Positions 1-64,000 of a DNA stretch of 64,000 bases are shown piece after piece. The translations under genes were made by a program, and so were the position numbers. The stretch spans positions 372,677 to 436,676 of the forward strand of contig JACKEN010000003.1 of assembly GCA_020632995.1 (NCBI GenBank). Direction: 5' to 3'. How positions within the stretch are numbered: position 1 is the stretch's first letter; every line of letters starts with the position of its first letter. The stretch is from Deltaproteobacteria bacterium. Its GTDB lineage: Bacteria > Myxococcota > Kuafuiibacteriia > Kuafuiibacteriales > Kuafuiibacteriaceae. The notes under the pieces were generated by a model. That model saw nothing but the letters and a program-made list of their open reading frames with translations. It was not told the DNA's origin and made no database searches.

Positions 1-358
1 CCGTCACATCGGCGTGAAAAAGCACCGCACGGGGTCCACCGTACCCCATCGGGGGGGGGCCACCCGGCCCAAGCGCAGGTTGACTTGCTCGGGCGGAATA
101 CACCCGCGCGCGGGGCAGGCCACCGCCGCCACCACTTGTTCGGAAGTGGAGGCTCGGAACCAACCCCTGTGGCAGACGCTGGCCCTGCGGCGAGGTCCTG
201 TGCGACGGCGAGCTGGTGTGCCTGCCCGACACCGCGCGGTCGACGCTCCCCTGCCGCGGGCGCGGGCGGGGTCAGGTGCAGCTCCGCCCCGATCCGCCGG
301 ACCCAGAACTCCGTGCCAGTGTTCAGCGAATCAAGCCCGAGGCGCCGGATGTCTCGCG

Positions 359-1612
359 TCACCGCTCGAAGGGCGTCAGGTGCACCAGGATCCGCCGCTC
401 GGGCTTGAAGGCGTCCCGCGCCGCCCGCTGCAGCGCGGCCGGGCTCGGGCGGGACGGGTGCAACAGAGCCTGCAGGGTCGCGGTGCGCTCTGGCCCCGAG
501 CGGAGCAGCGCGGGGTGGAGGCGATTGGCGAGCGCGCCCGGATCGGCCCACGCCGCCCGCAGCTGGGCATCCTCACGTCGGCGGATCAGCGCGACCTCCT
601 TGCCGCTCGTCGGCGTCGACGCCGCGCTCGCGAAGGTCTCCTCCACCAGATCCGGCAGCACCGCCCCTTGGAAGGAGCCGCTGATCGTCGTCGCCAGCAG
701 CAGCCGATGACCGCGCAGGCTCGTGCACCTCACGCTCACCTGCGACGCCAGGGCGTCCTCGGCGATGATCTCGGACGTCAGCCTCAGCTCGAGGAGCCGG
801 GACAGGGCCTCGCAGGACGGCGCGTCCAGCTCGGGCACGTGGTACCCGAAGATCACCCCGGTCAGGGGGCCTGGCACGCTCTGGCTCACCGGGACGTTCA
901 GGTCCATCGCCGCCAGCTGCGGAGCCTCGACGTCGGGCTGGGGCGGCCAGTGGACGTGCTCGGACAGCAGCAACTCGACCTGCGCCTTGCTCACGTCCCC
1001 CACCACCATGAACGTGGTGTTGTTCGGCACGTAGTGCTGCGCGTAGAACTCGGTCAGATCCCGAAACGTCAGCTGCCACCTCGTGTTCGTGCTGCCGATG
1101 ACCGGCGGACCTCCGCGGTTGCCCGGAAACAGCACCAGGTCGGCGAGCCAGTGCAGGCCCCGGGCCGAGAACATCTGCGCCTCCACGTCGACGACCCCCA
1201 GCTCCTTGTCGAGGGTGGACAAGGTGACCGCGGGGTTGGTGACCGCGTCGAGGTAGCGCCCCGCCAGGGCGAGCCACGCCCCCTTGGGGGCCTCGAGCTG
1301 ATACTGGGTGTCATCGGGGCTCGTGAAGGCGTTGTAGGTCGCGCCCTCGACCTCGATGAGATCCTGCAGGTCATCGCCGCCGAGGTCGTAGGTGCCGTGG
1401 AAGATGAGGTGCTCCAGCACGTGGGCGAGCCCGTTGCGCTTCCACGGGTCCTGGGCCGCCCCCGAGCGCACGACCACACGTAGCGCAACACGAGTTGCGC
1501 CGGGTACCTGGACGAGCACCACGTCGAGCCCGTCCGCGGTGTCGAACTGCTCGGCCTGGAGGCTGGGCGCCGCGGCGGCGAGGGTCATGAGGAGCGCCGA
1601 TCCGATGATCAT
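359..1612 (-). CDS. M16-family zinc peptidase (pitrilysin/insulinase-like), probable active subunit, secreted
   Basis: Inverzincin HxxEH motif HVLEH near the N-terminus; signal-peptide-like MIIGSALLMTLAAAA at the trimmed start; start ATG overlaps the upstream stop by 4 bp (ATGA). Upstream part of the 359..1675 ORF rejected as run-on. Confidence 0.8.
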   Translation of the reverse strand: MIIGSALLMTLAAAAPSLQAEQFDTADGLDVVLVQVPGATRVALRVVVRSGAAQDPWKRNGLAHVLEHLIFHGTYDLGGDDLQDLIEVEGATYNAFTSPDDTQYQLEAPKGAWLALAGRYLDAVTNPAVTLSTLDKELGVVDVEAQMFSARGLHWLADLVLFPGNRGGPPVIGSTNTRWQLTFRDLTEFYAQHYVPNNTTFMVVGDVSKAQVELLLSEHVHWPPQPDVEAPQLAAMDLNVPVSQSVPGPLTGVIFGYHVPELDAPSCEALSRLLELRLTSEIIAEDALASQVSVRCTSLRGHRLLLATTISGSFQGAVLPDLVEETFASAASTPTSGKEVALIRRREDAQLRAAWADPGALANRLHPALLRSGPERTATLQALLHPSRPSPAALQRAARDAFKPERRILVHLTPFER

Positions 1613-2871
1613 CTCTTCGGCCTCCCCTCGGTCGGGGACAGGACCACGTGCGCGACCCGCTCCGACGACGCCCACGGCGCGATCTGGGCCCGAAACTCCG
1701 CGAAGGTCATGGCGCGCGCCGCCGCGACGACGGCGGGATCGAACCAGGGCACCTGGCCCTTGCCCATCGCCAGCTCGGTCGCGAGCGCAATCGGTGTTGC
1801 GTCGACACGCTCGACGTCGTGCAGCAGGATCCGCTGGTAGCGCTCGAATGCCTGCTCGTCGAACGCATCCCCGGCGCCCACCTCACCGATGAGGCGGTTC
1901 AGCTCCCGCTCGATGGGGAACGACGGGTCGCCGTACGTCGGCACGGTGATCAGCAGGAACTGCAGCCACGGGCGCCGCAGGACCGAGACTTCGGTGGCGT
2001 AGCTGACCCCCGCGGCGCGGAAGCGCCGCTGCACGCGGGCGCGCAGCACTACCCCGAGCATCCGCATCGCCGCCGCCTGCTCAGGCGTGCCGAGGGGGGC
2101 CGGCAGCCCGACCAGCCGGACCTCGAAGCGCGCCGACATCCGGTGCACCCCGGCGACGGTGGTCCGGCGCTCCGCCTCCGGTCGACGGGCCCCGCCTCGG
2201 AACGAGCGCACGACCTTGCTCAGGCGCGGGCTGGAGAATCCGCCGGCCAGGACCACGGTGGCGTTGGCGGGGCGGAAGTGCTTCGCGATGTGGGCCTGCA
2301 CCTGGCCGAAGGTCAGGTTGGACATGATGGTGTGGTCGCCGTCGGGGCTCTCCGCGAAGCCGTAGTCGGCCATCGCGGCCTGGCTGAACAGGGCCGCCTC
2401 GTCGATCCCTGTGGACCCGAGGTCCTGGTGGTACATGCGCCGGACCGCCTCCTTGAACGCGCCCCGGTCGAGGTCGGGAGACAGGATCTGCCGGAGCAGG
2501 CGCTCCGCGAGGTCGTCGAACGCGCCCCGCGCGCCCTCGACCACGAAGCGGCAGCTGAGCTGGCCGGTGGTGACCTCGACGGTGGCGTCGGCCCCGTAGA
2601 CCAACTCGGTCCGGCGGGCCGAGGACATCCGCCGGCTCGCCTCGAGCAGGACGTATTGCGAAAGGTGGGTGATGCCGGAGCTCACCCCGTCGTCGACGCC
2701 GCCCACCCCGAACTCGATGATCATCGCGGCGCGCTCGACGTCCCGCGGCGCGACGACCAACAGCGGTCGCGCGTCGGTGGGCGGCAAGACCACTTGCTGC
2801 GCCAGGGTCGGGGCCTCGCCGGGGAGCCCCGCGATGGCGCCGTAGGTCGCCCACAGCAGCAGGGAGTTCAT
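1609..2871 (-). CDS. M16-family peptidase-like protein, probable non-catalytic partner subunit
   Basis: Same two-domain M16 architecture but HxxEH degenerate (HLSQY); signal-like MNSLLLWATYGAIAG at the internal ATG; ATGA overlaps with both neighbours. Confidence 0.7.
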   Translation of the reverse strand: MNSLLLWATYGAIAGLPGEAPTLAQQVVLPPTDARPLLVVAPRDVERAAMIIEFGVGGVDDGVSSGITHLSQYVLLEASRRMSSARRTELVYGADATVEVTTGQLSCRFVVEGARGAFDDLAERLLRQILSPDLDRGAFKEAVRRMYHQDLGSTGIDEAALFSQAAMADYGFAESPDGDHTIMSNLTFGQVQAHIAKHFRPANATVVLAGGFSSPRLSKVVRSFRGGARRPEAERRTTVAGVHRMSARFEVRLVGLPAPLGTPEQAAAMRMLGVVLRARVQRRFRAAGVSYATEVSVLRRPWLQFLLITVPTYGDPSFPIERELNRLIGEVGAGDAFDEQAFERYQRILLHDVERVDATPIALATELAMGKGQVPWFDPAVVAAARAMTFAEFRAQIAPWASSERVAHVVLSPTEGRPKR

Positions 2872-3659
2872 CGTCGCCTCCGCGCCTGGATGCTCCGGAT
2901 CAGGTCGGGGGAGGCCCGAAGCGCGTGTGGCCCCGGCCCGCCCTCGACCGCGAAGCCCATCCGCTCGATCCGGGACCGCGTCGCGACGTACAGCGGGGGC
3001 TGCTCGCTCTGCCCGGCCCGGAAGAGGTGATCGAGGCGGTTCTCCCACCAGCTGGGGGTCTGACCGCCGAAGATCATGTCCCGCACCGGGCCCTGCTGAT
3101 CCTCGTTGGGCGGCGCGGGGGCCGGAGCCGGGGCCGGGGCCGGGGCGAGCTCGGGCGGCGGTGCCACCGGGGCCGCCTCGGTGAGGACGACCGATGCCGG
3201 CTCGGCCTCGCCCGGCAAGGTCGATTGCAGGAGCGGGGACGGCGCGCGGTAGCTGTGGTACGCGAGCGCCCCGGCCACCCCTACCCCGACCACGAGCAAC
3301 GCGAGGACTACCGGGGCCCGCCTCGGGCGCCGGCCCACGCGCGGCGCCGCGCTGACCCTCGGGCGCTGGGCGACGGGCCGCGGCGGGGGCGGCGCGGCAA
3401 CGCTGGGCGCGATCAGGTCGTCGGTGAAGACGACCGGCGGCGCGGGGGGCGGCACCTCCAACAGCAGCGCGTCATCGGGCAACCGAGGCAGGTCTTCGCT
3501 CGGCAGCTCGAGGAACTCGTCCTCGGCCGCGAACGTCTCGCCGCAGCCGGGACAGACCCGGTGCGGCTCGGGATCAGCCCTCGCCTCCAAGACAGACTCA
3601 GGCCCGCACGTCGGACACCATGGACCGTCGTAGATGGGGGTGCCACGGCCGAGACCCAT
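2868..3659 (-). CDS. Zinc-ribbon (CxxC..CxxC), proline-rich single-pass membrane protein
   Basis: WCPTCG...VCPGCG double CxxC at the N-terminus; central hydrophobic helix VVLALLVVGVGVAGALAY; APAPAPAPAP low complexity; stop overlaps downstream M16 start. Confidence 0.55.
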   Translation of the reverse strand: MGLGRGTPIYDGPWCPTCGPESVLEARADPEPHRVCPGCGETFAAEDEFLELPSEDLPRLPDDALLLEVPPPAPPVVFTDDLIAPSVAAPPPPRPVAQRPRVSAAPRVGRRPRRAPVVLALLVVGVGVAGALAYHSYRAPSPLLQSTLPGEAEPASVVLTEAAPVAPPPELAPAPAPAPAPAPPNEDQQGPVRDMIFGGQTPSWWENRLDHLFRAGQSEQPPLYVATRSRIERMGFAVEGGPGPHALRASPDLIRSIQARRRR

Positions 3660-3756
3660 GCCCCGGAGCCTAGGCAGACCGCCCTCGATCTCGCCATTGC
3701 TGAAAGTCCGACCTGTCCCTAGGGTCAGGATCCGTGGCGCATGGCGAGACTCCAGC

Positions 3757-6700
3757 TCAGCTCGGCGAGAACCGCGCGCGCACCGCGTACATCGCGGCGG
3801 CGAGGAGGAGCGCGGCGAACATCAGGAGCGGCACGTGCAGCGCCGCGCACCACAACCCGAGGGCGAGGACCAGGATCAGCACCATGAGGAGCCCGATGAG
3901 CGCCAGGTAGAGTCTGCGGAGGCAGATCCCGACGACCACCAGGAACAGGGCCGCGACGGTCCATAGGCAGAGGTGCTCGAGCAGCCAGCCCACGCCCCGC
4001 GGTGGCGTCTTGCACGCCGGCTCGTCGCCGGGGCCCCACGGCGTCGGATCGGAGCCATCGGGCACGCCGTCTCCGTCGCTGTCGGTGTCCACGACGTTGT
4101 CCTGGCCGTCCCCGTCGATGTCGCCGTCGGGCTCGAGGCCGTCGGGGATCCCGTCGTCGTCGCTGTCCGGGTCCAGCTGGTTCGGGACGCCGTCGTGGTC
4201 GGCGTCGCCCTGCACCTCGTGGTCGTCGGGCCGCCCGTCCCCGTCTTGGTCGCCCGTGGGGGGCCACGGGACGGTGAGGCTCCCGGTCGCCGTCGTGGCC
4301 GGACCCTGGCAGCCCTGGGGTGGGAAGTAGGCGGCCACGCCCCACGTACCGCCCTCCACGGTGGCGTAGCTGTCCTCGTAGCACCCGAACGCGTCGGTGG
4401 TGACCTCGTGATAGACAGGGTTCCCCGCGGGGTCCGTGTACTTCAGGATCACCGTCTGGTTCGGCAGCGGCGGGTCGGTGCAGCCGGCGGCGTGCAGCCT
4501 CGCGCAGCGCTTCGTCGAAGCCGCGGAGGCCTCGACGTTCAGGCCCGACTTGCGCTCGTCGCAGCGCGACAGGTCGGGCTTCACGTCAAGCTGCGTGTTG
4601 TGGCGGAGGTCGACGTCCACGGTGGCCCCGCCCACGCGGATGAGGGTGTCACCGCGCGGCCGCCACGCGGTCACGAACATCCGATGGTCCGTGCAGTTCG
4701 GGGCGTCGACGGGCGGCCGGACGTCGAGCGCGCCGACGACGGAGGCACCGGGCAGCAGGAGCCGCTTCGGGGGCGTGAGCACGCGATCCCAGGTCCCCGG
4801 GACGTCCTCGGCGCGGAAGTACACGAGCTTCGGCGTCGACTCCGTGTTCTCCAGCTGGAAGTCGAAGTGGACGGGCTGGTAAGGGCTGTGGCTCGTCGAA
4901 TACTCGACCTGCAAGTTCTGTTGCGCATCATCGTCCGAGGCGTTGCTGTTCTTGAACAGCCGCCGGATCTCCACCCGCACGCAGCTGTGCGGATCGTCGG
5001 CGCTCAGCGGCCTCCAGACCGCGTAGACGTCGGCGTGGGCGCCGGGGTCCAGCTTGGGGATCAGCACGATCTTGTGCAGGTCGAATTGCCCATCGGTCCC
5101 CACCGTGTGGTACGGATCCGAGAGCAGGAAGTGCACCTCGAAGTCGTAGGCGGTGCCCGGGCCGTCGTTGTAGATGCGGGCGTAGATCCGATTGTCCTGC
5201 CCCCCGAGCGGCCTCTCCCCTGACGGTCCGGTCGGTTGCCCCAGGTCCGCGGCGTAGCCGCCGCCGTCACGCTGGTTGTCGACCCAGATGTCGGGGCTCT
5301 CCCACTCGTGGGCCCCGCGGCGGATGCGCACGTTGTAGTCGTCGAAGGGCGGCGCCCAGTCGATCTCGATCGAGTACCCGTTCGCGGCCGGCAGCTCGGA
5401 GACCACGCGCATGGTGATGCCGGTGCCCGCCGGCGCGTCGGTGTCCCCCACCCCGAAGGCCGCGTCGTCGACGGTGTCGGTGCCGGGGGCGTGGTCGCGC
5501 AGCAGGACCGGGGCCTGCCCCTGCGGGATCAGCCGGTTCGCGGTGTACGCGAGCACCCCGCGCATCGGGACCACCGCGTCGTAGTCGCCCAGGTTCGGGC
5601 TGCGCGCCTCGACCCAGTAGAACTGCGTCTCGTCGGTGAGCGCGGTGACCCCGGGGGTGAGGCCGAGCGCGATGCCGACCGTCTCCCCCGCGAGCGCGCT
5701 GCTGTTGAAGACCAGCGGCATCGGTGCGCCGTTGATGGGGGCGGTCGGCGCGGGGCGCGGGATGTAAGTGATCTTGCGGTTGGCGCCGGTGACCCAGGTG
5801 GCGAGCTCCTTCGACCAGGTCAGGGGGTGCGCCCCGGTCTCCGGTCTCGCCATGTCGTCCCAGCCGTCGACCACGTGCGGCTTGGGGAAGGTGACATTCT
5901 CGTGGATGTAGAGGTCCTCGAGACCCACCTGATGCGCGAAGCCGTGGGCGAACACGGGCAGCGGGTTGTTCGGGCCCTGGATCGACACCGACAGGAACCG
6001 GATCCCGGTCGGGGTGGTGTACGGCCACAGGCCGGTCGTGGCGTAGTCCCGGTCGAAGGCGGAGTCGTTGAGCACCAGGATGACCCGGTCGATGTCGTCG
6101 CCGGGGGCCGCGGTGGGGCCGTCGAGCACCGCAGGTTCACTTGCGATCGCGAGGCCGAGCGCCTCCTCGGCGAGCTCGACCGCGGGGTGGAGCTCCGCCG
6201 CCTCGTAGAACGCGAGGGGGTGCGCCAGGGTGACCGGCCCGCGATACAGCGGGTCGATGCTCGTGGCCCCGTAGCTCGCCTCGCTCACCCACGCCGAGAG
6301 CTCGTCGATGCGCGCGCTCACCGTGCCGGGATCGGCGTCGCCGGCGACGTCGGGGAGGTTTACGCGGAGCACGAGGGTGTCCTGATCGCCGATCGGGGTG
6401 GGGCCCTGGCTCACCCTCACCGTGCGCAGCGCGAGGTTGTTGTTGAGGCGGATCTGGTCCGTGCCCGTCCCGGTCTCCGTCGGATCGAAGGCCGCCACCA
6501 CCCGCGCCAACAGGGCCATGTCCTCGCTGATCGCGGCGGGTGAGGCCGGCGCGGGGGGCTCCCACAGCAGCGGTCCGAGGACGACGTAGGCGCCCGGGCC
6601 CAGCTCCGGGACGCTGAGGGTGTTGCTCGCCGCCCCCTTCGCGAATGCGGCGTCGACCGCGAACAGGCCGCTCGACTTCCAGTCGTCGGGGAACAGCAAG

Positions 6701-7932
6701 GGGCTGCCGTGGTGGGCCCAGAAGATCCGCAGCTGCGCGCTCGGCGCGACGAGGGTGCCCCGGTTCGCGACGCCGGCGTAGACGTACACCGCGTGTCCGG
6801 CGGTCACGCTCTGGAACGCGTAGGCCTCCAGACCCGAGGTCGCCGCGGCGCTCACGTCGACGTCGTGATCGTGCCGCACCAGCAGGTCTGGTGACGCGAG
6901 CGCGAAGGCGGCGTTCGAGGGCTGCACGCCGGGGTCCGTCAGGTAGTCCCGCGCGAACAGGTCGAAGGGCGGCGGGTCGAGCGGGCCGCGGAACGCCACC
7001 ACCCGCTTCGCCTGCGAGTCGACGACGTAGACGTGCCCGCCTCGCAAGGTGACCTTCTCCGGCCGCATCATCAGCGGCGCGACGGCCAGGTTCTGGGCGT
7101 GCGCGCCGGTGCTCTTCAGGATCTCGATGCGGTGGTTGTCGGTGTCCGCGACGTACATGCGGCCGTCGGGGCCGAGGGCCACGTCGCGCGGGAAGCGAAA
7201 GGCTCCGTTCTGGGCGCCGAAGAACCCGAAGCTCACCGAGGGTCCGGTGGTCGGGTAGCGGACGATACGGTGGTGATCGGTGTCGGCGACCACGATCGTG
7301 CCGTCCGCGCCGACGTCCAGGCCGTAGGGGTTGAGGAGCGTCGCGTCGGTGCGCTCCACGCTCCACGCGGTGTCGTTCGGCCCGTCCGCGACGAGGATGC
7401 GGCGGTTGCCGGAGTCGAGCAGATGGATCTTGCCGTCCGCGCCGATCGCGATGTCGCGGGGCAGGGCGTTGGGCACGCCGTCGACGGTGGAGGCGTTCGT
7501 GCCGCAGAACGTCGGGTCGTAGGTGTACGTGCCGGCGACCGCGTCGTAGCGGAACAGGCGCACGTCGCCGGCGAAGGTGTCCACGACGTAGACGTTGCCG
7601 CCGCCGTCGACGGCGATCGCCTGGGGTTCGTGCAGGGAGGCGGCGTCGCCGATCGAGGGCGTGGCGCCGTGGGCGACCCACTTGGTCGGGTCGCCCAGGT
7701 CCGCGAGCGGCCGGACCAGGAAGCGGTGCGCGCCCGCGTCGCTGACGAAGAGCCGAGCCTCGCCGGCGTCCACGGCGACCCCCATCGGGAGCGTGAGCGT
7801 CCCCGCGATCACCTGCGGGGGTCCGAACTCCAGGCTGTCCGCGCGGGCCGGGGTCGCGCACACCACGACCCCCACGGCGGTGAAGGACAACGCGAGTGGA
7901 GACCAATGGGGCGCGTGCGTCATGGCGTTCAC
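3757..7932 (-). CDS. Giant secreted/membrane-anchored protein: six NHL repeats (beta-propeller), M6-like zincin-like region with degenerate HGFAH motif, C-terminal TSP3 Asp-rich calcium-binding repeats, C-terminal TM helices
   Basis: Signal peptide; six repeats of the YVxDxxNHRIxxF NHL type; VFAHGFAHQVGLEDLY around aa 660-675; DxDxDGxxD repeats near the C-terminus, followed by about 80 hydrophobic residues; coding-like codon bias; ATG overlaps upstream stop (ATGA). Confidence 0.8.
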   Translation of the reverse strand: MNAMTHAPHWSPLALSFTAVGVVVCATPARADSLEFGPPQVIAGTLTLPMGVAVDAGEARLFVSDAGAHRFLVRPLADLGDPTKWVAHGATPSIGDAASLHEPQAIAVDGGGNVYVVDTFAGDVRLFRYDAVAGTYTYDPTFCGTNASTVDGVPNALPRDIAIGADGKIHLLDSGNRRILVADGPNDTAWSVERTDATLLNPYGLDVGADGTIVVADTDHHRIVRYPTTGPSVSFGFFGAQNGAFRFPRDVALGPDGRMYVADTDNHRIEILKSTGAHAQNLAVAPLMMRPEKVTLRGGHVYVVDSQAKRVVAFRGPLDPPPFDLFARDYLTDPGVQPSNAAFALASPDLLVRHDHDVDVSAAATSGLEAYAFQSVTAGHAVYVYAGVANRGTLVAPSAQLRIFWAHHGSPLLFPDDWKSSGLFAVDAAFAKGAASNTLSVPELGPGAYVVLGPLLWEPPAPASPAAISEDMALLARVVAAFDPTETGTGTDQIRLNNNLALRTVRVSQGPTPIGDQDTLVLRVNLPDVAGDADPGTVSARIDELSAWVSEASYGATSIDPLYRGPVTLAHPLAFYEAAELHPAVELAEEALGLAIASEPAVLDGPTAAPGDDIDRVILVLNDSAFDRDYATTGLWPYTTPTGIRFLSVSIQGPNNPLPVFAHGFAHQVGLEDLYIHENVTFPKPHVVDGWDDMARPETGAHPLTWSKELATWVTGANRKITYIPRPAPTAPINGAPMPLVFNSSALAGETVGIALGLTPGVTALTDETQFYWVEARSPNLGDYDAVVPMRGVLAYTANRLIPQGQAPVLLRDHAPGTDTVDDAAFGVGDTDAPAGTGITMRVVSELPAANGYSIEIDWAPPFDDYNVRIRRGAHEWESPDIWVDNQRDGGGYAADLGQPTGPSGERPLGGQDNRIYARIYNDGPGTAYDFEVHFLLSDPYHTVGTDGQFDLHKIVLIPKLDPGAHADVYAVWRPLSADDPHSCVRVEIRRLFKNSNASDDDAQQNLQVEYSTSHSPYQPVHFDFQLENTESTPKLVYFRAEDVPGTWDRVLTPPKRLLLPGASVVGALDVRPPVDAPNCTDHRMFVTAWRPRGDTLIRVGGATVDVDLRHNTQLDVKPDLSRCDERKSGLNVEASAASTKRCARLHAAGCTDPPLPNQTVILKYTDPAGNPVYHEVTTDAFGCYEDSYATVEGGTWGVAAYFPPQGCQGPATTATGSLTVPWPPTGDQDGDGRPDDHEVQGDADHDGVPNQLDPDSDDDGIPDGLEPDGDIDGDGQDNVVDTDSDGDGVPDGSDPTPWGPGDEPACKTPPRGVGWLLEHLCLWTVAALFLVVVGICLRRLYLALIGLLMVLILVLALGLWCAALHVPLLMFAALLLAAAMYAVRARFSPS

Positions 7933-8645
7933 TCGAGGAGGTTGTCTGCGAACAAGAGCGTGCCGCCCTCGTCGTAGACGAGCCGGAGGTGACTACGCTC
8001 CGACTCGGGGAGGCCCGCCGCCGGACCCTTGCCAGGGACGGGCCTCGTGCCTCGCAGGTTGATCACCCAGACCGGCGCGGGGGCGCCGCCGCGCGTCGCC
8101 ATCATCACCCGCTTGATGCGGACCTCGTGGGCGTGCTCGAGGTCCGCGAACCCTTGCTGCGCGGCGCGCGCGAGCAGCTCGGGGACGCCGAGCTTGGGGG
8201 GCGCCGCCACCAACCCCACGTAGCGGCTGTCGGTGGCGGCCATCCTCGCCTCGAGGGCGGCCCGATCCGGGATCGGAGGCTCGAGCGTCGCCGCGCCGTC
8301 GCTGGGCACCGACTGCCACGCCACGAGGGCGCCGCTCGCGGGGTCGAGGGTCACCTCGAAGCCGGACAGGTTGCGGTTCTTCGGCAGCACCGCCTCGCTC
8401 TTGCCGGTCAGGCGCCAGACCTCGGACGGCACCGCGACGAACGGGATCCGGGCAAGGCCCGGTCCCGGCGCGGCGCGGGCCGCGGCGGGCGAGGCGGTCA
8501 CCCGGAGCACGTCCTTGACGTGGCGCGCGGCGTCCTCCGCGGTCTTCAGCGGCCGCGGGCCGTGGGGGCCGTCCTGACCGCCCGCGGGGGGGCACGCGAC
8601 GAGGCACGCGAGGAGCGCGAGCGGCGACGGGTTCCACTTCATCAT
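7929..8645 (-). CDS. Small secreted lipoprotein (about 238 aa), unknown function
   Basis: Internal start MMKWNPSPLALLACLVACPP (lipobox-like); the preceding 180 codons of ORF 7929..9194 are the run-on frame across the upstream gene end; start ATG overlaps the upstream stop and the stop overlaps the downstream ATG. Confidence 0.6.
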   Translation of the reverse strand: MMKWNPSPLALLACLVACPPAGGQDGPHGPRPLKTAEDAARHVKDVLRVTASPAAARAAPGPGLARIPFVAVPSEVWRLTGKSEAVLPKNRNLSGFEVTLDPASGALVAWQSVPSDGAATLEPPIPDRAALEARMAATDSRYVGLVAAPPKLGVPELLARAAQQGFADLEHAHEVRIKRVMMATRGGAPAPVWVINLRGTRPVPGKGPAAGLPESERSHLRLVYDEGGTLLFADNLLE

Positions 8646-11600
8646 CAGTACTCCACGACCTGATCCCACATGTCGACGCTGGCGGCGCCGTTGAAGGTGT
8701 AGGCCCACTCGGGCGACGTCGCGGGGTTGAAGGCGGCGCCGTTCTTGTCGATGTCCGTGATCTTCACGTCGGCGGCCGCGTAGGCCGTCGCGCCCCACAC
8801 GCCGGCGTCGTTCACCTGCATGTTGGTGAGGACGCACTTGTTGGCCGCGGTCCCCGGGTTCTGATCCACGGAGTGGAACATCTCGCTGCCGAACTGGTAG
8901 TTCGGGAGGCGCCGCGTCTTCCACTCCACGTGGGTGAAGCTGTCCCACTCTACGCCGCCGATGCGCGCGACCACCTTGCCGGTGGCTACGTCCTCCACCG
9001 CCGCGCTGAAGTCGCCGGCCGTCCAGCCCCCGGCGGGCTTGAGCTTGTAGTAGTGCCCCCCGGCCGTCCCCGTGTTCACCTCGAAGTACACCGCCGTGGT
9101 GGCGGCAGCGGCGGCGGCGTTGCGGTCCACGGCGAGGCCGGTCTGGATCCAGTAGTCGCCGGTGACGGTGCCCATGTCCTGGACGCTGAACCACACGTTC
9201 GTGGAGGCGAACGTCCGCATCGGCGCCGGCGACCAGTCGACCTTCGCCTCCGGCGACGCGATGTTCCCGCGCATCCCCATCAGCGTCGTGGTGGGGTGGT
9301 TGTGGCTCCCGTTGATGCGATAGCGCACCGCCCCCCCGGCGGGGTCGCGATCGACATTGGCGACGACCTTGACGTCGTCCGCCGCGAGCACGTGGTTGGA
9401 GCTGTCCAGCAGCACGAGGCTCAGCAGGACGTTGCCGTGGTTGAAGCTCTCCATCGCGTAGGACAGATCCCCGGCGGTGATCTTCGCGGTCGGGACCACG
9501 AACACGTCCTTGTCAGGACCGCCGTCGGCCATCTTCGGACCGATGACGCCGTTGGTCTTCGTGTCGTCGAAGATCCGCAGCGGCGCCCGGTCCGCCGCCG
9601 TCCACGGCATGCCGGTGGCGGAGTTCGCGCTGCGCAGCTCGACCTTGCCCCCGGGCGGGACGAAGTCGATCTTGCGCAGCAGGAGCGTGGTGAGCTGCGC
9701 GACGTCGGCGGCGCCGTTCGTCGCGTTGTCGAGGTGATCTGCGTTGCCGTCGCCGTCGTTGTCGTCGTTGTTGACATTGACGATCATCGCCTTGGCGTCG
9801 AGCTCGTGGCCGTCGTCGGTCAGCCCGATCGTGCCGTCCATGTCCGTGTCGAGGTCCAGATCCACCGCGGCGACGTGGAGCACCCAGCTTCGGGTGGCGA
9901 GCGGGAAGCCCGTGTCGTCCTGCATCTCGAGGGTCAGCGTCGCATCGCCGGCCCCGATGCCTTCGGCGAACACGTTGGCCGGGATGGTGTCGGCGAGGAG
10001 GTCCCAGGGGGTCGCGAGGGAGAACGGCGCGGTCTTCACCGCGGTGGTCGACAGCGCCGCGTTCCCCGCCCCGACATCGAACCGCAGGTCAGCGTGCATC
10101 GGGACGCCGGTCGGCAGCACCACCACCGAGAAGGCCACGAGGTCGTTCTCGCCGAGGATCGGGCCGGGCTGGTTCGCGTCGCGGACGCCGTTGACGTCGT
10201 CGTCGTCGTCGTTGAGCCGCAGGAACGCCTCCGGCGGCGCGACGCCGAGGTCGCCGGCGGCGGGGGTCAGCGACAGGTAGTAGACGACGACGTGATGCGG
10301 TGCGCTCTTGCCGAAGCTCGCGAAGCTCGAAGACAGCGCCTCGATCTGCACCGTGTACTCACCGGGCGGCACCGTGACGCCGGCGGACTTGCCGTCCCAG
10401 TGGAAGGTCCCGCTCGCGGCCGCGCCGAGGTCGACCTCGGCCACCAGCGTCGACGAGGCGTCGCGAACGCGCGCGATGCAGTGGCCGAGGGTGACCGACC
10501 CGAGCACCTGGTACGGTACGTCGATGGTGCTCGTCCCCGCTTCGAGCGGGTCGCGCTCGACGTAGCGGGTGGCCGCGGCGCCGATCTTCACCTCCGCGAC
10601 CTCGATCCAGATCGCGTCCGGCTGGGCGTCGCCGTAGGTCGTCGGTCCGAGCAGGGCGTCGTCCAGGGTCAGGACGACGGTGTAGAAGCCGGGCTGCGGC
10701 AGGGCCCCCGAGGCGCCGTAGCCGTTCCAGTGGAAGGCGAGGACCGATCCCTTGGTGGAGGCCAGGACGTTCGGGTCCCAGGCGGTGAAGACCGGGACCA
10801 GGCTGCCCTGGGGGAACACGTCGAGCCGGGTGAAGAGGCCGAACGAGAACAGCGGGTCGTCGTAGAGGGTGGCGTCGACGAAGTAGGAGATCATCACGTC
10901 GGTGTCGCTCGCCAACTCCACGAAGGCCGGGAACACGGTGGTCGGCGCGTTGATGCACACCGCGGTCGGGCAGTTGCCGATCGTGACGTAGGTCGTCTGG
11001 CTCCCATGGAAGGCCGGCGTGTCGTCGTCGGTGACGTCCACCGAGATGCTCCAGGTGCCCATGCAGGCGGGGGGGATCGCCGCCCCCGCTGTGAACAGGG
11101 TGAGGGTGGTCAGCGTTGCCCCGGAGGTGATGGAGGGCCCGAGCCCGCAGCCCGCGGGCGCGACGAAGGACCAGGCATAGTCCGAGATCCCGGTGCCGTA
11201 CTGCGTCGGGTCGCCGAGGAGGAAGTTGTCGAGGTCGACCGCGAACACCGACACCGCGATGTCGGCGAGGGTGACGCCGCCGGTGGTCTCGAAGCGCGCC
11301 GACGGTGAGATGAAGACCAGAGGGGGCACGTTGGGGTCGTTGATGAGCACGTCTTCGGTGTCCGAGCCGCTCGTCGTCTCGGCGTCGGCGATCTCCAGCG
11401 AGAACCCCCACTGGCCCGGTTTGATGTTCGAGAACGGGATCGTCGCCGTGGGGCCGCTCGCGGTGACGCCGAGCGCGTCGTCGACCCGGCCCGGGAAGAA
11501 CGTGGCGCTCTGCTCGATGGGGATGTCGATCAAGCTCCACGTGTACTGCGTGACGCCGCCCGAGATCCCCGCCACCGGGCGCCCGTCCGTGACATGGCAG

Positions 11601-13051
11601 TCGTGCGCGGGGTCGAGGGGGCAGTCCGAGTCGGGGTCCCAGGAGCGGCGCCCATCGAGGACGAGCGGAAACGAGAGGAACGAGATCGTCCCGGGACCGT
11701 CGATGTTCGCCTGCGGCGGCGCGTTGACGAGCACGGAGAAGGTGTCCTTCACGCTCTCGCCCTCGTTGTCGGTCACGGTCAGCTCGAAGACCCAGGTGCC
11801 CGCGTCGAGGAAGGTGGTCGGCATCGAGATCGTCGGCAAGCTGCTGTACCCGGTCTGTAGCCCGGCGGTGCCGCTGCCCGGCGCCTGGACGATGTCCCAG
11901 CGATAGGTGAGCGCGCCGCCGTCGAGGTCCGCGGTGAACGTCGTCTCCGCCTGCACCAGGTCTCCGATCTCCACCCGCGGGCTCCCGGAGAAGTGGATCT
12001 CGGGGGGGATGTTCTTGACCTCGATGGTGTGATCCGCGGTGCCCGTGGTGCTCTCGTTGTCGGTCGCGGTGACGTGGAACTTCCAAACCCCGATGTCGAT
12101 GTCGGTCGTCGGCAGGACGAGGGTGGCGGTGGTGGCGATGTTGCTGGCCGGGGCGTGCGAAGCGCCCGACGGTGACTGCACCAGGTCCCACGAGAAGGTC
12201 AGGTTGCCGCCGTCGACGTCGGTGGTCGGCGTGATCTGCAGGCTGATGTCCTGGGTGGCGTCGACGCTCGCTGGCCCGGTGATGGAGATCGACGGTGGCA
12301 CGTTGGGGACCTTGAAGGTATGGGTGAAGGTCTTGCGCTCCCCTTCGTTGTCGTCGAGGAGGAGCTGGAACGTCCAGTCCCCCAGATCGGCGTCGCTCGT
12401 GAACGCGATGCTCGGGTCCGCGGTGTTGGCCCCGGACAGCGTCTTGGAGGACGACGCGGGCTTGTGGGTGATGCTCCAGGAGTGCTTCAGCGCGCCTCCA
12501 TCCGGGTCGTTGCTGTGGGCGTGCAGGTGCACGGTGGCGTTCCAGGCCGGCGCCGGGTCGTGGGTGATGCTCGCGGTCGGCGGATTGTTGAACACGTCGA
12601 CGATGTAGTGCAGCGGCTCGGAGCAGTGGTACACGTAGCCCGGGTCGCAGGTGGGGGTGCAGGTCCCAGCACAGGCCGCGGGGTTGGCGGCCAGGCAGTC
12701 ACAGTCGATCTTCCAGGTCCCGACGTCGAGGAGGGAGAGGAACCGAAACGAGAAGTCGGCGCAGCACTGCCCGCTCGAGCAGTTCATCCAGCAGGCGGGC
12801 ACCACGCCAAACTCGGCCGACGTGGTCTGGTGACCGGGATCGCTCCCCGGCGCGATGGTGATGCCGTTCGCGCCCGGGTGGGTGACGATCACGCACGAGA
12901 AGCCGAAGATGGCGTCGACCCCACCATCCACGCACTCGCCGTAGGGCTGGGTCGTCTTGACGAGGTGGCTCATGTGGACGGTGTTGCCCGCGCGCGCCGC
13001 GCCCGGCGCGAGCAGCAACGCGAGCGGCACGAGGAAGCGGCGGGCCATCAT
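8645..13051 (-). CDS. Giant secreted protein with Cys-rich N-terminal module and multiple PKD/Ig-like beta-sandwich repeats
   Basis: Signal peptide MMARRFLVPLALLLAPGAARA at the internal ATG pair; at least four repeats introduced by N[VIA]PP..I.[GS]P... (NVPPSISITGP, NIPPEIHFSGSP, NAPPQANIDGPG, NVPPLVFISPS); Cys-rich block CWMNCSSGQCC...CDCLAANPAACAGTCTPTCDPGY; ATGA overlaps at both ends. Confidence 0.8.
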   Translation of the reverse strand: MMARRFLVPLALLLAPGAARAGNTVHMSHLVKTTQPYGECVDGGVDAIFGFSCVIVTHPGANGITIAPGSDPGHQTTSAEFGVVPACWMNCSSGQCCADFSFRFLSLLDVGTWKIDCDCLAANPAACAGTCTPTCDPGYVYHCSEPLHYIVDVFNNPPTASITHDPAPAWNATVHLHAHSNDPDGGALKHSWSITHKPASSSKTLSGANTADPSIAFTSDADLGDWTFQLLLDDNEGERKTFTHTFKVPNVPPSISITGPASVDATQDISLQITPTTDVDGGNLTFSWDLVQSPSGASHAPASNIATTATLVLPTTDIDIGVWKFHVTATDNESTTGTADHTIEVKNIPPEIHFSGSPRVEIGDLVQAETTFTADLDGGALTYRWDIVQAPGSGTAGLQTGYSSLPTISMPTTFLDAGTWVFELTVTDNEGESVKDTFSVLVNAPPQANIDGPGTISFLSFPLVLDGRRSWDPDSDCPLDPAHDCHVTDGRPVAGISGGVTQYTWSLIDIPIEQSATFFPGRVDDALGVTASGPTATIPFSNIKPGQWGFSLEIADAETTSGSDTEDVLINDPNVPPLVFISPSARFETTGGVTLADIAVSVFAVDLDNFLLGDPTQYGTGISDYAWSFVAPAGCGLGPSITSGATLTTLTLFTAGAAIPPACMGTWSISVDVTDDDTPAFHGSQTTYVTIGNCPTAVCINAPTTVFPAFVELASDTDVMISYFVDATLYDDPLFSFGLFTRLDVFPQGSLVPVFTAWDPNVLASTKGSVLAFHWNGYGASGALPQPGFYTVVLTLDDALLGPTTYGDAQPDAIWIEVAEVKIGAAATRYVERDPLEAGTSTIDVPYQVLGSVTLGHCIARVRDASSTLVAEVDLGAAASGTFHWDGKSAGVTVPPGEYTVQIEALSSSFASFGKSAPHHVVVYYLSLTPAAGDLGVAPPEAFLRLNDDDDDVNGVRDANQPGPILGENDLVAFSVVVLPTGVPMHADLRFDVGAGNAALSTTAVKTAPFSLATPWDLLADTIPANVFAEGIGAGDATLTLEMQDDTGFPLATRSWVLHVAAVDLDLDTDMDGTIGLTDDGHELDAKAMIVNVNNDDNDGDGNADHLDNATNGAADVAQLTTLLLRKIDFVPPGGKVELRSANSATGMPWTAADRAPLRIFDDTKTNGVIGPKMADGGPDKDVFVVPTAKITAGDLSYAMESFNHGNVLLSLVLLDSSNHVLAADDVKVVANVDRDPAGGAVRYRINGSHNHPTTTLMGMRGNIASPEAKVDWSPAPMRTFASTNVWFSVQDMGTVTGDYWIQTGLAVDRNAAAAAATTAVYFEVNTGTAGGHYYKLKPAGGWTAGDFSAAVEDVATGKVVARIGGVEWDSFTHVEWKTRRLPNYQFGSEMFHSVDQNPGTAANKCVLTNMQVNDAGVWGATAYAAADVKITDIDKNGAAFNPATSPEWAYTFNGAASVDMWDQVVEY

Positions 13052-14220
13052 GGCCTCCGGGGGCTCGGTACGTTCGGCTTGCCCGGGCCCGCGCGCAGAG
13101 GACCCTCCGCCGCCGGGCCCGCGGCGGGTGGACCGAAGCGCGCCTCGGAGAACTCGGCGTAGCGCGGCGTGAAGCGGTCCTCGATCTTCGCCGCGGCCCG
13201 CAGCGCACTGACCAGCTCGCCCCGCCGCGCCGAGAAGCGGGCGGCCTCGATCGCCCCCAGGATCTCCGGCCGCGCCTCCTGCAGGCTGCGTTTCACCTCT
13301 GGCACGCGCTCGCGTCCGAACAGGAGCACCGCGCGATCGTCGAGCGCCACCACCTCGGACATGGCCCCCTCCGCGAGGCCATCGAGCGCCCGCCACAGGG
13401 CTGGCGCGAGGGTCTGCGAGGTCGCGTCGCCCAGGTCGCCGCCGAAGTCTCGCGACGGCGCATCGGAGACCGCCCGCGCCATGGCCGCGAACGAGAGGCC
13501 TTCGCGGGCGATCCGGTCCCGCAGCGCGCGGAGATCACGAACCCGCGCCACCACGTCGGCGTCGGGCCGAGCGATGAAGACGATCTCATTGCCCCGGCGG
13601 TGCGCGGGCCGGACGAAGCGGACGCGGTTGCGAGCGTAGAACGCCTCGACGTCGGCGTCCGTGATCGCCGGCGGGGGGCCGAGCAGCTTGCGGGTGAGGA
13701 CGAGGATCTCTTGCGCCCGCGTCGCGTCCGCGGCGTTGGGGCCGGCCATGTAGCGCTCGAAGGACGCCGGGGACGGGAACGTCGCGCCGAACGCCGCGAG
13801 CGCGTCGTCCCGCTCGGTCGCTGACACAGTGAGCCCCCGGCGCGTCGCGGCCTCACGGACGAGCGCCTCGTCCACCAGCTCGGCGATCACCGCCCGCTTG
13901 AGCCGGAACGCCGACACCTGGTCTGCGCCCGCGACGTTGGCGCGCTGAAACCGCTGCGCGAAGCGGCGGTTGACGTCCGCCGCCGGGATGGGGACGCCGT
14001 CGAGCGACACGGGCGACGTGGTCTCGGGGAGGGCCGCGTTCGGAGGGGCGGGCGAGTCGACCTTCGGGGGTTTCTTGGGCGGCGTAGGCGCCGGGCACCC
14101 CGTCGCGAGGACGATGAGGACGCACAGGGCGCCAGGGCCTGCGGCTCCGACCAAGAGTCTTCGTTTCACCGTCTCCCCCCCCGGAGCGATCAGCGCTCGT
14201 CCTATTCCCTGCGTGACCAA
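13048..14220 (-). CDS. SurA/PpiC-type peptidyl-prolyl cis-trans isomerase lipoprotein (parvulin domain)
   Basis: Lipoprotein-like LCVLIVLATGCPAP; parvulin-like DFGGDLG motif with flanking SurA-like chaperone region; first gene of the coupled operon; start codon uncertain (14220 or a downstream GTG). Confidence 0.65.
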   Translation of the reverse strand: MVTQGIGRALIAPGGETVKRRLLVGAAGPGALCVLIVLATGCPAPTPPKKPPKVDSPAPPNAALPETTSPVSLDGVPIPAADVNRRFAQRFQRANVAGADQVSAFRLKRAVIAELVDEALVREAATRRGLTVSATERDDALAAFGATFPSPASFERYMAGPNAADATRAQEILVLTRKLLGPPPAITDADVEAFYARNRVRFVRPAHRRGNEIVFIARPDADVVARVRDLRALRDRIAREGLSFAAMARAVSDAPSRDFGGDLGDATSQTLAPALWRALDGLAEGAMSEVVALDDRAVLLFGRERVPEVKRSLQEARPEILGAIEAARFSARRGELVSALRAAAKIEDRFTPRYAEFSEARFGPPAAGPAAEGPLRAGPGKPNVPSPRRP

Positions 14221-14599
14221 CTCCTACGCCTTTGTCTCGCGGTTCTCAATGGTGGCGCTGCGGACCTACTTTTCCCTTCAGATGAACTGCCCGAGGCGGC
14301 GTCTCTACCGCCAATCCCGGGAGTCTTCAGGGTCCAAAGCAACCATCGTCAACCTTGGTTGCGATCGACGAGCGCCTCGGGCTGGGTGAGGTTGTAGATC
14401 CTCGACCTTGACCCACGTGTGCCAGCCGTTCTCGCCGTGAGCCTCGGCGAAAGCCGACTTGCATCGATGCCGCGCTTCGTGCTCGCGGGAGCAGGCGTGT
14501 GACCGGTCCCTGCCAGGACGCGTGAACCCGAGCCACCGAAACAGGTTCCCGTCGATTGCGGTCCGCGGCCGATCGCCGAGGTTCGGGCCGACCCCGTCA
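14221..14599. promoter_or_regulatory. Intergenic region upstream of the minus-strand giant operon, presumed promoter
   Basis: About 380 bp non-coding gap between convergent/divergent units; lower GC than flanks; no specific motif identified. Confidence 0.25.
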
Positions 14600-15661
14600 T
14601 CACCGCGCGTCGTCGAGCTCGGCGGCGGGTCGGGGTTCCATGACCTCGAGTTGGAGCGCGTCGGGCGAGAGCGAGGTCAGGAAGGCGCGTGCGTCGAAGA
14701 GCTCGCCCGGGGCGAAGGCCCCCACGCGGTCGTCGTCGAGGATGCGGACCGCTGCCTCGACGACGAGCGGTGCGGTGACGGCGTAGATGTCACGACCCTC
14801 GACCCGGATCATCTGTGTCCAGCCGCCGCTTTGGGCTCGGACCTGCACCTGGAACTGCTGGCAGGACCGTCCGCTGTCGTCGGCGGCGACAGGCGCGGGC
14901 GTCGCCTCGTCCAAGACGTCGGCGAGCGCGCGGTCGGCGAGCCAGGTGGTGACCTGGTCCACCTCGATGTGGCGATGGATCAGCGGCATCTCGCTGAACG
15001 GCACCACGGTCACCGGCTGCACCTCGAACGGCGGCCCAAACACGATTCTTCGTCGGCCGCGCTCCGCCTCGACGGGGACCAGGCAGGCACCTCGGATGAT
15101 CTGACGCCGCACCGTGTTGCGTCGACCGGTGGCGCGGGTGCCGGCGGTGGGGTGCCACGAGTCGAGGGCGATCGCGATCTCGACGTCTTCGAGCGGACCG
15201 AGCTGGTCGGCGGCGATGGTCACGATCAGGTCTGCCAGCCCCCCGAAGAAGCCCATGCCAGGGACGACACGGACCCCGGCGGCACGGGCGGGGGCGTCGA
15301 ACTCGGCGAGGGTCGCGGCGGCGCTCGCCTGCTCGGCGGTGACGTCGAGGTAGTGCGCGCCGGCCCTCAGTGTAGCCCGCACGACCGCGTCGGCGGTGTC
15401 GAGGAATGGCCCCGCGCAGTTGATGACGACGGGGACGCCGGCCAGCGCCTCGGTGAGCCGAGCCGGATCCCACACGTCGGCCTCGCGGCGCTCGACGCGC
15501 GGATCCAGGCTTGCGAGCGGCTGGGCGCTTCGTCCGACGGCGACCACCGAGAGGTCTCGGCGCAGGAGCTCGGCGACGACGAATCGACCGGTGTGGCCGC
15601 CTGCCCCCACGACGGCAACGCAGGGTCCTTGGGCTGGGTCGAGGGCTGCTTCTTCCTGCAT
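14600..15661 (-). CDS. Saccharopine dehydrogenase-like NAD(P)-binding oxidoreductase
   Basis: Rossmann motif VAVVGAGGHTGRFV after the internal ATG; saccharopine-dehydrogenase/NAD(P)-binding fold pattern; upstream 68 codons of the ORF are run-on. Confidence 0.7.
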   Translation of the reverse strand: MQEEAALDPAQGPCVAVVGAGGHTGRFVVAELLRRDLSVVAVGRSAQPLASLDPRVERREADVWDPARLTEALAGVPVVINCAGPFLDTADAVVRATLRAGAHYLDVTAEQASAAATLAEFDAPARAAGVRVVPGMGFFGGLADLIVTIAADQLGPLEDVEIAIALDSWHPTAGTRATGRRNTVRRQIIRGACLVPVEAERGRRRIVFGPPFEVQPVTVVPFSEMPLIHRHIEVDQVTTWLADRALADVLDEATPAPVAADDSGRSCQQFQVQVRAQSGGWTQMIRVEGRDIYAVTAPLVVEAAVRILDDDRVGAFAPGELFDARAFLTSLSPDALQLEVMEPRPAAELDDAR

Positions 15662-15815
15662 CGATGGATAATACAGACAGGTCTGTCTTTCTGCAACTGG
15701 ACATGTACGAGGCGCGATCGTCCTCGATCTGGGCCATCGAGCGGGGCAGGCCCGCGGTAGGGTCGGGCGCCTCGAGGTCTGTCTCGTGGGGAGGTCGGCG
15801 GCTAGTCTCGAGGAC

Positions 15816-16403
15816 ATGCCGCCCTCGTCCCGACCCTCCGATGTGCGCGAGCGCATCCTCGCCACCGCCGCGTCGCTCTTCTACGAGCAGGGCGCCCGTG
15901 CGGTCGGCATCGATCTCGTCATCGAACGGGCGAAGGTCGCCAAGGCGAGCCTCTACCGGCACTTCGCGACGAAGGACGACCTCGTCGCGGCGTTCCTCGA
16001 GCTCGAGGACGCGGACTTCTGGCGAACCTGGGACGCCGTCGCCGCGGAGCACGCTGGCGACCCCGCCGCCGAGCTCGAGGCGCACGCGAGGTGGATCGCC
16101 GAGCGGCTCGCGCGCCCTGGGTATCGCGGCTGCCCACAGCTGAACGTCGCGGCCGAGTTCGCCGATCCGAACCACCCCGCTCGTCGAGTCGCCGTCGACC
16201 ACAAACGGAGGATGCGCGCTCGGCTGCGCTCGTCCGCCGAGCTTCTCGAGGTCGCCGATCCGGATCAGTTGGCCGGGCAGCTGACGGTGTTGTTCAACGG
16301 CGCGTTCGTCAGCTCCGGGGTGATCGACGCAGGTGAGGCGGAGGCGCTCCTGGTGATGGCGGTCCGAGCGCTCGCCGCCGGCTCGGCCCGTCGAGGCGCT
16401 TGA
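15816..16403 (+). CDS. TetR/AcrR-family transcriptional regulator
   Basis: N-terminal HTH RERILATAASLFYEQGARAVGIDLVIERAKVAKASLYRHFATKDDLV; divergent from the oxidoreductase gene. Confidence 0.8.
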   Translation: MPPSSRPSDVRERILATAASLFYEQGARAVGIDLVIERAKVAKASLYRHFATKDDLVAAFLELEDADFWRTWDAVAAEHAGDPAAELEAHARWIAERLARPGYRGCPQLNVAAEFADPNHPARRVAVDHKRRMRARLRSSAELLEVADPDQLAGQLTVLFNGAFVSSGVIDAGEAEALLVMAVRALAAGSARRGA

Positions 16404-16434
16404 CCCGTGAATCCGAGTCCCGGGTAGTGGTCCT

Positions 16435-17560
16435 GTGAGTACCGCGACCGGAACGGTGGTCTCGGCAACGGCACGTACGCCCCTGCCGGAGCCCTATGTC
16501 TCGGCCTATATTGCAGGCGGCGACCCCGCGCGTGAGCAGGACTGGGTCCGGTTGGCCTCGGGCTTCACCGATGTGCGGGGTGTGTTCAGCTTGAGCTACG
16601 AGCTGGCTGACTTGCGGCAACGGGGCCAAGCGGCGCTTCTCGTGCGGGTGGTCGAGACCGCGCGGCCGCGCGACGGTGGCGAGACCCAACCGACCATGAG
16701 CGCTTCTTGTTTCGCATTGCTGAGGCGCAGCTACTCGAGGCAGGCGAGACGCCGCGGGAAAGTAGTGCGAGCGTCGACGTGGTGCTCGAGACCCGACGCA
16801 GGAGCAGAGAGCGGTTGGCGCGTTCGATCGCGAAGAGGGCCGGCACATGGCGGCGGCGATGTCGCAACACGCGACGCAGGCATCGCGCGTCGAGGAAGAC
16901 CGCGATCGACTCGTGGAGCACGTCTCATCGACCGGCGCGCGCCCTGACGAGCTTGAGCTGCGGACGCGCGTCGGACGGCACGACAGCGTCTACCAGGCCA
17001 ACGTGTCGACGATTCGCGCCGGCATCGAGCAGACCGTCAACACCTCGACGCAGCATGGACGCCTGTTTCTCGACGGCGACCAGCTCGCGGCGTTGCAGGA
17101 TTCGCATGGCCAACTCTCGAGCGTGATTCCGGCCGAAGCGCTGATGGCGCTGATTCGCCCCCAGAGCAAAGGTGACTTCCTCGACCTGTACCACGGGCCG
17201 CCACTCGCGGACCTATGCACAAACGACCTGCCACGCGACCCGTGCCTCGAACTGCTGAAGACCGAGGCGAGCGGTACGACCGACGACCCGGAGCCGGGCG
17301 GCAGTGCACCGCCCCCGGATAGTGACGACGGCGCTCGAGCCCCGGCCGCGCCGCTCACCGAGGCGCGCGTTGCTGAGCTGCTCAGCGCGCTGTTGGCCGG
17401 TGCCGAGGCGAAGCTGCCCGTGCTCGACAGCGGCGCCTCCACCGACACGATCAGCGAGGGCATTCGGGACTTCGTGCTGCACAGCGGGCCGGCGGTGCGG
17501 TCGGCCCCCCGCCCTCGCCGCGATTCGGACGAAGACCCAGAGAAGCGATCCGCCGCCCGT
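16435..17560 (+). pseudogene. Lower-GC stretch with coding-like ORF pieces in three successive frames, possible frameshifted or degraded gene
   Basis: ORFs 16435-16700 (frame 1), 16707-16850 (frame 0) and 16847 onward (frame 2) each show GC3-rich codon bias but are out of phase; no recognisable domain; the frame-2 ORF runs antisense into the fascin-like gene. Confidence 0.3.
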
Positions 17561-17595
17561 GACGCCCCCTGTGTTCGCTGGGGGCCCGAAGCGAC

Positions 17596-18357
17596 CTACT
17601 GCGCGCCGTCCATCCGGAATTGCTCCCAGGGACCGATCTGGTCGCGGTTGGCGTTCAGCTCGCCGTTGGACTCTGCCACCAGGTACTTCCCGTGCGCGCT
17701 CCGGAACGACACCGTGCCGTCGCCGTGCGACACCATCTGCCACTTCTCCCACGGGCCCACCCCGTCCCGGTTCGCGTTCGCGCGCCCGTCGCCCTCCGCC
17801 ACCAGGTACTTGCCGTGGTGGCTCTGGAAGGTCACCGTGCCGTCGGGGTTCTGCGTGAGGATCCACTTCTCCCACGGCCCCACCGCCTTGCGGTCGGCGC
17901 GGGCCCGGCCGTCCGCTTCGGCCACGACGAACGTGCCGTGCGCGGTGCGCAGTGAGACGAGGCGGTTCGGGGCCGGGGGCGGAGGAGGCGGGCTCCCCCC
18001 GCCGCCGTCGGCGCCCACGATGCTGTACAGGACCCCGCCGTTCACCAGCACCTGCTTCTTCCAGAGGTCGAGCTGCACGCTCGCTCCGTCCGACTTCCTC
18101 AGGTACACCGACCACTCGTCGCGGTTCTCCTCGGTGAAGGTCGCGTGGGGGCTCGAGCTGCCCGCTTTGTACTCGGCCCACGCCCGCGGACCCGACTCCC
18201 GAAAGGACCCGCCGCTCCCGCCGGCCCCCACGTAGAAGACCGCGCTCGCGTCTGGCCCTTTGACCTGGGCCGACGCGGGCTTGGGCAGGGCGACGAGCAG
18301 CCCCGCAGCCACGACGAGCGCGGCGAGGGTGAGTAAGGGGTTGGATTGGGTGCGCAT
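17596..18357 (-). CDS. Secreted protein with three fascin-like (beta-trefoil) repeats after a poly-Pro linker
   Basis: Signal peptide MRTQSNPLLTLAALVVAAGLLVALPKPASA; three repeats of HGK[FY]LVAE.DGR.NANRD..GPWE.[WF]; GGGGSPPPPPPAP linker. Confidence 0.7.
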   Translation of the reverse strand: MRTQSNPLLTLAALVVAAGLLVALPKPASAQVKGPDASAVFYVGAGGSGGSFRESGPRAWAEYKAGSSSPHATFTEENRDEWSVYLRKSDGASVQLDLWKKQVLVNGGVLYSIVGADGGGGSPPPPPPAPNRLVSLRTAHGTFVVAEADGRARADRKAVGPWEKWILTQNPDGTVTFQSHHGKYLVAEGDGRANANRDGVGPWEKWQMVSHGDGTVSFRSAHGKYLVAESNGELNANRDQIGPWEQFRMDGAQ

Positions 18358-18496
18358 GGGGTCCTCCGGGGGCTGGGGCTCCGCAGAGCCGTGCTCATCG
18401 TTTCCAGCCCTGTTACGGAATCGGGCGCACCGCCCCCTCATCGACGAGCAATCCTTCCACCTCCCGGTGGAGCCGCCCCGCGGTAACCGTGGCGCG

Positions 18497-18859
18497 CTAC
18501 TGGCGTCCGCCGGTGACCGTGACCTGGGTCGTCTCGCCGGCCACGACGTCGGCGGTGCCCTCGATGAGGTCGAACAGGCCCGTCGGCCCTTCGCCGGCGA
18601 CCTCGTAGAAGTACTTGCCGGGCTCGAGCTCGGTGAAGGAGACCACCCCCGCGCTGTCGGTCCGGTCGGTGTAGTCGTACTCGTTGCGGTCGAAGGTCGC
18701 CTGGTCGGCGGCGACGTACACGTCGTTCCCGGAGCTCGGCTGGCCGCTCTGCAGGTATGTGATGACGAGGTCTCCGGTCTGCCCGCAGGCGCAGAGCACG
18801 CTCGCGATCAAGACCGCGCCGAGGCACGAGAGGGTCGTTTTCAGGGCTCGATGTCTCAT
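18497..18859 (-). CDS. Small lipoprotein, unknown function
   Basis: Signal plus lipobox LSCLGAVLIASVLCACGQ; compact 120 aa beta-rich composition. Confidence 0.55.
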   Translation of the reverse strand: MRHRALKTTLSCLGAVLIASVLCACGQTGDLVITYLQSGQPSSGNDVYVAADQATFDRNEYDYTDRTDSAGVVSFTELEPGKYFYEVAGEGPTGLFDLIEGTADVVAGETTQVTVTGGRQ

Positions 18860-19055
18860 CGTCGGGACCTCCGGTTCGCGTGTAGACAGACCGGGGTGTC
18901 CCGGTAGGGAGAGACCCTAGCAGGACCGCGTGGGGATTGCATGGCCTCGAGTAGCCTCGTTCCGAGGCACGGCGCCGAGGCCCCGTCGCTTTGCCGACGG
19001 TCCCGGACGCAATGCGTTGATCGCGCGCCCGCGGCTGTCGATTGCTCTGCGCGTC

Positions 19056-20309
19056 ATGGCATGTCTTCGGAGCCCGACCCTCTGGGTGCTGGCCGTCTCC
19101 ACCTGCCTGACGACCTCCGCCCGGGAGGCCGCCGCGGGTGAGTCCAGCCCCACCTTCAAGATAGCGCTCAGCGGCCGGCTGCTGGACAGCCTCTCCACCG
19201 ACGCTGCGACCCTCGAGGAGCTGTCGCCCGGGGCCGCGGTGCGGGCCCTGGAGAGCGACGGTGAGCGCCTCCGGGTGGTCACCCCCAGCGGGGCGGTGGG
19301 TTGGATCTCCACCTTCATCCTCGCCGACAGCGCCCAACTCCGGGTGCGCAAGGCCGCGCAGCTCCACCGGAGCATCAGCAAGGATGAGTACCGCGCGCCC
19401 CGCGACCCCATGGGCCCCCTCGCCGTGGGTACCCCGCTGACCCGCCTCGGGGTGGACCGTCGCGCGGCGGCGGTGAAGGTGCGGACCGCGGAGGGCAAGA
19501 CCGGCTACGTGCACCCGTGGGCGGTGGAGCCCGCGGCCCCTCTGGCCCTGCCTGAGTACGCCGCGCCGGTCCCTGAGTACCTCGACCGTGCGCAGCTCGA
19601 CGCCCTGGTCCGTGAGGCCGAGCGCATCGCCCTGGAGGCTCGCTTCGGCGCGCCGGCGGTGGCCAGCCCCAAGAGCGCCGCTCGACCTTGGGCCCGCTGG
19701 ACCCACGTGGTCACGGTGGACGAGGGCCGGCGCTACTCAGGCTTCGAAGTTGAGTTCGCGAGCGGTGAGGCCAGGGCCAAGGCGGCGAAGCTCCTCGGCG
19801 AGGGCGACTGGAGCCTGGTGGACCGCCTGCCCCTGGCCGCCCAGGTGCGCGCGTTGGAGCTGGCGCCCCTGGAGTGGCTCGACGCGCAGCTCCGCCGCGC
19901 GATCTCGCCCAATGGCGGCAGCGAGTGGTTCCGCGGCGGCGTGCTCCTCGCCTTCTTCGTGGGGCTCACGGTGCTCACCTTCTTCGTCCTGACCCTGCCG
20001 AGCATGGCGCTCCTGAAGGTCCGCCCCCTCTCCAACGGCGTGGTGATTCTCGCCTCGGTGCTGCTGATCGGCGCCCTGGCCTACGGCTGGTACCTGCTCG
20101 TGGTGCTCCAGCTCCTGCAAGACACCCAGTGGCTCTCCATGGTGGTGATGGCCACGCTGGGCGTCGCCGCCCTCAAGCTCATCGAGGATCAGGTCAGCGA
20201 GAACCGGTGCCCCTATTGCCACGTCATGGACCAGGTCGAGACCGTCGAGCACGAGCACGGCCCAAGCCAGCATCGAACCGAGCAGCGTGACCGATCAGCG
20301 AAGCCCTGA
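19056..20309 (+). CDS. Membrane protein with two bacterial SH3-like domains, C-terminal TM helices and CxxC; C-terminus replaced by IS66 insertion
   Basis: Signal peptide; two SH3b-like segments (GAVGWISTFIL, KTGYVHPWAV); two TM helices; CPYCH; the reading frame continues into the IS66 left end and terminates there. Confidence 0.65.
   Translation: MACLRSPTLWVLAVSTCLTTSAREAAAGESSPTFKIALSGRLLDSLSTDAATLEELSPGAAVRALESDGERLRVVTPSGAVGWISTFILADSAQLRVRKAAQLHRSISKDEYRAPRDPMGPLAVGTPLTRLGVDRRAAAVKVRTAEGKTGYVHPWAVEPAAPLALPEYAAPVPEYLDRAQLDALVREAERIALEARFGAPAVASPKSAARPWARWTHVVTVDEGRRYSGFEVEFASGEARAKAAKLLGEGDWSLVDRLPLAAQVRALELAPLEWLDAQLRRAISPNGGSEWFRGGVLLAFFVGLTVLTFFVLTLPSMALLKVRPLSNGVVILASVLLIGALAYGWYLLVVLQLLQDTQWLSMVVMATLGVAALKLIEDQVSENRCPYCHVMDQVETVEHEHGPSQHRTEQRDRSAKP
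20276..20286. repeat. Target-site duplication (left copy) ACCGAGCAGCG of the IS66 insertion
   Basis: Identical 11-mer found at 22742-22752 immediately outside the right inverted repeat. Confidence 0.7.
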
Positions 20310-20369
20310 GGACAGCCTGGATCTGACGTGCGACAATAGGGTGGCACCCGCCCCATCGCGTAGTTTCGG

Positions 20370-21947
20370 CTACTTGGAAGCGGCCAGGGCGGCCTTGTAG
20401 GCCGCCGGCGTGACGTCAGCCGCGGTCAGCCCGTAGACATCGCGGTGGGTGCCGAGGCGCGTGAAGGCCCAGGCGAGGTAGGCGTTCGCATCAATCCCGA
20501 GGGCGCGGCAGGTGGCGACGATGCCGAGGAGCGTCGCCATTCGATGAGCCCCTTCGGTGCTGCCCGCGAAGAGGCGGTTGTAGCGGAACTTGGCGACGTT
20601 CTGGAACTCTCGCTCGGTGGCGGAGTTGTCGATGGGGATCTGTGGGTGGTCGACGAACCGAAAGAGGGCCTGCCAATGGGCGCGGTAGTAGCGGATGACC
20701 TTGGCCAGTTCGTCGTTGGGAGTGAGCCCCGGCTCGACGGCGTCCATCCACGCTCGGAGTTTCTCTTTGATCGGGGGGATCTTCTCCTGTCGCCACTTCC
20801 GGAGCGCATCATCCGTGAGGCCGTTCCGGCGCGCCTCTTCCTCAGCCACGTACATGGCCGAGATGAAACCTCCCGCCTCCTTGGCGAGGACGGGCTGCGA
20901 CGTCTCGGCGGCTTGTAGCTTCCGGCGGCCATGCGCGTTGCATCCCGCCTCGATGATGTCACCGTTCTCGAAGAGCGCGTTGTGCCGGTGCTCCGCGTCC
21001 GCGACGAGGATGCCCTTGAAGCCGGAGAGCTTGCTCACGAGGGCGTCGCTGCCCTTGTGTGGCTCGTACTGAAGGACAACCTGCCGTCCGTTCTGATAGG
21101 CCTCCAGGTAGCCGTTGTGGCTGCCTGGCAGCTTCGGGACGAGGACCTTGAGCCCGGTCGCGTCGGTGGCCATCCACTCGCCCGCGAGCAACTGCTTCCA
21201 ATGTTCTCCGTCCACCGGACCGAGGATGTCGGCGGCACGCTCGAGCTGCGTGACAAGGTAGCTCATAGCGACCTTGATTCCACGGCTCACGAGGTCCCGG
21301 CGGATCCGGTCCAGGGGAACGAGGAGGACAAAGTGCTGGTGGAGAAGCCAAGCGAGCCACTCGCAGGTGGCCTTGCTTCGCGAAAAGGGGGCGGGCAGAG
21401 ACCTCGCGGTCGTGCGCTCACCGCAAGCTCGACAGCAGACGGTCTTGCGGTGGACGACGCGGCGGCGCTGGTGCTCCTGGACGACATGGAGCTTGGTCTC
21501 CACGACCTCGTCGACAGGGTCGAGCGCGTCGCTGCCGCAGCGTCCGCAGGCATCCGGCGTGCGACGGTGAACGTCGGGCTCGAGATGTTCAGGGACCGGC
21601 TTTCGCCCCGTGGGGCGGGGCGGCTTGTGCGGCTTGGGCGCCTTCTCAGGAGGCGTCGGTGGCATCGGCCGGTCGTCGAAGCGCGCCTTCGCGTCGCCAC
21701 CGAGCTCAACGGGTGGCGGCGGGGCGGGCGAGTCCTCAGATGGGCCCCGCGAGGTCCTTGCGCGCTGCTTCCGCTGAGCGACCGCGAGCAGCTCCACCAG
21801 GCGGTCGTTCCCTTGCGCCACCAAGTCCGCGAGACGCCCCACCTCGCGGGTCAACGTCTCTATTCGGGCGTTGGCTTCGTCCAGCTGGCGTTGAGTGCGG
21901 CCAAGGTGCGTACGCAGCTCAGCGTTCTCCTGGCGGAGCGCCTGCAT
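20370..21947 (-). CDS. tnpC: IS66 transposase TnpC
   Basis: N-terminal leucine zipper, zinc finger CGRCGS...CCRACG, DDE core with conserved IS66 blocks (GILVADAEHRHNALF, HPQIPIDNSATEREFQNVAKFRYN); start trimmed to internal ATG MQALRQENAEL. Confidence 0.85.
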   Translation of the reverse strand: MQALRQENAELRTHLGRTQRQLDEANARIETLTREVGRLADLVAQGNDRLVELLAVAQRKQRARTSRGPSEDSPAPPPPVELGGDAKARFDDRPMPPTPPEKAPKPHKPPRPTGRKPVPEHLEPDVHRRTPDACGRCGSDALDPVDEVVETKLHVVQEHQRRRVVHRKTVCCRACGERTTARSLPAPFSRSKATCEWLAWLLHQHFVLLVPLDRIRRDLVSRGIKVAMSYLVTQLERAADILGPVDGEHWKQLLAGEWMATDATGLKVLVPKLPGSHNGYLEAYQNGRQVVLQYEPHKGSDALVSKLSGFKGILVADAEHRHNALFENGDIIEAGCNAHGRRKLQAAETSQPVLAKEAGGFISAMYVAEEEARRNGLTDDALRKWRQEKIPPIKEKLRAWMDAVEPGLTPNDELAKVIRYYRAHWQALFRFVDHPQIPIDNSATEREFQNVAKFRYNRLFAGSTEGAHRMATLLGIVATCRALGIDANAYLAWAFTRLGTHRDVYGLTAADVTPAAYKAALAASK

Positions 21948-22021
21948 GCTGCCCTGCGGCCCGTGCGCCACGGCGCCAAGCAGATCACGGTAGATCTTCG
22001 ATGTCGATCCCCCGGAGCGTG

Positions 22022-22372
22022 TCAGGTCGACTTGCGGCGGTACCACCGCCGGCGCTCGGCGGCGAGGTCGATACCCGCCAGCAGTGCCGCCAGAGTGGCT
22101 GGGTCCACCGCGACCTGCCGCGCACCCTCGGGCGCGGTCGGCAGCTCGAAGGTTCCTCGTTCCAGTCGCTTGCTGAACAGGCACCAGCCCGAGCCGTCGA
22201 ACCAGACCATCTTGCAGAGCCTCCGACGCCGGTTGAAGAACAGGTAGAGGTGGCCGCTGAGGGGCTCGAGACCGAGCCGTCGCGCCGCGCCCGCCAACGA
22301 GTTGAAGGAGCCACGCATGTCGACGGGTTCCATACCGACGAAGATGCGGACTCCCGGTCCGAGACTCAGCAT
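22022..22372 (-). CDS. tnpB: IS66 Orf2 (TnpB)
   Basis: Typical IS66 TnpB sequence IFVGMEPVDMRGSFNSLAGAARRLGLEPLSGHLYLFFNRRRRLCKMVWFDGSGWCLFSKRLERGTF. Confidence 0.85.
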   Translation of the reverse strand: MLSLGPGVRIFVGMEPVDMRGSFNSLAGAARRLGLEPLSGHLYLFFNRRRRLCKMVWFDGSGWCLFSKRLERGTFELPTAPEGARQVAVDPATLAALLAGIDLAAERRRWYRRKST

Positions 22373-22680
22373 TCGACGGCAACCCGCAGGAGCCGGAGGA
22401 GCGCGGCCTCATCGAAGTCCGCGCCCACCTCGACCTCGACGCGCCCCGCCCGGACGACGAACGTGGCCCCGCGCTTCGGCGCCCCCGGGGCAACCAGTTC
22501 GAGGAGCCGGATCGGCGACCGTACTGGCGCTCGGTCCCGAAGGGCCAGCCACCAGCAGTGGAGCGAGCGGCCGTCGACTCCGTTCGACCGCGCCCAGTCG
22601 CGCCGGCTCATGCCGCTGGCCTCGGCCGCCGCCAGGCAGGTGAGCGCGTCCGTCTCGTCCAGGATCTTCCGTCGTGCCAT
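22366..22680 (-). CDS. tnpA: IS66 Orf1 (TnpA)
   Basis: About 104 aa HTH-containing protein in the position and size of IS66 TnpA; overlaps tnpB. Confidence 0.75.
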   Translation of the reverse strand: MARRKILDETDALTCLAAAEASGMSRRDWARSNGVDGRSLHCWWLALRDRAPVRSPIRLLELVAPGAPKRGATFVVRAGRVEVEVGADFDEAALLRLLRVAVEC

Positions 22681-22738
22681 TGGGGGCGAGCAGCATGGGC
22701 GAGGGCCGCGGGGCTACGCCACCGGGCTTCGCTGATGG

Positions 22739-22968
22739 GTCACCGAGCAGCGCACCCGCGACGTCCACGTCGGCCGCGATGTCAAAGAGTACGAGCGCAC
22801 CCGCCTCGACGGGGAGCGGGTCAAGGTCCGCGAGACCACCGACCACTACGAGCGCCGCGCCTACGATCAGAAGGTCACCGACCGCAGCTTCACCATCCAC
22901 CGCGCCTGCCGCGCGTGTCAGCGGGGCTGGGCGATCCACGGCAAGACCACCGTGCTCGGGCACGTCTG
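22739..22968 (+). pseudogene. Orphaned 3' fragment of the SH3b/zinc-ribbon membrane protein gene split by the IS66 insertion
   Basis: No start codon; frame opens at the duplicated target site; encodes VTEQRTRDVHVGRDVKEY...HRACRACQRGWAIHGKTTVLGHV*. TEQR repeats the last residues before the IS in the upstream gene, and the second CxxC would complete a CPYC...CRAC zinc ribbon. Confidence 0.55.
22742..22752. repeat. Target-site duplication (right copy) ACCGAGCAGCG
   Basis: Matches 20276-20286. Confidence 0.7.
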
Positions 22969-23121
22969 AGCTCGGGTTGGACGCGCCTGTGTGCCGCCAC
23001 GGCCACCGCATCGACATCCGCAACATCAAGCGCCCCATCGTGGCGCTCACCTCCCACGGCGACAACATCACCCCGACCGCGCAGGCCCTGAACTGGATCC
23101 TCGAGCTCTAAGTTGGCTCCA

Positions 23122-23634
23122 TCACCGGAGAAGGAGCTCGGCGCTTCCGTGCCCGCGGGTAGACACGCTCTGCATCTGGTGCACGAGCACGTCGAACATC
23201 GTATCGGCGCCCTCAGCCCACGACGCCGCGATCTCCGGAAAGGGATCTTCGCCTTCCCGCTCCTCCTCGAGCCATGAATGGAGGATCTCGGAGCCGAGGT
23301 ATGGCCGTGACTCGGCCGAACCTTCCCAAATGATCGTGTATGGGTAGTCGAGACCAAACCCGCCAAAGAGGCAGTCGTCGAAGCTGTGAAAGGACGAACC
23401 GAAATAGCCACCCGGACCGTTCACGGCCTCGCCCATGGCACAAAAGAAACCGAGCAATCCATCTACGAGGCTACCCTCGAGCACGATTGTCCGGTCTGGC
23501 CGCGGAGCGACCCGGCCGCGAGCCGCATTCTCGAAGTGATGAGTGCAGGCGGCTCTCAGCCACACTTTTCGATCACCGGCATCCTGGTCGCGCCACAGCC
23601 CCGTCACCGGTGGAGGGAAGACGAAGCGTTTCAT
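23122..23634 (-). CDS. Hypothetical cytoplasmic acidic protein in lower-GC islet
   Basis: Coding-like ORF (alternative start 23691); about 58-60 % GC versus about 70 % in flanks; no recognisable motif. Confidence 0.45.
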   Translation of the reverse strand: MKRFVFPPPVTGLWRDQDAGDRKVWLRAACTHHFENAARGRVAPRPDRTIVLEGSLVDGLLGFFCAMGEAVNGPGGYFGSSFHSFDDCLFGGFGLDYPYTIIWEGSAESRPYLGSEILHSWLEEEREGEDPFPEIAASWAEGADTMFDVLVHQMQSVSTRGHGSAELLLR

Positions 23635-23797
23635 AGCCGCGAGGCTAGCTGCGGCGGCGTAGGAAGCACAAGATCTTATGACTTTCCTCACGCCCAGCCC
23701 AAGTACGAAGTCGAATTTCCCACGCTGCGAGACACACTCGCGTTGCCCCAGCCCCAGCTCCAGCTCGGTGGCCAGGACGACCCGCCGGAGAACTAAG

Positions 23798-24469
23798 TTA
23801 GAGCCAGCCGAGGACGGACCAGTTGAGGAAGTGAGCGACCGATGAGGGGACGGTGGAGCCGCTGCGCTCGCGGGCCAGCCCCCAGATCACGCCCCAGAGC
23901 ACGTTCCCAAGGAAGCCCATGGGCGAGAAGTTGACGTGGTAGGCGGCAAAGATCAGCGAGGTGATGCCGATTGCGAGGGCGGGGCCAAAGCGAGCGCGGA
24001 GCCCGGGCTGGAGGTAGCCCCGGAACAACACCTCCTCACCGAATACGACGTGGATGCCGACCAGGACGATCACGAGGCGCTGGCGGGTGCTGTAGCCGAT
24101 GGCGGCCTGCCAGATATCCGAGACCGGGTCTCCGTCGATCGCGAAGCGGACTGCGATCACCACGAGGCCTGCGGCGAAGACAGCGACGCCGGTCAGGAGG
24201 TTTCGCCTGAGCCCCTCGCGTGAGAAGCCGAGGTCCTTCCAGGTCACCTTGGCGATCTTGACAAGGAACAGGAGCACGAATCCCACGGCCATCAACGCGA
24301 GGATCGCTTGCTCCAGCAACTCCGGATTGCTGCCTGTCTTGCGGGGGAGGTCCGCGGTGAGCAGGGGCCGGAGCACTCCGAGGAGCACGGCTCCGAAGAT
24401 CAGCATACGCAAGATCACGAGTCCGTGCGCCCAAGCCAGCTGCTTGGTGCTCCCATAGTCCCATCGCAT
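23798..24469 (-). CDS. CPBP-family (CAAX-protease-like) intramembrane metalloprotease
   Basis: Multi-TM; conserved CPBP motifs EEVLFRGYL, FAAYH, HFLNW; start trimmed to MRWDYGSTKQ. Confidence 0.75.
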   Translation of the reverse strand: MRWDYGSTKQLAWAHGLVILRMLIFGAVLLGVLRPLLTADLPRKTGSNPELLEQAILALMAVGFVLLFLVKIAKVTWKDLGFSREGLRRNLLTGVAVFAAGLVVIAVRFAIDGDPVSDIWQAAIGYSTRQRLVIVLVGIHVVFGEEVLFRGYLQPGLRARFGPALAIGITSLIFAAYHVNFSPMGFLGNVLWGVIWGLARERSGSTVPSSVAHFLNWSVLGWL

Positions 24470-24756
24470 GTCGCGTCCGACAACTTGCGTTGCGGCGAGG
24501 TTCCCTGCCACCTGCCGCTCTCTGCGATGATGCGTCGGAGCCCAGCGCGTGGACCGCACGATGTGCGAGGAGCCTGCGGCGCGGTCCCGTGCGAGGGGTG
24601 CGACGCGGGCCGTTCTCGCCATGATGAGGCGCGTGGGCGATCCCTGATGTAGACCAGGGCCCGCGCCCCCGGGCCCGGCTGCGGACTCGAGTCCGCGCGG
24701 CAGGGGCGGTACGTCTGGCGGTCGGTCCTGGCCCCGAACTTGCTCGACTCAGCGCG

Positions 24757-25893
24757 GTGCGGATCCCGATCCTGCTCTCACTCACGGTGCTCATTGGCTG
24801 CGGCGGTGTGACCTCCGACCCGCTTGGGCTCGATGCCGGGGGCGACGCGGGCGCGCTGGCCGATGCGTCGCCATTCGACGCCGCGTCGCTGGACGCGGGC
24901 TCCACCCTGGACCTGAAGCCGTTGCCGCGCGGGGTGTTCGAGTCGACCGTCGGCCTGCGCACGCCGAGCTCCGACGTGGTTGGGGATCGCAGCCCGGACC
25001 CGCTCACCGGGGTGATGCTGAAGGTGCCGTGGGATCTGTGTGAGCAGGACTGCTTGCTCGACACCATCGAGGGCCAGCTCGACGCGGCCCACGCCCGCGG
25101 CCTCCAAGCCTCACTGATCGTGCTCGACGCGTTCAACGCGCCCGCGCGCGTCCTCGAGCGGTGTGCGCGCTTCGAGTACTCGTTCCGCGGTGAGCCGAAG
25201 CAGATGTGCCTGCCCTGGGACGAGGTCTACCTCGAGGAGAAGGCCAGCTTGCTCTCTGCGCTGGGCGCGCGCTTCGACGACCACCCGGCGCTCGCCTACG
25301 TTTACTTCACCGGGGCGTGCGCCACCAACGGAGCGGAGGGGCACTGCCGGGTCGACGAGGCGGGTTACACCGCCGCGGGCTACACCGAGGCGCGCCTCGT
25401 GGAGGCCTACCTGCGGATCATGCGCGCGCAGCGGGCGGCGTTCCCACGAACCCCGATCGCCTTCGAGGTGCACGCGATCTTCGGCCGCGCCGAGCCGTGG
25501 GCTTCATTGTGGGACGAAGTGAAGGCCAGCGGTCGGGTCGGGGTCGCCGCGTGGTGGTGCGCCGAGCGGCTGTCGCTGTCCGGCGACGAGATCACCCCGG
25601 TCTGGGGCCTCGTACAGGAGGCGGCCACGTCCGCCTTCAGCGTGTGTCAGACGGTGGGGAGCTTCTCGAGCCAGCCCTACCGCTTCTCGGACCCCGCCCA
25701 GGGCTTCGACTACGGGACCGAGACGGACTGGGACGCGGCGGATGTGAACCAGGCCTTCGAGCAGACCATGGACTGGGCTCAGGGGCGGGCCAGCCACGGC
25801 GGTCAGGGCCCGATCGTGCCGTTCTCGGTGCTCGAGCCCTGGAGCCAGGATGTCGTCAACCCGGCCTTCGTCGACCGGCTTCGCACCTGGTGA
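24757..25893 (+). CDS. Lipoprotein, unknown function (secreted, Cys-containing)
   Basis: Signal plus lipobox LLSLTVLIGCGG; coding-like composition; no confident domain assignment. Confidence 0.55.
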   Translation: MRIPILLSLTVLIGCGGVTSDPLGLDAGGDAGALADASPFDAASLDAGSTLDLKPLPRGVFESTVGLRTPSSDVVGDRSPDPLTGVMLKVPWDLCEQDCLLDTIEGQLDAAHARGLQASLIVLDAFNAPARVLERCARFEYSFRGEPKQMCLPWDEVYLEEKASLLSALGARFDDHPALAYVYFTGACATNGAEGHCRVDEAGYTAAGYTEARLVEAYLRIMRAQRAAFPRTPIAFEVHAIFGRAEPWASLWDEVKASGRVGVAAWWCAERLSLSGDEITPVWGLVQEAATSAFSVCQTVGSFSSQPYRFSDPAQGFDYGTETDWDAADVNQAFEQTMDWAQGRASHGGQGPIVPFSVLEPWSQDVVNPAFVDRLRTW

Positions 25894-25947
25894 GTCACTC
25901 GCGGGAAGGTGTGCCGAGCAGGCCAGGCTCGAGGATGGCGCGGGCAG

Positions 25948-28900
25948 CTACTCGGTGACCTCGAAGCGCACGCCGGGCGCCTCGGCCCGGATGTCCGGCT
26001 GGTAGTAGACGTACATCTCGGACGCCGGGGCCTCCACGCTCGCGCTGAGCCCGGGGACCAGCCCGAAGGACAGATCCCGCGGCTGCCCCGCGGTGAGGCC
26101 CATCAGGTAGAAGGTCACGTACTCGGCGTCCACCTCATAGCGGGCGGCCCGGCCGTCGGCGACGATCGCGTCGAGGTCGGCGGTCCGCGGCGAGAAGCCG
26201 GGGGCCCGGCCCACCCGCACCATCACCTGATCCCGCACCCCCTGCCCGGTGAAGGTGGCCTGCACATGGGCGGTCACCGGCGCGCCCACCGCAATCTGGG
26301 TTGCGTCGTAGGAGACGCCCAGCGCCAGCTCGGGGCTGGTCTGCGGGGCGGCGGGGGGCAGGTAGGCCTCGCGCGTCAGCTTGTAGGTCACCTCGCCGGT
26401 GCCCTGCATGCTGAGGGCGATGGTGTTGGCGCCGGGCTGCACGTAGTCGGTGATGTCGAAGCTGCGGAACAGGTCGCCGTTGGCCGGGGTCACCGAGATC
26501 GGCTCGAGGGCCAGGCCGTTGACGGTGATGGTGAAGGTGCCGTTCGCGTCGGAGCCCTGGGGCGAGGCCGCGGCGAGCAGGGCCCGGAGCGCGTTCATGG
26601 TGGCCTGGGTGTTGTACCAGCTGCCCACCGCGTCCTTGTTGCTCACCAGGTAGCGCATCGCGCCGGCCGCGTCGTCGGGGAACGCGCGGGCCTGGAAGAG
26701 ACCGTAGGCCACGAGGCCGGTGGTCTCGATCGCCGCGACGTCGCCCGCCGCGCCGGTCCACGAGGGCGCCTCGGTGGGCCACAGCACCTTGCCCTCGCCC
26801 GCGTCGGTCTTCAGGCCGTCGAGCCGGGACAGGAGGGTGGAGGTGGCGGCGGCGCTGGGCGCGACCTTGGCGAGCGCGTTCATGGAGAGCGCGTTGGCGT
26901 ACAGGTCGGCGCCGTCCGGCAGGTTGGCCTGCAACCAGGTGCCGCCGCGGGTGACCGCCTCGGGGGCCCAGCCGGTGTGGGCCAGGGCCCAGGTGATGAA
27001 CGCGGTGGTCCGGATGTCGCTCGTGCCGAGCACCTCGTTGCCGGCGTGGAGCGCGTCGCCCGAAGCGAAGTGCCCGTCGCCCTGCTGCTGGGCGATGAGC
27101 CACTGCAGGGTGCGGTCACGCACGTCGGTGTCGATCTCGATGAGCGACTCGAGGTCCTTCAGGTGCCACAGCATGATGGCGGACAGGATCCGGTTGCCGG
27201 GATCCGCGTCGCCCCACCAGTTGAAGCCGCCGGTCGGGCTCTCGAAGGTGAGCAGGCGCTGGTAGCCGCGCTGGACGAGGGGGAGGACCTCCTCGCGCAG
27301 CTCCTCCGTCATCTGGCCGGTGGTGACCATGTACTCGGCCACCAGGGTGTTGGGCCACGCGCTCGAGGTGGTCTGCTCGAAGCAGCCGTTCGGCTCCTGG
27401 AGCATGCCCTCGAGGCCCTGGACCGCCTCGGCCGCGAAGCCGGGGGTGAGGCTCACCGAGACGAAGGTGCCGCCCTCGAGGGCATCCACCGGGACCTCGA
27501 TGGTCTGGATGACGTCGCCGCCCAGCTTGTCGGAGACGCTCTCGAGGTCGAGGGTGCCGTTCGGCACCACCGCCACCGTGCGCACCAGGGCGTCTGCAAT
27601 GCTCCCTGCGTTCCCCTGGAGGGTGAGGGACTGGTCGCCCGCCGCGTCCACTCGGATGCGGAAGCGGGCGGCGCGGACCTCGCTCGGCTCGAGGTGCACG
27701 GTCTGCTCGGCCGTGCCCAGCACCGTCATCCACGACGCGGGGGTGACCGCCACCCGGACGTCCTGCGCGGTGTCGAGGTAGTTGTAGACCACCGCCGGGA
27801 CCTCGATCTCGTCCCCCACCGTGAGGCGGGTGGGGAGGGTCACGTCGACGAAGAAGTCCTGGAAGGTCTTCACCCCGAGGCGCGCCGAGCCCAGCCGGCC
27901 GTCCTGGGTGTGGGCGTCGGCCGAGAGGCGCCAGGTGGTGATCGAGTCGGCGAGGGGGAAGCGCACCGAGGCGGTGCCGCTGCCGTCGGTGACCAGCCAC
28001 GGGTTGGCGAAGACGGTCTCACGGAAGTCCGATCGCACCTTCGCCGCGCCGCCGGAGGCGTTGCTGTCGTCCGTGGTGGGGTCGAGCGGGGCCTGGCCGC
28101 CCGCCTCGGGTGCGGGCGGGCCCGCGCCGTTGGCGAGGTCGACGCCGTCGCGCTCACCCCAGAGCAGCCACTGGTACCAGCGCTCGAGGGTCACGTCGTC
28201 CGCGGTGCCGGGGCGCTCGTCGGGGCCGCTGGAGGTCACCTTCACGAAGTACTGGTCCCTGTCGTTCTCGACCTGGTAGCGGTGGCCGAAGGGGTCCACC
28301 AGCCGCAGGAGAGCTTGCTCGATTCGGCTCGGGAGCTCGTTCTGCTCCGGGTTCGTGTTCAGCACCGCGAGGAGCGCGGTGTCGACGTCGGCCACCACCG
28401 CCTTCTCGACCAGCGCGGCCACCCGCGGGCGCTCGGAGACCACCGAGTTGTAGTCCACGCCGGTCGCGGCGGGGGCGCCGCTGGCCGCGAAGAGCAGGGC
28501 GGCGAGGGCGTCGGCGTCGGCGCCGGGGGCCTGGGCCAGCAGGTCCTTGGGGCCCTGGCCGAGCGCGCTGGTGGCGGCGGGGAGGACCCGCGGATCCAGG
28601 CTGAAGAAGGTCCTGAGGTCATCACCCGGCTCGCCGCCGAGCGCGAAGACCGCCTCGTCCACCGCGGTGAGGCCCACCGCGGCCACCTTGGGCTGACCCT
28701 GGGGATCGAGCGCGCGGATCGTCACCACCGCCTCCTCGCCCGGGCCGTAGGTGTCGGCGGAGGCCGTCAGCTCGACCTGCAGGCGGTCATCCGCCTGGGC
28801 GTAGAGGCGCCGCTGGCCGCTGAGCACCTCGCCCGCCGTGGCCATCGCGAAGGCGTCGATGAGCAGGCCACCCTGCATGTTCGTGCCGAGGGTGAAGCGC

Positions 28901-30681
28901 AGGCTGCCGCGGCCGCCCTCGAGGCTCACCGCCTGGGTGAGGCGGCCCTCACCGCCCTGGCGCACCCCGACGAAGGCGCGGGACACGCCGCTCGGGGCCT
29001 GCACCTGGACCACGACCTCCTGGCCGGGCCCGTAGAACGCGTGATCGGTGCGGACCAGGAGCCCTGGCCCAGCGGTGAGGCTCACCGCGCGGGAGGCGGT
29101 GCGGTCCGCGCCGTCGGTGGCCTGGAAGTTCAGCTCGAGGCTGCCGGAGGGGGTGACCTCGAAGGACGCGACGCCGCGGGCGTCGGTCTGCAGGCCGGCC
29201 TGCGTGAGGTCGCCCGAGACGTCGACGTTGGCCACCACCGGGCGGCCGAGCGGATCGGCAACGAGCACGTAGACCCGGTTCGCGAGGCCCGCGACCATGG
29301 GGCTGACCTCGGGGAGGACGCGCACCACCAGCGGGTCCTTCACCATGCGCAGGTTGGCCTGCGCGATCTCGGCCTGCCCGGCCGCGTCGGTGACGGTGGC
29401 CTCGACCGTGAGGGTGACACCCTCGGCCACCGCGCTGCCGCCCGCCTGGGCGGGGATCTGGAGGGTGTAGCTCGCGCTGCCCTCGGCGTCGGTGGTGGCG
29501 TTCACCGCCGCGACGACCTGGTCGCCGACCTTGGCCTGGACCTGGACCGTGGCCTGGGTCACCGGCATCCCGAACAGGTAGTGGGCCCGCACCGTGCCCT
29601 GGATGGTCTGGCCGGGCTGCAGGTAGGCCTGCGCGCTCTCCACCGCCACCTTGAGCTTGGGGAGGTTGTAGCGGAGCACCGGGATGGTGAGCTCCTCACG
29701 GACGTCGCCGGCGGAGGCGCGGATCTTCCAGTCGCCCTCGTTCACCCGGGTGTCGGTGGGGATGTCCACCGCGGCGACGCCGAAGGCGTCGGTCTGCACG
29801 GTGCGCTTGAAGACCTTGTTGCCCTTGGCGTCCATCGCCTCGACCGCCACCTCGCGGTCGGCGAGGGGCAGGCGCTGATCCTGGGTGAGGCCGATCAGCC
29901 GGGCGTGCAGGGTCTGACCGGGCTGGTAGATGGTCTTGTCGAGGGCGACCCGGAGGCGCTCGGCCCGGGCGTGGGCGAGGCGGGTGTTGGTCCAGGCCTC
30001 GACGTCGCCGCTCCGGACGGTGATCCGGACGTCGCCGGACTCGACGCCCTCGGGCAGGGCGACCTGCAGGAGGAGCTCACCCTTGTCGTCGGTGGCGCCG
30101 GTGGCGAGCTCGCGCTGGCCGGCCTCCTCGAGCAGGCTGGCTTGCACCTGTGCCCCGGCGACCGGCGCGCCCGCCTCGTCGCGGGTCAGGACCCACAGCT
30201 CGGCGCGCTCCGCGAGCTCGGTCGCGCCCCGGACCTGGACCTCCATGGTGCCGAGCGCGGTGTAGAGGCTGCGGCTGCCAAACAAGGTGCCGGAGGGCGT
30301 GGCGACCCTCCACCGTACCACGAGGCCGGCGGTGTCGGCCCGCGCGAGTCCGGCAGGAAGGCCTGCGAGACGCACCTCGTGCCGCTGGACCTGAGCGTCC
30401 TGCAGGATCTGGGTGGTGGCGACCGAGAGGATCCGATCCTCGGCCTCGGTCACGTCGACGAGCTCGGCCCGGAGCGCGGCCTCGAGCATGCCCGATCCCC
30501 GCTTCTCGACCTGGAAGGCGACCTGGGCCACCGCGCCGTCGGTGGACGCGCGGATCTGACCCTCGTCCACCGCGGCGGACGCGTTGGCGAGCACCTCGGG
30601 CGGCGGATTGGCGGAGTTGCCGCCGGTGCATGAGAGCGCGGCGAGGGGGAGCAGGAGGGTGGGCCAGGTTCTTGATCGCAT
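25948..30681 (-). CDS. Bacterial alpha-2-macroglobulin family lipoprotein with intact thioester
   Basis: Lipobox LAALSCTGG; long series of MG-like domains; thioester motif GCFEQT (CxEQ); size about 1577 aa typical of YfhM/ECAM-type A2M. Confidence 0.85.
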   Translation of the reverse strand: MRSRTWPTLLLPLAALSCTGGNSANPPPEVLANASAAVDEGQIRASTDGAVAQVAFQVEKRGSGMLEAALRAELVDVTEAEDRILSVATTQILQDAQVQRHEVRLAGLPAGLARADTAGLVVRWRVATPSGTLFGSRSLYTALGTMEVQVRGATELAERAELWVLTRDEAGAPVAGAQVQASLLEEAGQRELATGATDDKGELLLQVALPEGVESGDVRITVRSGDVEAWTNTRLAHARAERLRVALDKTIYQPGQTLHARLIGLTQDQRLPLADREVAVEAMDAKGNKVFKRTVQTDAFGVAAVDIPTDTRVNEGDWKIRASAGDVREELTIPVLRYNLPKLKVAVESAQAYLQPGQTIQGTVRAHYLFGMPVTQATVQVQAKVGDQVVAAVNATTDAEGSASYTLQIPAQAGGSAVAEGVTLTVEATVTDAAGQAEIAQANLRMVKDPLVVRVLPEVSPMVAGLANRVYVLVADPLGRPVVANVDVSGDLTQAGLQTDARGVASFEVTPSGSLELNFQATDGADRTASRAVSLTAGPGLLVRTDHAFYGPGQEVVVQVQAPSGVSRAFVGVRQGGEGRLTQAVSLEGGRGSLRFTLGTNMQGGLLIDAFAMATAGEVLSGQRRLYAQADDRLQVELTASADTYGPGEEAVVTIRALDPQGQPKVAAVGLTAVDEAVFALGGEPGDDLRTFFSLDPRVLPAATSALGQGPKDLLAQAPGADADALAALLFAASGAPAATGVDYNSVVSERPRVAALVEKAVVADVDTALLAVLNTNPEQNELPSRIEQALLRLVDPFGHRYQVENDRDQYFVKVTSSGPDERPGTADDVTLERWYQWLLWGERDGVDLANGAGPPAPEAGGQAPLDPTTDDSNASGGAAKVRSDFRETVFANPWLVTDGSGTASVRFPLADSITTWRLSADAHTQDGRLGSARLGVKTFQDFFVDVTLPTRLTVGDEIEVPAVVYNYLDTAQDVRVAVTPASWMTVLGTAEQTVHLEPSEVRAARFRIRVDAAGDQSLTLQGNAGSIADALVRTVAVVPNGTLDLESVSDKLGGDVIQTIEVPVDALEGGTFVSVSLTPGFAAEAVQGLEGMLQEPNGCFEQTTSSAWPNTLVAEYMVTTGQMTEELREEVLPLVQRGYQRLLTFESPTGGFNWWGDADPGNRILSAIMLWHLKDLESLIEIDTDVRDRTLQWLIAQQQGDGHFASGDALHAGNEVLGTSDIRTTAFITWALAHTGWAPEAVTRGGTWLQANLPDGADLYANALSMNALAKVAPSAAATSTLLSRLDGLKTDAGEGKVLWPTEAPSWTGAAGDVAAIETTGLVAYGLFQARAFPDDAAGAMRYLVSNKDAVGSWYNTQATMNALRALLAAASPQGSDANGTFTITVNGLALEPISVTPANGDLFRSFDITDYVQPGANTIALSMQGTGEVTYKLTREAYLPPAAPQTSPELALGVSYDATQIAVGAPVTAHVQATFTGQGVRDQVMVRVGRAPGFSPRTADLDAIVADGRAARYEVDAEYVTFYLMGLTAGQPRDLSFGLVPGLSASVEAPASEMYVYYQPDIRAEAPGVRFEVTE

Positions 30682-30902
30682 GTTGTAGGACCTCCGGGGC
30701 GTGACCAAAAGCACGCCATGTACCGCCTCGGGATGCCTGGGAATTCCCGTGGTTTTGGGCTCCGCCGGTATCAGAAGTGCGGGGACGCGGCGGGGGCGCC
30801 CTCAGGAATCCGCGGCCCCCCGAACCCCGACACACCGCGTCATTCTCATGGGTTACGTGAGCTTTTCTAACAAAAAGGCCTTGCCTTCGGGACGCGAGGA
30901 CC

Positions 30903-30930
30903 TTAGAGCATTCAATTAATCAATTGAATC
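30903..30930. promoter_or_regulatory. AT-rich palindrome ATTCAATTAATCAATTGAAT immediately upstream of the ArsR-rhodanese gene, candidate operator
   Basis: Near-perfect inverted repeat in an otherwise 70 % GC genome, about 10 bp before the start codon of the ArsR-family regulator. Confidence 0.4.
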
Positions 30931-30934
30931 TTCT

Positions 30935-31651
30935 ATGACGCCCGTGCCCGCCCAGCTCCGACAGAGCGCCCTGGATCACTACGAAGAGATGGCTCGGCTC
31001 GGGCAGGCCTTCGGCAGCCCGGTCCGGCTCCGATTGCTGGATCTCTTGCGGCAGGCGCCGCGCAGCGTGGACGCGCTGAGTGAAGAGGCGGGCCTGCCGG
31101 TGGCGAACGTGAGCCAGCACCTGCGTCAGCTCCGCGCCGCTCACGTGGTGAGCTCCGAGCGCCAAGGCCAGCGGGTGATCTACCGACTCTCCGGACCGAT
31201 GGTGGCGTCGTTCTTCCTCGCGTTCCGAACGTTCGGCGAGATGCTCCTTCCGGAGCTGGATCGGTTGAAGAAAGACATCCAATCCGCCGAGCGCGGTCTC
31301 GCGCCCGACGAGTTCCGCCAGTTGCTCGATCGCGGCAAGGCCCTCGTGGTGGATGTGCGTCCGAACGAGGAGTACCATCACGCTCACTTCGACGACGCAG
31401 TCTCCATCCCGCTAGAGGAGCTGCCCAGCCGACTGCACGAGCTACCGAGGAGCAAGGTGGTGGTGCCCACGTGTCGAGGCCCTTACTGCCCTCTGGCCAT
31501 CCAGGCCGTGAGCCTGCTCCGTGAGGCCGGCTTCGAGGCCGCCCACTTCGATCTCGATGAATTTAGCGAGGGCATCGGCGTAGAGACGCCGATGGTCCCG
31601 CGGTCGGCCCCGACCAAGAAGGCCGCGGCTCGAAAGAAGAGGAGTTCATGA
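30935..31651 (+). CDS. ArsR/SmtB-family HTH transcriptional regulator fused to a C-terminal rhodanese domain
   Basis: Winged-helix region RLRLLDLLRQAPRSVDALSEEAGLPVANVSQHLRQLRAAHVV; C-terminal rhodanese fold with Cys loop VVVPTCRGPYC; stop overlaps next ATG (ATGA). Confidence 0.8.
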   Translation: MTPVPAQLRQSALDHYEEMARLGQAFGSPVRLRLLDLLRQAPRSVDALSEEAGLPVANVSQHLRQLRAAHVVSSERQGQRVIYRLSGPMVASFFLAFRTFGEMLLPELDRLKKDIQSAERGLAPDEFRQLLDRGKALVVDVRPNEEYHHAHFDDAVSIPLEELPSRLHELPRSKVVVPTCRGPYCPLAIQAVSLLREAGFEAAHFDLDEFSEGIGVETPMVPRSAPTKKAAARKKRSS

Positions 31652-32589
31652 ACATGCGTTGGATGATTCTTGGTGCTGCGCTCCTGTGGAGCGCCACCGC
31701 GCAAGCTGCTGACGAGTACTTCGTCTCCGTGGACGAGGCGAAGGCCCAGGTGGGCAAGGCCCGTTTCATCTGGGCCGACAAGGAGAGCGACTTCGAGAAG
31801 GAGCACATCCCGGGCTCCGGCATCGCCTACGCCCACGATCTGTCGATCCTGAGCGACGTGAAGGCCTGCAAGGGCCTGCCGCTCTGCGAGCCGGCCGCGG
31901 CCAAGCTGATCGGCCAGGAGCTCGGCATCGACAACGACACCGACGTCATCGTCTACGACGGCGGCGCGGGGGCAAACGCGAGCGGGATCTGGTTCCTGCT
32001 CAAGCTGTACGGCCACGACAAGGTCAAGATCCTGGATGGCGGCCTCGCCACCTGGAAGGCCCACGGCGGCAAGGTGGAGTCGGGGCACGCGGCCAAGGTG
32101 GCGGCCAAGTCGTTCACCCCCAAGGTGCAGTGGGACATGATCGCCAACGTCGACGAGGTCAAGAAGGCGACCGGCGACCAGGGGCACTACCTCCTGGTGG
32201 ACGCGCGCCACAACCTCGACGAGTACACCGGCCGCACCCTGCAGGCGGCCATGGCGGCGCCGGGCAAGGAGGCCACCGTGGCGCGCGGCGGCTACATCCC
32301 CACCGCGGTCTTCTCGCCGTGGAGCAAGTACGCTGGCAACAAGGGCGGCAAGGCCGACCAGCCCACCTTGAAGGACCAGAAGGAGCTGCAGAAGCAGCTC
32401 AAGAAGCTGTCGAAGAACGGCTACGCGCCGGACAAGACCGTCATCAGCTACTGCCACGTGGGCCTCGGCCGCGGCTCGTTCCAGTACCTCGCCCTCAAGA
32501 AGGCCGGGCACAAGAACGTGAAGCTCTACATCGGTTCCTGGAACGAGTGGGGCAACGACCCCTCCCTGCCCCTGGGCACCCAGCCCTGA
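31648..32589 (+). CDS. Secreted tandem-rhodanese thiosulfate/3-mercaptopyruvate sulfurtransferase
   Basis: Signal peptide; two rhodanese domains; catalytic loop YCHVGLGRG. Confidence 0.8.
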   Translation: MNMRWMILGAALLWSATAQAADEYFVSVDEAKAQVGKARFIWADKESDFEKEHIPGSGIAYAHDLSILSDVKACKGLPLCEPAAAKLIGQELGIDNDTDVIVYDGGAGANASGIWFLLKLYGHDKVKILDGGLATWKAHGGKVESGHAAKVAAKSFTPKVQWDMIANVDEVKKATGDQGHYLLVDARHNLDEYTGRTLQAAMAAPGKEATVARGGYIPTAVFSPWSKYAGNKGGKADQPTLKDQKELQKQLKKLSKNGYAPDKTVISYCHVGLGRGSFQYLALKKAGHKNVKLYIGSWNEWGNDPSLPLGTQP

Positions 32590-32605
32590 TCTGAAGGAGT
32601 ACGGC

Positions 32606-33730
32606 ATGACGTCGCTTCTCACCGGTCTTCTCACTGGCATGGGGTTCGGCATCCTCCTCTACAAGGTGGGCGCCACCCGGTACTCGCGGATCATGGGGAT
32701 GCTGACCCTCCGCGATACCAAGATCATGAAGTTCGCTTTCACCACCATCGCGGTGGCCTCCATGTTGTATGGGTTGGCGAGCCTCGCGGGCATCGCCAGT
32801 GACTGGAACCTCGAGACGCGCGTCATGCCGTTCATGGGCGGCGCCCACATCCTGGGCGGCATCCTGTTCGGCGCGTCGCTCGGCGTGACCGGGCTCTGCC
32901 CGGGCACCTGCGCCGCCAAGGCGGGCGGGCGCGCGGGCGAGAAGCGCTTCGTGCTCCCCGCCGCCCTCATCGGGCTCGTCCTCGGCGTGGTCATGTACGC
33001 CTGGCTGAAGGAGCCGCTGGTGGACGCGGGCATCGTGGCGCGGCCGCGGCAACTCACCTTGCACGGCTACCTCGGCCTCCCCTACGGCGTGGTGGCGGTC
33101 GTCTTCGGCGCGGTCATCATGACCATCGTCCTCGTCGTGGATCGCTTCACCCCCGAGAAGCGCTACGAGCCGGTGAAGGAGCGCCACTCGATCGTCGACT
33201 GGGTGCGGGGCGAGTGGAGCTTCCTCGCCTCCGGCACCATCGCCGGCCTCTTGATCGTGGGCGCCACCGCGCAGGGCGGGTACCTCGGCTTCTCCGGCTC
33301 CCTCCTCGCGCTGGTGGGCGCGGTGTCCAACGTCATCGGGATCAAGATGGCGGCGGTGCCGGTGGTGAACGACAGCATCCTCTGGCACTCCGGCCTGATC
33401 GTGGGGGCGCTGGTGGGTGGCTTCCTCTCCAGCCTGGTGTCCACGTACTCGAAGGGCTACGTCGGGGTCCCGAAGAAGAAGACCCTCGATCCGAAGGCCA
33501 TCGCCATCACCATGTCCGGCACCGCGATCATGGCGCTGGGCGCGATGGTGGGCGGCGGGTGCACGACCGGGGCCTTCCTCTCCGGCTGGCCGACCCTCTC
33601 GATCGGGAGCTTCGCCATGGCGATCACGTTCTTCGCCACCTCGATGGCGGTCTCGAACCTCCGCCTCCTGGTCGCGCACACCTACGACCTCAACGCCGCC
33701 CAGAAGATCGGCGAGCAGGTCTATGACTGA
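32606..33730 (+). CDS. YeeE/YedE-family sulfur-compound (thiosulfate) transporter
   Basis: Duplicated multi-TM architecture with conserved Cys-containing loops (GLCPGTCAA, GGGCTTGAF). Confidence 0.8.
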   Translation: MTSLLTGLLTGMGFGILLYKVGATRYSRIMGMLTLRDTKIMKFAFTTIAVASMLYGLASLAGIASDWNLETRVMPFMGGAHILGGILFGASLGVTGLCPGTCAAKAGGRAGEKRFVLPAALIGLVLGVVMYAWLKEPLVDAGIVARPRQLTLHGYLGLPYGVVAVVFGAVIMTIVLVVDRFTPEKRYEPVKERHSIVDWVRGEWSFLASGTIAGLLIVGATAQGGYLGFSGSLLALVGAVSNVIGIKMAAVPVVNDSILWHSGLIVGALVGGFLSSLVSTYSKGYVGVPKKKTLDPKAIAITMSGTAIMALGAMVGGGCTTGAFLSGWPTLSIGSFAMAITFFATSMAVSNLRLLVAHTYDLNAAQKIGEQVYD

Positions 33731-33734
33731 GGCA

Positions 33735-33865
33735 TGGAGCTGATGATGAGTCGTCAACTGCGGGTCGCCGCAATCATCGCCGTCGTGGTCCTCGCGGTGT
33801 CCTGGATCATGCTCCGACAGCACAACGCACAGGTCGCCGCTCCGGCGGCGGAGGCGCAGCAATGA
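33735..33865 (+). CDS. Small (43 aa) single-TM protein, translationally coupled to downstream rhodanese
   Basis: ATG with hydrophobic core VAAIIAVVVLAVSWIML; stop overlaps next ATG (ATGA). Confidence 0.3.
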
Positions 33866-34326
33866 AGAAGTTCGAGCCCTTCATCTACATCGTCCTCTTC
33901 GTGGTGTTCGGGGGCCTCGTGCTCTCCGAGGGCGCGAAGGCCGCGGCGCTCGATCGGTCCATCGCGCTGACCCCGAAGGAGCTGTACCGCAAGATCGCGA
34001 AGCGGGAAGGTGCCTTGCAGATCGTCGACGTGCGCGAGGACGTCGAGGAGAACTACGAGGACACCCACATCCCCGGCGCCATCCCCTTCCCCAACTGCGA
34101 CATGAAGGAGACGCCGGAGGGTGCGCGCGACCAGGTGGAGCCGTCGGTGCCCACCATCATCGTGTCCGGCGATGGCGATCAGGAGCTGTTCAACAAGTGC
34201 GCGGCGTACTTCACCTCCGCGCGTAACCTGGAGGGTGGGCTCGAGGCCTGGGACGACGAGAACCTCCCCGAGGATAGCGGTGAGTACCAGCCCCCCAAGG
34301 TGGGCGCGGGCGGCGGATGTCTGTGA
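33862..34326 (+). CDS. Membrane-anchored single-domain rhodanese-like protein (active-site Cys not evident)
   Basis: N-terminal TM; rhodanese fold pattern LQIVDVRE...THIPGAIPFP...PTIIVSGDGD. Confidence 0.6.
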   Translation: MKKFEPFIYIVLFVVFGGLVLSEGAKAAALDRSIALTPKELYRKIAKREGALQIVDVREDVEENYEDTHIPGAIPFPNCDMKETPEGARDQVEPSVPTIIVSGDGDQELFNKCAAYFTSARNLEGGLEAWDDENLPEDSGEYQPPKVGAGGGCL

Positions 34327-34336
34327 GGCGAGTGCG

Positions 34337-37225
34337 ATGACCATCTCGAGACGCGACGTACTGAAGAACATGGCCGCGGTGAGCGCGGGGGCCGCCGCGG
34401 TCTCCGCCCTGGACGGGCGCGCCCTGGCCAAGGGGCTCCCCAAGCCGGAGCGGCGGGACGATCCCCGCCATCACCCGCCGGCCAAGGAGACGTCGGTCGA
34501 GGCCATGTATCGGGCCGAGTTCGCCGAGACCTTCGGCGACGCGGGCGAGAAGGGCTTCGCGTACCACTGCGTGAACTGCCAGGGGAACTGCGCCTGGCAG
34601 GTCTGGAGCAAGGACGGCAAGGTCACCCGCGAGAACCAGAGCGCGTCCTATCCGCAGATCGCGGACGACATCCCGGACGCGAACCCGCGCGGCTGCAACA
34701 AGGGCGTGCAGCACAGCCAGATCATGTACTCGCAGGACCGCCTGCTCTACCCGATGAAGCGGGTGGGCGAGCGCGGCGAGGGCAAGTGGGCCCGGATCAG
34801 CTGGGACGAGGCCATCTCCACGGTGGCCGAGAAGCTCTACGACACGATGCTCCGGGTGGGCCCGGAGGGGAACTACATCCACGTCGGCGCGGGGATCCTC
34901 ACCGAGGCCAGGGCCGCGTCGGTGAAGCGCCTCGGGGCGCTGTTGGGCGCGGTGCGTCCGTACATCGCCTCCTATGTCGGTGACATGTTCCCTGGCGTCT
35001 CGGTGGTGTACGGCGAGGGCAACATCGGTTGCACCTTCGACTTCATCTACAAGTCGAACGTCGCGGTGTTCTGGGGCTGCAACCCCAACACCTCGCGCAT
35101 CCCGGACGCCCACTACCTGTGGGAGGGCAAGTACAACGGCTGCAAGGTCGTGGTGATCACCCCAGAGTTCAACTCCACCGCGATCCACGCCGACCTGTGG
35201 GTGCCGGTGAAGCCGGGCGGCGACGGCCACCTGGCCATGGCCATCATGAACCGGATCGTGAAGCGGCGGCTCCACAACCCGAAGTTCCTGGCCACCTACA
35301 CCGACCTGCCGCTCCTGGTCCGCGAGGACAACGGCAAGCTCCTCACCCTCCACGACGTGGACGCCGAGGCCCTCGACTCGAAGCTAGTGGAGCTGTTCGG
35401 TGAGGACGAGGCGAAGCACCACGAGGTCTTCCTCGCCTGGGATCAGCGCACCAAGAAGGCGGTGCCGCTGCCCGGCTGCGAGGGGAGCGCGGTGCCGACG
35501 CTGCGCCTGAAGGACAACGCCTGGAACATCTCCCCCGCCCTGAAGGGCACCTACAAGGTGAAGCTCTCGGACGGGAGCATGGTCACCGTGAAGCCGGTGT
35601 ACGAGCGCTTCGAGCAGGAGCTGGCCGCGTTCGCGCCCGAGAAGGTGCAGGCGATCACCGGCGTCCACCCGAAGGTGGTGGACGAGCTGGCGGTCGACCT
35701 CGCCAAGTCGAAGACCGCGGTCATCACCCTCGGCTTCGCGGTGGGCAAGCACTTCAACGGCATGCTCTCGCAGCGCGCGATCTCGACCCTGGCCGCGCTG
35801 TCCGGGAAGCTCGGCCCCAACGGCGGCATCAACTCCGAGAACGAGTGGAACATCACCGGCCTCGGCGGCCTGAGCAGCTTCGATGGGCGCTTCGTGCACC
35901 GCTTCGCGTCCGGCTTCACCTCCGAGTTCATGCTCGGCGATGGCCTGAAGACCTACGACAAGGGCTTCGCGGACGAGGACGTGAGGCGCGCCACCGGGAT
36001 GTCCAAGTCGGACTACAAGTCCCGGGTGGAGCAGATGCTCACCAAGGGGAAGAACGACGACGGCTACAAGGACGGCGGCAAGCCGTACTGGACCACGGTC
36101 GAGACCTTCTTGATGTTCGCGGACTCCCGGTTCCGTCGGAACAAGGGTGAGTACAAGGAGGCCTTCCTCGAGAAGGCCAAGTTCATCGCCTACGGCGACA
36201 TCCGCATGAGCGACTTCGCGCAGTACGCGGACGTGCTCCTGCCCTGCAAGTCGCACTACGAGGTCTGGGACATCCGGACCAACCCCGGCTACCACCGCTT
36301 CGCGAACATCGCGTACCCGCCGCCCCACCTCGAGAACGTGGGTGAGGCGAAGAGCGAGTGGGAGATCTCGACCCTCATCGTGGAGAAGATGGAGGCCCTG
36401 GCCAAGGCGCGCTACGCCAAGACCAAGGACGAGAAGGACATCAAGATCCCGGACGAGACCCACACCCAGGAGGGCTTCCGGCCCATGGGTGAGCTCGTCA
36501 AGGAGTTCACCCAGGACGGGAAGGTGCGCACCGACCGCGAGGCGGTGGAGTACGCGCTCGAGCACGTCGACCAGTTCAAGCCGAACACCATCCAGACGGT
36601 GTACGACCGCGGCGGGTTCCTGCAGCTCAACGACAAGTCCGGCAAGTCGAGTCCGCTCTATGCGGACCGGCCCTACAACACGTTCGAGAGCCAGCTGTAC
36701 TTGTTCCAGCGCTTCGACACCGTCAGCGGGCGGCTCACGTTCTACGTGGACCACCCACTGTGGGTCGAGATGGGGGCGGCGATCGTCACCGCGCGGGAGC
36801 CCATCCGGCCGAAGAAGTACCCGCTGGCCCTAATGACCCCGCACGCGCGGTGGTCGATCCACTCGACGTACAAGACCTCGCCGACCCTGCTGCGTCTGCA
36901 GCGCGGCAAGCCGTACGTCATGATCAACCCCGAGGTGGCGGCGTCCCGCGGCATCGCGGACGGCGACGACGTCCGGATGTTCAACGACCTGGGCGACACC
37001 GTGTTGATGGCGAAGCTGGTGCCCGGCGTGCCGAAGAACGCGGTGGTGATGGAGCACGGCTGGGAGCCCTTCATGTTCCGCGGCCGCAAGGGGCAGAACG
37101 TCCTCGTGGGCGACATGCTCAACTTGCTTGAGCTCAGCGACGGGTGGGGACACCTGAAGTTCGGCACCAACTGGGACGGGAACCAGCACGCCTACGACGC
37201 CACCGTCGAGCTGGCGAAGGTCTGA
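34337..37225 (+). CDS. Tat-exported molybdopterin (Mo-bisPGD) oxidoreductase catalytic alpha subunit, type II (NarG/EbdA/SerA/DdhA-like)
   Basis: Twin-arginine signal MTISRRDVLKNMAAVSAGAAA; FS0 motif AYHCVNCQGNCAW...PRGCNKG aligns with NarG HGVNCTGSCSW...PRGCPRG (His-x3-Cys-x3-Cys); RLLYPMKR matches NarG RLKYPM; about 962 aa. Confidence 0.85.
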   Translation: MTISRRDVLKNMAAVSAGAAAVSALDGRALAKGLPKPERRDDPRHHPPAKETSVEAMYRAEFAETFGDAGEKGFAYHCVNCQGNCAWQVWSKDGKVTRENQSASYPQIADDIPDANPRGCNKGVQHSQIMYSQDRLLYPMKRVGERGEGKWARISWDEAISTVAEKLYDTMLRVGPEGNYIHVGAGILTEARAASVKRLGALLGAVRPYIASYVGDMFPGVSVVYGEGNIGCTFDFIYKSNVAVFWGCNPNTSRIPDAHYLWEGKYNGCKVVVITPEFNSTAIHADLWVPVKPGGDGHLAMAIMNRIVKRRLHNPKFLATYTDLPLLVREDNGKLLTLHDVDAEALDSKLVELFGEDEAKHHEVFLAWDQRTKKAVPLPGCEGSAVPTLRLKDNAWNISPALKGTYKVKLSDGSMVTVKPVYERFEQELAAFAPEKVQAITGVHPKVVDELAVDLAKSKTAVITLGFAVGKHFNGMLSQRAISTLAALSGKLGPNGGINSENEWNITGLGGLSSFDGRFVHRFASGFTSEFMLGDGLKTYDKGFADEDVRRATGMSKSDYKSRVEQMLTKGKNDDGYKDGGKPYWTTVETFLMFADSRFRRNKGEYKEAFLEKAKFIAYGDIRMSDFAQYADVLLPCKSHYEVWDIRTNPGYHRFANIAYPPPHLENVGEAKSEWEISTLIVEKMEALAKARYAKTKDEKDIKIPDETHTQEGFRPMGELVKEFTQDGKVRTDREAVEYALEHVDQFKPNTIQTVYDRGGFLQLNDKSGKSSPLYADRPYNTFESQLYLFQRFDTVSGRLTFYVDHPLWVEMGAAIVTAREPIRPKKYPLALMTPHARWSIHSTYKTSPTLLRLQRGKPYVMINPEVAASRGIADGDDVRMFNDLGDTVLMAKLVPGVPKNAVVMEHGWEPFMFRGRKGQNVLVGDMLNLLELSDGWGHLKFGTNWDGNQHAYDATVELAKV

Positions 37226-37238
37226 GGAGAAGCACTCG

Positions 37239-38288
37239 ATGTCGAAGCGTCAGCTCGCCATGGTCATGGACCTCAACAAGTGCATCGGCTGCCAGACGTG
37301 CACGGTGTCCTGCAAGACGCAGTGGACCAACCGCAACGGCCGGGAGTACATGTACTGGAACAACGTCGAGACGAAGCCCGGCGATGGCTACCCCAAGAAG
37401 TGGGAAGACATGGGCGGCGGGTTCGACGAGCGAGGTCAGCTGAGGGACGGCCACGTGCCCTCACGCTCCTCGGAGTACGGCACGCCCTGGGACTACAACC
37501 TGAACGAGCTCGACTCCGGGAAGCTCCTGGAGGCGCAGCAGAAGCTCCAGGTGGGGCCGAACTGGGACGAGGATCAGGGCAAGGGCGACTTCCCGAACTC
37601 GTACTACTTCTACCTCCCCCGCATCTGTAACCACTGCAGCAACCCGGGTTGCCTGGCCGCCTGCCCCCGCGGGGCGATCTTCAAGCGGGACCAGGACGGC
37701 ATCGTGCTCGTGGATCACGATCGCTGCGAGGGCCTGCGGTATTGCATTGCAGGTTGTCCTTACAAGAAGATCTACTTCAACCCGAAGCTCTTCAAGAGCG
37801 AGAAGTGCATCTTCTGCTTCCCTCGCATCGAGAAAGGGCTCCCGCCCGCGTGCGCCCACCAGTGCGTGGGGCGCATCCGCTTCGTGGGCTACCTCGACGA
37901 CGAGGAGAGCCAGGTCTACAAGCTGGTGCACAAGTACAAGGTCGCGCTGCCGCTCCACGCCGAGTACGGCACCGTGCCCAACGTCTTCTACGTGCCGCCG
38001 CTCCCCGGGCCCCCGAAGTACGACGCGTTCGGCAAGCCCGTGGCGGGCAGCGAGCGCATCCCGCTCGAGTACCTCGAGAGCCTGTTCGGGCCCGACACCA
38101 AGGCCTCCCTCGCGGTGCTCGAGAAGGAGATGGCGAAGCGCAAGGCCGGCAAGACGTCGGAGCTGATGGACATCCTCATCGCCTACAAGCACTCCGACAT
38201 GTTCCGCATCGACGCCCCGAAGCCCACCGCCAGCGTGGGCACCGATCTCATCCAGATCGGCAAGAAGGCAGAGAGGAGCCCGGCGTGA
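37239..38288 (+). CDS. NarH-like iron-sulfur beta subunit of type II molybdoenzyme
   Basis: Block-by-block similarity to NarH: LNKCIGCQTCTVSCK, YWNNVETKPGDGYP, GPNWDEDQG, YLPRICNHCSNPGCLAACP, GIVLVDHDRCEGLRYCIAGCPYKKIYFN, SEKCIFCFPRIE, CVGRIRFVG, VALPLHAEYGTVPNVFYVPPLP. Confidence 0.9.
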   Translation: MSKRQLAMVMDLNKCIGCQTCTVSCKTQWTNRNGREYMYWNNVETKPGDGYPKKWEDMGGGFDERGQLRDGHVPSRSSEYGTPWDYNLNELDSGKLLEAQQKLQVGPNWDEDQGKGDFPNSYYFYLPRICNHCSNPGCLAACPRGAIFKRDQDGIVLVDHDRCEGLRYCIAGCPYKKIYFNPKLFKSEKCIFCFPRIEKGLPPACAHQCVGRIRFVGYLDDEESQVYKLVHKYKVALPLHAEYGTVPNVFYVPPLPGPPKYDAFGKPVAGSERIPLEYLESLFGPDTKASLAVLEKEMAKRKAGKTSELMDILIAYKHSDMFRIDAPKPTASVGTDLIQIGKKAERSPA

Positions 38289-39487
38289 AGGCGCGGCTGA
38301 TGATGGGCGCCGTCCTCGGCGCCGCGATGCTCATGGGCGGGAGCGCCCGGGCCGACGACGCCTACCTTAAGGCGGAGGCGGTGACGGTGACCCGCACCCA
38401 GAAGGTGCCGAAGGATCCGCGGGACGCGGCGTGGGCCAAGGCCCCGGCGGCCCGGGTGATGCTGGGCGCTCAGCGGACGGTGCGCCTCAACGATCGGGAC
38501 GCCAACCCGCACCGGGACGACGCCCAGAAGTTCGCCGAGGTGCAGGCCTACAGCGACGGCAAGACGCTGGCGATGCGGGTCTCGTGGGTCGATCCCACCG
38601 AGGACCGGGCGCTCTACGACGAGACCTCGGTGTTCGGCGACGCGGTGGCGATGGAGATGCCGGCCGCCTTCGGGGCGGAGCACCGCCTGCCCTACGTCGG
38701 CATGGGCGACCCCGACGAGAACGTGGTGGTGTCGATGATCCGCGCCACCACCAGCTACCAGGGCGCGCCGATGTCGCGGCCGCGGACCACGGTGGCGGCG
38801 GGCTTCGGCTCCCTCACCCGGGCCCCGCTGCCGTGGATGGACATGGTCATGTACTACGACCGCAAGCTGCCTGGCTGGCGGGCCACCTTCGTGCGGCCGG
38901 TGACCACCCCCGAGCACGACATCGCGCGCCCCCTGGTGCCGTTCGCGCTCGCGGTTTGGGACGGGGCCGAGAAGCAGCGCGGCGGCAACAAGTCGCTGTC
39001 CCGCTGGAAGGTGCTGCACGACGCCCAGGCCAAGGCGGAGCCCGCGTACCTCGAGAAGCTGGCCTACGGGTACGGCGCGCAGGCCACCGGTGATGCGGCC
39101 AAGGGCAAGGCGCTCGCCACCGCGGTGTGCATCGCCTGCCACCGCTTCGCGGAGTACCAGGTGGCGCCGCCCGAGCTCGCGCCGGAGCTGACCAACGTCG
39201 GCGTCATCACCAACCCGACGTATCTGCGCGACTCCATCAAGGAGCCGAGCCAGATCATCGTGCCGGTGCTGAACCTCAACCGCCACTACTCCAAGTCGAA
39301 GGAGCGGGACCGGTACGGCGCCTACCAGAACGACGACACCTACCAGTGGTTCTCCATCGACGCCGCGGGCAAGCGGGTGTCCCGCATGCCGAGCTTCGCG
39401 GGCTTCAGCCCCGAGCAGATCGCGGATCTGGTGGCGTTCCTGCAGACCCTCGGTACCCAGCCTGCCCCGAAGAAGGAAGGTCAGTGA
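38285..39487 (+). CDS. Gamma subunit: EbdC/SerC-type heme-b domain fused to a C-terminal cytochrome c domain
   Basis: GTG start overlapping beta stop (GTGA); signal peptide; N-terminal about 250 aa of type-II heme-b-subunit size; C-terminal CIACH (CxxCH) with downstream Met-rich cytochrome c-like region. Confidence 0.7.
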   Translation: MKARLMMGAVLGAAMLMGGSARADDAYLKAEAVTVTRTQKVPKDPRDAAWAKAPAARVMLGAQRTVRLNDRDANPHRDDAQKFAEVQAYSDGKTLAMRVSWVDPTEDRALYDETSVFGDAVAMEMPAAFGAEHRLPYVGMGDPDENVVVSMIRATTSYQGAPMSRPRTTVAAGFGSLTRAPLPWMDMVMYYDRKLPGWRATFVRPVTTPEHDIARPLVPFALAVWDGAEKQRGGNKSLSRWKVLHDAQAKAEPAYLEKLAYGYGAQATGDAAKGKALATAVCIACHRFAEYQVAPPELAPELTNVGVITNPTYLRDSIKEPSQIIVPVLNLNRHYSKSKERDRYGAYQNDDTYQWFSIDAAGKRVSRMPSFAGFSPEQIADLVAFLQTLGTQPAPKKEGQ

Positions 39488-39488
39488 C

Positions 39489-39899
39489 ATGAAGCGCAGC
39501 GTGTTGATGCTCGGTGTGTTGAGCGCCGCTCTCTGGGCGGCCCCCGCCTCGGCCCAGGAGAAGGGCGACGACGTGGAGGTGACCTCCGGCTCGGTGACCG
39601 GGCTCTCCTGCGCCCTCGAGGCCCAGAAGACCGGCCACCTGGAGCTGCTGGCCGCGTGCCCGCTCCAGGAGGCGGTGAAGGAGATCGTGATCTTCGACGT
39701 GGCGGAGCGCGCGATCTATCGGCTCCAGGGCGTCACGGTGGCCATGTACGAGCTCGAGATGGCCTACGGCGGCGGCTCCATCGACATGGAGGGCGTCGTC
39801 ACCAAGGTCGACAAGAAGACCGGCGTGGCCACGGTGAAGGTGGCAGAGTACTCCATCACCAAGAAGCCGAAGGCGGGCGGGTTCAAGGGCTGCCTGTGA
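39489..39899 (+). CDS. Small periplasmic protein of unknown function in molybdoenzyme operon
   Basis: Signal peptide MKRSVLMLGVLSAALWAAPASA; 136 aa; stop overlaps next GTG start. Confidence 0.5.
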   Translation: MKRSVLMLGVLSAALWAAPASAQEKGDDVEVTSGSVTGLSCALEAQKTGHLELLAACPLQEAVKEIVIFDVAERAIYRLQGVTVAMYELEMAYGGGSIDMEGVVTKVDKKTGVATVKVAEYSITKKPKAGGFKGCL

Positions 39900-40789
39900 A
39901 GGACCTGATCCAGATCGGCGCCGGGGTGCAGGCGGGCAAGCCCGACCTCCGCTTCGGCACCAGCGCCGCCCCCAACGATCGCGCCGGCTTCGCTCGCGCG
40001 GTGGTGGCGGTGACGTCTGGAAAGGGCGGGGTGGGCAAGTCCACCGTGGCGGTCAACCTGGCGGTGGGCTGCGCGCAACGCGGCTTGCGGGTGGGCCTGT
40101 TGGACGCGGACGTCTACGGGCCCAGCGTGCCCCGCATGCTGTCGCTCCACGGCGAGCGCCTCGAGTGGAGCGACGACGACAAGATGATCCCGGCCGAGAA
40201 CTTCGGGGTCAAGCTCGTGAGCACCGCCCTCACCACCCCCGAGCTCGACACGCCGCTCGCGTGGCGCTCCTCGGTGGCCACCAGCGCGCTGGTGCAGCTC
40301 ATCGAGGACGTGGACTGGGGTGAGCTCGACATCCTCTTCGTCGACATGCCGCCGGGCACCGGCGACGTGCAGATCACCGTGGTCCAGGAGGTGAAGCTCA
40401 CCTACGCGGTGGTGGTCACGACCCCGCAGACGGTGGCCACCGACGACGTGGCGCGGGCGATCCGCATGCTGGCCGACGTGGGTGTGCCCGCCGGCCTGGT
40501 CGAGAACATGAGCTTCTTTCGGGCCCCGGACACCGGGGCCATCTACCATCCCTTTGGCGAGGGCGGCGGTCGAGGCCTGGCGGAGCGCTATCAGCTGCCG
40601 CTGCTGGGCACCCTGGCCCTGGCACCTTCGGTCATGACGCGGGCAGACGAAGGTCTGCCTGCGGTGGCCGGTGGCGCGCCCGAGGACCAGGCGCCGTGGC
40701 AGGCGCTGGTCGATCACCTCCTCAAGCAACCTTCTCTGCTCGAGCGGCTCCCACCGGGGACCGCAACAACCCATCAGGAGAACATATGA
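39896..40789 (+). CDS. apbC: Mrp/NBP35/ApbC-family Fe-S cluster carrier ATPase
   Basis: Walker A SGKGGVGKST; conserved CxxC-type region and Mrp signature blocks; GTG start overlapping upstream stop; stop overlaps cytochrome c ATG. Confidence 0.8.
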   Translation: MKDLIQIGAGVQAGKPDLRFGTSAAPNDRAGFARAVVAVTSGKGGVGKSTVAVNLAVGCAQRGLRVGLLDADVYGPSVPRMLSLHGERLEWSDDDKMIPAENFGVKLVSTALTTPELDTPLAWRSSVATSALVQLIEDVDWGELDILFVDMPPGTGDVQITVVQEVKLTYAVVVTTPQTVATDDVARAIRMLADVGVPAGLVENMSFFRAPDTGAIYHPFGEGGGRGLAERYQLPLLGTLALAPSVMTRADEGLPAVAGGAPEDQAPWQALVDHLLKQPSLLERLPPGTATTHQENI

Positions 40790-41166
40790 AGAAGACCATC
40801 CTTATCGTGCTCGGAGCCCTCTTTGTCGCCAACGCCGCCGTGGCCGCCCCCAAGGCCAAGGCGCCCAAACCCACCAAGGAGCTGCTCGAGAAGGGCAAGG
40901 CCACCTTCACCGTGAACTGCGTGGCCTGCCACGGCGAGAAGGGCGACGGGACGGGCCCCGCGGCGGTGGCGCTCGACCCCAAGCCGCGAAACTTCTCGAC
41001 CGACCAGTTCAAGAACGGGGACAAGCCCGACCAGGTGTTCAAGACGATCTCCGAGGGGCTCGCGGGGACGCCGATGGTGGCGTATGGTCACCTCTCCGAG
41101 GAGGAGCGGTGGGGGCTGGTGTACTACGTCCTCGAGTTCCACAAGAAGGCCGGCAAGAAGAAGTAG
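40786..41166 (+). CDS. Monoheme class I cytochrome c
   Basis: Signal peptide; CVACH heme-binding motif; distal Met (GTPMVAYG). Confidence 0.75.
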   Translation: MKKTILIVLGALFVANAAVAAPKAKAPKPTKELLEKGKATFTVNCVACHGEKGDGTGPAAVALDPKPRNFSTDQFKNGDKPDQVFKTISEGLAGTPMVAYGHLSEEERWGLVYYVLEFHKKAGKKK

Positions 41167-41211
41167 GTCGCGGTCGGGCTCGGAGTCCCGGATGACGGGA
41201 GGGGGCGTGGA

Positions 41212-41847
41212 ATGAGGCTTGGATTTCTCGTGGACCTGGACCTCTGCATGGGCTGCAAGGCCTGTGAGGTCGCGTGCAAGGCGGAGAACAACGTGCCCGT
41301 CGGGGCGTGGCGCTTGCGCGTGAAGTATGTGGACACCGGGACCTATCCCGACGCCAAGCGCGCATTCACACCCATGCGCTGCAACCAGTGTGACAACGCC
41401 CCCTGCGAGCGGGCCTGCCCGGTGGGGGCGTTGCACTACCTCGACAACGGCATCGTCGACGTCGACAAGGACCGTTGCATCGGCTGCGCCGCGTGCATGA
41501 TGGCTTGCCCATACGGCGCCCTCTACATGGACCCCGAGACCAACACCGCCGACAAGTGCACCTTCTGCGCGCACCGGGTCGAGGGCGGCCTCGAGCCGGC
41601 CTGTGTGGTCGCCTGCCCGGTGGAGGCGAACATCTTCGGTGACCTGGACGATCCGCGCAGCAGGATCAGCCAGTACATCATGGCCCACAACGACTCGCGG
41701 GTGAGGAAGCCCGAGAAGGGCACCGTGCCGAAGCACTACTACACCGGTGGCGGCGCGGTGCACCTCGACCCCCTGGCCTCACGCCGGGAGCCGGGCTTCA
41801 ACCTCTTCAACCGCATCGGCACGCTGGACAAGATCGGGGGGCACTAG
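41212..41847 (+). CDS. 4x[4Fe-4S] ferredoxin subunit (TtrB/PsrB/NrfC-like)
   Basis: Four Cys clusters (CMGCKACEVAC, CNQCDNAPCERACP, CIGCAACMMACP, CTFCAHRVEGGLEPACVVACP). Confidence 0.8.
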   Translation: MRLGFLVDLDLCMGCKACEVACKAENNVPVGAWRLRVKYVDTGTYPDAKRAFTPMRCNQCDNAPCERACPVGALHYLDNGIVDVDKDRCIGCAACMMACPYGALYMDPETNTADKCTFCAHRVEGGLEPACVVACPVEANIFGDLDDPRSRISQYIMAHNDSRVRKPEKGTVPKHYYTGGGAVHLDPLASRREPGFNLFNRIGTLDKIGGH

Positions 41848-42711
41848 ATGAACTCTGCTGTCGTCACCCTGGACGTCCTGCACTCCGGAGTCATCTGGGG
41901 CTGGTACGTCACCATGAACTTCTGGGCCAAGAGCATCGCCACCGGCGTGATCCTCCTGGCGCCCTGGCTCCTGAAGCGCTCCGAGAACCCGCAGCTGCGC
42001 TTCCTCACCGCGGGGGTGGGCTTCGTCTTCTTGAACATCACACTGCTGTTCACCGTGTTGGACCTGCACCAGCCCTTCAGGTTCTGGCACATGTTCGTGC
42101 ACCCGCACTTCACGAGCGTCATCAACATCGGGGCGTGGATCCTCACCGCCCTGAACGGCCTGTTGGTGCTCCACCTGTTCATGGCGTGGCGCAAGCGCGA
42201 CGCGCTCTACGACAAGCTCCTGCCGGTGACCTGGTTCGTGGCCTTCCTCGCCACGATCTACACCGCGGGCCTGCTCGGGCAGGCGAACGCGCGTGAGATC
42301 TGGCAGGCGCCGGCCGAGGTGGCCCAGATGATCCTGGCCGCCACCCTCTCGGGCAGCGCGGTGTTCCTGCTCATCGGGGGCGGCGACGCAGAGATCAAGC
42401 GGCACCTCGGCACCGTCCTCGGGGTCTCCGCCCTCGTGGCGCTGAGCATCTTCCTCGCGGAGATCTTCCTCGCCCCCCAGAAGTCCGAGGAGGCCGAGTA
42501 CCTGATCCACATCCTGGTCTCGGGTCAGCTCAGCGGGCTGTTCCTGGGCGGTCTGGTGGTGGGCTTCGTGGCGCCGGCGGTGCTCGCCTATGTCGGGGTT
42601 CGCAAGAACCAGGCAGGGCTCCTTGCGCTGGCCAGCGTGATGGGCCTGGTCGGCCTGTGGCTGGTGAAGCACGCGTGGCTCATCGCGCCCCAGCTCATCC
42701 CCCTCAGCTGA
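41848..42711 (+). CDS. NrfD/PsrC-family integral membrane quinol-interacting anchor (TtrC-like)
   Basis: Eight predicted TM helices; NrfD-like pattern; ATG one base after the B-subunit stop. Confidence 0.8.
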   Translation: MNSAVVTLDVLHSGVIWGWYVTMNFWAKSIATGVILLAPWLLKRSENPQLRFLTAGVGFVFLNITLLFTVLDLHQPFRFWHMFVHPHFTSVINIGAWILTALNGLLVLHLFMAWRKRDALYDKLLPVTWFVAFLATIYTAGLLGQANAREIWQAPAEVAQMILAATLSGSAVFLLIGGGDAEIKRHLGTVLGVSALVALSIFLAEIFLAPQKSEEAEYLIHILVSGQLSGLFLGGLVVGFVAPAVLAYVGVRKNQAGLLALASVMGLVGLWLVKHAWLIAPQLIPLS

Positions 42712-42730
42712 GAATCGGTCGGAGCATAAC

Positions 42731-45700
42731 ATGGCGACCCATCGACGAACCTTCCTCAAGGCAGCCACCATCTCCACCGGCGCCGCAGCGGCGCTGGTGG
42801 GCTCGATCCGGTCCTTCATCCCCAAGGCCCGGGCCGGTGAGTCCGTGGCGACCAAGTACGACAAGCTCCCCGTGGTGAACGGGAACCTGGAGCGCTACCC
42901 GCCGTTCGAGAAGTGGAACGGTTGGCGCGAGATGGACGGTGACGACTGGAAGCGTGGCGGCATCCTGCGCCACGACGTGAAGGTCAACGACTACATGTTG
43001 GTCCCGACCGTCTGCAACAACTGCGAGGCGGTGTGCGGCCTGACCGCGTGGGTCGACAAGGAGACCCTCACCGTCCGGAAGTACATGGGCAACCCGCTCC
43101 ACACCGGGAGCCAGGGTCGCAACTGCGCCAAGGGCTACGCGGTGCTCACGCAGATGTACGATCCCGACCGGATCCCGTTCCCGCTCAAGCGGGCCCCCGG
43201 GACCAAGCGCGGCGACGGCAAGTGGGTGCGCACCACCTGGGACGAGGCCATGGCCACCATCGGTGGCAAGATGCGCGAGGCCCTCTCCAAGGGCGATGAG
43301 TTCACCAAGAAGTCCATCATGCACCACGTGGGCCGGCCCAACGAGTCCGGGTTCACGCCGCGGGTGTGGGCGAGCCTGGGGCAGGACTTCCAGAACAGCC
43401 ACACCAACATCTGCTCCGCGAGCGGGCGCTTCGGGAGCCTGTTGTGGGCGAACGACGACCGCAGCTCCTCGGACTGGTCCAACGCGCGGCTGATCTTCCT
43501 GATCTCCTCCCACGCGGCGGACGCGGGCCACTACTTCCAGCAGTCGGCGCGGCAGATCGCCGAGGCGCGCAAGAAGGGCGCCAAGCTGGTGGTGCTCGAC
43601 CCGCGCCTGTCCAACTCCGCCGGCATGGCGGATCTGTGGATCCCGTGCTGGCCCGGGAGCGAGGCGGCAATCCAGCTTGCCATCGCTGGGCGGCTGATCA
43701 AGGAGCGCCGCTACAACCGTGAGTTCGTCCGCCGGTGGTGGAACTGGCAGGACTTCATGGCGTCCAAGGACACCCACCAGCTCCTCCTCGAGCAGGGCTT
43801 CATCACCAAGCTGCCCGCGGGTGAGGGCTTCGAGGCCTTCGAGGCCTTCATGGAGGACATGTACGGCGCCTACACCCTCGAGTGGGCGGCGGAGCAGGCG
43901 CGGGTCCCGCTCTCCAAGCTCGAGACGCTGTACGAGTACTTCCTGTACGCGGGCGACCGCGTGGCGAGCTTCCACTGGCGGGCGACCGCGGCGGGGAACC
44001 GGGGCGGCTGGATGTCGTCGTCCCGCACCGGCATCTTCCTGATCAGCCTCCTCGGTAACTACAGCGGCGTCGGCGCGCTGGGCTACCACCACGGGCGCGA
44101 GATCGCGGTGGCGGGAAAGGGCGGCAAGAGCACGGTGGGCGAGAAGCCGCCGAAGGTGGACGAGTGGAACGACCTGTCGTGGCCGCCGGAGTGGCCGCTC
44201 GCCTCTTATGAGCTGAGCTTCCTGTTGCCGCACCTGTTGACCGACACCGACTGGCAGCAGAAGTGGCGCGACAAGGGGCTCACCGTGCCCTCCAAGATCC
44301 CGGTGTACTTCCCGCGGATGTACAACCCGGTGTGGATCAACCCGGACGGCTTCCGGTGGATCGAGGTGCTGCGGGACGAGTCCAAGATCGAGCTCGCGAT
44401 CAACCCGTCGCCGATCTGGTCCGAGACCAACTGGTTCATGGACTACATCCTCCCCACCGGCCTGTCGGGGGAGCGGCACGACCAGCACTCCGAGCCCACC
44501 AACACCGAGGCCTGGGTGGCGTTCCGTCAACCTGTCTTGCGCGCGGCGCTCGAGAAGATGGGCTGGGAGCCCAAGGACCCGGCGCGGGCCACGTTGGAGG
44601 CCCACATGAAGGCGGGCCTGGGTGAGATCTGGGAGGAGAACGAGTTCTTCATCAACCTCCTGTTCCACCACGTGGATCCGGACGGCGCCCTCGGGATCCG
44701 GCAGTACTGGGAGAGCCGGGCCCGCCCCGGCAACCCGGTGACGATCGCCGAGTACTATGACGCCGCCTTCGGCACTCTGCCCGGCCTGACCAAGGCCGCG
44801 AAGGAGGCCGCGGCCAAGAAGGCGAAGGACGCCAAGACGCCGGAGGAGAAGAAGCTCGCGGCGTTCGCGGCCCAGCACCCCTGCTACGACATGATGCGGG
44901 ACCGGGGCGCCTGGACCGAGCACGTCGACGTCTTCAACCAGTACGAGGAGGAGCTCGAGGTCGACGAGGCCCGCGGCGTGGTGAAGACGAAGGCGATGGA
45001 CGTCTTCGGCGGCGCCGTCGAGTACCCGATCAAGAGCGTCAAGACGGACCCGAAGACCCAGCAGCTCTACGTCGAGACGCCCGAGGGGCGCCACAACGTC
45101 GGCGTGGTGGGCGAGCGCGGGGGCTGGGAGGTCGGCTTCCCCACCCCGAGCCGCAAGATGGACTTCTTCGCCGGCTGGATGAAGGACTGGGGTTGGCCGG
45201 AGTACACCATCCCGATCTACCCGCGCACCAAGGCCCAGATGGACAAGATGATCCACCTGGTCTCCCACGTGCACCATCAGTACATGACGGAGGAGAACGC
45301 GTTCGCCCTGAACCCGATCTTCCGCCTCTCGTACAACATCCACACCCGCGGCGTGAACTCGAAGTGGCTGCAGGAGATCAGCCAGAACCACGCGCCCCTG
45401 TGGATCAGCATGCAAGACGCCCGGCGGATGGGCCTCGGTCGCGGTGACCCGGTCAAGGTGCGGGTGGTCGACACGCTCTCCGGCAAGGAGTCGGGCTACT
45501 TCGTGGCCATGGCGATGCCCACCGAGGGCATGGCGCCCGGGGTGCTGTCCTGCAGCCACCACGCCGGCCGGTGGCGCGTGGTGGACAAGGTCGACATCTC
45601 GGGCTTCGAGCAGCCGCTCCACATCATGCGGGCCGGCAGCCCGCAGGCGGAGCTGAAGGAGGAGGGCTCGACGCAACGCAGCCTGCGCTACACGAAGGGC

Positions 45701-46081
45701 ATCGAGGCCTTCCTCCCCACGCCCACCAAGGAGTTCGGCGACAAGGGCTGGCCCTTCGCCGCGGTCAACCAGGACCTCGACAACATCAGCTGGGACGGCC
45801 TGAGCGGGGTCTGGCAGAACGCCACGCACCACCCGCACCCGGATCCGATCTCCGGCATGCACTGCTGGCACCAGAAGGTGCTGCTCGAGAAGGCGGGGCC
45901 GGGCGACCGGATCGGCGACCTCAAGGTCGACATCTCGGCCACCTACGCCACCTACCAGGCCTGGCGTGACGAGCTCACCCGGCCGGCGCCGGGGCCGGGC
46001 GGCCTGCGCCGACCCGAGCACCTGAAGCGCCCGTGGGTCGCGATCACCCGCGACGCCTACAAGATGAAGACCAAGGCGTGA
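42731..46081 (+). CDS. Tat-exported molybdopterin oxidoreductase catalytic subunit, TtrA/SrdA-like (gene order B-C-A)
   Basis: Twin-arginine signal MATHRRTFLKAATISTGAAAA; 4Fe-4S motif CNNCEAVCGL...GRNCAKGY (Cx2Cx3C...C); about 1116 aa; B-C-A order matches ttrBCA/srdBCA-type operons. Confidence 0.8.
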   Translation: MATHRRTFLKAATISTGAAAALVGSIRSFIPKARAGESVATKYDKLPVVNGNLERYPPFEKWNGWREMDGDDWKRGGILRHDVKVNDYMLVPTVCNNCEAVCGLTAWVDKETLTVRKYMGNPLHTGSQGRNCAKGYAVLTQMYDPDRIPFPLKRAPGTKRGDGKWVRTTWDEAMATIGGKMREALSKGDEFTKKSIMHHVGRPNESGFTPRVWASLGQDFQNSHTNICSASGRFGSLLWANDDRSSSDWSNARLIFLISSHAADAGHYFQQSARQIAEARKKGAKLVVLDPRLSNSAGMADLWIPCWPGSEAAIQLAIAGRLIKERRYNREFVRRWWNWQDFMASKDTHQLLLEQGFITKLPAGEGFEAFEAFMEDMYGAYTLEWAAEQARVPLSKLETLYEYFLYAGDRVASFHWRATAAGNRGGWMSSSRTGIFLISLLGNYSGVGALGYHHGREIAVAGKGGKSTVGEKPPKVDEWNDLSWPPEWPLASYELSFLLPHLLTDTDWQQKWRDKGLTVPSKIPVYFPRMYNPVWINPDGFRWIEVLRDESKIELAINPSPIWSETNWFMDYILPTGLSGERHDQHSEPTNTEAWVAFRQPVLRAALEKMGWEPKDPARATLEAHMKAGLGEIWEENEFFINLLFHHVDPDGALGIRQYWESRARPGNPVTIAEYYDAAFGTLPGLTKAAKEAAAKKAKDAKTPEEKKLAAFAAQHPCYDMMRDRGAWTEHVDVFNQYEEELEVDEARGVVKTKAMDVFGGAVEYPIKSVKTDPKTQQLYVETPEGRHNVGVVGERGGWEVGFPTPSRKMDFFAGWMKDWGWPEYTIPIYPRTKAQMDKMIHLVSHVHHQYMTEENAFALNPIFRLSYNIHTRGVNSKWLQEISQNHAPLWISMQDARRMGLGRGDPVKVRVVDTLSGKESGYFVAMAMPTEGMAPGVLSCSHHAGRWRVVDKVDISGFEQPLHIMRAGSPQAELKEEGSTQRSLRYTKGIEAFLPTPTKEFGDKGWPFAAVNQDLDNISWDGLSGVWQNATHHPHPDPISGMHCWHQKVLLEKAGPGDRIGDLKVDISATYATYQAWRDELTRPAPGPGGLRRPEHLKRPWVAITRDAYKMKTKA

Positions 46082-46686
46082 TGGAGGCCCAGGGGCGCGC
46101 CAACCTCTACGGCTTCTTCTCCCGGCTGTTCATCCGGGAGCTCGACGACGAGGCGGTGGCGCTGTTGGCGGGGCCGCTCGGGCAAGATCTCTTGCCCGAG
46201 GCCACCGCGGCGGGGGACGTGGCGCTGGCCGCCGACCCCGCCCGTCGGCACGCGGTGCTGGACCCCGACTACACCCACATCACGGTGGTGAACGTGGTGC
46301 CCTACGCCTCGTTCTACCTGCGCGACGACGCCATGGTGGAGGGCGGCACGGCGAACCCGGCGGCGGAGTTCCTGAAGGAGTACGGCTTCGAGGTGGATCT
46401 GGTGGCGGCGCGCTCGCTCGCGCCCGACCACATCGGGATCCTGCTCGAGAGCATGGCGGTGCTCGCCAACGCCGAGGCGGAGGCCGAGGCGCGTCCGGAC
46501 CCTGCCTACGCGGCCCGGATCCGGCAGGTGCAGCGCACGTTTCTGCAGGACCACCTGCTCTCCTGGGCGCCCGTCTACCTGTACGCGGTGGAGCGCTGCG
46601 CGCACAGCACCCTCTACCGCGAGGCGGCCAGCGTGCTGATGGACTTCCTCGGGAGCGACGCCCAGGACCTGGAGGCAGAGGCGTGA
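46081..46686 (+). CDS. TorD/DmsD/NarJ-family molybdoenzyme maturation chaperone
   Basis: Size and helical pattern of REMP chaperones (LYGFFSRLFIRELD...); start overlaps TtrA-like stop. Confidence 0.65.
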   Translation: MEAQGRANLYGFFSRLFIRELDDEAVALLAGPLGQDLLPEATAAGDVALAADPARRHAVLDPDYTHITVVNVVPYASFYLRDDAMVEGGTANPAAEFLKEYGFEVDLVAARSLAPDHIGILLESMAVLANAEAEAEARPDPAYAARIRQVQRTFLQDHLLSWAPVYLYAVERCAHSTLYREAASVLMDFLGSDAQDLEAEA

Positions 46687-47762
46687 ACACCGCCCTCGGG
46701 CTGACCTACGAGGCGTGCGTGCGCACGCTCTCCCGGAGCGCCACCTGCACCGTTTGCCGCGACGCCTGCCCGGTGCGGGCGGTGGGCCTGGAGGGCATCC
46801 GGGGCTCGGTGACGGTGGCCCTCGACCGCTGCACCGGCTGCGGCCTGTGCAGCGCCGCCTGCCCCACCGACGCCTTCACCGCGCCCTTCGCGCTGGGCGA
46901 GGTGCTGGCCGGCTCGGACGGGCAGCTCGCCTGCGGGCAAGGTGGCTTGCCGTGCATCGGCGCCCTGTCGGCCGAGGACCTCATCGCCCTCGCCACCCGG
47001 GTGAAGGTGGTGGCGCTCCACGACGGCCCCTGCGCCTCTCGGGAGCCCGGCCACCACGCGGCCGCGGCGCGGGCGGCCGAGGCCCAGGCCTTCCTCGACG
47101 CGGTGGGGATCAAGGCCACCGTCTCCTTCGCGCCGGCCGAGGCGCTCCCGCCCGCGGCCGATCGTCGCCCGGAGGCGGCGGAGCCGGCCAAGGCCCCCGA
47201 GGTGTCGGCGGAGCGCCGCCGGATGCTGCGGATGCTGGTGCCCACCCTCAAGCAGGGCCCGAAGGAGGTCTTGCAGCAGCCCGATCGCCTGGACCGAGCC
47301 CGGATGCAGCAGCTCCCCGAGCGGCGTCGGCGCCTCCTCGCCGCGCTGCCGCCCGGGGTGGAGGCCCGGGAGGCCACTGTGCCCACCGCGACGCTGGGCT
47401 TCGTGTCGAGCAAGCAGGTCGACGAGCACGCCTGCACCGCCTGCACGGTGTGCTTCAGCGTGTGCCCCACCGGGGCGCTGCAGGCCCCCCGCTCGCTGAA
47501 GGAGCTGCGCTTCGACACCAGCCGCTGCACCCGGTGCGGGCTCTGCCACGACGTCTGCGAGCCGGACGCCCTGCGCCTGGCCCCCGAGACCTCGCTGGAG
47601 GACTTCCTGGAGTTCACCCCGCGGGTTCTGGCCCGGCTGCCGGTGACCCGCTGCGGGGAGTGCGGCCTGCCCTACAACCGGGCCGAGGGCTCGGCGGGGC
47701 TGTGTCCACGGTGTTGGGCGATGGAGGAGGAGGCCATGGACCTGAGCGGAGGCAACCGATGA
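46683..47762 (+). CDS. Poly-ferredoxin-like protein with multiple 4Fe-4S CxxCxxC(xxx)C motifs
   Basis: At least four Cys clusters (CTVCRDACP, CTGCGLCSAACP, CTACTVCFSVCP, CTRCGLCHDVCEP) plus C-terminal CGECG...CPRC. Confidence 0.7.
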   Translation: MNTALGLTYEACVRTLSRSATCTVCRDACPVRAVGLEGIRGSVTVALDRCTGCGLCSAACPTDAFTAPFALGEVLAGSDGQLACGQGGLPCIGALSAEDLIALATRVKVVALHDGPCASREPGHHAAAARAAEAQAFLDAVGIKATVSFAPAEALPPAADRRPEAAEPAKAPEVSAERRRMLRMLVPTLKQGPKEVLQQPDRLDRARMQQLPERRRRLLAALPPGVEAREATVPTATLGFVSSKQVDEHACTACTVCFSVCPTGALQAPRSLKELRFDTSRCTRCGLCHDVCEPDALRLAPETSLEDFLEFTPRVLARLPVTRCGECGLPYNRAEGSAGLCPRCWAMEEEAMDLSGGNR

Positions 47763-48124
47763 TGCCCGAAGGCCCCCTGGACGAGATGGCGGCGGATCTC
47801 GTGATCCCGGCCAAGAGCGGGATCTACATCGCCAAGAGCGAGGTGATCGTGCTCGCCCACCTGGTGGAAGGTAGCTTGCGGGTGAACGAGCGTCGCCGCA
47901 TGCTCGCCGACGTCCTGAAGTCGCCGGACTCCCTCGAGGGGCTCATGGCCCTGGTGAGCCGCCTGATGGACTTCACCCAGGCCCACCTGGACCGCTACGC
48001 AGAGCTGGCGGAGGCGTTCCCGGCCATGGCCCCCTCGCTCGCGCCGTGGCGCGAGAAGGCCGCGCGCACCCTGGGGCGGCTGGCCGATGTCCGGGAGCAG
48101 ATGGAAGACGAGACCGAGCTCTGA
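47759..48124 (+). CDS. Hypothetical protein (about 121 aa) terminating the oxidoreductase cluster
   Basis: ATG ATG overlapping upstream stop; coding-like composition; no motif. Confidence 0.45.
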   Translation: MMPEGPLDEMAADLVIPAKSGIYIAKSEVIVLAHLVEGSLRVNERRRMLADVLKSPDSLEGLMALVSRLMDFTQAHLDRYAELAEAFPAMAPSLAPWREKAARTLGRLADVREQMEDETEL

Positions 48125-48133
48125 TCTGCAGCT

Positions 48134-49390
48134 CTACTCGACGTGGAGCCCGAGCTGCTCCATGAGGCCCCTGAGGGTGGCGCCGGTGGCCGGCAGGCTG
48201 CCCTGCAGACGACCCGCTCGCGCGGCGATCCACGGATCCACCTTCGGGAGCGGCTTCACCGCGCCGGCCAGGCCGAGCAGGCGGCTCCACTCCTCGGTGC
48301 GGCCCTCGCCGTAGGCGGTGAGCTTCTCCATGCCCGCGTCGCCCTTGAGGACGTTGGCGATGGCGTGGGCCAGATCGTGACCCTCCCGGAGCCCCACGTT
48401 CATGCTCTGGATGCCGGCGGGGCCGGTCATGTGGCCCGCGTCGCCGGCCAGCCAGGTGCGCCCGCGCCCGAAGCTGGTGGCGAGCCGCTTCTCGAAGCGC
48501 ACCACCAGGCGCCAGTCGATGTCATCGATCGCGCCCTTGAACCACGGCGCCCGCTCCTTCAGGAACCCGTACAGGTGCTCCGGGTCCAGCACCGGGTACT
48601 CGTCGCCGCCGACCTGCACCAGGAGGCGGTCCTTCTGGCGCGACAGCTCGTCGCCCGAGAACTCCTCGAGCTCGAAGCTCCACCGCATGCGCCGGCCGGG
48701 GAGCGGCCACAGCACGTTGGTGCGCTCCGCCTCCAGCACCAGCCGCATCTCCGGGCCGAGGTCGGCGTCGGTCTCGAACTCGAAGACCGCGAAGTGCTGG
48801 GCCTTGCCGACCTCCGGGAACGGGATGTCGAGGCTGCGCCGCACGAAGGACTGGTAGCCGTCCGCGCCGAGCACGAAGGGCACCTTCCAGTCGTAGCTCT
48901 TGGCGATCGTCCAGTCGAAGCGAGCCACGCCGTAGCCCATGGACTCCTTCTCCAGCTTGTCGACCGCGACGTGCACCCTGTCGCCCGCCTCCTCCATGTG
49001 GGAGATGCGGTGGCTCCACAGGATCGGGACGCCCAGGGCCTCCAGCGCCTCACCCAGCAGGCCCTCGAGCCGGTCCTGGCTCATGACGGCCACGAAGGCC
49101 CGCCGGTCTCCCGCTGTGAGCCGCACCTCGGCCTTGCGGTCCGAGCCCTCGTACAGCCCCACCGTGTCCACCCGACGGGCCTTCTCGAGCACGCGGCCGA
49201 CCAACCCAACCTCTTCCAACAGATCCAAGGAGGCGCCGTGCAGCGCCAGCGCGTAGGCCCGGGAGGCGGGACGCCACGCCTTGTCCACCACCGTCACCGG
49301 GATCTTGTGCCTGGCCAGCACCAGGGCGGAGTACAGCCCCACCGGGCCCGCCCCCACCACCAGGACGTCAGGCGCCTTCTTGCCGAACAT
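48134..49390 (-). CDS. FAD-dependent monooxygenase/hydroxylase
   Basis: GxGxxG dinucleotide motif VLVVGAGPVGLYSAL at trimmed start; conserved GD (DAGH) FAD-binding motif GRTWLAGDAGHMTGP. Confidence 0.75.
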   Translation of the reverse strand: MFGKKAPDVLVVGAGPVGLYSALVLARHKIPVTVVDKAWRPASRAYALALHGASLDLLEEVGLVGRVLEKARRVDTVGLYEGSDRKAEVRLTAGDRRAFVAVMSQDRLEGLLGEALEALGVPILWSHRISHMEEAGDRVHVAVDKLEKESMGYGVARFDWTIAKSYDWKVPFVLGADGYQSFVRRSLDIPFPEVGKAQHFAVFEFETDADLGPEMRLVLEAERTNVLWPLPGRRMRWSFELEEFSGDELSRQKDRLLVQVGGDEYPVLDPEHLYGFLKERAPWFKGAIDDIDWRLVVRFEKRLATSFGRGRTWLAGDAGHMTGPAGIQSMNVGLREGHDLAHAIANVLKGDAGMEKLTAYGEGRTEEWSRLLGLAGAVKPLPKVDPWIAARAGRLQGSLPATGATLRGLMEQLGLHVE

Positions 49391-49630
49391 GTTGCGCACC
49401 TCCGTGGTGGCGGTCCCCACACCGCCACCGTCACTGAGTTTGACCGCCACTCATCGCATGCATAACCGCGACCAAGCGGTGTGGCTTGGCGCACGGGCGA
49501 CGGCGGGGCGTCGCGCGTGGCGCCTCGGTACGATCCGCCCGGGGCGGCGTCACCACGGCCGAGGTCGGCAGGCCGACTTGCGCGACGCTGCGGCCGGATC
49601 ATGCGTTCGCTTCGACCACAACGCCCGCGC

Positions 49631-51031
49631 CTAGAACTGGAAGTAGATGAAGGACGGGGCGCCGAAGCTCACGGTGATGAACAGGAGCATCAGGCCAGCG
49701 TAGGCGGTGGCCTGCAGCGGCGCGGGGAGGCGGGTGAAGCGCTCGCCCAGCCGCTCCAGCGCGCCCTTGGGGTAGAAGTGCAAGGCGGCGGCCGCCGCGA
49801 GCACCACGTAGTAGAGGCCCGACAATCGTGTGCCCCAGGAGAGCTGACCGAGGCCCCACACGTAGTCCACGAAGTTCTCCCACCCGGTGACCCGGAACAG
49901 GAGCCAGCTCACCAGCACGAGGTGGAAGGTCAGCGCCCGGCGCCGCACCTTCACCGCGAGGGCGGCCTCGTCGTCGTGCTTGGTGGCCTTCCGCGCGAAC
50001 ATGAGCAGGACGCCGTGGTAGGCGCCCCAGATGATGAAGTTCAGCGCCGCGCCGTGCCAGAGGCCGCCGAGGACCATGGTGACCATCAGGTTGAAGCGCA
50101 CGCGGCGCGGGCTCCCGCGGTTCCCCCCGAGGGCGATGTAGAGGTAGTCGCGGAGCCAGGACGACAGCGAGATGTGCCACCGGGTCCAGAACTCCCGCAC
50201 GTTCTGGGAGAGGTACGGGCGGTTGAAGTTGGGGGTGAGCTCGTAGCCCAGCACGCGCGCGGCGCCGATCGCGATGTCGCTGTAGCCTGAGAAGTCGCAG
50301 TAGATCTGGAACGCGTAGCCGTAGAGCCCGAAGAGCAGATCCCAGCTCGAGAAGGCGCGGGGGTTGGCGAACACCGCGTCCACCCCGAGGGTGGCCAGGG
50401 TGTCGGCCAACACCACCTTCTTCACCAGCCCCTGGAACATGAGCCGCAGGCCGTCGTCCACCCGCGCCCGCGTCACGTTCGGGGTGCTGTGCATCTGGGG
50501 CAGGAACTCGAAGGCCCGCACGATCGGCCCCGCCACCAGCTGAGGGAAGAACGCAACGTAGACTGCGAACTTGATGAAGCTGCGCTCGTGCTCGATGCGG
50601 CGGTGGTACAGGTCGATCGTGTAGCTGAGGGTCTGGAACGTGTAGAACGAGATCCCCACCGGCAGGAGGAGCCGGTGGTAGAGGAAGCTCACGTCGTGCC
50701 CCATGAGCTGGGCCCCGTCCTGGGCCAGGCTCACGAAGAAGTTGAAGTACTTGAACAGGCCGAGCAGGCCCAGGTTCAGGGTGAGGCTGGCCAGGAGCAG
50801 CGCCTTTCGTTGCCGCTGGCGCTCCTCCTTCGCCATGCGGAGCCCGATGCCGTAGTCCACCAGGGTCGAGAACGCGATGAGCCCCGCGTAGCGCCAGTTC
50901 CAGCTCATGTAGAACACGTAGCTGGCCACCAGGAGCACCCCGTCCCGGAGGTGCTCGCGCCGGAACACCGCGAGGTAGATCAGGACCACGGTGGGGAAGA
51001 AGAGCAGGAACTCGGGCGAGTTGAAGTTCAC
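49631..51031 (-). CDS. MBOAT-family membrane-bound O-acyltransferase (AlgI/DltB/PatA-like)
   Basis: Typical N-terminus FNSPEFLLFFPTVVL after GTG start; conserved His regions (WRRWHISLSSWLRDYLYI, LWHGAALNFIIWG). Confidence 0.85.
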   Translation of the reverse strand: MNFNSPEFLLFFPTVVLIYLAVFRREHLRDGVLLVASYVFYMSWNWRYAGLIAFSTLVDYGIGLRMAKEERQRQRKALLLASLTLNLGLLGLFKYFNFFVSLAQDGAQLMGHDVSFLYHRLLLPVGISFYTFQTLSYTIDLYHRRIEHERSFIKFAVYVAFFPQLVAGPIVRAFEFLPQMHSTPNVTRARVDDGLRLMFQGLVKKVVLADTLATLGVDAVFANPRAFSSWDLLFGLYGYAFQIYCDFSGYSDIAIGAARVLGYELTPNFNRPYLSQNVREFWTRWHISLSSWLRDYLYIALGGNRGSPRRVRFNLMVTMVLGGLWHGAALNFIIWGAYHGVLLMFARKATKHDDEAALAVKVRRRALTFHLVLVSWLLFRVTGWENFVDYVWGLGQLSWGTRLSGLYYVVLAAAAALHFYPKGALERLGERFTRLPAPLQATAYAGLMLLFITVSFGAPSFIYFQF

Positions 51032-52056
51032 CGCGCGGTCTCCCGGTCCTGCAGGAGAGCCTTCGTGAGCACCTGGGCCACCCGCTCGTGCCCCTCCCAC
51101 TTGAAGTGGTGGAAGTCGCTGAAGAGCGCGCTCTGCCCGCCGATGGCGGCGTCGAGGTCGATGATGGGGACGTCAAGACGACTTGCCATGGCGTACAAGC
51201 CCTGGTTGAGCTCGCGCACCGTCTGCATCCACCCCGCGATCGAGAGGTGCATGTTGAAGCTGTAGACGTAGTACTGCCACGGCTCCGGCATCTGTTGGAG
51301 CTGGTCCGCGCGGTGGCTCACCGCGAAGGTCACCAGCACCGGCTCGATCCCCAGCGCCCGCGCCCGGACCACGAAGCGCTCTACCGCGGTGAGGAAGCGC
51401 GCCTCGCCCGCCGCCCCGAGGCCATCGGCGAGCACCCGGCTCGGCACCAGGCGCGAGGTGAGGTTGGTCTTCACCAGGACCCAGGTGGTGGTGCGCTCCC
51501 CGGTGCGGGCGGGCCAGCTGGGCAGGAGCGGCTCCGGCGCCTCCGCCGGGCGCTCGTGCGCGCTGGGGTCCTGCGCCCCGAGGTACTCGCCGCTGAGGGC
51601 GCTGACGTCGTTCGCCATCTGGTAGAGGACCGCCACGTCGGGGCGCCAGGCGGGCGCAAGCGCCTCGAGGGTGGCGATGTTCTCGTCCACCAGGAGGCCG
51701 GGCTCGCTCGCGTTGAGCACCTCACACCGTCGCCCGGCCGCGCTGCACTCGCGCTCCATGAGGGTGGGGAAGATGCGGCTCTTGGGGACGTCCATCGGGG
51801 CGGCGTGGGAGGTGGAGGCGACCCAGATCCGCAAGGTGCCTGGCGATCGCGCCTGGCCGTGCACCGGGCCCCAGAACGGATAATCCTCGCGAGGCCCGTA
51901 CGAGACGTCGCCCGCCGCCTCCGCGCGCTGGATCGGGCCCGGGCCCAGGAGCAGCGTCTCCCACCCGCGCAGGTGGGCGCGCAGCTCGAGTCCGGCTTCG
52001 AGGCCCAGGAGCAGGACCAGGAGCCAGAGGGGTGTCGAGAGGTCCTTCAGCCGCAT
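51028..52056 (-). CDS. Secreted partner protein of MBOAT (AlgJ/AlgX/DltD-like SGNH-type acyltransferase/esterase, tentative)
   Basis: Signal peptide; stop overlaps MBOAT GTG start (GTGA); genomic pairing typical of O-acetylation systems; catalytic motifs not confidently identified. Confidence 0.55.
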   Translation of the reverse strand: MRLKDLSTPLWLLVLLLGLEAGLELRAHLRGWETLLLGPGPIQRAEAAGDVSYGPREDYPFWGPVHGQARSPGTLRIWVASTSHAAPMDVPKSRIFPTLMERECSAAGRRCEVLNASEPGLLVDENIATLEALAPAWRPDVAVLYQMANDVSALSGEYLGAQDPSAHERPAEAPEPLLPSWPARTGERTTTWVLVKTNLTSRLVPSRVLADGLGAAGEARFLTAVERFVVRARALGIEPVLVTFAVSHRADQLQQMPEPWQYYVYSFNMHLSIAGWMQTVRELNQGLYAMASRLDVPIIDLDAAIGGQSALFSDFHHFKWEGHERVAQVLTKALLQDRETAR

Positions 52057-52177
52057 GGCCAGCCCCGACCTTTCGACAACTACGCCCGGCCTGAGGGCCG
52101 CGCAATGATGATTGCGGCGCCGACCCAGCCCGTATCACTTGCCTTTGCCGGCCGGATCCGCCGAATGTTCGCACCCG

Positions 52178-53518
52178 ATGGCCGAAACTGCGTATCGAAC
52201 CGCCCCCGTCAAGACAAGCGGCTGGCCCAGCGGCATCCCGTACATCATCGGGAACGAGGCCGCGGAGCGCTTCAGCTACTACGGCATGCGCTCGATCCTC
52301 GTGGTGTTCATGACCGAGTTCCTCATGGGCGCGGACGGCAACCTGGCCCCCATGTCCGACGCGGATGCGCGCGCCTGGTACCACGTGTTCGCGCAGGCGG
52401 TGTACTTCCTCCCGATCCTCGGCTCGATCCTCTCGGACGGGATCCTCGGCAAGTACAAGACGATCCTCAGCCTCTCGATCGTGTACTGCCTCGGCCACCT
52501 GACCCTGGCCCTCGACGAGACCCGGCTCGGCCTCGCGCTCGGTCTCGGGCTGATCGCGATCGGCTCGGGCGGCATCAAGCCCTGCGTCTCCGCCAACGTG
52601 GGTGATCAGTTCGGGCAGTCCAACCAGCACCTCCTCTCGAAGACCTTCAGCTGGTTCTACTTCTCCATCAACTTCGGCTCCTTCTTCTCGACCCTCCTCA
52701 TCCCCTGGCTCCTGCGCGCCTACGGGCCCAACGTGGCGTTCGGCCTCCCCGGGCTCCTGATGCTCCTCGCCACGATCGTGTTCTACCTGGGCCGCCGCGA
52801 GTTCGTGCACGTGCCCCCGGCGGGGATGGACTTCGTGCGCGAGACCTTCAGCGTGGCGGGGCTGCGCACCATCGCGCGGCTCTTCGTGTTGATGGTGTTC
52901 CTGCTGCCGTTCTGGGCCATCTTCGATCAGACCGGCTCTGCGTGGGTGCTCCAGGCCAAGCAGATGGACCTGAACTTCTTCGGCATCGAGCTCCTCCCGG
53001 CCCAGGTCCACGCCGCCAACCCCATCATGGTGATGCTCTTCGCGCCGATCTTCGCCTACGGCGTGTACCCGAGGGTCTCGAAGATCTGGCCGATGACCCC
53101 GCTCCGGAAGATGGGGGTGGGCTTCTTCGTCGCGGGGCTCTCGTTCGTGGTCTGCGCCTACGTGGAGCAGCTGATCGCGGCCGGCCAGCGCCCCTCGGTG
53201 TGGTGGCAGATCTTCGCCTACGCGATCATCACCGTGGCCGAGGTGATGGTGTCGATCACCTCGCTGGAGTTCTTCTACACCCAGGGCCCGAAGCGCATGA
53301 AGTCGCTGATCATGTCGATCCAGATGCTCTCGATCTCGCTCGGGAACGGCTTCACCGCCCTGGTCAACTTCGTCATCAAGAACGACGACGGCACCGACAA
53401 GCTCTCCGGCCCGTCGTACTACATGTTCTTTGCCGCGGTGATGTTGGTGGCGTCGGTGCTCTTCGTGTTCGTAGCCATGCGCTACAAGGAGCACACTCAC
53501 CTGCAGGACGAGGCATGA
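52178..53518 (+). CDS. POT/PTR2-family proton-dependent oligopeptide transporter (MFS)
   Basis: PTR2 signatures ERFSYYGMRSILVVF and FYFSINFGSF; 12-14 TM helices. Confidence 0.85.
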   Translation: MAETAYRTAPVKTSGWPSGIPYIIGNEAAERFSYYGMRSILVVFMTEFLMGADGNLAPMSDADARAWYHVFAQAVYFLPILGSILSDGILGKYKTILSLSIVYCLGHLTLALDETRLGLALGLGLIAIGSGGIKPCVSANVGDQFGQSNQHLLSKTFSWFYFSINFGSFFSTLLIPWLLRAYGPNVAFGLPGLLMLLATIVFYLGRREFVHVPPAGMDFVRETFSVAGLRTIARLFVLMVFLLPFWAIFDQTGSAWVLQAKQMDLNFFGIELLPAQVHAANPIMVMLFAPIFAYGVYPRVSKIWPMTPLRKMGVGFFVAGLSFVVCAYVEQLIAAGQRPSVWWQIFAYAIITVAEVMVSITSLEFFYTQGPKRMKSLIMSIQMLSISLGNGFTALVNFVIKNDDGTDKLSGPSYYMFFAAVMLVASVLFVFVAMRYKEHTHLQDEA

Positions 53519-54375
53519 GCCGGCGCAAGAAGACGTCGGGCGAGGTGAAGGCGAGGAGCGCGCTCTCCCCCGAGGCGGTGCAAGGTACCCTGCTCGAGGG
53601 GCAGTCGCTCCCGGTGCTCCAGGCCCTCGGGCTGGTGACGCCCCGGGGCGGGGCGAGCGCCGACGCCCACCGCAAGATCAAGCAGATCAGCCACTTCGTG
53701 CAGCAGATCGCCCCCGCCCTCGACGACCTCTTCGAGCGGCACCCCGAGCCGGTGCTGGTGGACGCCGCGGCGGGCAAGGCCTACCTGGGCCTGGTGATCT
53801 ACGAGCGCTGGATCGCGCGCCACGGCCGCGGCCGCCTGATCGCGATCGAGGGCCGTCCTGACCTCGTGACCCGCGTCCAGGGCATCGCGACCGAGCTCGG
53901 CTTCGATCGCCTCGAGGTGCAGCCCGCGCGCATCGCGGAGGCCGAGTGGCCGGAGCGGGTGCACTTCGCGATGGCGCTCCACGCGTGCGACACCGCCACC
54001 GACGAGGCGCTCGCGATGGCGCTCGCGGCCAAGGCCGACCACGTCGCGCTGGTGCCGTGCTGTCAGGCCGAGGTGGCGCGCCTCTTGAAAGAGGTGGACG
54101 CGGGGCCGGCGGATCTGTGGCGGCACGCCTGGCACCGGCGCGAGTTCGGCGCCCACCTCACGAATGTCATCCGCGCCCTCGCGCTGCAGTCCTACGGCTA
54201 CCAGGTCACGGTGACCGAGCTCGCGGGATGGGAGCACAGCCTGAAGAACGAGCTGATCCTCGGCCGCCGGGTGGCGCGCTTTCACGCGGGGGCGGAGCGC
54301 CAGCTGGCCCAGCTCCTCGAGCAGATCCCGGTGCGGCCGTGGCTCCTCGAGCACCTGCCGCCGCGCGAGACCTAG
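53515..54375 (+). CDS. Probable SAM-dependent methyltransferase
   Basis: ATGA overlap with POT stop; Rossmann-like VLVDAAAGKAYLGL glycine-rich motif; no further assignment. Confidence 0.5.
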   Translation: MSRRKKTSGEVKARSALSPEAVQGTLLEGQSLPVLQALGLVTPRGGASADAHRKIKQISHFVQQIAPALDDLFERHPEPVLVDAAAGKAYLGLVIYERWIARHGRGRLIAIEGRPDLVTRVQGIATELGFDRLEVQPARIAEAEWPERVHFAMALHACDTATDEALAMALAAKADHVALVPCCQAEVARLLKEVDAGPADLWRHAWHRREFGAHLTNVIRALALQSYGYQVTVTELAGWEHSLKNELILGRRVARFHAGAERQLAQLLEQIPVRPWLLEHLPPRET

Positions 54376-54384
54376 CCCGAGACC

Positions 54385-55662
54385 CTAAGGCTGATCCTCT
54401 TCGTCCAGCTCCTCCGGCGTCTCCGCTGGCGCGCGCGTCCCCGGGGGGCCGAAGGGGTTGGTGATCACCGGCCGGTTGAGCGGGCTGTCTTCGAAGGGGC
54501 TCTTCGCGAAGGGGCTCTTGTCGAAGCGGCTCTTCATCGGGTCGTAGCGCTGCTCGCGCTCGCCCACCAGGCCCGCGGGATCGTCGCCGCCGTTCACCGG
54601 GATCATGCGCACGTTGACCCCGGTGGACTCGGGGCTGAGGTTGAGCTGCTTGTCGAGGAAGCCCTGGCGCTTGAGGATCACCACCGCGCGGTCCCCGCCC
54701 ACCGGGCGCGGCACCGTGGTCGGGGTCTCGCCGACCATGCGACCGCCCACCCAGACCTCGGCCCCGGCGGGGTTGCTGCTGATCTCCACCTCGCCGCCCG
54801 CCTGCATCATCTCCTCGAGGGGGGAGCGCTTCTTGTCCTGCTTCTTGTTGCCCGCGCCGTACCAGCCCAGCCGCGTGGGCTCGGTGACCCGCGGGTTGTA
54901 GTACGGCGAGTACATGCTCTCGTCGTCGATGACGTAGTAGACCACCAGCACCGCGAGCATCCCGAAGGCCACCCAGAGGTGACCGGGCAGGCCGAGGAAC
55001 TTCGACTGGCCGTCGCGCTCCTTCTTGCTCTTCTTCGGCGGGATGAGCTGCACCGCCATCGGCTGCGCCTGGGGCACCGCGGTGTAGGGCACCGCGGTGG
55101 GCATGGCCCCCGCCGGCCCGAGGAACTCACGATCGTGCTGGTCGAGCACGCCGAGGCAGGTCTGCAGGAAGAGCGCCGCGGTGTGCCGCTCCACGCTGCC
55201 CTGCGTCAAGATGGCTTGCGGTCCCCGCTGGGCGTCGTACGCCATCACCAGGAACGGGGTCTGGCTCACCGGCTCCACCCCGAAGTCCAACACCTGGGCG
55301 AGCTCCGGGCGCATGAAGTGCGCCGCGATCTCGGGGCGCCGCACCAGGCTGTCGAGGAGGCGGGCCCGGCGGGCGAGGCGCTCCGAGGGGAAGCTCTCCA
55401 GCACCACCGTCCGCCCGTCCCCCAGCGCGGTGGCCAGGTAGGTGCCCTGGGTGCCCTGGGCGAGGAGCACGTGGTCGATCCGGTAGCGCCCGCCGAGCAC
55501 CGTGCCGGGCTGCAGGGTGGGGGTCAGGGCAGGCCCGTAGGCCACCCCGGGCACCTGATGCACCGGGCACATCCCCGCCGGGGTGGGGACCCCACACAGC
55601 GGGCAGTAGCGGGCCGCGGCCTCCAACGCATCTAGCGGAGCATCGCGCGCGGTGGGGAGCAA
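54385..55662 (-). CDS. Zinc-ribbon plus truncated kinase-like N-lobe plus TM plus C-terminal PEGA-domain protein
   Basis: CPLCG...CPVH ribbon; LGGRYRIDHVLLAQGTQGTYLA glycine-loop-like segment without HRD/DFG; TM helix HLWVAFGMLAVLVVYYVI; PEGA-like GEVEISSNPAGAEVWVGGRMVGETPT; start uncertain (TTG candidates near 55662/55623). Confidence 0.5.
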   Translation of the reverse strand: MLPTARDAPLDALEAAARYCPLCGVPTPAGMCPVHQVPGVAYGPALTPTLQPGTVLGGRYRIDHVLLAQGTQGTYLATALGDGRTVVLESFPSERLARRARLLDSLVRRPEIAAHFMRPELAQVLDFGVEPVSQTPFLVMAYDAQRGPQAILTQGSVERHTAALFLQTCLGVLDQHDREFLGPAGAMPTAVPYTAVPQAQPMAVQLIPPKKSKKERDGQSKFLGLPGHLWVAFGMLAVLVVYYVIDDESMYSPYYNPRVTEPTRLGWYGAGNKKQDKKRSPLEEMMQAGGEVEISSNPAGAEVWVGGRMVGETPTTVPRPVGGDRAVVILKRQGFLDKQLNLSPESTGVNVRMIPVNGGDDPAGLVGEREQRYDPMKSRFDKSPFAKSPFEDSPLNRPVITNPFGPPGTRAPAETPEELDEEDQP

Positions 55663-56023
55663 GGGCCCAGCGCGCCCTGGATCGAGGTACTTGTGCCGTC
55701 GTGACCCACATCGACCCCCATCGGGCCGGTGCGTCCCATGCTGGACCGAGGGTCCACCCCGCGCCCCAGCGGGGTGAGATAACGCGCGTCTGGAGCCGCT
55801 CTGGCGCCCTCGCGCGCGAGCGCTTGAAAGGTACCTTTCCGACCCGATGGCGGGCTCCATGGGCAGAATCGGGGTGTCAACCGGGGTTGCCGTGATCCGA
55901 CACCGACCTACACGAAAGCGAAGCCTCGACGCCTCAGGTGAGGGGTCGGCGCCACATTGGGTCGATTCCGGTCCGTTTGCCGACTGATGGGCGGGTGAGG
56001 GGGGCCTTCACTAACACCGAGGC

Positions 56024-57100
56024 GTGGGCGTCCTGCGGCACCCGGCTCTGTTCCTCGGCGTAGCCGCGCTCGCGGCGTGCACGAAGTCCGGCCCGTACTC
56101 GACCGAGGATCGGGCAGCGCTCCAGGGGTCCATCTACTACGTCACCGGCGGCTCGGAGCACGGGGAGGGCACCACGGTGAAGCGGCTGCGCCTGTCCGAC
56201 GGTCGGGTGGACGCGCTCACCGGGGGCGAGGCCCCCGCCTTCGTGTACGGCCAGAGCCCCACCGATGGGCGGCTCGCGCTCACCGTGGCGGACGACCTCT
56301 ACCTCGCGCGCCCCGACGGCAGCGAGCTCACCAAGGTGGCCTCCAGCCCCGAGCTGGACTGGTACCCGCGCTTCTCGCCCGACGGGCGCTTCTTGGTCTT
56401 CGAGTCGGCCCGAGCCTCGTTCCGCGACCTGTACCGCCTGGAGCTGAGCACCTCCGAGGTCGTGCGGCTCACCGACAACGAGCAGGGCAACTTCGACGCG
56501 ACCTGGTCGCCCGACGGGCGCAAGCTGGCCTTCGCCTCGAGCCGCGCCGGGCAGCTCGATCTGTGGGTGATGGACGCGGACGGCGCCAACCCGAAGCGCC
56601 TCACCTTCCATCCCGGTGACAGCGTGAAGCCGGCGTGGTCGCCCTCGGGCAAGTACATCGCCTTCATCTCGGCCCGCGACGGCAAGGACGACCTGTTCGT
56701 GGTGCGCCCAGACGGCAGCGACATCCGGAAGCTCACCCCCGAGGCCGAGGCCAAGAAGCGGTGGGAGGGCGCCCACGTGCAGCGCTACGCCTGGCACCCC
56801 ACCGAGGACCGCATCGCCTACGAGGACCAGGCGCCGCGGGCCCACAGCCAGCTCCACGTGGTGGACGCGGTGACCGGCGCGATGAAGACGCTGAGCAAGC
56901 CGGAAGAGGACGATCGAGAGCCGGCGTGGTCCCCGGACGGCGAGCACATCGTGTTCGCGTCGGTGCAGGACGACGCCTCCGACATCTACATCATGCGCGC
57001 GGACGGATCCCGTCGGACCCGGATGACCCGGGAGCAGGATCGCGCGTGGCTTCCCCGGTGGACCCGGGGTGATCGAGACGCAGTGAAGGAGCCGAAGTGA
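56024..57100 (+). CDS. TolB-like PD40/WD40-like beta-propeller lipoprotein
   Basis: Lipobox LAACTK; repeated SPDGR.L.F.S.R.G..DL[WY] PD40 units. Confidence 0.7.
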   Translation: MGVLRHPALFLGVAALAACTKSGPYSTEDRAALQGSIYYVTGGSEHGEGTTVKRLRLSDGRVDALTGGEAPAFVYGQSPTDGRLALTVADDLYLARPDGSELTKVASSPELDWYPRFSPDGRFLVFESARASFRDLYRLELSTSEVVRLTDNEQGNFDATWSPDGRKLAFASSRAGQLDLWVMDADGANPKRLTFHPGDSVKPAWSPSGKYIAFISARDGKDDLFVVRPDGSDIRKLTPEAEAKKRWEGAHVQRYAWHPTEDRIAYEDQAPRAHSQLHVVDAVTGAMKTLSKPEEDDREPAWSPDGEHIVFASVQDDASDIYIMRADGSRRTRMTREQDRAWLPRWTRGDRDAVKEPK

Positions 57101-58701
57101 AGTTCAAGCGAGCCAAGCAACTCCAGAAGGTACTGGCCGCGGTGGGGACCGCGACCATGGTGGCGTGTGTCCCGGCCGGGGAGGGCAAGTTCTCCGGCAA
57201 GCTGGCCACACAGGGGGCGGAGGTCGAGGAGAGCTCTGGTCTGGCGCTGGTCTTCGACGAGGCGGCCGAGGCCTGGCGCGTCCCGGTGGACGTCCTCAAG
57301 GCCATGGCCTATGCCGAGACCCGGCTCGTGCCCGCCCAGGGCGAGGTGGAGTTCGACGAGCAGCCGCAGCCTTGGGGCATCTTCGCGATCCGGGGCGAGG
57401 AGCTCGTCCTGGCAACCCAGCTTGCGGGCTACACGGCGGAGGAGATCAAGACCGACGTGGAGGCCAACATCCACGCCGCCGCCGCGCTCATGTCGTACTA
57501 CGCGGACGAGGCGGGCCTCGACCCCGCGCTCCGCCCCGAGCCGATGGTGTGGGGCGAGGCGATCGGCATGTACGGCAAGCTCGACACCGAGTTCCAGGCC
57601 ACCTACGCCGAGAACGTGCTCCGCTACGTGCGCACCGGCCTCGCGGTGCCCACCCCGGACGGCGAGACCCTGCTCATCGGGCGCCACGGGCAGGACGCCG
57701 AGGGCACCTCGAGCGCCGCCATCCGCGCCCCCGGCACGGTGTGGAAGTCCTCCCCCAACTTCAACTCGCGCGGCGGCAAGAGCCCCCGCTTCGTGGTGAT
57801 CCACACCTGTGAGGGCGCGTACTCCGGCTGCGTGAGCTGGCTGCGCAACTCGGCCTCGGGGGTGAGCGCGCACTACGTGGTGAACGACACCGGCTCCGAG
57901 ATCTCGCAGCTGGTCGAGGAGGAGAACCGGGCCTGGCACATCGGCGCCGCGTACCGCTCGCGCCTCAACGGCGGCCAGATGACCGACATCGAGGGCGCGT
58001 CCTCGAACACCTACTCGGTGGGCATCGAGCACGCCGGCCGCGCGAGCCAGCCCAGCTGGGACGAGCGGATGATCGAGGCGAGCGCCGATCTGGTGGCGGG
58101 CATCACCGATCGCCACAACATCCCGAAGGACCGCTACCACGTGGTGGCGCATGGTACCTTGCAGCCCGAGAACCGCGTCGACCCCGGCCCCAACTGGCCG
58201 TGGACCCACTACCTCGACCTGGTCCGCGGCGGCGCGGTGACCCCGCCCCCGCCGACCCCGACTCCGACCCCGACCCCGCCGCCGACCACCCCCACCACCA
58301 GCGTGACGGTGGACAACGAGACCCAGGGGCGCTTCCGGGCCTCGAGCGCGTGGGACGTGTCCTCGTGGTCCTCGGGCCGCATCGGCAGTAACTACCGCTT
58401 CCGTCGTCCGCAGCAGAAGAGCGACCCCGCGGAGTGGCGGGTGCCGGTACCCGAGACGGGCAACTGGGAGATCTTCGCCCGGGTCCCTGGCTACGGCTAC
58501 AACAACAAGGCGCCGTTCCTCATCTACAACAGGGGGCAGACCACCGTGGTCTGGCGCAACCTCGGCCAGTTCGGCGGGGAGTGGATGAGCCTCGGCACCT
58601 TCGCGCTCGACGCCGGGGATGACTGGCTGGTGGGGCTCTCCTGCTGGACGAACGGCACGGGCTACCTGATCGCCGACGCGGTGCGCATCGAGCGCCGCTG
58701 A
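57097..58701 (+). CDS. N-acetylmuramoyl-L-alanine amidase (amidase_2/PGRP fold) with N-terminal domain, Pro/Thr linker and unknown C-terminal beta-rich domain
   Basis: Lipobox; amidase_2 core RFVVIHTCEG...HYVV...WHIG...GIEH; PPPPTPTPTPTPPPTTPTT linker. Confidence 0.75.
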   Translation: MKFKRAKQLQKVLAAVGTATMVACVPAGEGKFSGKLATQGAEVEESSGLALVFDEAAEAWRVPVDVLKAMAYAETRLVPAQGEVEFDEQPQPWGIFAIRGEELVLATQLAGYTAEEIKTDVEANIHAAAALMSYYADEAGLDPALRPEPMVWGEAIGMYGKLDTEFQATYAENVLRYVRTGLAVPTPDGETLLIGRHGQDAEGTSSAAIRAPGTVWKSSPNFNSRGGKSPRFVVIHTCEGAYSGCVSWLRNSASGVSAHYVVNDTGSEISQLVEEENRAWHIGAAYRSRLNGGQMTDIEGASSNTYSVGIEHAGRASQPSWDERMIEASADLVAGITDRHNIPKDRYHVVAHGTLQPENRVDPGPNWPWTHYLDLVRGGAVTPPPPTPTPTPTPPPTTPTTSVTVDNETQGRFRASSAWDVSSWSSGRIGSNYRFRRPQQKSDPAEWRVPVPETGNWEIFARVPGYGYNNKAPFLIYNRGQTTVVWRNLGQFGGEWMSLGTFALDAGDDWLVGLSCWTNGTGYLIADAVRIERR

Positions 58702-58931
58702 CCTTCGCGGCGCCGCAGCCTCTCCCTCCTGAAGTCTGTCTTCTGCGGCCTGGAGCCTGGCCCCTCGAGCCTGAGACCTGCCTCTGAAGCCTGAGGCCGC
58801 GGTCGCCCGAAGAAGGGCGCGCGGAGCCGTAGAGCCCGGGCCGATCGGCCTCAGGTATCAGAGACAGGCATCAGGCTTGGGATCTCAGGTTCGATCGCCT
58901 GGGCTCCTGGTCGGGCAGGGTGGGTTGCGGC

Positions 58932-58961
58932 CCCGCCTCTGATGAGACGGGGCCGCGGGCA
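58932..58961. terminator. GC-rich hairpin (9-bp perfect stem GCGGCCCCG/CGGGGCCGC, 12-nt loop) between convergent genes
   Basis: Seen directly in sequence a few nt 3' of the minus-strand gene stop (58966) and 230 nt 3' of the plus-strand amidase gene. Confidence 0.5.
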
Positions 58962-58965
58962 TGAC

Positions 58966-61185
58966 TCAGTGGGTCCGGCGGTGCCGCCAGAAGGCGCCCG
59001 GCTGATCCGCCTCGCGGGTCCGTGCGGCCCGCACCGCGTCCTCCAGGGTGCCGAGCGCGCGCTCGGCGTCTTGGGTGGTGGTGGCGTTGAGCAGGTCACC
59101 CTTCGCCGTCTCCACCGCGGTGAAGAGCTCCGCGTCGCTCAGCTGCGCCTCGGGCGCCTGGGCGGTGGAGATCGTCGACTGCGAGGAGAGGCTGGTGGTG
59201 GAGATCGACTGGCTCAGCTGCACCGGGGTCAGGATCGACCGGCAGACCCCGGGGGTGTCGGTGAAGCGGCACACCTGACCGCAGCCGCAGATCATCACGC
59301 CGTCGCAGACCTCGCCCCGGGCGCAGTCCGCGTTCTCCCAGCAGCCGCCCTTGGGGGGCAGGCCCTTGCAGACGCCGGCCTGGCCAGCCGCGCAGTCCTC
59401 GCCGATGCACTCGCCACCCTTGAGGGCGCTGCACTGGCTGTCGTCGAAGCAGCAGCCGGCCGGCGGCCGGAGGTTGCAGACGTTGCTGTTGCAGGCGCCC
59501 TGGCTCGACACGTCGACGCCGGCCTGGTTCGCGAAGCACTCGTTGGTGTACGTGTTGCCGTCGCAGCCGCAGACCTCGTTGACGGTGTAGCCGCAGTTGA
59601 CCGGGCGCGGCGTGCACACGCCGGGGCCGGCGGCGCCGCACACGTTGTAGGGCCCGAACTCGCAATACTCGTTGCTGCCGCAGGTGCTCCCGTAGGCCCC
59701 GCCACACGGGGTCGAGGTGCCGCCGCTGTCCACCACGCCCGAGTCGACCACGCCCGAGTCGGTCACGCCCGAGTCGGTCACGCCGGCGTCGGAGCCGCCG
59801 CTGGCGTTACACACGAAGGTCTCCAGGATCTGGGCGCGCGCGGGGAGGAAGCAGCTGGTGAGGGCAGAAGAGAGCGCGACGACGGCGGGCGGGGTGTTGG
59901 TGGGCGAGGTCGGCCCGGTCTCCTTCACGTGCACGAAGCCGCCCGCGGCCACGCCCGGCCAGTTGGCGGTCGGCGAGATCGCCTGGCCCACCGAGAACTG
60001 GTGGCAGCCGCCGCAGGTCATGGCGCCGGCGCGGGCGAGCACGTGGCTGTTGTTGAGCCCGGCGAAGGCGGAGTTGCCGCTGAGCACGCCGTCGATGGTT
60101 GCGCGGAACGCCGGGCTGGCGATGCTGTTCGGATCGTCCGAGGGGCCCTGGGAGACGCTCTGGAACTCGTTGTAGCGGTCGTCGAAGCCGGCCCCCACCG
60201 TGTTGACCTCGGGGCAGGCGCTGACGCCGGCGCCGTTCAGCTCGAAGTCGAGCAGGTTGTTCATGTTGATGGTGGCGAAGTCGTTGGAGAAGGCGGCCTG
60301 CTCGGAGATGAAGAGCGGGGTGCCGAAGCTGGTCTCGTCGTAGAACTCGGCCAGCGGGTTGTCCTTCACGGTGTCGGGGGTGAACACCGCCTGCCCGCTG
60401 AGGTTGAAGCTGGTGCGCCACTCGCGCAGCATCCACAGCGGGGTCATGAACATGTTGGCGCGGACCTGCCCCAGGGGCACGCCGTAGTTGGCGTGGGTCA
60501 CCACGGCCGAGAAGCCGGGGAGGCCGTTATAGTAGAAGTCCTCCAGCATCTGGCCGCGCTGCGTGTCGCTGAGCGCGGCGTCCGAGAGCTGGTGCCAGAA
60601 CTGCGCGACGGGGAGGCAGCCGGCGAGGCCCAGGCCCGGGTTCGGGTTGGGGAGCCGCGCCTCGAAGATCACCAGGTACCGGTTGAAGGTGCTGTTGGGG
60701 TAGCGGCCGTACACGATCCGGTACTCGCCGCAGTTGGCGCCGGTCGCCGGGGCGAGATCGAAGCGGTTGAAGAGCGCGATGGGCTGCATGTCGGTGAGGA
60801 GCCCGGCGCCGGTGAGCCCCGCCTCGGCGGACCGGGTGTTCGCGGCCATGGCCAGGCCGCTCGTGGGGTTGGTGAAGGAGGTGTTCAGGAGCCCCGAGGT
60901 CAGGGTCTGGGCGAGCGCCGCGTCGGTGGTGATCGCGCCGCCGCTGGAGTTGCGGATGGCCTGGATGGTGCGCTGGAAGCTGAAGTTCCCCGCGGTGATG
61001 ATCGCCTGGTCGTGGATGACCATCGACTGATCCACGTTCACGGAGTCGCACGGGCCGATACCCGCAATCGAAGTTGCGAAGGACGGCGTCTCGGCGGCGC
61101 CCTGCGCGGGGTCGGCCTTGGTACAGGCCTGGCTGAGGAGCGCCGCCGCCACGGCGCCCGTGTACATTGACAACTTGGCTTTCAT
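58966..61185 (-). CDS. Secreted lipoprotein with large N-terminal domain, (DSGV[TV])n linker and Cys-rich C-terminus containing a Kazal-like module
   Basis: Signal plus lipobox MKAKLSMYTGAVAAALLSQAC; Kazal signature CGCDGNTYTNEC; about 40 Cys in the last 200 aa. Confidence 0.7.
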   Translation of the reverse strand: MKAKLSMYTGAVAAALLSQACTKADPAQGAAETPSFATSIAGIGPCDSVNVDQSMVIHDQAIITAGNFSFQRTIQAIRNSSGGAITTDAALAQTLTSGLLNTSFTNPTSGLAMAANTRSAEAGLTGAGLLTDMQPIALFNRFDLAPATGANCGEYRIVYGRYPNSTFNRYLVIFEARLPNPNPGLGLAGCLPVAQFWHQLSDAALSDTQRGQMLEDFYYNGLPGFSAVVTHANYGVPLGQVRANMFMTPLWMLREWRTSFNLSGQAVFTPDTVKDNPLAEFYDETSFGTPLFISEQAAFSNDFATINMNNLLDFELNGAGVSACPEVNTVGAGFDDRYNEFQSVSQGPSDDPNSIASPAFRATIDGVLSGNSAFAGLNNSHVLARAGAMTCGGCHQFSVGQAISPTANWPGVAAGGFVHVKETGPTSPTNTPPAVVALSSALTSCFLPARAQILETFVCNASGGSDAGVTDSGVTDSGVVDSGVVDSGGTSTPCGGAYGSTCGSNEYCEFGPYNVCGAAGPGVCTPRPVNCGYTVNEVCGCDGNTYTNECFANQAGVDVSSQGACNSNVCNLRPPAGCCFDDSQCSALKGGECIGEDCAAGQAGVCKGLPPKGGCWENADCARGEVCDGVMICGCGQVCRFTDTPGVCRSILTPVQLSQSISTTSLSSQSTISTAQAPEAQLSDAELFTAVETAKGDLLNATTTQDAERALGTLEDAVRAARTREADQPGAFWRHRRTH
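59735..59800. repeat. 15-bp tandem repeat (about 4.3 copies, CACGCCCGAGTCGAC-like) inside the Kazal-protein gene
   Basis: Direct repeats gtcgaccacgcccgagtcgaccacgcccgagtcggtcacgcccgagtcggtcacgccggcgtcgga encoding DSGVTDSGVTDSGVVDSGVV. Confidence 0.6.
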
Positions 61186-61358
61186 TCGTCCCCTCCTCAC
61201 CGCATGCGCGGCAGGTTGACCTTGCGTCTCAGTTGCGAGGCGCGGCGCCAGGGAAACAGCCCCCCCGAGACCGTGTCGATGTGCGCGAGGTGTGCGGGTA
61301 AAACCACGCGGCCGGGCGCGAATTTCACCCATATGGGGGGCGCGACAAACTGCGCGGT

Positions 61359-62126
61359 ATGGGCCCGCTACCAAGGGAAGCGGCGCCTCCTGGCCGGCGT
61401 TGTGCCCGGGTGAGCGCGATCCTCGCACTGCTCCTCGGGGCGACGGTGGCGGCCGCGCCGCCGCTGGTGTTCATCGACGCCGGACACGGAGAGGGCGACA
61501 ACCAGGGGGCTCAGACCGTGCGCTGCGGGACCGAAGCGGACTTCACGCTGAGCCTGGCCCGCGACCTCGCGGCGCGGCTCGAGGCGGGAGGGCGCTTCCG
61601 GGTGCGCCTGTCGAGGACCAGCTCCACCGGACCCTCCTACCCCCAGCGCCTGGCGCGGGCCCGGGCGGCGGGGGCGCGGGCGCTGTTGAGCCTGCACGCC
61701 GACGCCCGGGGCGCCCTGAGCTGGCACAAGACCCTGGACGGGCGCTCGTGCCTGCGCAGCCTGGAGCAGCCGGGCTTCTCGGTGCTCTACTCGGACGAGG
61801 GGAGCGCAGGTCGGGTTGCGCGACGCCGCCGGCTCGCGCGCGCGGTGGCGACCCGGATGACGAATGCAGGCTTCATTGCCTACGACGGCTTCGACTACGG
61901 CGGGCTCTACGAGGTGGACCCGACCGAGGGGGTGTTCATCGATCGGCGGCGGCTCTTCATGCTCCGTCGACCCCCGATGCCGTCGGTGATCATCGAGACC
62001 CACCACGCCTTCCACCCCGAGGACCACGCGGACTGGCAGCGCGACGAGACCCGCGCCCGCTTCGCGGCGGCGGTCGAGGCGGCGCTGTGGGAGGTGCTCA
62101 CGCCCGGCGTAGGGCGTGGAGGGTGA
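61359..62126 (+). CDS. N-acetylmuramoyl-L-alanine amidase (amidase_3/AmiC-type)
   Basis: Signal peptide; conserved FIDAGHG and SLHADA motifs; alternative GTG start at 61410. Confidence 0.7.
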   Translation: MGPLPREAAPPGRRCARVSAILALLLGATVAAAPPLVFIDAGHGEGDNQGAQTVRCGTEADFTLSLARDLAARLEAGGRFRVRLSRTSSTGPSYPQRLARARAAGARALLSLHADARGALSWHKTLDGRSCLRSLEQPGFSVLYSDEGSAGRVARRRRLARAVATRMTNAGFIAYDGFDYGGLYEVDPTEGVFIDRRRLFMLRRPPMPSVIIETHHAFHPEDHADWQRDETRARFAAAVEAALWEVLTPGVGRGG

Positions 62127-63126
62127 ACAGGGCGACCGAGAGGAGGGCGAAGGCGCCCAGCTGGTGGACTACCGCGGTGACCAGCTCGACCTTGAGCACC
62201 ACGGTGAGGATCCCGAGGAGCACCTGCGCCCCGGTGGCCACCAGGACGAGCAAGAGGCCTCGCCTTGCGCGGGGGGCGGCCACCCGGCGTCGGCCGACGA
62301 GGAACAGCGCGAGCGCGGCCACCGCGACCCCGTAGCCCAGGGTGCGGTGGAGGAAGTGGATGAGCACAGGGTGGCTCAGCCAGCTGGCGTCGGAGGCGGC
62401 GCTCAGGAGCGCGCCGGGGAGGTAGTGGCCGTTCATGTCCGGCCAGGTCGCGAACAGGTACCCGGCTCGGCTCCCGGCCATGAACGCGCCGTAGACGATC
62501 TGCAGGCCGACCAGCGCGACGAAGGGCACCAGCCAACGGGCGAAGGGGCGCGCGCCGGGGTCCTTCGGCTCGGTGTTGGCCGGCCAGCGCAGGTCCATCC
62601 ACAGCCACAGCACGTAGCTGGCCACGGTGAAGGCGAGGCTCAGGTGGGCGGCGAGGCGGAAGTGGCTCACCTGCGGGATGTCGACCAGGCCGCTCTTCAC
62701 CATGAACCAGCCGAGCAGGCCCTGCAGGCCGCCGAGGACGAACGCCACGAAGGTGCGGAGGCGCAAGCGGCCTTGCAGGCGCCCGCGGAGGAGGAACACG
62801 AGCCAGGGCACGAAGAACGCCACCCCGATCAGGCGCCCGATCAGGCGGTGGAACCACTCCCAGAAGAAGATCCGCTGGAAGTCGGCGAGGGTCATCCAGT
62901 CGTTCACGTGCTGGTACTGGGGCGAGGCCTGGTACTTGGTGAAGACGCGGGTCCACTCCGCCTCGGTGAGGGGGGGCAGGGCGCCCATGAGGGGGCGCCA
63001 CTCCACCATCGAGAGGCCGGAGCCGGTGAGGCGCGTGATCCCGCCCACCGCCACGATGGCGGTGATCATGCCGAACACGACCAGGAGCCAGATGCGCACG
63101 CCGCGCAGTCGAGGGTCGGGCTGCAT
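62098..63126 (-). CDS. ctaA: Heme A synthase (COX15/CtaA family)
   Basis: Eight TM helices with paired His (HR..G, HQ.GA) typical of CtaA; start trimmed to MQPDPRLRG. Confidence 0.8.
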   Translation of the reverse strand: MQPDPRLRGVRIWLLVVFGMITAIVAVGGITRLTGSGLSMVEWRPLMGALPPLTEAEWTRVFTKYQASPQYQHVNDWMTLADFQRIFFWEWFHRLIGRLIGVAFFVPWLVFLLRGRLQGRLRLRTFVAFVLGGLQGLLGWFMVKSGLVDIPQVSHFRLAAHLSLAFTVASYVLWLWMDLRWPANTEPKDPGARPFARWLVPFVALVGLQIVYGAFMAGSRAGYLFATWPDMNGHYLPGALLSAASDASWLSHPVLIHFLHRTLGYGVAVAALALFLVGRRRVAAPRARRGLLLVLVATGAQVLLGILTVVLKVELVTAVVHQLGAFALLSVALFTLHALRRA

Positions 63127-63289
63127 TCCGAGCCGGTTTGTTCGCCGCCCGACCCGGCCTCGCAAGGGATTTCTTCGCTTGCCTCAGGGTGGGACCCTTC
63201 ACCACCACGAGACGTCTCACGGGCGGATTGGCAGTCGATCTCGGGTCTGCCCCGTGGTAGCGAGCCGTCCTGGAGGCAAGAAAACCACC

Positions 63290-64000
63290 ATGTTGACCGA
63301 TCGTGTGAAGCAAATCCTGAGCTGGTACGGCTCCGAGAGCATCGGGGTTCGGACGAACCTGGCGCGCATGATGAACACCGGGCGCCTGGCCGGCACCGGC
63401 AAGCTGGTGATCCTGCCGGTGGACCAGGGCTTCGAGCACGGCCCCGCCCGCACCTTCGCCCCGAACCCGGCCGGCTACGACCCCCGGTACCACTTCGAGC
63501 TGGCCCTCGAGGCGGGCTGCAACGCCTACGCGGCGCCCAAGGGGCAGCTGGAGGCGGCGGCCGGTGACTATGCGGGCGAGATCCCGCTGATCCTCAAGCT
63601 GAACAACTCCGACACCCTGCTCAGCACGGACGACCCGTGCTCGGCCGTGACCTCGTCGGTGGAAGACGCCTTGCACCTCGGCGCGAGCGCGATCGGCTTC
63701 ACCATCTACCCCGGCTCCGGCATGCGGAACGAGATGTACGAGCAGATCCGGGAGATCTCCGCCGAGGCCCGCTCGGTCGGTCTGCCCACCGTGATCTGGT
63801 CGTACCCGCGCGGCAGCGGCCTGTCGAAGGACGGTGAGACCGCGATCGACGTGGTGGCCTACGCGGCCCACATCGCCTGCCAGCTCGGCGCCCACATCGT
63901 GAAGGTGAAGCCCCCGACCGCGCACATCGAGCAGAAGGAGGCCAAGAAGGTCTACGAGTCGAAGGGCATCAAGATCGACACCCTGGCCGACCGGATCAGC
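63290..64000 (+). CDS. Class I fructose-bisphosphate aldolase, DhnA/FbaB-type (3' end beyond window)
   Basis: N-terminus MLTDRVKQILSWYGSESIGVRTNLARMMNTGRLAGTGKLVILPVDQGFEHGP and catalytic Lys region IVKVK typical of DhnA-type aldolases; runs off the window end. Confidence 0.7.
   Translation, partial: MLTDRVKQILSWYGSESIGVRTNLARMMNTGRLAGTGKLVILPVDQGFEHGPARTFAPNPAGYDPRYHFELALEAGCNAYAAPKGQLEAAAGDYAGEIPLILKLNNSDTLLSTDDPCSAVTSSVEDALHLGASAIGFTIYPGSGMRNEMYEQIREISAEARSVGLPTVIWSYPRGSGLSKDGETAIDVVAYAAHIACQLGAHIVKVKPPTAHIEQKEAKKVYESKGIKIDTLADRIS

What the first reader, a model, noticed from the sequence alone, without database searches (positions are those of the whole stretch)
34337..41166. Periplasmic type-II (NarGH-like) molybdoenzyme with unusual accessory set
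The alpha subunit carries a Tat signal and the His-x3-Cys-x3-Cys FS0 motif. The beta subunit aligns block-for-block with NarH. Together these place the enzyme in the type-II Mo-bisPGD group, with EbdABC, SerABC, ClrABC, DdhABC and pNar. In known systems the operon is alpha-beta-(delta)-gamma with a NarJ-like chaperone. Here the order is alpha-beta-gamma, followed by a small periplasmic protein, an Mrp/ApbC Fe-S carrier and a monoheme cytochrome c. All six are translationally coupled (GTGA/ATGA overlaps). No delta chaperone lies inside the unit. The nearest TorD-like gene is 5 kb downstream, after a second molybdoenzyme. The substrate cannot be read from sequence. The sulfur-trafficking neighbours (rhodaneses, YeeE) argue against a plain nitrate reductase.
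Basis: partly seen in the sequence, partly recalled or inferred. Interest (0 to 1): 0.85.

Follow-up and report, generated by a model that had tools for sequence, protein, structure and literature searches.

The report
Sulfur-linked periplasmic molybdoenzyme with cysteine-arm carriers
This is an uncharacterised branch of the nitrate-reductase-like molybdenum enzymes, found in four bacterial phyla, that always travels with sulfur-transfer proteins and a small protein ending in an invariant cysteine "arm", so it is probably an undescribed way of oxidising inorganic sulfur outside the cytoplasm rather than a nitrate reductase.

Summary
The six genes are real and sit where stated. Alpha has a Tat signal, H77-x3-C81-x3-C85...C120 and the Mo-ligand Asp216. 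Beta passes the curated type-II cut-off. Corrections: only 3 of 5 junctions overlap, gamma is a heme-b/cytochrome-c fusion, and the "Mrp" lacks the CxxC Fe-S ligands.

The unit is the core of a 15-gene same-strand array (30935-47762). Synteny in 80 species genomes gives a conserved module of periplasmic rhodanese(s), YeeE, alpha-beta-gamma and the 136-aa protein. The "missing" delta chaperone is the TorD-like gene at the array's end. In Campylobacterota, TorD and a NapF-like ferredoxin follow the 136-aa gene directly.

The most distinctive feature was missed. The 136-aa protein (OB-like fold, no family) ends in an invariant ...FKGCL-COOH in 67/67 loci. The upstream membrane-anchored rhodanese-like protein ends in ...GGGGCL-COOH in 64/64. 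These penultimate-Cys arms resemble DsrC and SoxY.

Alpha forms its own clade (bootstrap 100), about 34% identical to PcrA and far from NarG. In Anaeromyxobacter-type relatives the cluster abuts SQR, a sulfite-oxidase-type enzyme and a caa3 oxidase.

Best reading: a cytochrome-c-linked sulfur dehydrogenase fed by a periplasmic cysteine-arm relay. Substrate and direction are inferred, not shown. I found no published description.

The parts
30910..30929 (.). Perfect palindrome ATTCAATT-AATC-AATTGAAT, 5 nt upstream of the regulator's ATG. Candidate operator.
   Evidence: unique in the window, 0.01 expected by chance. Not conserved at sequence level in the other loci.
30935..31651 (+). ArsR-type HTH fused to a rhodanese domain (CRGPYC). 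Putative sulfane-sulfur-responsive regulator.
   Evidence: Pfam HTH_5/HTH_20 plus Rhodanese. Present in about 20 Myxococcota loci and in the 43% sister clade L082.
31648..32589 (+). Periplasmic two-domain rhodanese. It has a Sec signal ...TAQA/ADE and a catalytic loop YCHVGLGR.
   Evidence: Pfam Rhodanese, two stretches. Sequence. Syntenic in nearly all 80 loci, including Campylobacterota.
32606..33730 (+). YeeE/YedE-family (Sulf_transp) membrane transporter.
   Evidence: PF04143. Syntenic in Myxococcota, Bdellovibrionota and Aquificota loci and in L082.
33862..34326 (+). Rhodanese-like protein of 154 aa with an N-terminal membrane anchor or signal. The canonical catalytic Cys is replaced (IIVSGDG). 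The C-terminus ...GGGCL-COOH is invariant.
   Evidence: PF00581. 64/64 homologs end in GGGCL, mostly GGGGCL. Alignment.
34337..37225 (+). Alpha subunit, 962 aa. It has a Tat signal, FS0 ligands H77/C78, C81, C85 and C120, and the Mo-ligand Asp216.
   Evidence: TIGR03479 781 bits. PcrA 401 bits, EbdA 326 bits, NarG 175 bits. Invariant columns. Clade bootstrap 100.
37239..38288 (+). Beta subunit, 349 aa, with four Cys groups (3x[4Fe-4S] plus [3Fe-4S] pattern).
   Evidence: TIGR03478 516.8 bits, above the cut-off of 480.7. Sequence.
38285..39487 (+). Gamma subunit, 400 aa: Sec signal, EB_dh heme-b domain and a fused C-terminal monoheme cytochrome c (CIACH).
   Evidence: PF09459 plus PF00034. TIGR03477 89.8 bits. 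CxxCH in 71/71 homologs. Weak alignment to NxrC and EbdC.
39489..39899 (+). Periplasmic protein of 136 aa (p136): Sec signal ...ASA/QE, OB-like barrel, two invariant core Cys (C41, C57) and a flexible arm ending in the invariant ...FKGCL-COOH.
39896..40789 (+). Mrp/NBP35-like P-loop ATPase lacking the CxxC Fe-S ligands. It has only one Cys.
   Evidence: PF10609 275 bits. ApbC and MrpORP scores are below their cut-offs. 37/37 homologs lack CxxC. Its position and strand vary between loci.
40786..41166 (+). Periplasmic monoheme cytochrome c (CVACH), 126 aa. Likely redox partner.
   Evidence: PF00034 and PF13442. Present only in the Anaeromyxobacteraceae-type subset. There it is followed by SCO1 and caa3 oxidase genes.
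41212..41847 (+). Four-cluster ferredoxin subunit of the second enzyme (TtrB/PsrB-like).
   Evidence: PF13247. TtrB HMM 194 bits, below its cut-off of 416.
41848..42711 (+). NrfD/PsrC-type quinone-interacting membrane anchor.
   Evidence: PF03916.
42731..46081 (+). Second Mo/W-bisPGD catalytic subunit (alpha2), 1116 aa. It has a Tat signal, C-x2-C-x3-C FS0 and a Cys ligand (..NICSAS..). Psr/Phs/Arr-like, but it reaches no equivalog cut-off.
   Evidence: Conserved after the 136-aa gene in Myxococcaceae, Archangiaceae and Aquificota.
46081..46686 (+). TorD/NarJ-family chaperone, the 'delta'. Its ATG overlaps the alpha2 stop (TGATG).
   Evidence: PF02613. Junction. Directly follows the 136-aa gene in Campylobacterota.
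46683..47762 (+). Cytoplasmic poly-[4Fe-4S] ferredoxin (NapF-like), always paired with the TorD-like gene.
   Evidence: Pfam Fer4 families. Synteny.

Best explanation
The finding is the catalytic core of a conserved periplasmic sulfur module. Alpha-beta (Tat-exported) and gamma (Sec-exported) form a type-II Mo-bisPGD dehydrogenase. I propose that it runs oxidatively.

Proposed mechanism:
1. A periplasmic two-domain rhodanese mobilises sulfane sulfur from thiosulfate or polysulfide.
2. The sulfur passes as a persulfide to the penultimate Cys of flexible C-terminal arms. One arm is on the membrane-anchored rhodanese-like protein (..GGGCL). The other is on the OB-fold 136-aa protein (..FKGCL).
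3. The arm of the 136-aa protein presents the sulfur in the alpha substrate funnel.
4. The Mo centre oxygenates it towards the sulfonate or sulfite level.
5. Electrons leave via FS0-FS4, heme b and the fused cytochrome c. Where encoded, they go on to the soluble cytochrome c and a caa3-type oxidase.

Supporting roles:
- YeeE and the ArsR-rhodanese regulator import and sense sulfur to control the array.
- TorD, the NapF-like ferredoxin and the Cys-less Mrp-like ATPase mature the enzyme.
- The Psr-like FeS-NrfD-alpha2 enzyme is an optional quinone-linked partner.

Shown here: family membership, gene anatomy, export signals, invariant arms, synteny and neighbourhoods.

Inferred: the substrate, the oxidative direction, and that the arm carries the substrate.

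My estimates:
- About 0.6 that the module is dissimilatory sulfur oxidation feeding cytochrome c.
- About 0.35 that the substrate is carrier-bound sulfane sulfur.
For: Family:
- Type-II HMMs and motifs are present.
- Alpha forms a distinct clade, bootstrap 100. It is sister to canonical alpha-beta-delta-gamma enzymes and separate from PcrA.

Sulfur link:
- Rhodanese, YeeE, rhodanese-like, alpha-beta-gamma and p136 are syntenic in Myxococcota, Bdellovibrionota and Aquificota. Rhodanese plus alpha-beta-gamma-p136 are syntenic in Campylobacterota.
- Sister clades at 38-43% identity keep the sulfur context. L082 has an ArsR-rhodanese, a p136-like protein ending ..SCL, rhodanese and YeeE. L083 has SoxY (GGCGG), SoxZ, rhodanese, Lactamase_B and DUF302. 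L084 has DsrE and rhodanese.
- The next clade out (L085) has none of these genes.

Arms:
- FKGCL-COOH occurs in 67/67 loci and GGGCL-COOH in 64/64, although the rest of these proteins falls to about 22-45% identity.
- The AF2 model shows a folded OB-like barrel with a low-confidence C-terminal tail.
- DsrC's strictly conserved penultimate Cys on a flexible C-terminus is persulfurated and presents sulfur to DsrAB (PMC3397948).

Direction:
- In 12-13 Anaeromyxobacteraceae-type loci, SCO1, a COX2-cytochrome c fusion and COX1 follow the cytochrome c gene directly.
- A Tat-exported sulfite-oxidase-family enzyme lies nearby in 12 loci. SQR-like flavoproteins or DsrE lie nearby in some.
- A heme b/cytochrome c chain is too high in potential to reduce sulfur compounds other than tetrathionate (established redox potentials; inference).
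- The one cultured carrier identified, Sulfurihydrogenibium yellowstonense SS-5 (L046), was described as a sulfur-oxidising bacterium (title cited in PMC3665934).

Regulation and import:
- YeeE-like SoxT proteins import sulfur and signal to ArsR-type repressors in sulfur oxidisers (PMC11582611).
Against: - There is no experimental datum for any member, and no literature was found.
- The closest solved relative is a reductase (PcrA).
- Ser-, Clr- and Pcr-type reductases also take electrons from cytochrome c, so the electron chain alone does not fix the direction.
- In the window itself no oxidase, SQR or SorA gene is adjacent. Instead a Psr/Phs-like, typically reductive, enzyme follows.
- The SorA-like neighbour would fit either a sulfite-producing or a non-sulfite function for alpha-beta-gamma.
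- Arm-into-funnel docking could not be modelled.
- The arm-less relatives (L083, L084) show that the OB protein can function without the Cys.
- The tree is neighbour-joining, with only one experimentally characterised anchor.
Confidence: 0.45

Rival explanations
1. It is a dehydrogenase for a free small sulfur anion, most simply sulfite to sulfate, the sulfur analogue of nitrite to nitrate or selenite/selenate. Rhodanese would split thiosulfate into sulfite plus sulfane. Alpha-beta-gamma would oxidise the sulfite. The Cys-arm proteins would only carry away the sulfane by-product, to YeeE for import or to the Psr-like alpha2 for reduction.
For: - Oxo-transfer to an oxyanion is the commonest type-II chemistry (family knowledge).
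- The periplasmic rhodanese has an intact catalytic loop.
- A Psr/Phs-like quinone-linked enzyme is conserved next to the core in two phyla.
- The neighbourhood evidence is the same as for the main explanation.
Against: - A dedicated SorA-type sulfite dehydrogenase lies beside the cluster in 12 loci, which would make alpha-beta-gamma redundant.
- p136 is universal and always immediately after gamma, even in Campylobacterota loci that lack YeeE, alpha2 and the rhodanese-like carrier. This fits a subunit or substrate carrier better than a by-product sink.
Confidence: 0.2
2. It is a respiratory reductase for a high-potential oxyanion (selenate, chlorate, perchlorate or nitrate-like). Electrons would come from cytochrome c, as in SerABC, ClrABC or PcrAB. 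The rhodaneses, Cys-arm proteins and YeeE would handle reactive selenium or sulfur products.
For: - The best solved match is perchlorate reductase PcrA (401 bits).
- The sister clades are auto-annotated as chlorate reductase or DMS dehydrogenase.
- YedE-family and rhodanese proteins have been linked to selenium handling (my own knowledge, not tested).
- From memory, carrier genera such as Sulfurospirillum and Sulfurihydrogenibium include selenate and arsenate respirers.
Against: - Identity to PcrA is only about 34%, and the PcrA gate residues F164/Y165 align with I210/A211.
- No chlorite dismutase or PcrC-type multiheme gene lies in the island.
- Relatives are physically linked to caa3 oxidase, SQR, SorA-like, DsrE and SoxYZ genes.
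- The regulator is an ArsR-rhodanese fusion.
Confidence: 0.12
3. It is a dehydrogenase or hydroxylase for an organic (sulfur) compound, such as a DMS dehydrogenase-like or EBDH-like enzyme.
For: - The EbdA and EbdB HMMs are the second-best NCBIfam hits.
- JGI names for neighbouring clades say 'dimethylsulfide dehydrogenase'.
- DdhABC also donates electrons to a c-type cytochrome (family knowledge).
Against: - The conserved partners are inorganic-sulfur proteins: rhodaneses, YeeE, and SoxYZ, DsrE, SQR and SorA-like genes in relatives.
- No catabolic genes for organics lie in the array.
- Many carriers are chemolithoautotrophic Aquificota and Campylobacterota.
Confidence: 0.05
4. It is an ordinary periplasmic nitrate reductase (pNar), or a nitrite oxidoreductase, that happens to sit next to unrelated genes.
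For: General NarGH-like architecture with a Tat signal.
Against: - The narG HMM gives 221 bits in four fragments, against a cut-off of 1084. NarG in the PDB scores 175 bits and NxrA 93 bits, against PcrA at 401 bits.
- The accessory genes are syntenic across four phyla, so they are not chance neighbours.
Confidence: 0.02

Closest known systems
Perchlorate reductase PcrAB (Azospira suillum, PDB 4ydd), and the Ser/Clr/Ddh/Ebd group of type-II Mo-bisPGD enzymes
   Same: - Tat-exported alpha with His/Cys-ligated FS0 and an Asp Mo ligand.
- NarH-like four-cluster beta.
- EB_dh-type heme-b gamma.
- A TorD-family chaperone.
- Cytochrome c as redox partner.
   Different: - About 34% identity to PcrA, in a separate clade with bootstrap 100.
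- Alpha scores below the TIGR03479 cut-off.
- Gamma is fused to a cytochrome c.
- There is an obligatory fourth gene, p136 with a Cys arm.
- The operon is embedded in rhodanese and YeeE genes.
- The chaperone sits at the far end of the array, with a NapF-like ferredoxin.
SoxCD acting on SoxYZ (periplasmic sulfane dehydrogenase and its carrier)
   Same: - A periplasmic molybdoenzyme wired to c-type heme.
- It is paired with a small carrier whose Gly-rich C-terminal arm bears the reactive Cys. SoxY ends GGCGG, as seen in L083.
- It oxidises carrier-bound sulfane. This is the proposed functional analogy.
   Different: - SoxC is a sulfite-oxidase-family enzyme, not Mo-bisPGD.
- SoxY has a different fold from the OB-like p136.
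- No SoxB-type hydrolase lies in the array.
- The analogy is inferred, not tested.
DsrC / TusE with DsrAB and the DsrEFH relay
   Same: - A strictly conserved penultimate Cys on a flexible C-terminal arm.
- The Cys is loaded by a sulfurtransferase relay, and the arm inserts into the partner enzyme (PMC3397948).
- Here two proteins end in ..GCL.
   Different: - DsrC is cytoplasmic and has a different fold.
- Its partner is a siroheme sulfite reductase.
- p136 has only one arm Cys.
Polysulfide reductase PsrABC with the periplasmic rhodanese-like Sud protein (Wolinella)
   Same: - A periplasmic rhodanese-type sulfur carrier serves a periplasmic Mo-bisPGD enzyme.
- The window also encodes a Psr-like FeS-NrfD-alpha2 enzyme.
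   Different: - Psr is a type-I/III Cys-ligated quinol-linked reductase.
- Sud carries sulfur on its canonical active-site Cys (my knowledge).
- Here the canonical Cys of the 154-aa protein is replaced, and a C-terminal arm Cys is conserved instead.

Membership tests
Type-II Mo-bisPGD enzymes (Nar/Ebd/Ser/Clr/Ddh/Pcr group) | Alpha with N-terminal FS0 ligated by H-x3-C-x3-C...C | tested here: met
   H77, C81, C85 and C120 are invariant in 14 homologs. They align with the PcrA motif. An extra invariant C78 is present.
Type-II Mo-bisPGD enzymes (Nar/Ebd/Ser/Clr/Ddh/Pcr group) | Aspartate as the protein ligand of Mo | tested here: met
   D216 (..YVGDMFPG..) aligns with the GD of PcrA (..WYGDHPTG..) and is conserved in all clades compared. 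This rests on alignment only.
Type-II Mo-bisPGD enzymes (Nar/Ebd/Ser/Clr/Ddh/Pcr group) | Curated HMM cut-offs for alpha, beta and gamma (TIGR03479, TIGR03478, TIGR03477) | tested here: inconclusive
   Beta scores 516.8 bits, above 480.7. Alpha scores 781.1, below 984.75. Gamma scores 89.8, below 169.85, although Pfam EB_dh scores 45, above 33.3. It is a divergent member.
Type-II Mo-bisPGD enzymes (Nar/Ebd/Ser/Clr/Ddh/Pcr group) | Dedicated TorD/NarJ-family delta chaperone in the operon | tested here: met
   PF02613 gene at 46081-46686, in the same co-directional array. It is adjacent to the 136-aa gene in Campylobacterota.
Respiratory or periplasmic nitrate reductase (NarG/pNarG) | narG equivalog HMM, or close similarity to NarG | tested here: not met
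   TIGR01580 gives 220.9 bits in 4 fragments, against a cut-off of 1084. PDB NarG scores 175 bits, against PcrA at 401 bits. No curated archaeal pNarG sequence was available for the tree.
Perchlorate/chlorate reductase systems | Close identity to PcrA or ClrA, aromatic gate residues, and a chlorite dismutase or PcrC multiheme gene nearby | tested here: not met
   About 34% identity, in a separate clade. PcrA F164/Y165 align with I210/A211. No cld or multiheme gene lies in the island.
Mrp/ApbC/NBP35 Fe-S cluster carriers | Deviant Walker A P-loop | tested here: met
   GKGGVGKS is present, and PF10609 scores 275 bits.
Mrp/ApbC/NBP35 Fe-S cluster carriers | C-terminal CxxC motif that ligates the bridging [4Fe-4S] cluster | tested here: not met
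   The window protein reads ENMSFFRAPDTGAIYH; most homologs read ENMSxFxAPDTGxxY[HRD]. No CxxC occurs in 37/37 homologs, and several have no Cys at all. The ApbC and MrpORP equivalog cut-offs are not reached.
C-terminal-arm sulfur carriers (SoxY, DsrC/TusE) | Invariant Cys at or next to the C-terminus, on a flexible Gly-rich arm | tested here: met
   ..FKGCL occurs in 67/67 loci and ..GGGCL in 64/64. The tail has low pLDDT.
C-terminal-arm sulfur carriers (SoxY, DsrC/TusE) | Homology or shared fold with SoxY or DsrC | tested here: not met
C-terminal-arm sulfur carriers (SoxY, DsrC/TusE) | Covalent persulfide or thiosulfonate on the arm Cys | not testable with these tools
   This needs mass spectrometry of the native or in-vitro-loaded protein.
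Catalytic rhodanese sulfurtransferases | Active-site Cys in the loop after the central beta-strand | tested here: met
   This row concerns the 313-aa periplasmic rhodanese (31648-32589), whose catalytic loop reads ..SYCHVGLGR... The 154-aa rhodanese-like protein is tested in the next row.
Catalytic rhodanese sulfurtransferases | Active-site Cys in the 154-aa rhodanese-like protein (33862-34326) | tested here: not met
   The position reads IIVSGDG. It is not a Cys in the 64-sequence consensus or in the sequences shown.
Psr/Phs/Ttr-type quinone-linked reductases (for alpha2, 42731-46081) | Cys Mo ligand, C-x2-C-x3-C FS0, FeS subunit and NrfD anchor, plus equivalog HMMs | tested here: inconclusive
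   The Cys aligns with the Cys of the PsrA ..SLCTAP.. segment, which I take (from memory) to be the Mo ligand, Cys173. NrfD and FeS subunits are present. PhsA scores 124 bits against a cut-off of 694, and TtrA 62 against 1750.

The most novel reading that the evidence does not exclude
A Mo-bisPGD (type-II) enzyme whose substrate is not a free small molecule. Instead it is sulfane sulfur held on the penultimate cysteine of a dedicated periplasmic carrier arm. That would make it a Sox- and Dsr-independent periplasmic route from zero-valent sulfur to the sulfite or sulfonate level, present in Myxococcota, Bdellovibrionota, Aquificota and Campylobacterota.
Probability: 0.3. Interest if true: 0.9.

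Novelty: new variant of a known kind. Interest (0 to 1): 0.75.

Why it matters
- How bacteria without SoxCD, rDsr or sHdr oxidise zero-valent sulfur is a long-standing gap. A periplasmic, cytochrome-c-coupled molybdoenzyme fed by a cysteine-arm relay would fill part of it. It would also add sulfur to the substrate range of the Nar/Ebd/Ser family.
- The module occurs in at least 80 species-level genomes examined, out of 349 confirmed pattern-matched stretches. They include abundant hot-spring Aquificota, cave and groundwater Campylobacterota, and soil and freshwater Myxococcota. These genes are currently annotated as 'DMSO reductase type II', 'chlorate reductase' or 'DMS dehydrogenase', so sulfur-cycle budgets and metagenome annotation may be affected.
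- The invariant FKGCL and GGGGCL tails give a simple sequence marker and a direct experimental handle.
- At least one cultured carrier exists: Sulfurihydrogenibium yellowstonense SS-5.

Tried and rejected
- **Literature.** Seven full-text searches combined type-II DMSO reductase, rhodanese, YeeE, Sulfurihydrogenibium, Persephonella, Anaeromyxobacter, Sulfurospirillum, ethylbenzene dehydrogenase and SerA. None found a description of this cluster. The metallopterin ergothioneine synthase paper (PMC9516567) is a different, cytoplasmic system.
- **Naming reference clades.** Cluster-member look-ups returned only automatic names such as 'DMS dehydrogenase/complex iron-sulfur molybdoenzyme' and 'chlorate reductase subunit alpha'. 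SerA, ClrA, DdhA, EbdA and pNarG could therefore not be placed as labelled tips. PcrA, rebuilt from the PDB alignment, is the only experimental anchor in the tree.
- **p136 profile search.** It reached only 52 proteins, all named 'hypothetical'.
- **RNA and terminators.** Rfam and tRNA scans of the window were empty. The terminator and promoter scan showed no excess, so it neither proves nor disproves one transcript.
- **Palindrome.** The palindrome before the regulator gene is not conserved in the other loci.
- **Ideas rejected.**
  - The C-terminal CL as a CaaX-like lipidation signal. The Rce1-like gene 6 kb upstream is not syntenic with the cluster, and the proteins are periplasmic.
  - GG-CL as a ThiS/MoaD-type tail. 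Its activation would need ATP in the periplasm.
  - alpha2 as a cofactor-less Qrc/ACIII-type scaffold. It keeps the FS0 motif and the Cys ligand.

Full report

ORF listing, junction inspection and HMM scans confirm six co-directional genes at the stated coordinates:
- alpha, 34337-37225, 962 aa
- beta, 37239-38288, 349 aa
- gamma, 38285-39487, 400 aa
- a 136-aa gene, 39489-39899
- an Mrp-like gene, 39896-40789
- a monoheme cytochrome c, 40786-41166

The identical alpha protein and the same gene calls occur in a public MAG, GCA_020430745.1.

Alpha starts with MTISRRDVLK, a Tat motif. It carries H77-C78-x2-C81-x3-C85 and C120, all invariant in 14 homologs. Asp216 in ..YVGDMFPG.. aligns with the GD of PcrA (..WYGDHPTG..).

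Beta passes the curated type-II beta model (TIGR03478, 516.8 bits against a cut-off of 480.7). It has the four NarH-type Cys groups.

Several details in the finding need correcting:
- Only three of the five junctions are 4-nt overlaps. Alpha/beta is separated by 13 nt and gamma/136-aa by 1 nt.
- Gamma is a fusion of an EB_dh heme-b domain and a CxxCH cytochrome c domain. All 71 complete homologs share this fusion.
- Alpha falls short of the TIGR03479 cut-off (781 against 985 bits).

**2. What surrounds it?**

A GC3-filtered gene map and Pfam scans show that the six genes are the middle of a 15-gene + strand array, 30935-47762. In order:
- ArsR-HTH/rhodanese regulator
- Sec-exported two-domain rhodanese
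- YeeE/YedE transporter
- a 154-aa membrane-anchored rhodanese-like protein
- alpha, beta, gamma, the 136-aa protein (p136), the Mrp-like ATPase and cytochrome c
- a TtrB-like FeS protein, an NrfD anchor and a second Tat-exported molybdoenzyme (alpha2, 1116 aa)
- a TorD-like chaperone, whose ATG overlaps the alpha2 stop
- a NapF-like poly-ferredoxin

The largest gap in the array is 131 nt, and no excess of terminator-like sites is seen.

Alpha2 keeps a C-x2-C-x3-C FS0 motif. Its Cys aligns with the Cys of the ..SLCTAP.. segment of the Thermus Psr/'thiosulfate reductase' structure 2vpw, which I take from memory to be the Mo ligand (Cys173), and with a Cys in ArrA. It is therefore a genuine Psr/Phs/Arr-type enzyme, although it reaches no equivalog cut-off.

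**3. Comparative genomics**

A pattern scan of one genome per GTDB species gave 349 confirmed stretches that encode relatives. The best 80 were fetched:
- Myxococcota, including Anaeromyxobacteraceae, Myxococcaceae and Archangiaceae (65-75% identity)
- Bdellovibrionota
- Aquificota of the family Hydrogenothermaceae (about 60%), including the isolate Sulfurihydrogenibium yellowstonense SS-5
- Campylobacterota (about 51%)

tblastn synteny shows a conserved core: rhodanese, YeeE, rhodanese-like, alpha, beta, gamma, p136.

The Mrp and cytochrome c genes are variable:
- Mrp lies on the + strand after p136 in 17 loci. It lies on the opposite strand in 20 loci and is absent elsewhere.
- Cytochrome c is found only in the Anaeromyxobacteraceae-type subset.

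In Myxococcaceae, Archangiaceae and all Aquificota, p136 is followed directly by FeS-NrfD-alpha2-TorD-ferredoxin.

In Campylobacterota the unit is Mrp (divergent), rhodanese, alpha, beta, gamma, p136, TorD, ferredoxin. It has no second enzyme and sits among dnaA-dnaN-gyrB housekeeping genes.

The TorD-like gene and the ferredoxin therefore belong to the type-II enzyme.

**4. The overlooked feature: two cysteine arms**

p136 has a Sec signal and no Pfam or NCBIfam family. An ORF ending in ...FKGCL-COOH follows gamma immediately in 66 of 67 loci with enough downstream DNA. The 67th was found by direct ORF inspection.

The tail is invariant even though the rest of the protein falls to about 22% identity.

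The 154-aa rhodanese-like protein ends in ...GGGCL-COOH in 64 of 64 homologs (mostly GGGGCL). Its canonical catalytic Cys position is not a Cys (IIVSGDG in the window).

A profile search found 52 relatives, all named 'hypothetical protein'.

A strictly conserved penultimate Cys on a flexible C-terminus is the hallmark of DsrC. There it is persulfurated by DsrEFH and presents sulfur to DsrAB (PMC3397948). SoxY uses a GGCGG tail, as seen in L083.

That two unrelated periplasmic folds share ..GCL-COOH suggests that one partner site serves both arms.

**5. Placement of alpha**

- Against solved structures: PcrA 401 bits, EbdA 326, NarG 175 and NxrA 93.
- Against NCBIfam: the type-II alpha model scores 781 bits, EbdA 351 and narG 221.
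- Against 1.84 billion representatives clustered at 50% identity, the nearest clusters are 54%, 43%, 41% and 38% identical.

A neighbour-joining tree on 763 trimmed columns, with 100 bootstraps, gives these supports:

| Grouping | Bootstrap |
|---|---|
| The family alone | 100 |
| Family + P0150 + P0153 + P0155 | 100 |
| The above + P0151 + P0154 | 100 |
| PcrA + P0164 (placed elsewhere in the tree) | 97 |

Contexts of the sister clades mark the boundary of the sulfur association:
- P0151 (L082): ArsR-rhodanese, a p136-like protein ending ..SCL, rhodanese and YeeE.
- P0153 (L083): SoxY, SoxZ, cytochromes c, Lactamase_B, DUF302 and rhodanese, then alpha-beta-gamma(cytochrome c) and an arm-less p136 homolog.
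- P0155 (L084): DUF302, DsrE, Lactamase_B and rhodanese, with an FS0-less alpha and an arm-less p136 homolog.
- P0154 (L085): a canonical alpha-beta-delta-gamma operon with none of these genes.

The enzyme is thus a distinct, sulfur-associated sub-branch next to Ser/Clr/Ddh-like enzymes. It is not a pNar.

Caveats: the tree is neighbour-joining, PcrA is the only experimentally characterised tip, and cluster names were uninformative.

**6. Direction and substrate (inference)**

In Anaeromyxobacter-type loci the cytochrome c gene is followed by SCO1/SenC, a COX2-cytochrome c fusion, COX1 and COX3. Upstream lie a DsrE-like gene, a Tat-exported sulfite-oxidase-family enzyme and SQR-like flavoproteins.

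tblastn finds the SCO1-COX2-COX1 set in 12-13 loci and the SorA-like enzyme in 12.

A heme-b/cytochrome-c chain operates at a potential too high to reduce sulfur species other than tetrathionate. If the substrate is sulfur, the enzyme must therefore act as a dehydrogenase.

S. yellowstonense was described as a sulfur-oxidising bacterium (title cited in PMC3665934). That paper also notes the abundance of rhodaneses in Sulfurihydrogenibium populations.

YeeE-like SoxT proteins import sulfur and signal to ArsR-type repressors in a sulfur oxidiser (PMC11582611). This matches the regulator/transporter pair here.

I therefore propose a periplasmic rhodanese-to-arm relay that feeds sulfane sulfur to alpha-beta-gamma, with electrons passing to cytochrome c and an oxidase. 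The free-sulfite variant and the oxyanion-reductase variant remain open (see the rival explanations).

**7. The Mrp-like protein**

It has the P-loop and a strong PF10609 match. However, the window protein and all 36 homologs lack the CxxC motif: most read ENMSxFxAPDTGxxY[HRD] where carriers have C-x-x-C, and several contain no cysteine at all.

It cannot be a canonical ApbC/NBP35 scaffold. Its recurrent but loosely positioned association in Myxococcota and Campylobacterota suggests a maturation ATPase of unknown action.

**8. Novelty and verdict**

Seven cluster-directed literature searches found no description of this cluster. Database names are generic or probably wrong.

The enzyme class is known and the carrier-arm principle is known. 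What appears undescribed is their combination in the periplasm:
- the universal fourth gene
- the gamma/cytochrome-c fusion
- the Cys-less Mrp

I rate it a new variant of a known kind, of high interest. Function remains an inference, testable with a cultured carrier.

Noticed in passing
window 41212-46081: A second, uncharacterised Psr/Phs/Arr-like molybdoenzyme in B-C-A order (FeS, NrfD, 1116-aa Tat alpha with a Cys ligand). It is 54-58% identical between Myxococcota and Aquificota and is always inserted between the 136-aa gene and TorD. It reaches no PhsA, TtrA or ArrA cut-off.
   Followed up: partly
window 39896-40789, and 36 homologs in L002-L081: The Mrp/NBP35-like ATPase has lost both cysteines of the Fe-S-binding CxxC motif (the window protein reads ENMSFFRAPDTGAIYH). 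Some homologs contain no Cys at all.
   Followed up: yes
window 30910-30929: An AT-rich perfect palindrome, ATTCAATT-AATC-AATTGAAT, lies 5 nt before the ArsR-rhodanese start codon in a 70% GC genome. It is a candidate operator, but it is not conserved in the other loci.
   Followed up: partly
L083 10001-15465; L084 8001-10851: Low-GC sister clades. In L083, alpha has lost the FS0 ligands. In L084, alpha lacks the whole FS0 domain and has no beta or gamma. Both are followed by an arm-less, Cys-rich p136 homolog. They sit beside SoxYZ, DUF302, Lactamase_B and MOSC (L083) or DUF302, DsrE and Lactamase_B (L084).
   Followed up: partly
window 34565-34591 (alpha residues 77-85): The FS0 motif is HCVNCQGNC. 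The extra invariant Cys78 next to His77 occurs only in this family and the P0150, P0151 and P0154 clades. Which of His77 or Cys78 ligates the cluster is open.
   Followed up: partly
window 22022-22680, with a GC dip at about 20-24 kb: An IS66-family remnant (IS66 Orf2/TnpB-like, 116 aa, plus a neighbouring 104-aa ORF) lies in a region of lower GC (0.67).
   Followed up: no
window 23798-30714: A Rce1-like CPBP intramembrane protease, a 378-aa protein with no Pfam family, and a 1588-aa bacterial alpha-2-macroglobulin on the minus strand lie immediately upstream of the sulfur array. The same arrangement occurs in L001. It is not syntenic with the cluster elsewhere.
   Followed up: no
window 3757-13396: Two giant secreted-type proteins on the minus strand: a 1391-aa NHL-repeat protein and a 1583-aa PKD/REJ-domain protein.
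   Followed up: no
window 34211-39490, minus strand: Long antisense ORFs of 380-456 aa overlap alpha, beta and gamma. They are artefacts of 70% GC: GC3 and frame statistics favour the + strand genes.
   Followed up: yes
L029 and L020, about 16.7-21 kb and 0.8-6.3 kb: In Anaeromyxobacter-type MAGs the cluster is flanked on one side by a caa3-type oxidase operon with SCO1. On the other side lie DsrE-like, SorA-like and SQR-like genes. Together they form a compact sulfur-oxidation and respiration island.
   Followed up: yes

Follow-up and report, generated by a model that had tools for sequence, protein, structure and literature searches.

The known gamma subunits of type II molybdoenzymes, EbdC, DdhC, SerC, ClrC and the NxrC of Kuenenia, consist of a beta-sandwich domain (PDB 2ivf_C and 7b04_C), which holds heme b through a Met/Lys pair. 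Each is encoded after its alpha and beta genes, bears a Sec-type signal peptide and is soluble in the periplasm. The chain ends after the heme-b domain, and the cytochrome c partner is a separate protein. In EbdC and NxrC, the axial heme b ligands are Met and Lys (PMC8387239; PMC8840923), and the potential of a Met/Lys heme b is +256 mV in EbDH and +324 mV in DMS dehydrogenase (PMC8840923). The earlier note on this DNA described characterised gammas as proteins of about 200-250 aa binding heme b only, which is broadly right, but the Kuenenia NxrC has 322 aa and perchlorate reductase has a heme-c gamma (PMC8840923).

The 'alternative NxrC' proteins of Nitrospina gracilis carry a heme-b domain and one to three heme-c sites (Lucker et al. 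2013, PMC3578206). They are known from the genome alone, lie away from nxrAB, vary in heme number and in some cases have transmembrane helices, and their likeness to the protein described below is one of description. The latter is operon-encoded and belongs to a different enzyme clade. A literature search on the fusion or its gene cluster found no paper, and this Nitrospina remark was the sole precedent found. Kustd1711 (7zs0), a cytochrome with His/Met ligation and a potential near +350 mV, comes from the nxr cluster of Kuenenia, where its gene lies beside those of a type II enzyme whose gamma is of EB_dh type; it is a protein of its own, with three domains and two hemes, and its potentials are tuned by calcium (PMC11791136).

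In the window (the whole stretch of 64,000 nucleotides that was analysed), a gene for such a gamma subunit follows the alpha and beta genes. Like the known gammas, its product has a heme-b domain with the Met/Lys pair and, by prediction, a periplasmic location; its N-terminus resembles a signal peptide, and the chain goes on into a c domain of about 130 aa. We consider it highly probable that this gene is a genuine gamma of a periplasmic type II molybdoenzyme, whose heme-b domain has gained a C-terminal monoheme cytochrome c domain. The locus is organised as follows:

30935..31651, + strand: HTH regulator of ArsR type with a fused rhodanese domain
31648..32589, + strand: secreted double-domain rhodanese with a CHVGLGR active-site loop
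32606..33730, + strand: YeeE/YedE-type (Sulf_transp) membrane transporter, in conserved synteny
33735..33865, + strand: conserved ORF of 43 aa, a single helix, between the genes for YeeE and the rhodanese (tblastn relatives)
33862..34326, + strand: membrane-anchored rhodanese-fold protein ending in GGGCL (Pfam Rhodanese)
34337..37225, + strand: alpha subunit, Tat-exported Mo-bisPGD catalytic subunit of the type II DMSO reductase family (TIGR03479, motifs)
37239..38288, + strand: beta subunit with four Fe-S clusters (TIGR03478)
38285..39487, + strand: gamma subunit of 400 aa (predicted signal peptide, heme-b EB_dh domain, cytochrome c domain)
38285..38353, + strand: predicted Sec signal peptide of gamma, MKARLMMGAVLGAAMLMGGSARA, followed by DD (by inspection)
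38387..39019, + strand: EB_dh / type II gamma heme-b domain, residues ~35-245 (TIGR03477, Pfam EB_dh, profile and Foldseek matches)
38702..38704, + strand: Met140, predicted axial heme b ligand (invariant)
38990..38992, + strand: Lys236, predicted second axial heme b ligand (invariant)
39089..39460, + strand: class-I cytochrome c domain, residues ~269-392 (Pfam Cytochrom_C)
39128..39142, + strand: CIACH heme-c attachment motif, residues 282-286, with Cys282, Cys285 and His286 (read from the sequence, invariant)
39386..39388, + strand: Met368 (S-R-M-P), predicted distal heme c ligand (invariant)
39489..39899, + strand: small secreted protein ending in FKGCL, candidate swinging-arm carrier (conserved tail, AF2 model)
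39896..40789, + strand: Mrp/NUBPL-type P-loop Fe-S carrier ATPase, start codon approximate (Pfam ParA, E 5.9e-82)
40786..41166, + strand: secreted monoheme cytochrome c (CVACH), candidate shuttle
41212..47762, + strand: second molybdoenzyme module of five genes
41212-41847, + strand: Fe-S subunit of the second module
41848-42711, + strand: NrfD-type membrane subunit of the second module
42731-46081, + strand: Tat-exported Mo subunit of the second module
~46033-46686, + strand: NarJ-like chaperone of the second module
46683-47762, + strand: Fe-S protein of 359 aa of the second module

The gamma ORF opens with a GTG at 38285 that overlaps the beta stop codon by 4 nt, runs without any internal stop, and closes at 39485-39487. 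By inspection, its N-terminus, with a positive n-region, a hydrophobic core and an A-x-A site, resembles a cleavable signal peptide; residues 1-20 have low pLDDT in the AF2 model. The heme-b domain is matched by Pfam EB_dh (PF09459; E 1.8e-11, 45 bits, cutoff 33.3), which spans only residues 48-127, and by the NCBIfam type II heme-b subunit model TIGR03477 over residues 35-242. The latter match, at 89.8 bits, falls under the curated cutoff of 169.85, and by this score the protein would be a divergent member of the type II gamma family. A profile search recovered NxrC (7b04_C, E 3e-18) and EbdC (2ivf_C, E 2e-16), and the same two chains were the top Foldseek matches of the model (each E 3.8e-10, probability 1.00), which gives an EbdC/NxrC-like fold; the structural alignment with known type II gammas shows 19-20% identity. 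Additionally, Pfam Cytochrom_C (PF00034) matches residues 271-389 (E 3.9e-10, 41.3 bits, cutoff 21.3). With its CxxCH motif, distal Met and model match, this part is a class I c-type cytochrome; many solved class I cytochromes are found by its profile, and Kustd1711 is the closest solved relative of the domain (E 2.5e-13). The AF2 model of the whole two-domain chain has a pLDDT of 86 and a pTM of 0.86, and suggests that the heme-b and c domains are packed in a fixed arrangement. The earlier note had read a heme-b and cytochrome c fusion from this single ORF, with an in-frame CIACH site behind an N-terminus similar to EbdC-type subunits and no stop in between, and these three points are borne out.

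The heme ligands were compared in an alignment (A1) of 39 gamma homologues, which are 35-80% identical to the window protein. Met140, Lys236, Cys282, Cys285, His286 and Met368 are invariant in all 39 sequences. Met140 aligns with EbdC Met108 and NxrC Met155, and Lys236 with EbdC Lys201 and NxrC Lys305. Met368 falls at the position of Kustd1711 Met292, a distal heme ligand shown crystallographically (PMC11791136), in an alignment segment that scores weakly there. It is the single Met of the c domain, which had been called Met-rich. The linker is conserved as well, with Trp241 and Gly269 invariant and Gly262 nearly so. Both hemes would be occupied and in contact. Kustd1711 has the His/Met ligation predicted for the gamma c domain, with an equivalent distal Met, but only one of its heme domains aligns well. 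In the 'Rosetta-stone' sense, the fusion hints weakly that NxrC may touch a cytochrome of the Kustd1711 type.

The partner subunits belong to the same enzyme type. The alpha subunit carries the FS0 motif H-x3-C-x3-C (HCVNCQGNC) and a twin-arginine motif (SRRDVLK), as does a type II (Nar-like) alpha, and its Asp217 aligns with the Mo ligand Asp170 of PcrA. It scores 781 bits against TIGR03479, under the cutoff of 985; the beta subunit, with 516.8 bits against TIGR03478, is over its cutoff of 480.7. Since both alpha and gamma score under the NCBIfam curated cutoffs, the enzyme would form a divergent clade. No orthology of alpha to a characterised enzyme was found in a comparison which took in EbdA (equivalog 352 bits, cutoff 2000), NarG (221 bits, cutoff 1084), ClrA (~34% identity) and PcrA (gate residues not conserved). 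A substrate was also sought through the homology of alpha (PDB, NCBIfam, plasmid tblastn), and no assignment resulted, the identity of 31-35% being about equal to ClrA, PcrA and archaeal NarG.

The assembly of such a complex would use two export routes. Alpha and beta would cross the membrane folded via Tat, and gamma unfolded via Sec, which would make gamma the only subunit where periplasmic covalent attachment of heme c is possible. A built-in cytochrome c is the natural reading because the gamma gene lies in the alpha-beta-gamma operon of a Tat-exported type II enzyme. By homology, electrons would start at Mo-bisPGD, pass through FS0 and FS1-FS4 in beta, and continue to heme b (Met140/Lys236) and heme c (His286/Met368). 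They would leave heme c for the soluble monoheme cytochrome c at 40786-41166 or for a terminal oxidase. Both hemes would be of high potential, judging by the Met/Lys heme b of EbDH and DMS dehydrogenase and by Kustd1711. This soluble cytochrome had been placed two genes downstream of gamma; it is in fact the third gene, with two genes between.

The gene context is conserved across phyla. The common core consists of the double rhodanese, the YeeE-type transporter, the GGCL rhodanese, alpha, beta, the gamma-cytochrome c fusion and the FKGCL protein, and this sulfur-carrier-like context, which the earlier note had missed, is a more unusual feature than the fusion. The GGCL C-terminus is invariant in 51/51 homologues of the rhodanese-fold protein, in which, by inspection, a Ser appears at the usual position of the active-site Cys (IIVSGDGD). 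The small protein encoded always 3' of gamma in the loci compared keeps its FKGCL C-terminus in 59/59 homologues, and its AF2 model is a small beta-barrel (pLDDT ~90) with a flexible tail (pLDDT 57). It has no Pfam or meaningful NCBIfam match, and its best Foldseek match has an E of 0.096, to OB-fold domains. The 43-aa ORF between the transporter and rhodanese genes has tblastn relatives in 15 further distinct loci.

Downstream of this core, the loci diverge. In 16 loci of Anaeromyxobacteraceae type, genes for a monoheme cytochrome c and a caa3 oxidase come next, in the same orientation; this linkage belongs to one lineage (COX1 76-84% identical) and counts roughly as one evolutionary event. 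The monoheme cytochrome c of the window is 51% identical to the one located between the core cluster and the caa3 oxidase genes in such a locus (L066). The second, Psr/Ttr-like molybdoenzyme module adjoins the core in the window and in those Aquificota loci that reach far enough downstream, and is absent beside the core in other Myxococcota loci.

The context also bears on the direction of flow and the substrate. The enzyme is, on balance, probably a dehydrogenase oxidising sulfur species (less likely selenium species), with electrons passing out to the cytochrome c pool. Handling of these species would fall to the rhodaneses and the YeeE transporter, which are conserved alongside, and to the two proteins with a penultimate Cys in their tails. 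Both the caa3 oxidase genes downstream in 16 loci and the 51% identical cytochrome c of the window were counted toward outward flow. On the other side stand the closest annotated relatives of alpha, which are reductases, and the Psr/Ttr-like module, which takes the place of an oxidase beside the core in the window and in the Aquificota loci. The earlier note had proposed that the enzyme carries its own cytochrome c, wired directly to the periplasmic c-type pool; the fusion, the conserved ligands and the operon position stand behind the first part, and the wiring and its direction would follow only by inference.

The same fusion could also work in reverse, in a respiratory reductase of a high-potential oxyanion comparable to the selenate, chlorate and perchlorate reductases. 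The fused heme c would then be the point of entry from the cytochrome c pool or a bc1 complex, and the rhodaneses, the YeeE/YedE transporter and the Psr/Srr-like second enzyme would handle the product, e.g., selenite, Se(0) or selenide. Members of the YedE family, like rhodaneses, have been connected with the handling of selenium, which counts for this reading. PcrC of perchlorate reductase differs from the gamma here: it binds several c hemes and has no EB_dh domain. The top characterised relatives of alpha are PcrA (401 bits, compared with 326 bits for EbdA) and ClrA (33.5% identity), and the ClrABC and PcrAB(C) enzymes share with it an Asp as ligand of Mo and a His/Cys3 motif for FS0. SerABC and ClrABC accept electrons from soluble cytochromes c (PMC3578206), high-potential acceptors fit high-potential hemes, and the adjoining Fe-S/NrfD/Mo module with its NarJ-like chaperone resembles Psr/Ttr-type reductases. 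However, the identity of alpha to the characterised reductases is only 31-35%, with no orthology, the PcrA gate residues F164/Y165 are replaced by I211/A212, and chlorite dismutase is not in the gene cluster. The operon is tied to a caa3 oxidase in 16 loci, and its invariant core has two Cys-tailed proteins, which are needed by no known oxyanion reductase. A reductase is a possible but less likely reading.

The dehydrogenase can be carried one step further, and here we are tentative. The gamma fusion might be the electron outlet of an undescribed periplasmic pathway, in which the molybdoenzyme acts on sulfur or selenium tethered to a swinging-arm Cys and passes electrons via the hemes to caa3. 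The arm would be the small FKGCL protein or the GGCL rhodanese, with the substrate on the penultimate Cys; the secreted rhodanese would load it, and the YeeE-type transporter would link it to the cytoplasm. From the enzyme, heme b and heme c of gamma would hand the electrons directly to cytochrome c and the caa3 oxidase. SoxCD is likewise a periplasmic molybdoenzyme teamed with a cytochrome c, but SoxC belongs to the sulfite-oxidase family and alpha here to the DMSO-reductase family. SoxYZ and DsrC carry their substrate on a Cys close to the tip of a C-terminal tail that is flexible and rich in Gly (GGCGG in SoxY, GCV in DsrC), to be compared with GGCL and FKGCL here. The SoxY, SoxZ and DsrC folds were each considered for the FKGCL protein and rejected, with no significant structural match; its OB-like barrel differs from SoxY and DsrC and has no significant PDB match. 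The shared conserved Cys near the end of a flexible tail would be an analogy to the SoxY and DsrC carriers, not a membership, and any carrier role of the Cys-tail proteins would be putative.

The fusion is widespread. Gammas with both domains at full length (~380-400 aa) form >120 clusters at 90% identity. At 50% identity, 359 clusters were matched (E up to 1e-3), and 89 of the best 150 representatives have >=340 aa and a CxxCH motif. In 61/61 species-level genome loci, mainly of Myxococcota and Aquificota, the fusion gene comes directly 3' of the alpha and beta genes, in the same orientation. In a search with only the N-terminal domain, the full-length representatives that scored >80 bits have the c domain, and unfused full-length gammas score <=62 bits; matches above 80 bits that are without, or nearly without, the c domain are short sequences only (286, 330 and 300 aa), probably truncated. 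Because the full-length matches are divided in this manner, the scores point to a fusion that would have arisen once, long ago. Among plasmids, gamma matched unfused haloarchaeal EB_dh proteins only. The fused architecture is already present in databases, labelled 'type II enzyme heme b subunit' by JGI and 'c-type cytochrome' by NCBI. An orphan EB_dh and cytochrome c protein (P0162) was also seen in a locus (L068) which has no neighbouring molybdoenzyme genes.

Such orphans leave some room for gamma as a free two-heme carrier instead of a bound subunit, and the Nitrospina alternative NxrC proteins have been proposed as soluble carriers (PMC3578206). Similarly, one domain might be a heme-less scaffold, as in a full-length representative (P0140) that has the c domain and no CxxCH. 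Both variants are improbable. The gene is directly 3' of beta throughout the clade, with the 4-nt stop overlap in the window, the N-terminal domain has homologues that the structures of EbDH and NXR show docked at FS4 of beta, and the six heme-ligating residues are all invariant. Finally, a sequencing or assembly frameshift that fused two distinct genes, for gamma and for a cytochrome c, the artefact named by the earlier note, can be dismissed: nothing was found in its favour, the identical 400-aa protein (P0001) comprises 4 sequences from as many contigs, one of them a 670,959-bp NCBI MAG contig, and two separate Logan run assemblies are among its sources (its gene context being read from 3-kb contigs and the wider context from related genomes), and the same architecture and length recur in the >120 clusters and 61 genomes across phyla with a conserved linker.

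Which redox partner a periplasmic type II molybdoenzyme uses in the cell has mostly been a matter of inference, for EbDH and NXR as for the selenate and chlorate reductases. Where the heme-b subunit is naturally fused to a cytochrome c, this partner is fixed within the polypeptide, and the fusion indicates the type of cytochrome that docks at gamma, namely kin of Kustd1711 of the anammox nxr cluster. Two distant phyla, with at least 61 species-level genomes between them, have this enzyme clade, and in every case it is accompanied by rhodaneses, a transporter of YeeE type and two proteins whose Cys-Leu tails are invariant. The clade is a well-defined, testable candidate for an unrecognised step of sulfur or selenium cycling, with soils and sediments (Anaeromyxobacteraceae) and hydrothermal vents (Persephonella, Hydrogenothermaceae) as candidate settings. 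If true, the tethered-substrate reading would represent a third solution to carrier-bound sulfur oxidation beside Sox and Dsr, common to Myxococcota and Aquificota.

The third subunit of the molybdoenzyme, gamma, joins a heme-b domain and a cytochrome c domain in one reading frame, as the earlier note had read it. The relevant features are as follows.

34337-37225, + strand: Mo subunit (alpha), upstream of gamma, with a twin-arginine motif and an H-x3-C-x3-C FS0 motif
38285-39487, + strand: gamma-cytochrome c gene, a single, uninterrupted open frame of 400 codons
39128-39142, + strand: CIACH motif (residues 282-286) within the gamma c domain

The gamma gene begins with GTG, in a 4-base overlap with the stop codon of beta, the Fe-S subunit gene before it. 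Domain prediction recovers both halves of the protein, with Pfam matches above the gathering score for EB_dh (E 1.8e-11) and for Cytochrom_C (residues 271-389, E 3.9e-10). The NCBIfam model of the type II heme-b subunit, TIGR03477, spans residues 35-242 and scores 89.8 bits, below its curated cutoff of 169.85; the heme-b domain is thus complete but divergent. The c domain holds only one methionine, Met368, and therefore cannot be called Met-rich, as it had been.

The proposed likeness of the N-terminal part to EbdC-type subunits is upheld by both profile and predicted structure. Across 39 aligned homologues, which share 35-80% identity with the window protein, Met140, Lys236, Cys282, Cys285, His286 and Met368 are invariant, and the profile built from this alignment matches NxrC (7b04_C, E 3e-18) and EbdC (2ivf_C, E 2e-16). 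In the profile alignments, Met140 aligns with EbdC Met108 and NxrC Met155, and Lys236 with EbdC Lys201 and NxrC Lys305; in the NxrC crystal structure, Met155 and Lys305 ligate heme b, "as in EBDH" (PMC8387239; PMC8840923). Among solved structures, the c domain is closest to Kustd1711 (7zs0, E 2.5e-13), a diheme cytochrome with His/Met ligation and a potential of about +350 mV, whose gene belongs to the Kuenenia nxr cluster (PMC11791136). Met368 lies at the position of its proven distal ligand, Met292, in a segment of the alignment that scores weakly. The AlphaFold2 model of the whole chain (pLDDT 86, pTM 0.86) suggests a defined packing of the two domains, and its best structural matches are again NxrC and EbdC.

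An artificial fusion created by a frameshift is rejected, since the identical protein occurs as four member sequences on four contigs (among the sources, a 670,959-bp contig of an NCBI MAG and two separate Logan run assemblies) and the architecture is widespread. A word-indexed search with gamma gave 149 matches; almost all of the top 120 measure about 380-400 aa, and almost all have both Pfam domains. HMMER, run exhaustively against 1.84 billion representatives, returned 359 clusters at E up to 1e-3, and 89 of the 150 best reach 340 aa or more and contain CxxCH. Scanning one genome per species yielded 61 gamma loci, mostly from Myxococcota (including Anaeromyxobacteraceae) and Aquificota (Persephonella, Hydrogenothermaceae), with single loci labelled Bdellovibrionales, Planctomycetota, Elusimicrobia and Nitrospirae and two labelled Pseudomonadota.

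When the N-terminal domain alone is the query, full-length representatives above 80 bits have the c domain, among them P0140, which has lost CxxCH. The only exceptions in this range, without or nearly without the c domain, are short sequences of 286, 330 and 300 aa, which are probably incomplete, and full-length unfused gammas score at most 62 bits. This distribution points to the descent of the clade from one old fusion. The reverse order also exists, with two CxxCH motifs N-terminal to EB_dh in P0238, P0255 and P0258 (about 520 aa), and P0162, in locus L068, is an orphan fusion with no molybdoenzyme genes nearby.

The statement that characterised gammas bind heme b only is broadly right and holds for the EB_dh-type subunits EbdC, DdhC, SerC, ClrC and NxrC; perchlorate reductase has a separate heme-c gamma (PMC8840923). 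Work on the genome of Nitrospina gracilis had already noted proteins with a heme-b domain and one to three heme-c sites, named "alternative NxrC" (PMC3578206). No account of the gamma-cytochrome c clade or of its gene cluster turned up in literature searches.

The parent enzyme belongs with the type II enzymes: in alpha, Asp217 aligns with Asp170, the molybdenum ligand in PcrA, and beta, directly after alpha, scores above the cutoff of the type II model. Alpha shares just 31-35% identity with ClrA, PcrA and archaeal NarG, falls under the curated cutoffs of all specific NCBIfam models, and does not keep the PcrA gate residues F164/Y165. Judged from these sequence comparisons, the enzyme is a distinct, uncharacterised clade within type II to which no substrate can be assigned.

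The surroundings of the three subunit genes are conserved and include the following.

30935-34326 plus 39489-39899, + strand: conserved core flanking alpha, beta and gamma (tblastn synteny)
30935-31651, + strand: ArsR-type helix-turn-helix regulator fused to a rhodanese domain, heading the cluster
33735-33865, + strand: conserved ORF of 43 aa with one hydrophobic helix (MELMMSRQLRVAAIIAVVVLAVSW...), between the transporter and the second rhodanese
33862-34326, + strand: membrane-anchored rhodanese ending in GGCL, before alpha
39489-39899, + strand: secreted FKGCL protein (homologues 130-160 aa), after gamma
39896-40789, + strand: Mrp/NUBPL-type Fe-S cluster carrier ATPase, between the FKGCL protein and cytochrome c genes
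40786-41166, + strand: further monoheme cytochrome c
41212-47762, + strand: second, Psr/Ttr-like module (Fe-S subunit, NrfD-type subunit, Mo subunit, NarJ-like chaperone, 359-aa Fe-S protein)

The core order (secreted double rhodanese, YeeE/Sulf_transp transporter, membrane-anchored rhodanese-GGCL, alpha, beta, gamma-cytochrome c, FKGCL protein) is near-invariant across Myxococcota and Aquificota, by tblastn of the window proteins against L001 and L004-L062. The stop codon of the 43-aa ORF overlaps the start of the rhodanese gene, and gene calls in Persephonella and myxobacterial loci include counterparts of 41-47 aa. Many Myxococcota loci have the ArsR-rhodanese regulator ahead of the core; it may sense sulfane sulfur or a related species. 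The ATPase occurs in many Myxococcota loci in either orientation and is absent from the Aquificota loci. The second module, with an unusually large Mo subunit (1116 aa, Tat signal), adjoins the core in the window and in Aquificota loci reaching far enough downstream, and is not next to it in the other Myxococcota loci fetched. Shortly before the cluster, the minus strand (25948-30714) encodes a very large secreted protein of 1588 aa that by inspection looks like an alpha-2-macroglobulin-type protein and is probably unrelated to the cluster.

The two Cys-tailed proteins are strictly conserved at their ends: FKGCL is C-terminal in 59 of 59 homologues and GGCL in 51 of 51 (both L001-L061). Cys41 and Cys57 are also invariant in the FKGCL protein, and by inspection the GGCL rhodanese has Ser in place of the usual catalytic Cys. 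With Cys as the penultimate residue of a flexible tail rich in Gly, they are reminiscent of the carrier arms of DsrC and SoxY, and by this analogy look like swinging-arm carriers. Membership of the FKGCL protein in either family is rejected, as its predicted fold, an OB-like barrel with a disordered tail, matches neither; the structure search gave no significant PDB match for the model.

By homology with EbDH and NXR, electrons would pass between Mo-bisPGD and heme b via five Fe-S clusters, and the fused c domain would form one further station able to exchange electrons with soluble c-type cytochromes. By inspection of its N-terminus, gamma looks like a Sec substrate; it would be the only subunit open to periplasmic covalent heme attachment, alpha and beta presumably being exported already folded by Tat, which makes the fusion topologically sensible. 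Met/Lys heme b is high-potential wherever measured, at +256 mV in EbDH and +324 mV in DMS dehydrogenase (PMC8840923). In principle electrons could flow either way, and we lean towards outward flow, that is, a dehydrogenase. For most sulfur couples the potential is too low for reduction by c-pool electrons, and the conserved partners are sulfur-trafficking proteins. Outward flow is also favoured by a same-strand monoheme cytochrome c gene followed by caa3 oxidase genes after the cluster in 16 Anaeromyxobacteraceae-type loci, a linkage confined to one lineage: L066, with the operon below, and 15 others (e.g., L009, L016-L022, L024, L027).

L066 11675-16633, same strand as the cluster: cytochrome c and caa3 oxidase operon (COX2 fused to cytochrome c, COX1, COX3, COX4)

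The window has no such operon near the cluster; its cytochrome c at 40786-41166, the third gene downstream of gamma rather than two genes downstream as first counted, is 51% identical to the oxidase-linked cytochrome c of L066, which argues for the same direction.

The observation is confirmed, and the earlier interpretation of gamma is partly supported. The fusion is real, widespread and sensible; already visible in databases, it is no surprise to a specialist and of moderate interest alone. Its interest grows with the conserved, unexplained sulfur-carrier-like cluster that it serves, whose carrier-arm context is a more novel possibility than the fusion itself.

Follow-up and report, generated by a model that had tools for sequence, protein, structure and literature searches.

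What does a B-C-A molybdoenzyme encoded directly behind a second molybdoenzyme do, and are the two linked in function? The question is raised by a locus in the window, the whole 64,000-nucleotide stretch of Myxococcota DNA analyzed here. The original prediction had read the downstream gene set as a tetrathionate reductase (Ttr) or Srd-type selenate reductase because of its gene order and had joined both enzymes into a single transcription unit of ~14 kb, with a shared cytochrome c between them. Our comparisons place the B-C-A enzyme in a large clade without a name, at the end of a conserved cluster of ~17 kb that may serve sulfur oxidation.

Gene content of the cluster

Open reading frames and Pfam domains confirm the gene content first proposed for the downstream module, which occupies positions 41212 to 48124 of the window.

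41212..41847, + strand: B, four-cluster (4x[4Fe-4S]) ferredoxin subunit, 211 aa (four Cys motifs; Pfam Fer4_11)
41848..42711, + strand: C, NrfD/PsrC-type quinone-interacting membrane anchor, 287 aa (Pfam NrfD, 69 bits; ~8 transmembrane segments)
42731..46081, + strand: A, 1116-aa Mo-bisPGD catalytic subunit from a clade without a name (exported through Tat; motif RRTFLK)
46081..46686, + strand: TorD/NarJ-family chaperone (Pfam Nitrate_red_del, 60 bits; synteny)
46683..47762, + strand: cytoplasmic polyferredoxin, NapF-like, 359 aa (Fer4 x3; napF, 50 bits; synteny)
47759..48124, + strand: 121-aa helical protein without a family (no Pfam or NCBIfam match)

Gaps inside the module do not exceed 19 nt: B and C abut (0 nt), C and A are 19 nt apart, A overlaps the chaperone gene by 1 nt, and the two remaining junctions are 4-nt overlaps. 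The 121-aa protein ends past 47762, just outside the stretch first delimited; it is weakly conserved at the module end, with homologues of 25 to 77% identity at the same place. A carries the domains Molybdop_Fe4S4, Molybdopterin, and Molydop_binding (Pfam), an FS0 motif (C-x2-C-x3-C...C at 95 to 132), and Cys228 within an invariant HTNICS, which aligns with the ligand Cys of PhsA and TtrA. The most upstream start for B is 41212, its protein opens at the first cluster motif, and no signal peptide or Tat signal was found in it. The polyferredoxin has four cluster motifs, three of them canonical CxxCxxCxxxC(P) and the fourth a variant, besides a C-terminal CxxC...CxxC, and is probably a maturation factor. 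The module thus has the Mo-bisPGD subunit with FS0 and ligand residue, the four-cluster subunit, and the NrfD-family subunit of a CISM with an NrfD-type anchor. It is best explained as a periplasm-facing, menaquinone-coupled, three-subunit molybdoenzyme of PsrABC-type build, in which the Cys-ligated A would be exported through Tat together with B and held by a haem-less C, with the TorD-like chaperone, the NapF-like polyferredoxin, the small protein, and the nearby Mrp/NBP35 as putative assembly factors.

The genes upstream of this module are as follows.

30935..31651, + strand: ArsR/SmtB-type regulator carrying a fused rhodanese domain (Pfam HTH_5 and Rhodanese; NCBIfam HTH_metalloreg, 71 bits)
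31648..32589, + strand: double-domain rhodanese, secreted, with a Cys in the catalytic loop CHVGLGR (signal peptide; Pfam Rhodanese x2)
32606..33730, + strand: YeeE/YedE (SoxT/TsuA-like) sulfur-compound transporter (Pfam Sulf_transp, 87 bits; ~8 transmembrane segments)
33734..33865, + strand: 43-aa single-transmembrane ORF (read from the sequence; overlaps the next start codon)
33862..34326, + strand: membrane-anchored rhodanese-fold protein without catalytic Cys, ending GGGGCL-COOH (candidate sulfur carrier; terminus invariant)
34337..37225, + strand: alpha subunit of the type II DMSO-reductase-family enzyme (Asp as Mo ligand; FS0 motif H-x3-C-x3-C; Tat signal)
37239..38288, + strand: type II beta (Fe-S) subunit (517 bits with TIGR03478, whose cutoff of 481 it exceeds)
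38285..39487, + strand: type II gamma subunit (haem b, EB_dh) with a fused c-type cytochrome domain (TIGR03477; Pfam EB_dh and Cytochrom_C)
39489..39899, + strand: secreted 136-aa OB-like protein, ending ...PKPKxGxFKGCL-COOH (candidate sulfur carrier; terminus invariant)
39896..40789, + strand: Mrp/NBP35 (ApbC-like) Fe-S cluster carrier ATPase (Pfam ParA/NUBPL, 275 bits)
40786..41166, + strand: secreted monohaem cytochrome c (Pfam Cytochrom_C, 48 bits; belongs with the type II module)

The ArsR-rhodanese gene, which also heads the cluster in locus L090, probably encodes a sulfur-responsive repressor of the cluster. The only apparent gap, of 131 nt, is filled by the 43-aa membrane ORF, and a 40- to 44-aa gene is called at the matching place in L002, L090, and L137. 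Scores of the type II alpha and gamma subunits fall below the model cutoffs (TIGR03479, 781 versus 985 bits; TIGR03477, 90 versus 170 bits); alpha matches PcrA in the PDB at 401 bits and ClrA at 33% identity, and its Asp ligand and H-x3-C-x3-C motif are conserved. No delta chaperone gene of its own was found in the type II module. The Mrp/NBP35 gene, whose GTG start overlaps the preceding stop, recurs in relatives beside either module.

Are the two molybdoenzymes transcribed together? Between 30935 and 48124, 17 genes fill 17.2 kb and every gap is at most 45 nt. The cytochrome c/B junction (41166/41212) itself measures 45 nt, with GGGAGGGGG as ribosome site, and no terminator-like site was found in it. 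Co-transcription is therefore probable, as had been proposed, but the unit likely extends beyond the 14 kb first given.

Family of the catalytic subunit

Set against TtrA, PhsA, and Asp-type alpha sequences and against curated models, the B-C-A enzyme appears to represent a large, unnamed, and uncharacterized clade, and these comparisons lend no support to its assignment to Ttr or Srd. TtrA orthology is rejected by the NCBIfam equivalog NF011567 (62 bits versus a cutoff of 1750) and a TtrC-type anchor by NF011568 (30 versus 314 bits). In BLASTP, A and a PGAP-named TtrA share 26% identity over ~300 N-terminal residues only (92 bits), similar to the score of an Asp-type alpha subunit (83 bits) and below that of PhsA (101 bits). 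PhsA is also the best curated match of A, and PsrA (2vpw) its best PDB match at 115 bits; orthology to either is rejected, since NF012032 gives 124 bits versus a cutoff of 694, over the N-terminal third only, and the gene order is B-C-A. ArrA orthology fails as well (NF041714, 76 versus 1600 bits). For B, the closest curated model is TtrB (194 bits; cutoff 416), followed by ArrB (176 bits). In a thin neighbor-joining tree, the neighbor of the A family was PhsA and not TtrA, which lies outside both.

The clade is found in Myxococcota, Campylobacterota, and Aquificota, with >100 full-length homologues at 52 to 84% identity; the GTDB species representatives include at least 529 relatives. The B-C-A order is kept throughout the family, and the module including the polyferredoxin and, by synteny, the TorD/NarJ-like chaperone is conserved in all three phyla. 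In Nitrosophilus it adjoins pst/phoU/phoBR. The cluster is also carried by Sulfurihydrogenibium yellowstonense, an O2-respiring sulfur oxidizer. More distant relatives, from Rhodococcus, Thermomicrobium, and haloarchaea, are cytoplasm-facing (without a Tat signal) and adjoin DsrE/TusA; in Rhodococcus RHA1 a relative at 40% identity neighbors DsrE, TusA, ArsR, and MBL-fold hydrolases, and the neighborhood in Thermomicrobium includes a CsoR-type regulator. The occurrence of these Tat-less relatives in aerobes is the pattern expected of a donor:quinone enzyme.

Conserved arrangement of the two modules

How closely are the two enzymes tied to each other? The conserved order is rhodanese-YeeE-rhodanese-type II alpha/beta/gamma-cytochrome c-136-aa protein-B-C-A-TorD-polyferredoxin, collinear in 7 Myxococcota loci and in every one of the 15 Hydrogenothermaceae loci that have an upstream flank; one more Myxococcota locus has the arrangement inverted, nearby. 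The secreted double-domain rhodanese is collinear in both phyla. Order and orientation are kept between Aquificota and Myxococcota, with gaps of tens of bases and proteins 55 to 75% identical. The direct abutment noted in the window is thus a juxtaposition conserved in two phyla, and this conservation speaks for a sulfur substrate and for a link in function. The link, as originally suggested, is supported in this form but is facultative, since either module can be found by itself: in >30 Campylobacterota loci and in 6 Myxococcota loci, no type II module lies beside B-C-A, and Anaeromyxobacteraceae, among others, have the type II module but not B-C-A. Thiovulum holds both, unlinked. Nor is their connection through the cytochrome c conserved: this gene accompanies Mrp and the type II module (L090, L104, L111), where SCO1 and a caa3-type oxidase come after it, and is absent from the Aquificota clusters.

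The slot after the 136-aa protein holds B-C-A, Mrp-cytochrome c-SCO1-COX2/1/3 (the same three loci), or a SorA-family sulfite dehydrogenase (L123 and L134; nearby in L101 and L090), the replacement by SorA being based on these four loci. Sulfur context recurs, with rhodaneses, YeeE, and ArsR-rhodanese in the window and DsrE, TusA, ArsR, and a CsoR-type regulator near relatives. ArsR-type repressors and YeeE-like importers control sulfur oxidation elsewhere (PMC11582611).

The type II module is always flanked by two proteins (33862..34326 and 39489..39899) whose invariant C terminus, ...GCL-COOH, forms an arm like that of DsrC or SoxY. The Cys arm is present in 23/23 and 18/18 locus homologues and also, in a family of only 35 clusters, in almost every representative. 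The 136-aa protein, always directly after gamma, is an obligate partner of the type II module; its model (pLDDT 80.5) is OB-like with a disordered arm, and no SoxY-like fold was found among PDB structure matches, the best having E >=0.09. A SoxY-type carrier (Ig-like fold, GGCGG arm) was rejected in view of this model and of the arm motifs, FKGCL or GGGGCL. Both proteins are candidate sulfur carriers.

A possible route of periplasmic sulfur oxidation

Together, the two molybdenum enzymes and the two Cys-tailed small proteins look like an undescribed route for oxidizing sulfur compounds. The reading that we prefer, with less than even confidence, is that the cluster oxidizes sulfur in the periplasm and that menaquinone receives, through B-C-A, the electrons of sulfite or of a related sulfur species. 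Starting from the gene content, family assignment, topology signals, conserved arrangement, and Cys arms, we infer substrates, direction of electron flow, and the role of the carriers as follows. The secreted rhodanese would take sulfane sulfur from thiosulfate or polysulfide and load it on the penultimate Cys of both carriers' flexible ...GCL-COOH arms. The type II (Asp-ligated) molybdoenzyme would oxidize the carrier-bound sulfur and send electrons via haem b, the fused cytochrome c domain, and the soluble cytochrome c to a terminal oxidase. B-C-A, the downstream module of the conserved ~17-kb sulfur cluster, would then oxidize the sulfite so formed, or a sulfur oxyanion close to it, and deliver the electrons to menaquinone. 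In favor of this reading, Thiovulum, with both modules unlinked, reportedly has no sox, dsr, apr, or sulfite dehydrogenase (PMC9938260). Several points count against oxidation: PcrA and ClrA, the characterized enzymes nearest to the type II alpha subunit, reduce oxyanions, enzymes of the Psr/Phs/Ttr type are classically reductases, and Persephonella, Nitrosophilus, and Sulfurimonas hosts can respire or disproportionate sulfur.

A bolder claim, rather unlikely in our judgment, is that both DMSO-reductase-family enzymes and both GCL-arm proteins form an unrecognized carrier-based pathway from sulfane sulfur to sulfate in the periplasm, independent of Sox, Dsr, Sor, and Soe, with electrons going to cytochrome c/oxidase and to menaquinone. 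If true, it would account for sulfur oxidation in organisms such as Thiovulum, reported to be without any of the known pathways.

Alternative explanations

The strongest competitor, though unlikely, is a menaquinol-fed Psr/Phs-like reductase of polysulfide, elemental sulfur, or thiosulfate, respiratory or linked to disproportionation, to which the periplasmic rhodaneses would deliver sulfane sulfur like the Sud protein of Wolinella. The PsrABC-type architecture, PhsA and PsrA as best matches, PhsA as sister in the tree, the rhodaneses in the cluster, and sulfur reducers or disproportionators among the hosts (e.g., Sulfurimonas sp. ST-25) agree with it. However, the scores lie far under the cutoffs, the order is not A-B-C, the cytoplasm-facing relatives occur in strict aerobes beside DsrE/TusA, the equivalent slot in relatives holds a sulfite dehydrogenase or an oxidase, and S. 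yellowstonense carries the cluster.

That the two molybdoenzymes are functionally independent and adjacent by an accident of operon packing seems quite improbable. Each module is found alone in many genomes, but the order and orientation kept across two phyla with such short gaps, and the recurrence of both modules in sulfur contexts, speak against an accident.

A Ttr-type tetrathionate reductase/thiosulfate dehydrogenase, interconverting tetrathionate and thiosulfate at the quinone pool, is not favored, and we give it little chance. In its favor are the B-C-A order, the sulfur-related context, and B, nearest to TtrB; in addition, surveys of YNP Aquificales list a 'ttrA' in Sulfurihydrogenibium (PMC3665934), and the Thiovulum paper names the B gene ttrB (PMC9938260). 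Against it stand the TtrA and TtrC scores, a similarity of A to TtrA confined to 300 N-terminal residues and equal to that of an Asp-type enzyme, the missing Tat signal of B, and the tree; TtrS/TtrR, or any two-component system, was sought adjacent and not found, the regulator being the ArsR-rhodanese. Moreover, the hosts all belong to taxa known for menaquinone, which is too low in potential to take electrons from the conversion of thiosulfate to tetrathionate.

Least probable of all is two-step reduction of selenium or arsenic oxyanions by a cytochrome c-fed, SerA-like type II selenate reductase and an Srd/Srr/Arr-like B-C-A enzyme, with rhodaneses, Cys arms, and YeeE handling selenium: the kinship of type II alpha to oxyanion reductases, the srdBCA-like order, the ArrB match of B, a weak match (53 bits) between the rhodanese and ExtH, from a selenite/tellurite cluster, and the pst/phoU/phoBR neighborhood in Nitrosophilus are outweighed by the ArrA score, a phyletic pattern that tracks sulfur oxidizers, and relatives' neighbors such as SorA, SQR-like, DsrE, TusA, and cytochrome oxidase genes.

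Comparison with known systems

TtrBCA, known from the Salmonella system and represented here by a plasmid-borne E. coli copy (CP044309.1), shares with the module the B-C-A order, a periplasmic Cys-ligated Mo-bisPGD subunit, a four-cluster B (47% identity), and a haem-less integral membrane C. TtrC matches at 30 to 34 bits only, and the TorD, polyferredoxin, and small-protein genes are extra here. According to Duval et al. 2008 (PMC2500031), a Tat signal on B is characteristic of the Ttr clade; TtrB has a 40-residue RRQFL leader, whereas B here lacks one. SrdBCA of Bacillus selenatarsenatis, compared here by gene order, also has the B-C-A order.

PsrABC/PhsABC (PDB 2vpw; E. coli plasmid PhsA) resemble the module in architecture, in the NrfD/PsrC-type anchor, and in the aligned position of the Cys ligand, but their order is A-B-C, and A here is ~350 residues longer, with conserved insertions, a C-terminal extension, and ~25% identity. 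SoeABC (Allochromatium, Aquifex) is similar in the proposed chemistry, sulfite to sulfate with a quinone acceptor, in the Cys-ligated CISM build, and in its association with sulfur-transfer proteins. The Tat-less distant relatives of A resemble Soe in orientation; assignment of the module itself was rejected on topology and order, Soe being cytoplasm-facing and A-B-C, against RRTFLK Tat export and B-C-A here.

SoxYZ (GGCGG-COOH arm) and DsrC/TusE (...PKPTGCV-COOH) likewise bear a Cys on a flexible Gly/Pro-rich C-terminal arm, penultimate here as in DsrC. The Sox system (SoxCD and cytochrome) is also periplasmic, with a Mo enzyme wired to a c-type cytochrome. The carrier folds differ, one being OB-like and the other a rhodanese fold, the Mo enzymes here are of the DMSO-reductase family and that of Sox is of the sulfite-oxidase family, and the cluster has no SoxXA or SoxB homologues. 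Finally, the upstream enzyme resembles PcrAB, ClrABC, SerABC, DdhABC, and EbdABC in its alpha/beta/gamma composition, Tat-exported alpha, His/Cys FS0, Asp ligand, and haem b gamma, and differs from the known type II enzymes in its modest identity (~33% to ClrA), the lack of its own delta chaperone, the gamma-cytochrome c fusion, and the flanking Cys-arm proteins.

Gene organization around the B-C-A module

The original prediction placed a second molybdoenzyme in B-C-A order, with a TorD chaperone, a polyferredoxin, and a 121-aa protein, directly against the first enzyme, and this arrangement is confirmed. Six closely packed genes occupy positions 41212-48124 of the window, whose G+C content is ~70%. 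They are listed in order, followed by other features of the region.

B, plus strand: ferredoxin subunit, 211 aa, four ferredoxin-type Cys motifs
C, plus strand: membrane anchor, 287 aa, Pfam NrfD, ~8 transmembrane segments
A, plus strand: catalytic subunit, 1116 aa, N-terminal RRTFLK Tat motif; Molybdop_Fe4S4, Molybdopterin, and Molydop_binding domains
Chaperone, plus strand: third gene from the end of the module, TorD/NarJ family
Polyferredoxin, plus strand: 359 aa, weak NapF similarity
121-aa protein, plus strand: last gene of the module, matches no family
20370-22493: IS66-family transposase
25948-30714, minus strand: bacterial alpha-2-macroglobulin, 1588 aa, upstream flank, divergent from the ArsR gene
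33734-33865, plus strand: 43-aa ORF with a single transmembrane segment
48134-49450, minus strand: FAD-dependent monooxygenase (FAD_binding_3), convergent downstream flank, 9-nt spacer to the cluster end

The junctions inside the module measure, in order, 0, 19, -1, -4, and -4 nt. The 45-nt spacer upstream of B carries a strong ribosome site and shows no terminator-like structure in a promoter/terminator scan that is otherwise uninformative at 70% G+C. Going outward from it, the genes encode a monohaem cytochrome c, then an Mrp/NBP35 ATPase and a secreted 136-aa protein, and next an alpha/beta/gamma enzyme of the type II DMSO-reductase family, whose gamma subunit carries a fused cytochrome c domain. 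Further upstream come a 154-aa rhodanese-fold protein (Rhd154), the 43-aa membrane ORF, and a YeeE-type transporter, and outermost are a secreted double rhodanese and then an ArsR-rhodanese regulator. The 43-aa ORF fills the sole apparent gap and overlaps the next start codon; counterparts of 40 to 44 aa are called in three comparison loci (L002, L090, and L137). No gap across 30935-48124 exceeds the 45 nt of the spacer. Continuous packing and the lack of a terminator at the junction favor the single transcription unit that had been predicted, with its length likely 17 kb rather than ~14 kb. The convergent FAD monooxygenase is kept only in the closest relative, L002; elsewhere it falls outside the module.

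The type II module (34337-39487) lacks its own NarJ/delta-type chaperone, and no TorD-like gene lies near it in the B-C-A-free clusters L090 and L137. The sole TorD-like gene of the cluster goes with B-C-A. The B-C-A-TorD-polyferredoxin set, with or without the small protein, is free-standing in Nitrosophilus alvini and Sulfurimonas sp. ST-25, indicating that the chaperone and the polyferredoxin belong to the B-C-A enzyme, and the NapF similarity of the latter suggests a role in maturation. In N. alvini (L001:200-8132), phoU and a PhoB/PhoR-like two-component pair immediately precede B-C-A, beside a pst phosphate transporter, a neighborhood that may have arisen by chance or may point to regulation linked to oxyanions.

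Affinities of the catalytic subunit

Gene order had suggested that the second molybdoenzyme is a tetrathionate (Ttr) or selenate (Srd) reductase, an identity that the protein comparisons, made for Ttr, do not support. No curated family model claims A, which scores 124 bits with PhsA (cutoff, 694), 76 with ArrA (cutoff, 1600), and 62 with TtrA (cutoff, 1750), all matching the N-terminal third only. Among solved structures, PsrA is the closest by sequence, with 115 bits. Pairwise comparisons used the PGAP-named ttrBCA of an E. coli plasmid and the phsABC of a second plasmid; they covered TtrA, PhsA, and the window's own Asp-type alpha subunit. A matches TtrA with 92 bits (26% identity over 304 aa, N-terminal only), PhsA with 101 bits, and the alpha subunit with 83 bits, and its less derived relatives reach 195 bits with PhsA and ~100 bits with TtrA. 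B is 47% identical to TtrB, but B subunits resemble one another across families. Both B-C-A order and a Tat leader on B are characteristics of the Ttr clade (Duval et al. 2008, PMC2500031), and B of the window, unlike TtrB, has no such leader. The phylogeny of A proposed earlier was run as an NJ tree with thin sampling and modest bootstraps, which is read only as an argument against kinship with Ttr: PhsA adjoins the A family and TtrA falls outside. The weak A-TtrA match, the leaderless B, and this tree indicate that B-C-A order is not diagnostic of Ttr; judged by sequence, it is a trait of A's own family too and not evidence of Ttr membership.

SoeA candidates on Sulfitobacter and Pseudosulfitobacter plasmids proved to be formate dehydrogenases, and one in Pseudohalocynthiibacter an unrelated soluble enzyme. 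Sulfur disproportionators have a MOLY cluster (PMC12998232), which was ruled out as an identity for want of a membrane anchor. An AlphaFold2 model of the 1116-aa A from a 15-sequence alignment (pLDDT 52.5) was too poor for a fold search.

More than 100 full-length A homologues, at 52 to 84% identity, occur in Myxococcota, Campylobacterota (Sulfurimonas, Sulfuricurvum, Sulfurovum, Thiovulum, and Nitrosophilus), and Aquificota (Persephonella, Hydrogenothermus, and Sulfurihydrogenibium), and a relative is encoded in at least 529 of the GTDB species representatives. None of the homologues bears a specific name; current labels are "molybdopterin-dependent oxidoreductase" or, wrongly, ttr, nar, or psr. 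Fifteen diverse members have a mean column identity of 66% and share an invariant HTNIC(228)S, in which C228 takes the position of the ligand Cys in alignments with PhsA and TtrA. Full-length relatives at 36 to 40% identity in Thermomicrobium roseum, Rhodococcus jostii RHA1, and Natrinema (L004:6425-10886, L005:6479-10895, and L006:6119-10985) have B fused to C, A without a Tat signal, and Mrp/NBP35 next; in RHA1, DsrE and TusA precede the relative of A, with ArsR and MBL-fold hydrolase genes around. Plasmid pAZKH of Azoarcus sp. KH32C (L089:4245-12558) carries a distant module of B-C-A-TorD, three hypotheticals, polyferredoxin, and small protein, its A being 25% identical over the full length. 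Ahead of this module lie a histidine kinase and a sigma-54 regulator, together with a PhnD-like binding protein.

No named description of the A clade or of the cluster was found in the literature. The mentions met there are made in passing under mistaken annotations, namely "ttrA" in Sulfurihydrogenibium (PMC3665934) and, in Thiovulum (PMC9938260), ttrB-nrfD-narB and narGH with rhodanese. Wells et al. 2023 describe an unnamed lineage "sister to TtrA/SrdA," which could not be matched to the A family. A very probably represents a distinct, uncharacterized clade of complex iron-sulfur molybdoenzymes embedded in a conserved sulfur cluster.

Conservation of the two-enzyme arrangement

All 17 window proteins were searched by tblastn against 86 loci. 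The conserved string, double rhodanese-YeeE-Rhd154-alpha-beta-gamma/cytochrome c-136-aa protein-B-C-A-TorD-polyferredoxin, is collinear in 15 of the 15 Hydrogenothermaceae loci having enough upstream flank and in 7 Myxococcota loci, and is inverted nearby in 1 more. B-C-A stands alone at 6 Myxococcota and >30 Campylobacterota loci. The Aquificota version has neither Mrp nor the monohaem cytochrome c. Loci of the Anaeromyxobacteraceae type have the type II module, then Mrp and cytochrome c, and directly after these SCO1 and COX2/1/3 (L090:16743-20957, L104:113-1824, and L111:5845-9930). Both patterns indicate that the cytochrome c is the first enzyme's output to an oxidase and not a conserved bridge, so the idea that the two enzymes share it has to be given up. 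What stands of the predicted two-enzyme pathway is the conserved juxtaposition, which makes a linked sulfur system likely; the Ttr identity is not supported, an Srd identity is unlikely, and the shared cytochrome falls away.

Directly 3' of the 136-aa gene lies B-C-A, a SorA-family sulfite dehydrogenase, or Mrp-cytochrome c-oxidase. The SorA-family gene is seen in relatives that have no B-C-A: it follows directly in L123:1-777 and L134:2759-3763 and is nearby in L101:1331-2341, and L090:2614-4223 has SorA plus SorB 3 kb upstream. These genes score 214 to 425 bits with the SorA model, in a replacement pattern of few loci only.

Two proteins with C-terminal cysteine arms

The secreted 136-aa protein (39489-39899) ends in PKPKxGxFKGCL-COOH in 23 of 23 locus homologues and membrane-anchored Rhd154 (33862-34326), a rhodanese fold without the catalytic-loop Cys, in GGGGCL-COOH in 18 of 18; the penultimate Cys of both is invariant across Myxococcota and Aquificota. 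When 1.84 billion representative proteins were searched with a profile, the 136-aa family came to no more than 35 clusters. Its full-length members terminate in [FS]K[GA]CL, bar two odd exceptions, and some members are lipoproteins. Scanning the whole collection for the C-terminal motif gave 44 metagenome contigs, and in all those with flank the 136-aa gene comes immediately after the type II gamma gene. The predicted structure (pLDDT 80.5) is an OB-like barrel with the last dozen residues disordered. Foldseek of this model against PDB returned nothing significant, with a weak OB-fold likeness and no SoxY; as modeled, the protein is not SoxY-like.

A possible route of sulfur oxidation

Slot replacement, the DsrE/TusA/MBL-hydrolase context of cytoplasm-facing relatives in aerobes, and host menaquinone make a donor:quinone role the most economical for B-C-A; to our knowledge, the respiratory chains of all its hosts are menaquinone based. 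Most simply, B-C-A would oxidize sulfite to sulfate, the type II enzyme would act before it on carrier-bound sulfane sulfur, and the monohaem cytochrome c would carry the first enzyme's electrons towards the oxidase. We infer both substrate and direction, and this specific two-step model is tentative, with somewhat less than an even chance of being right. The nearest characterized relatives of the type II alpha subunit, oxyanion reductases, speak against it, as does the usual role of Psr/Phs-type enzymes as reductases, and the autonomy of each module in many genomes is a caveat on linking the two in one oxidation. Smaller weight goes to Psr-like reduction by B-C-A, to Ttr-like chemistry, and to selenium or arsenic reduction.

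Cave Thiovulum expresses a ttrB-nrfD-"narB" operon and a separate six-gene rhodanese-"narG"-"narH"-cytochrome c-unannotated operon, and sox, dsr, apr, and sulfite dehydrogenase genes were not found in it (PMC9938260). This gene content fits the oxidation reading of B-C-A. In Thiovulum sp. ES, A is 54% identical and placed after B and C, and the L137 contig has a six-gene operon of the same type as the cave one.

On the minimal reading, a tempting mis-annotation is corrected, as B-C-A order does not imply tetrathionate reductase. If the oxidation reading is true, a function is gained for a widespread molybdoenzyme clade that spans hundreds of species of Campylobacterota, Aquificota, and Myxococcota and has relatives in Actinomycetota, Thermomicrobia, and haloarchaea. 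Metagenomic inventories scoring only sox/dsr/sor/soe/psr/ttr markers would then overlook a pathway in sulfur oxidizers of vents, hot springs, caves, and sediments, Thiovulum among them.

The B-C-A enzyme may take part in an undescribed carrier-based pathway of sulfur oxidation. DsrC and TusE have a C-terminal arm rich in Pro and Gly, with Cys as its penultimate residue, and the two arm proteins appear analogous to them in both respects, while in function they would recall SoxY. The pathway, if real, would represent a second periplasmic carrier-protein strategy for sulfur oxidation beside SoxYZ, built on a DsrC-like penultimate cysteine.
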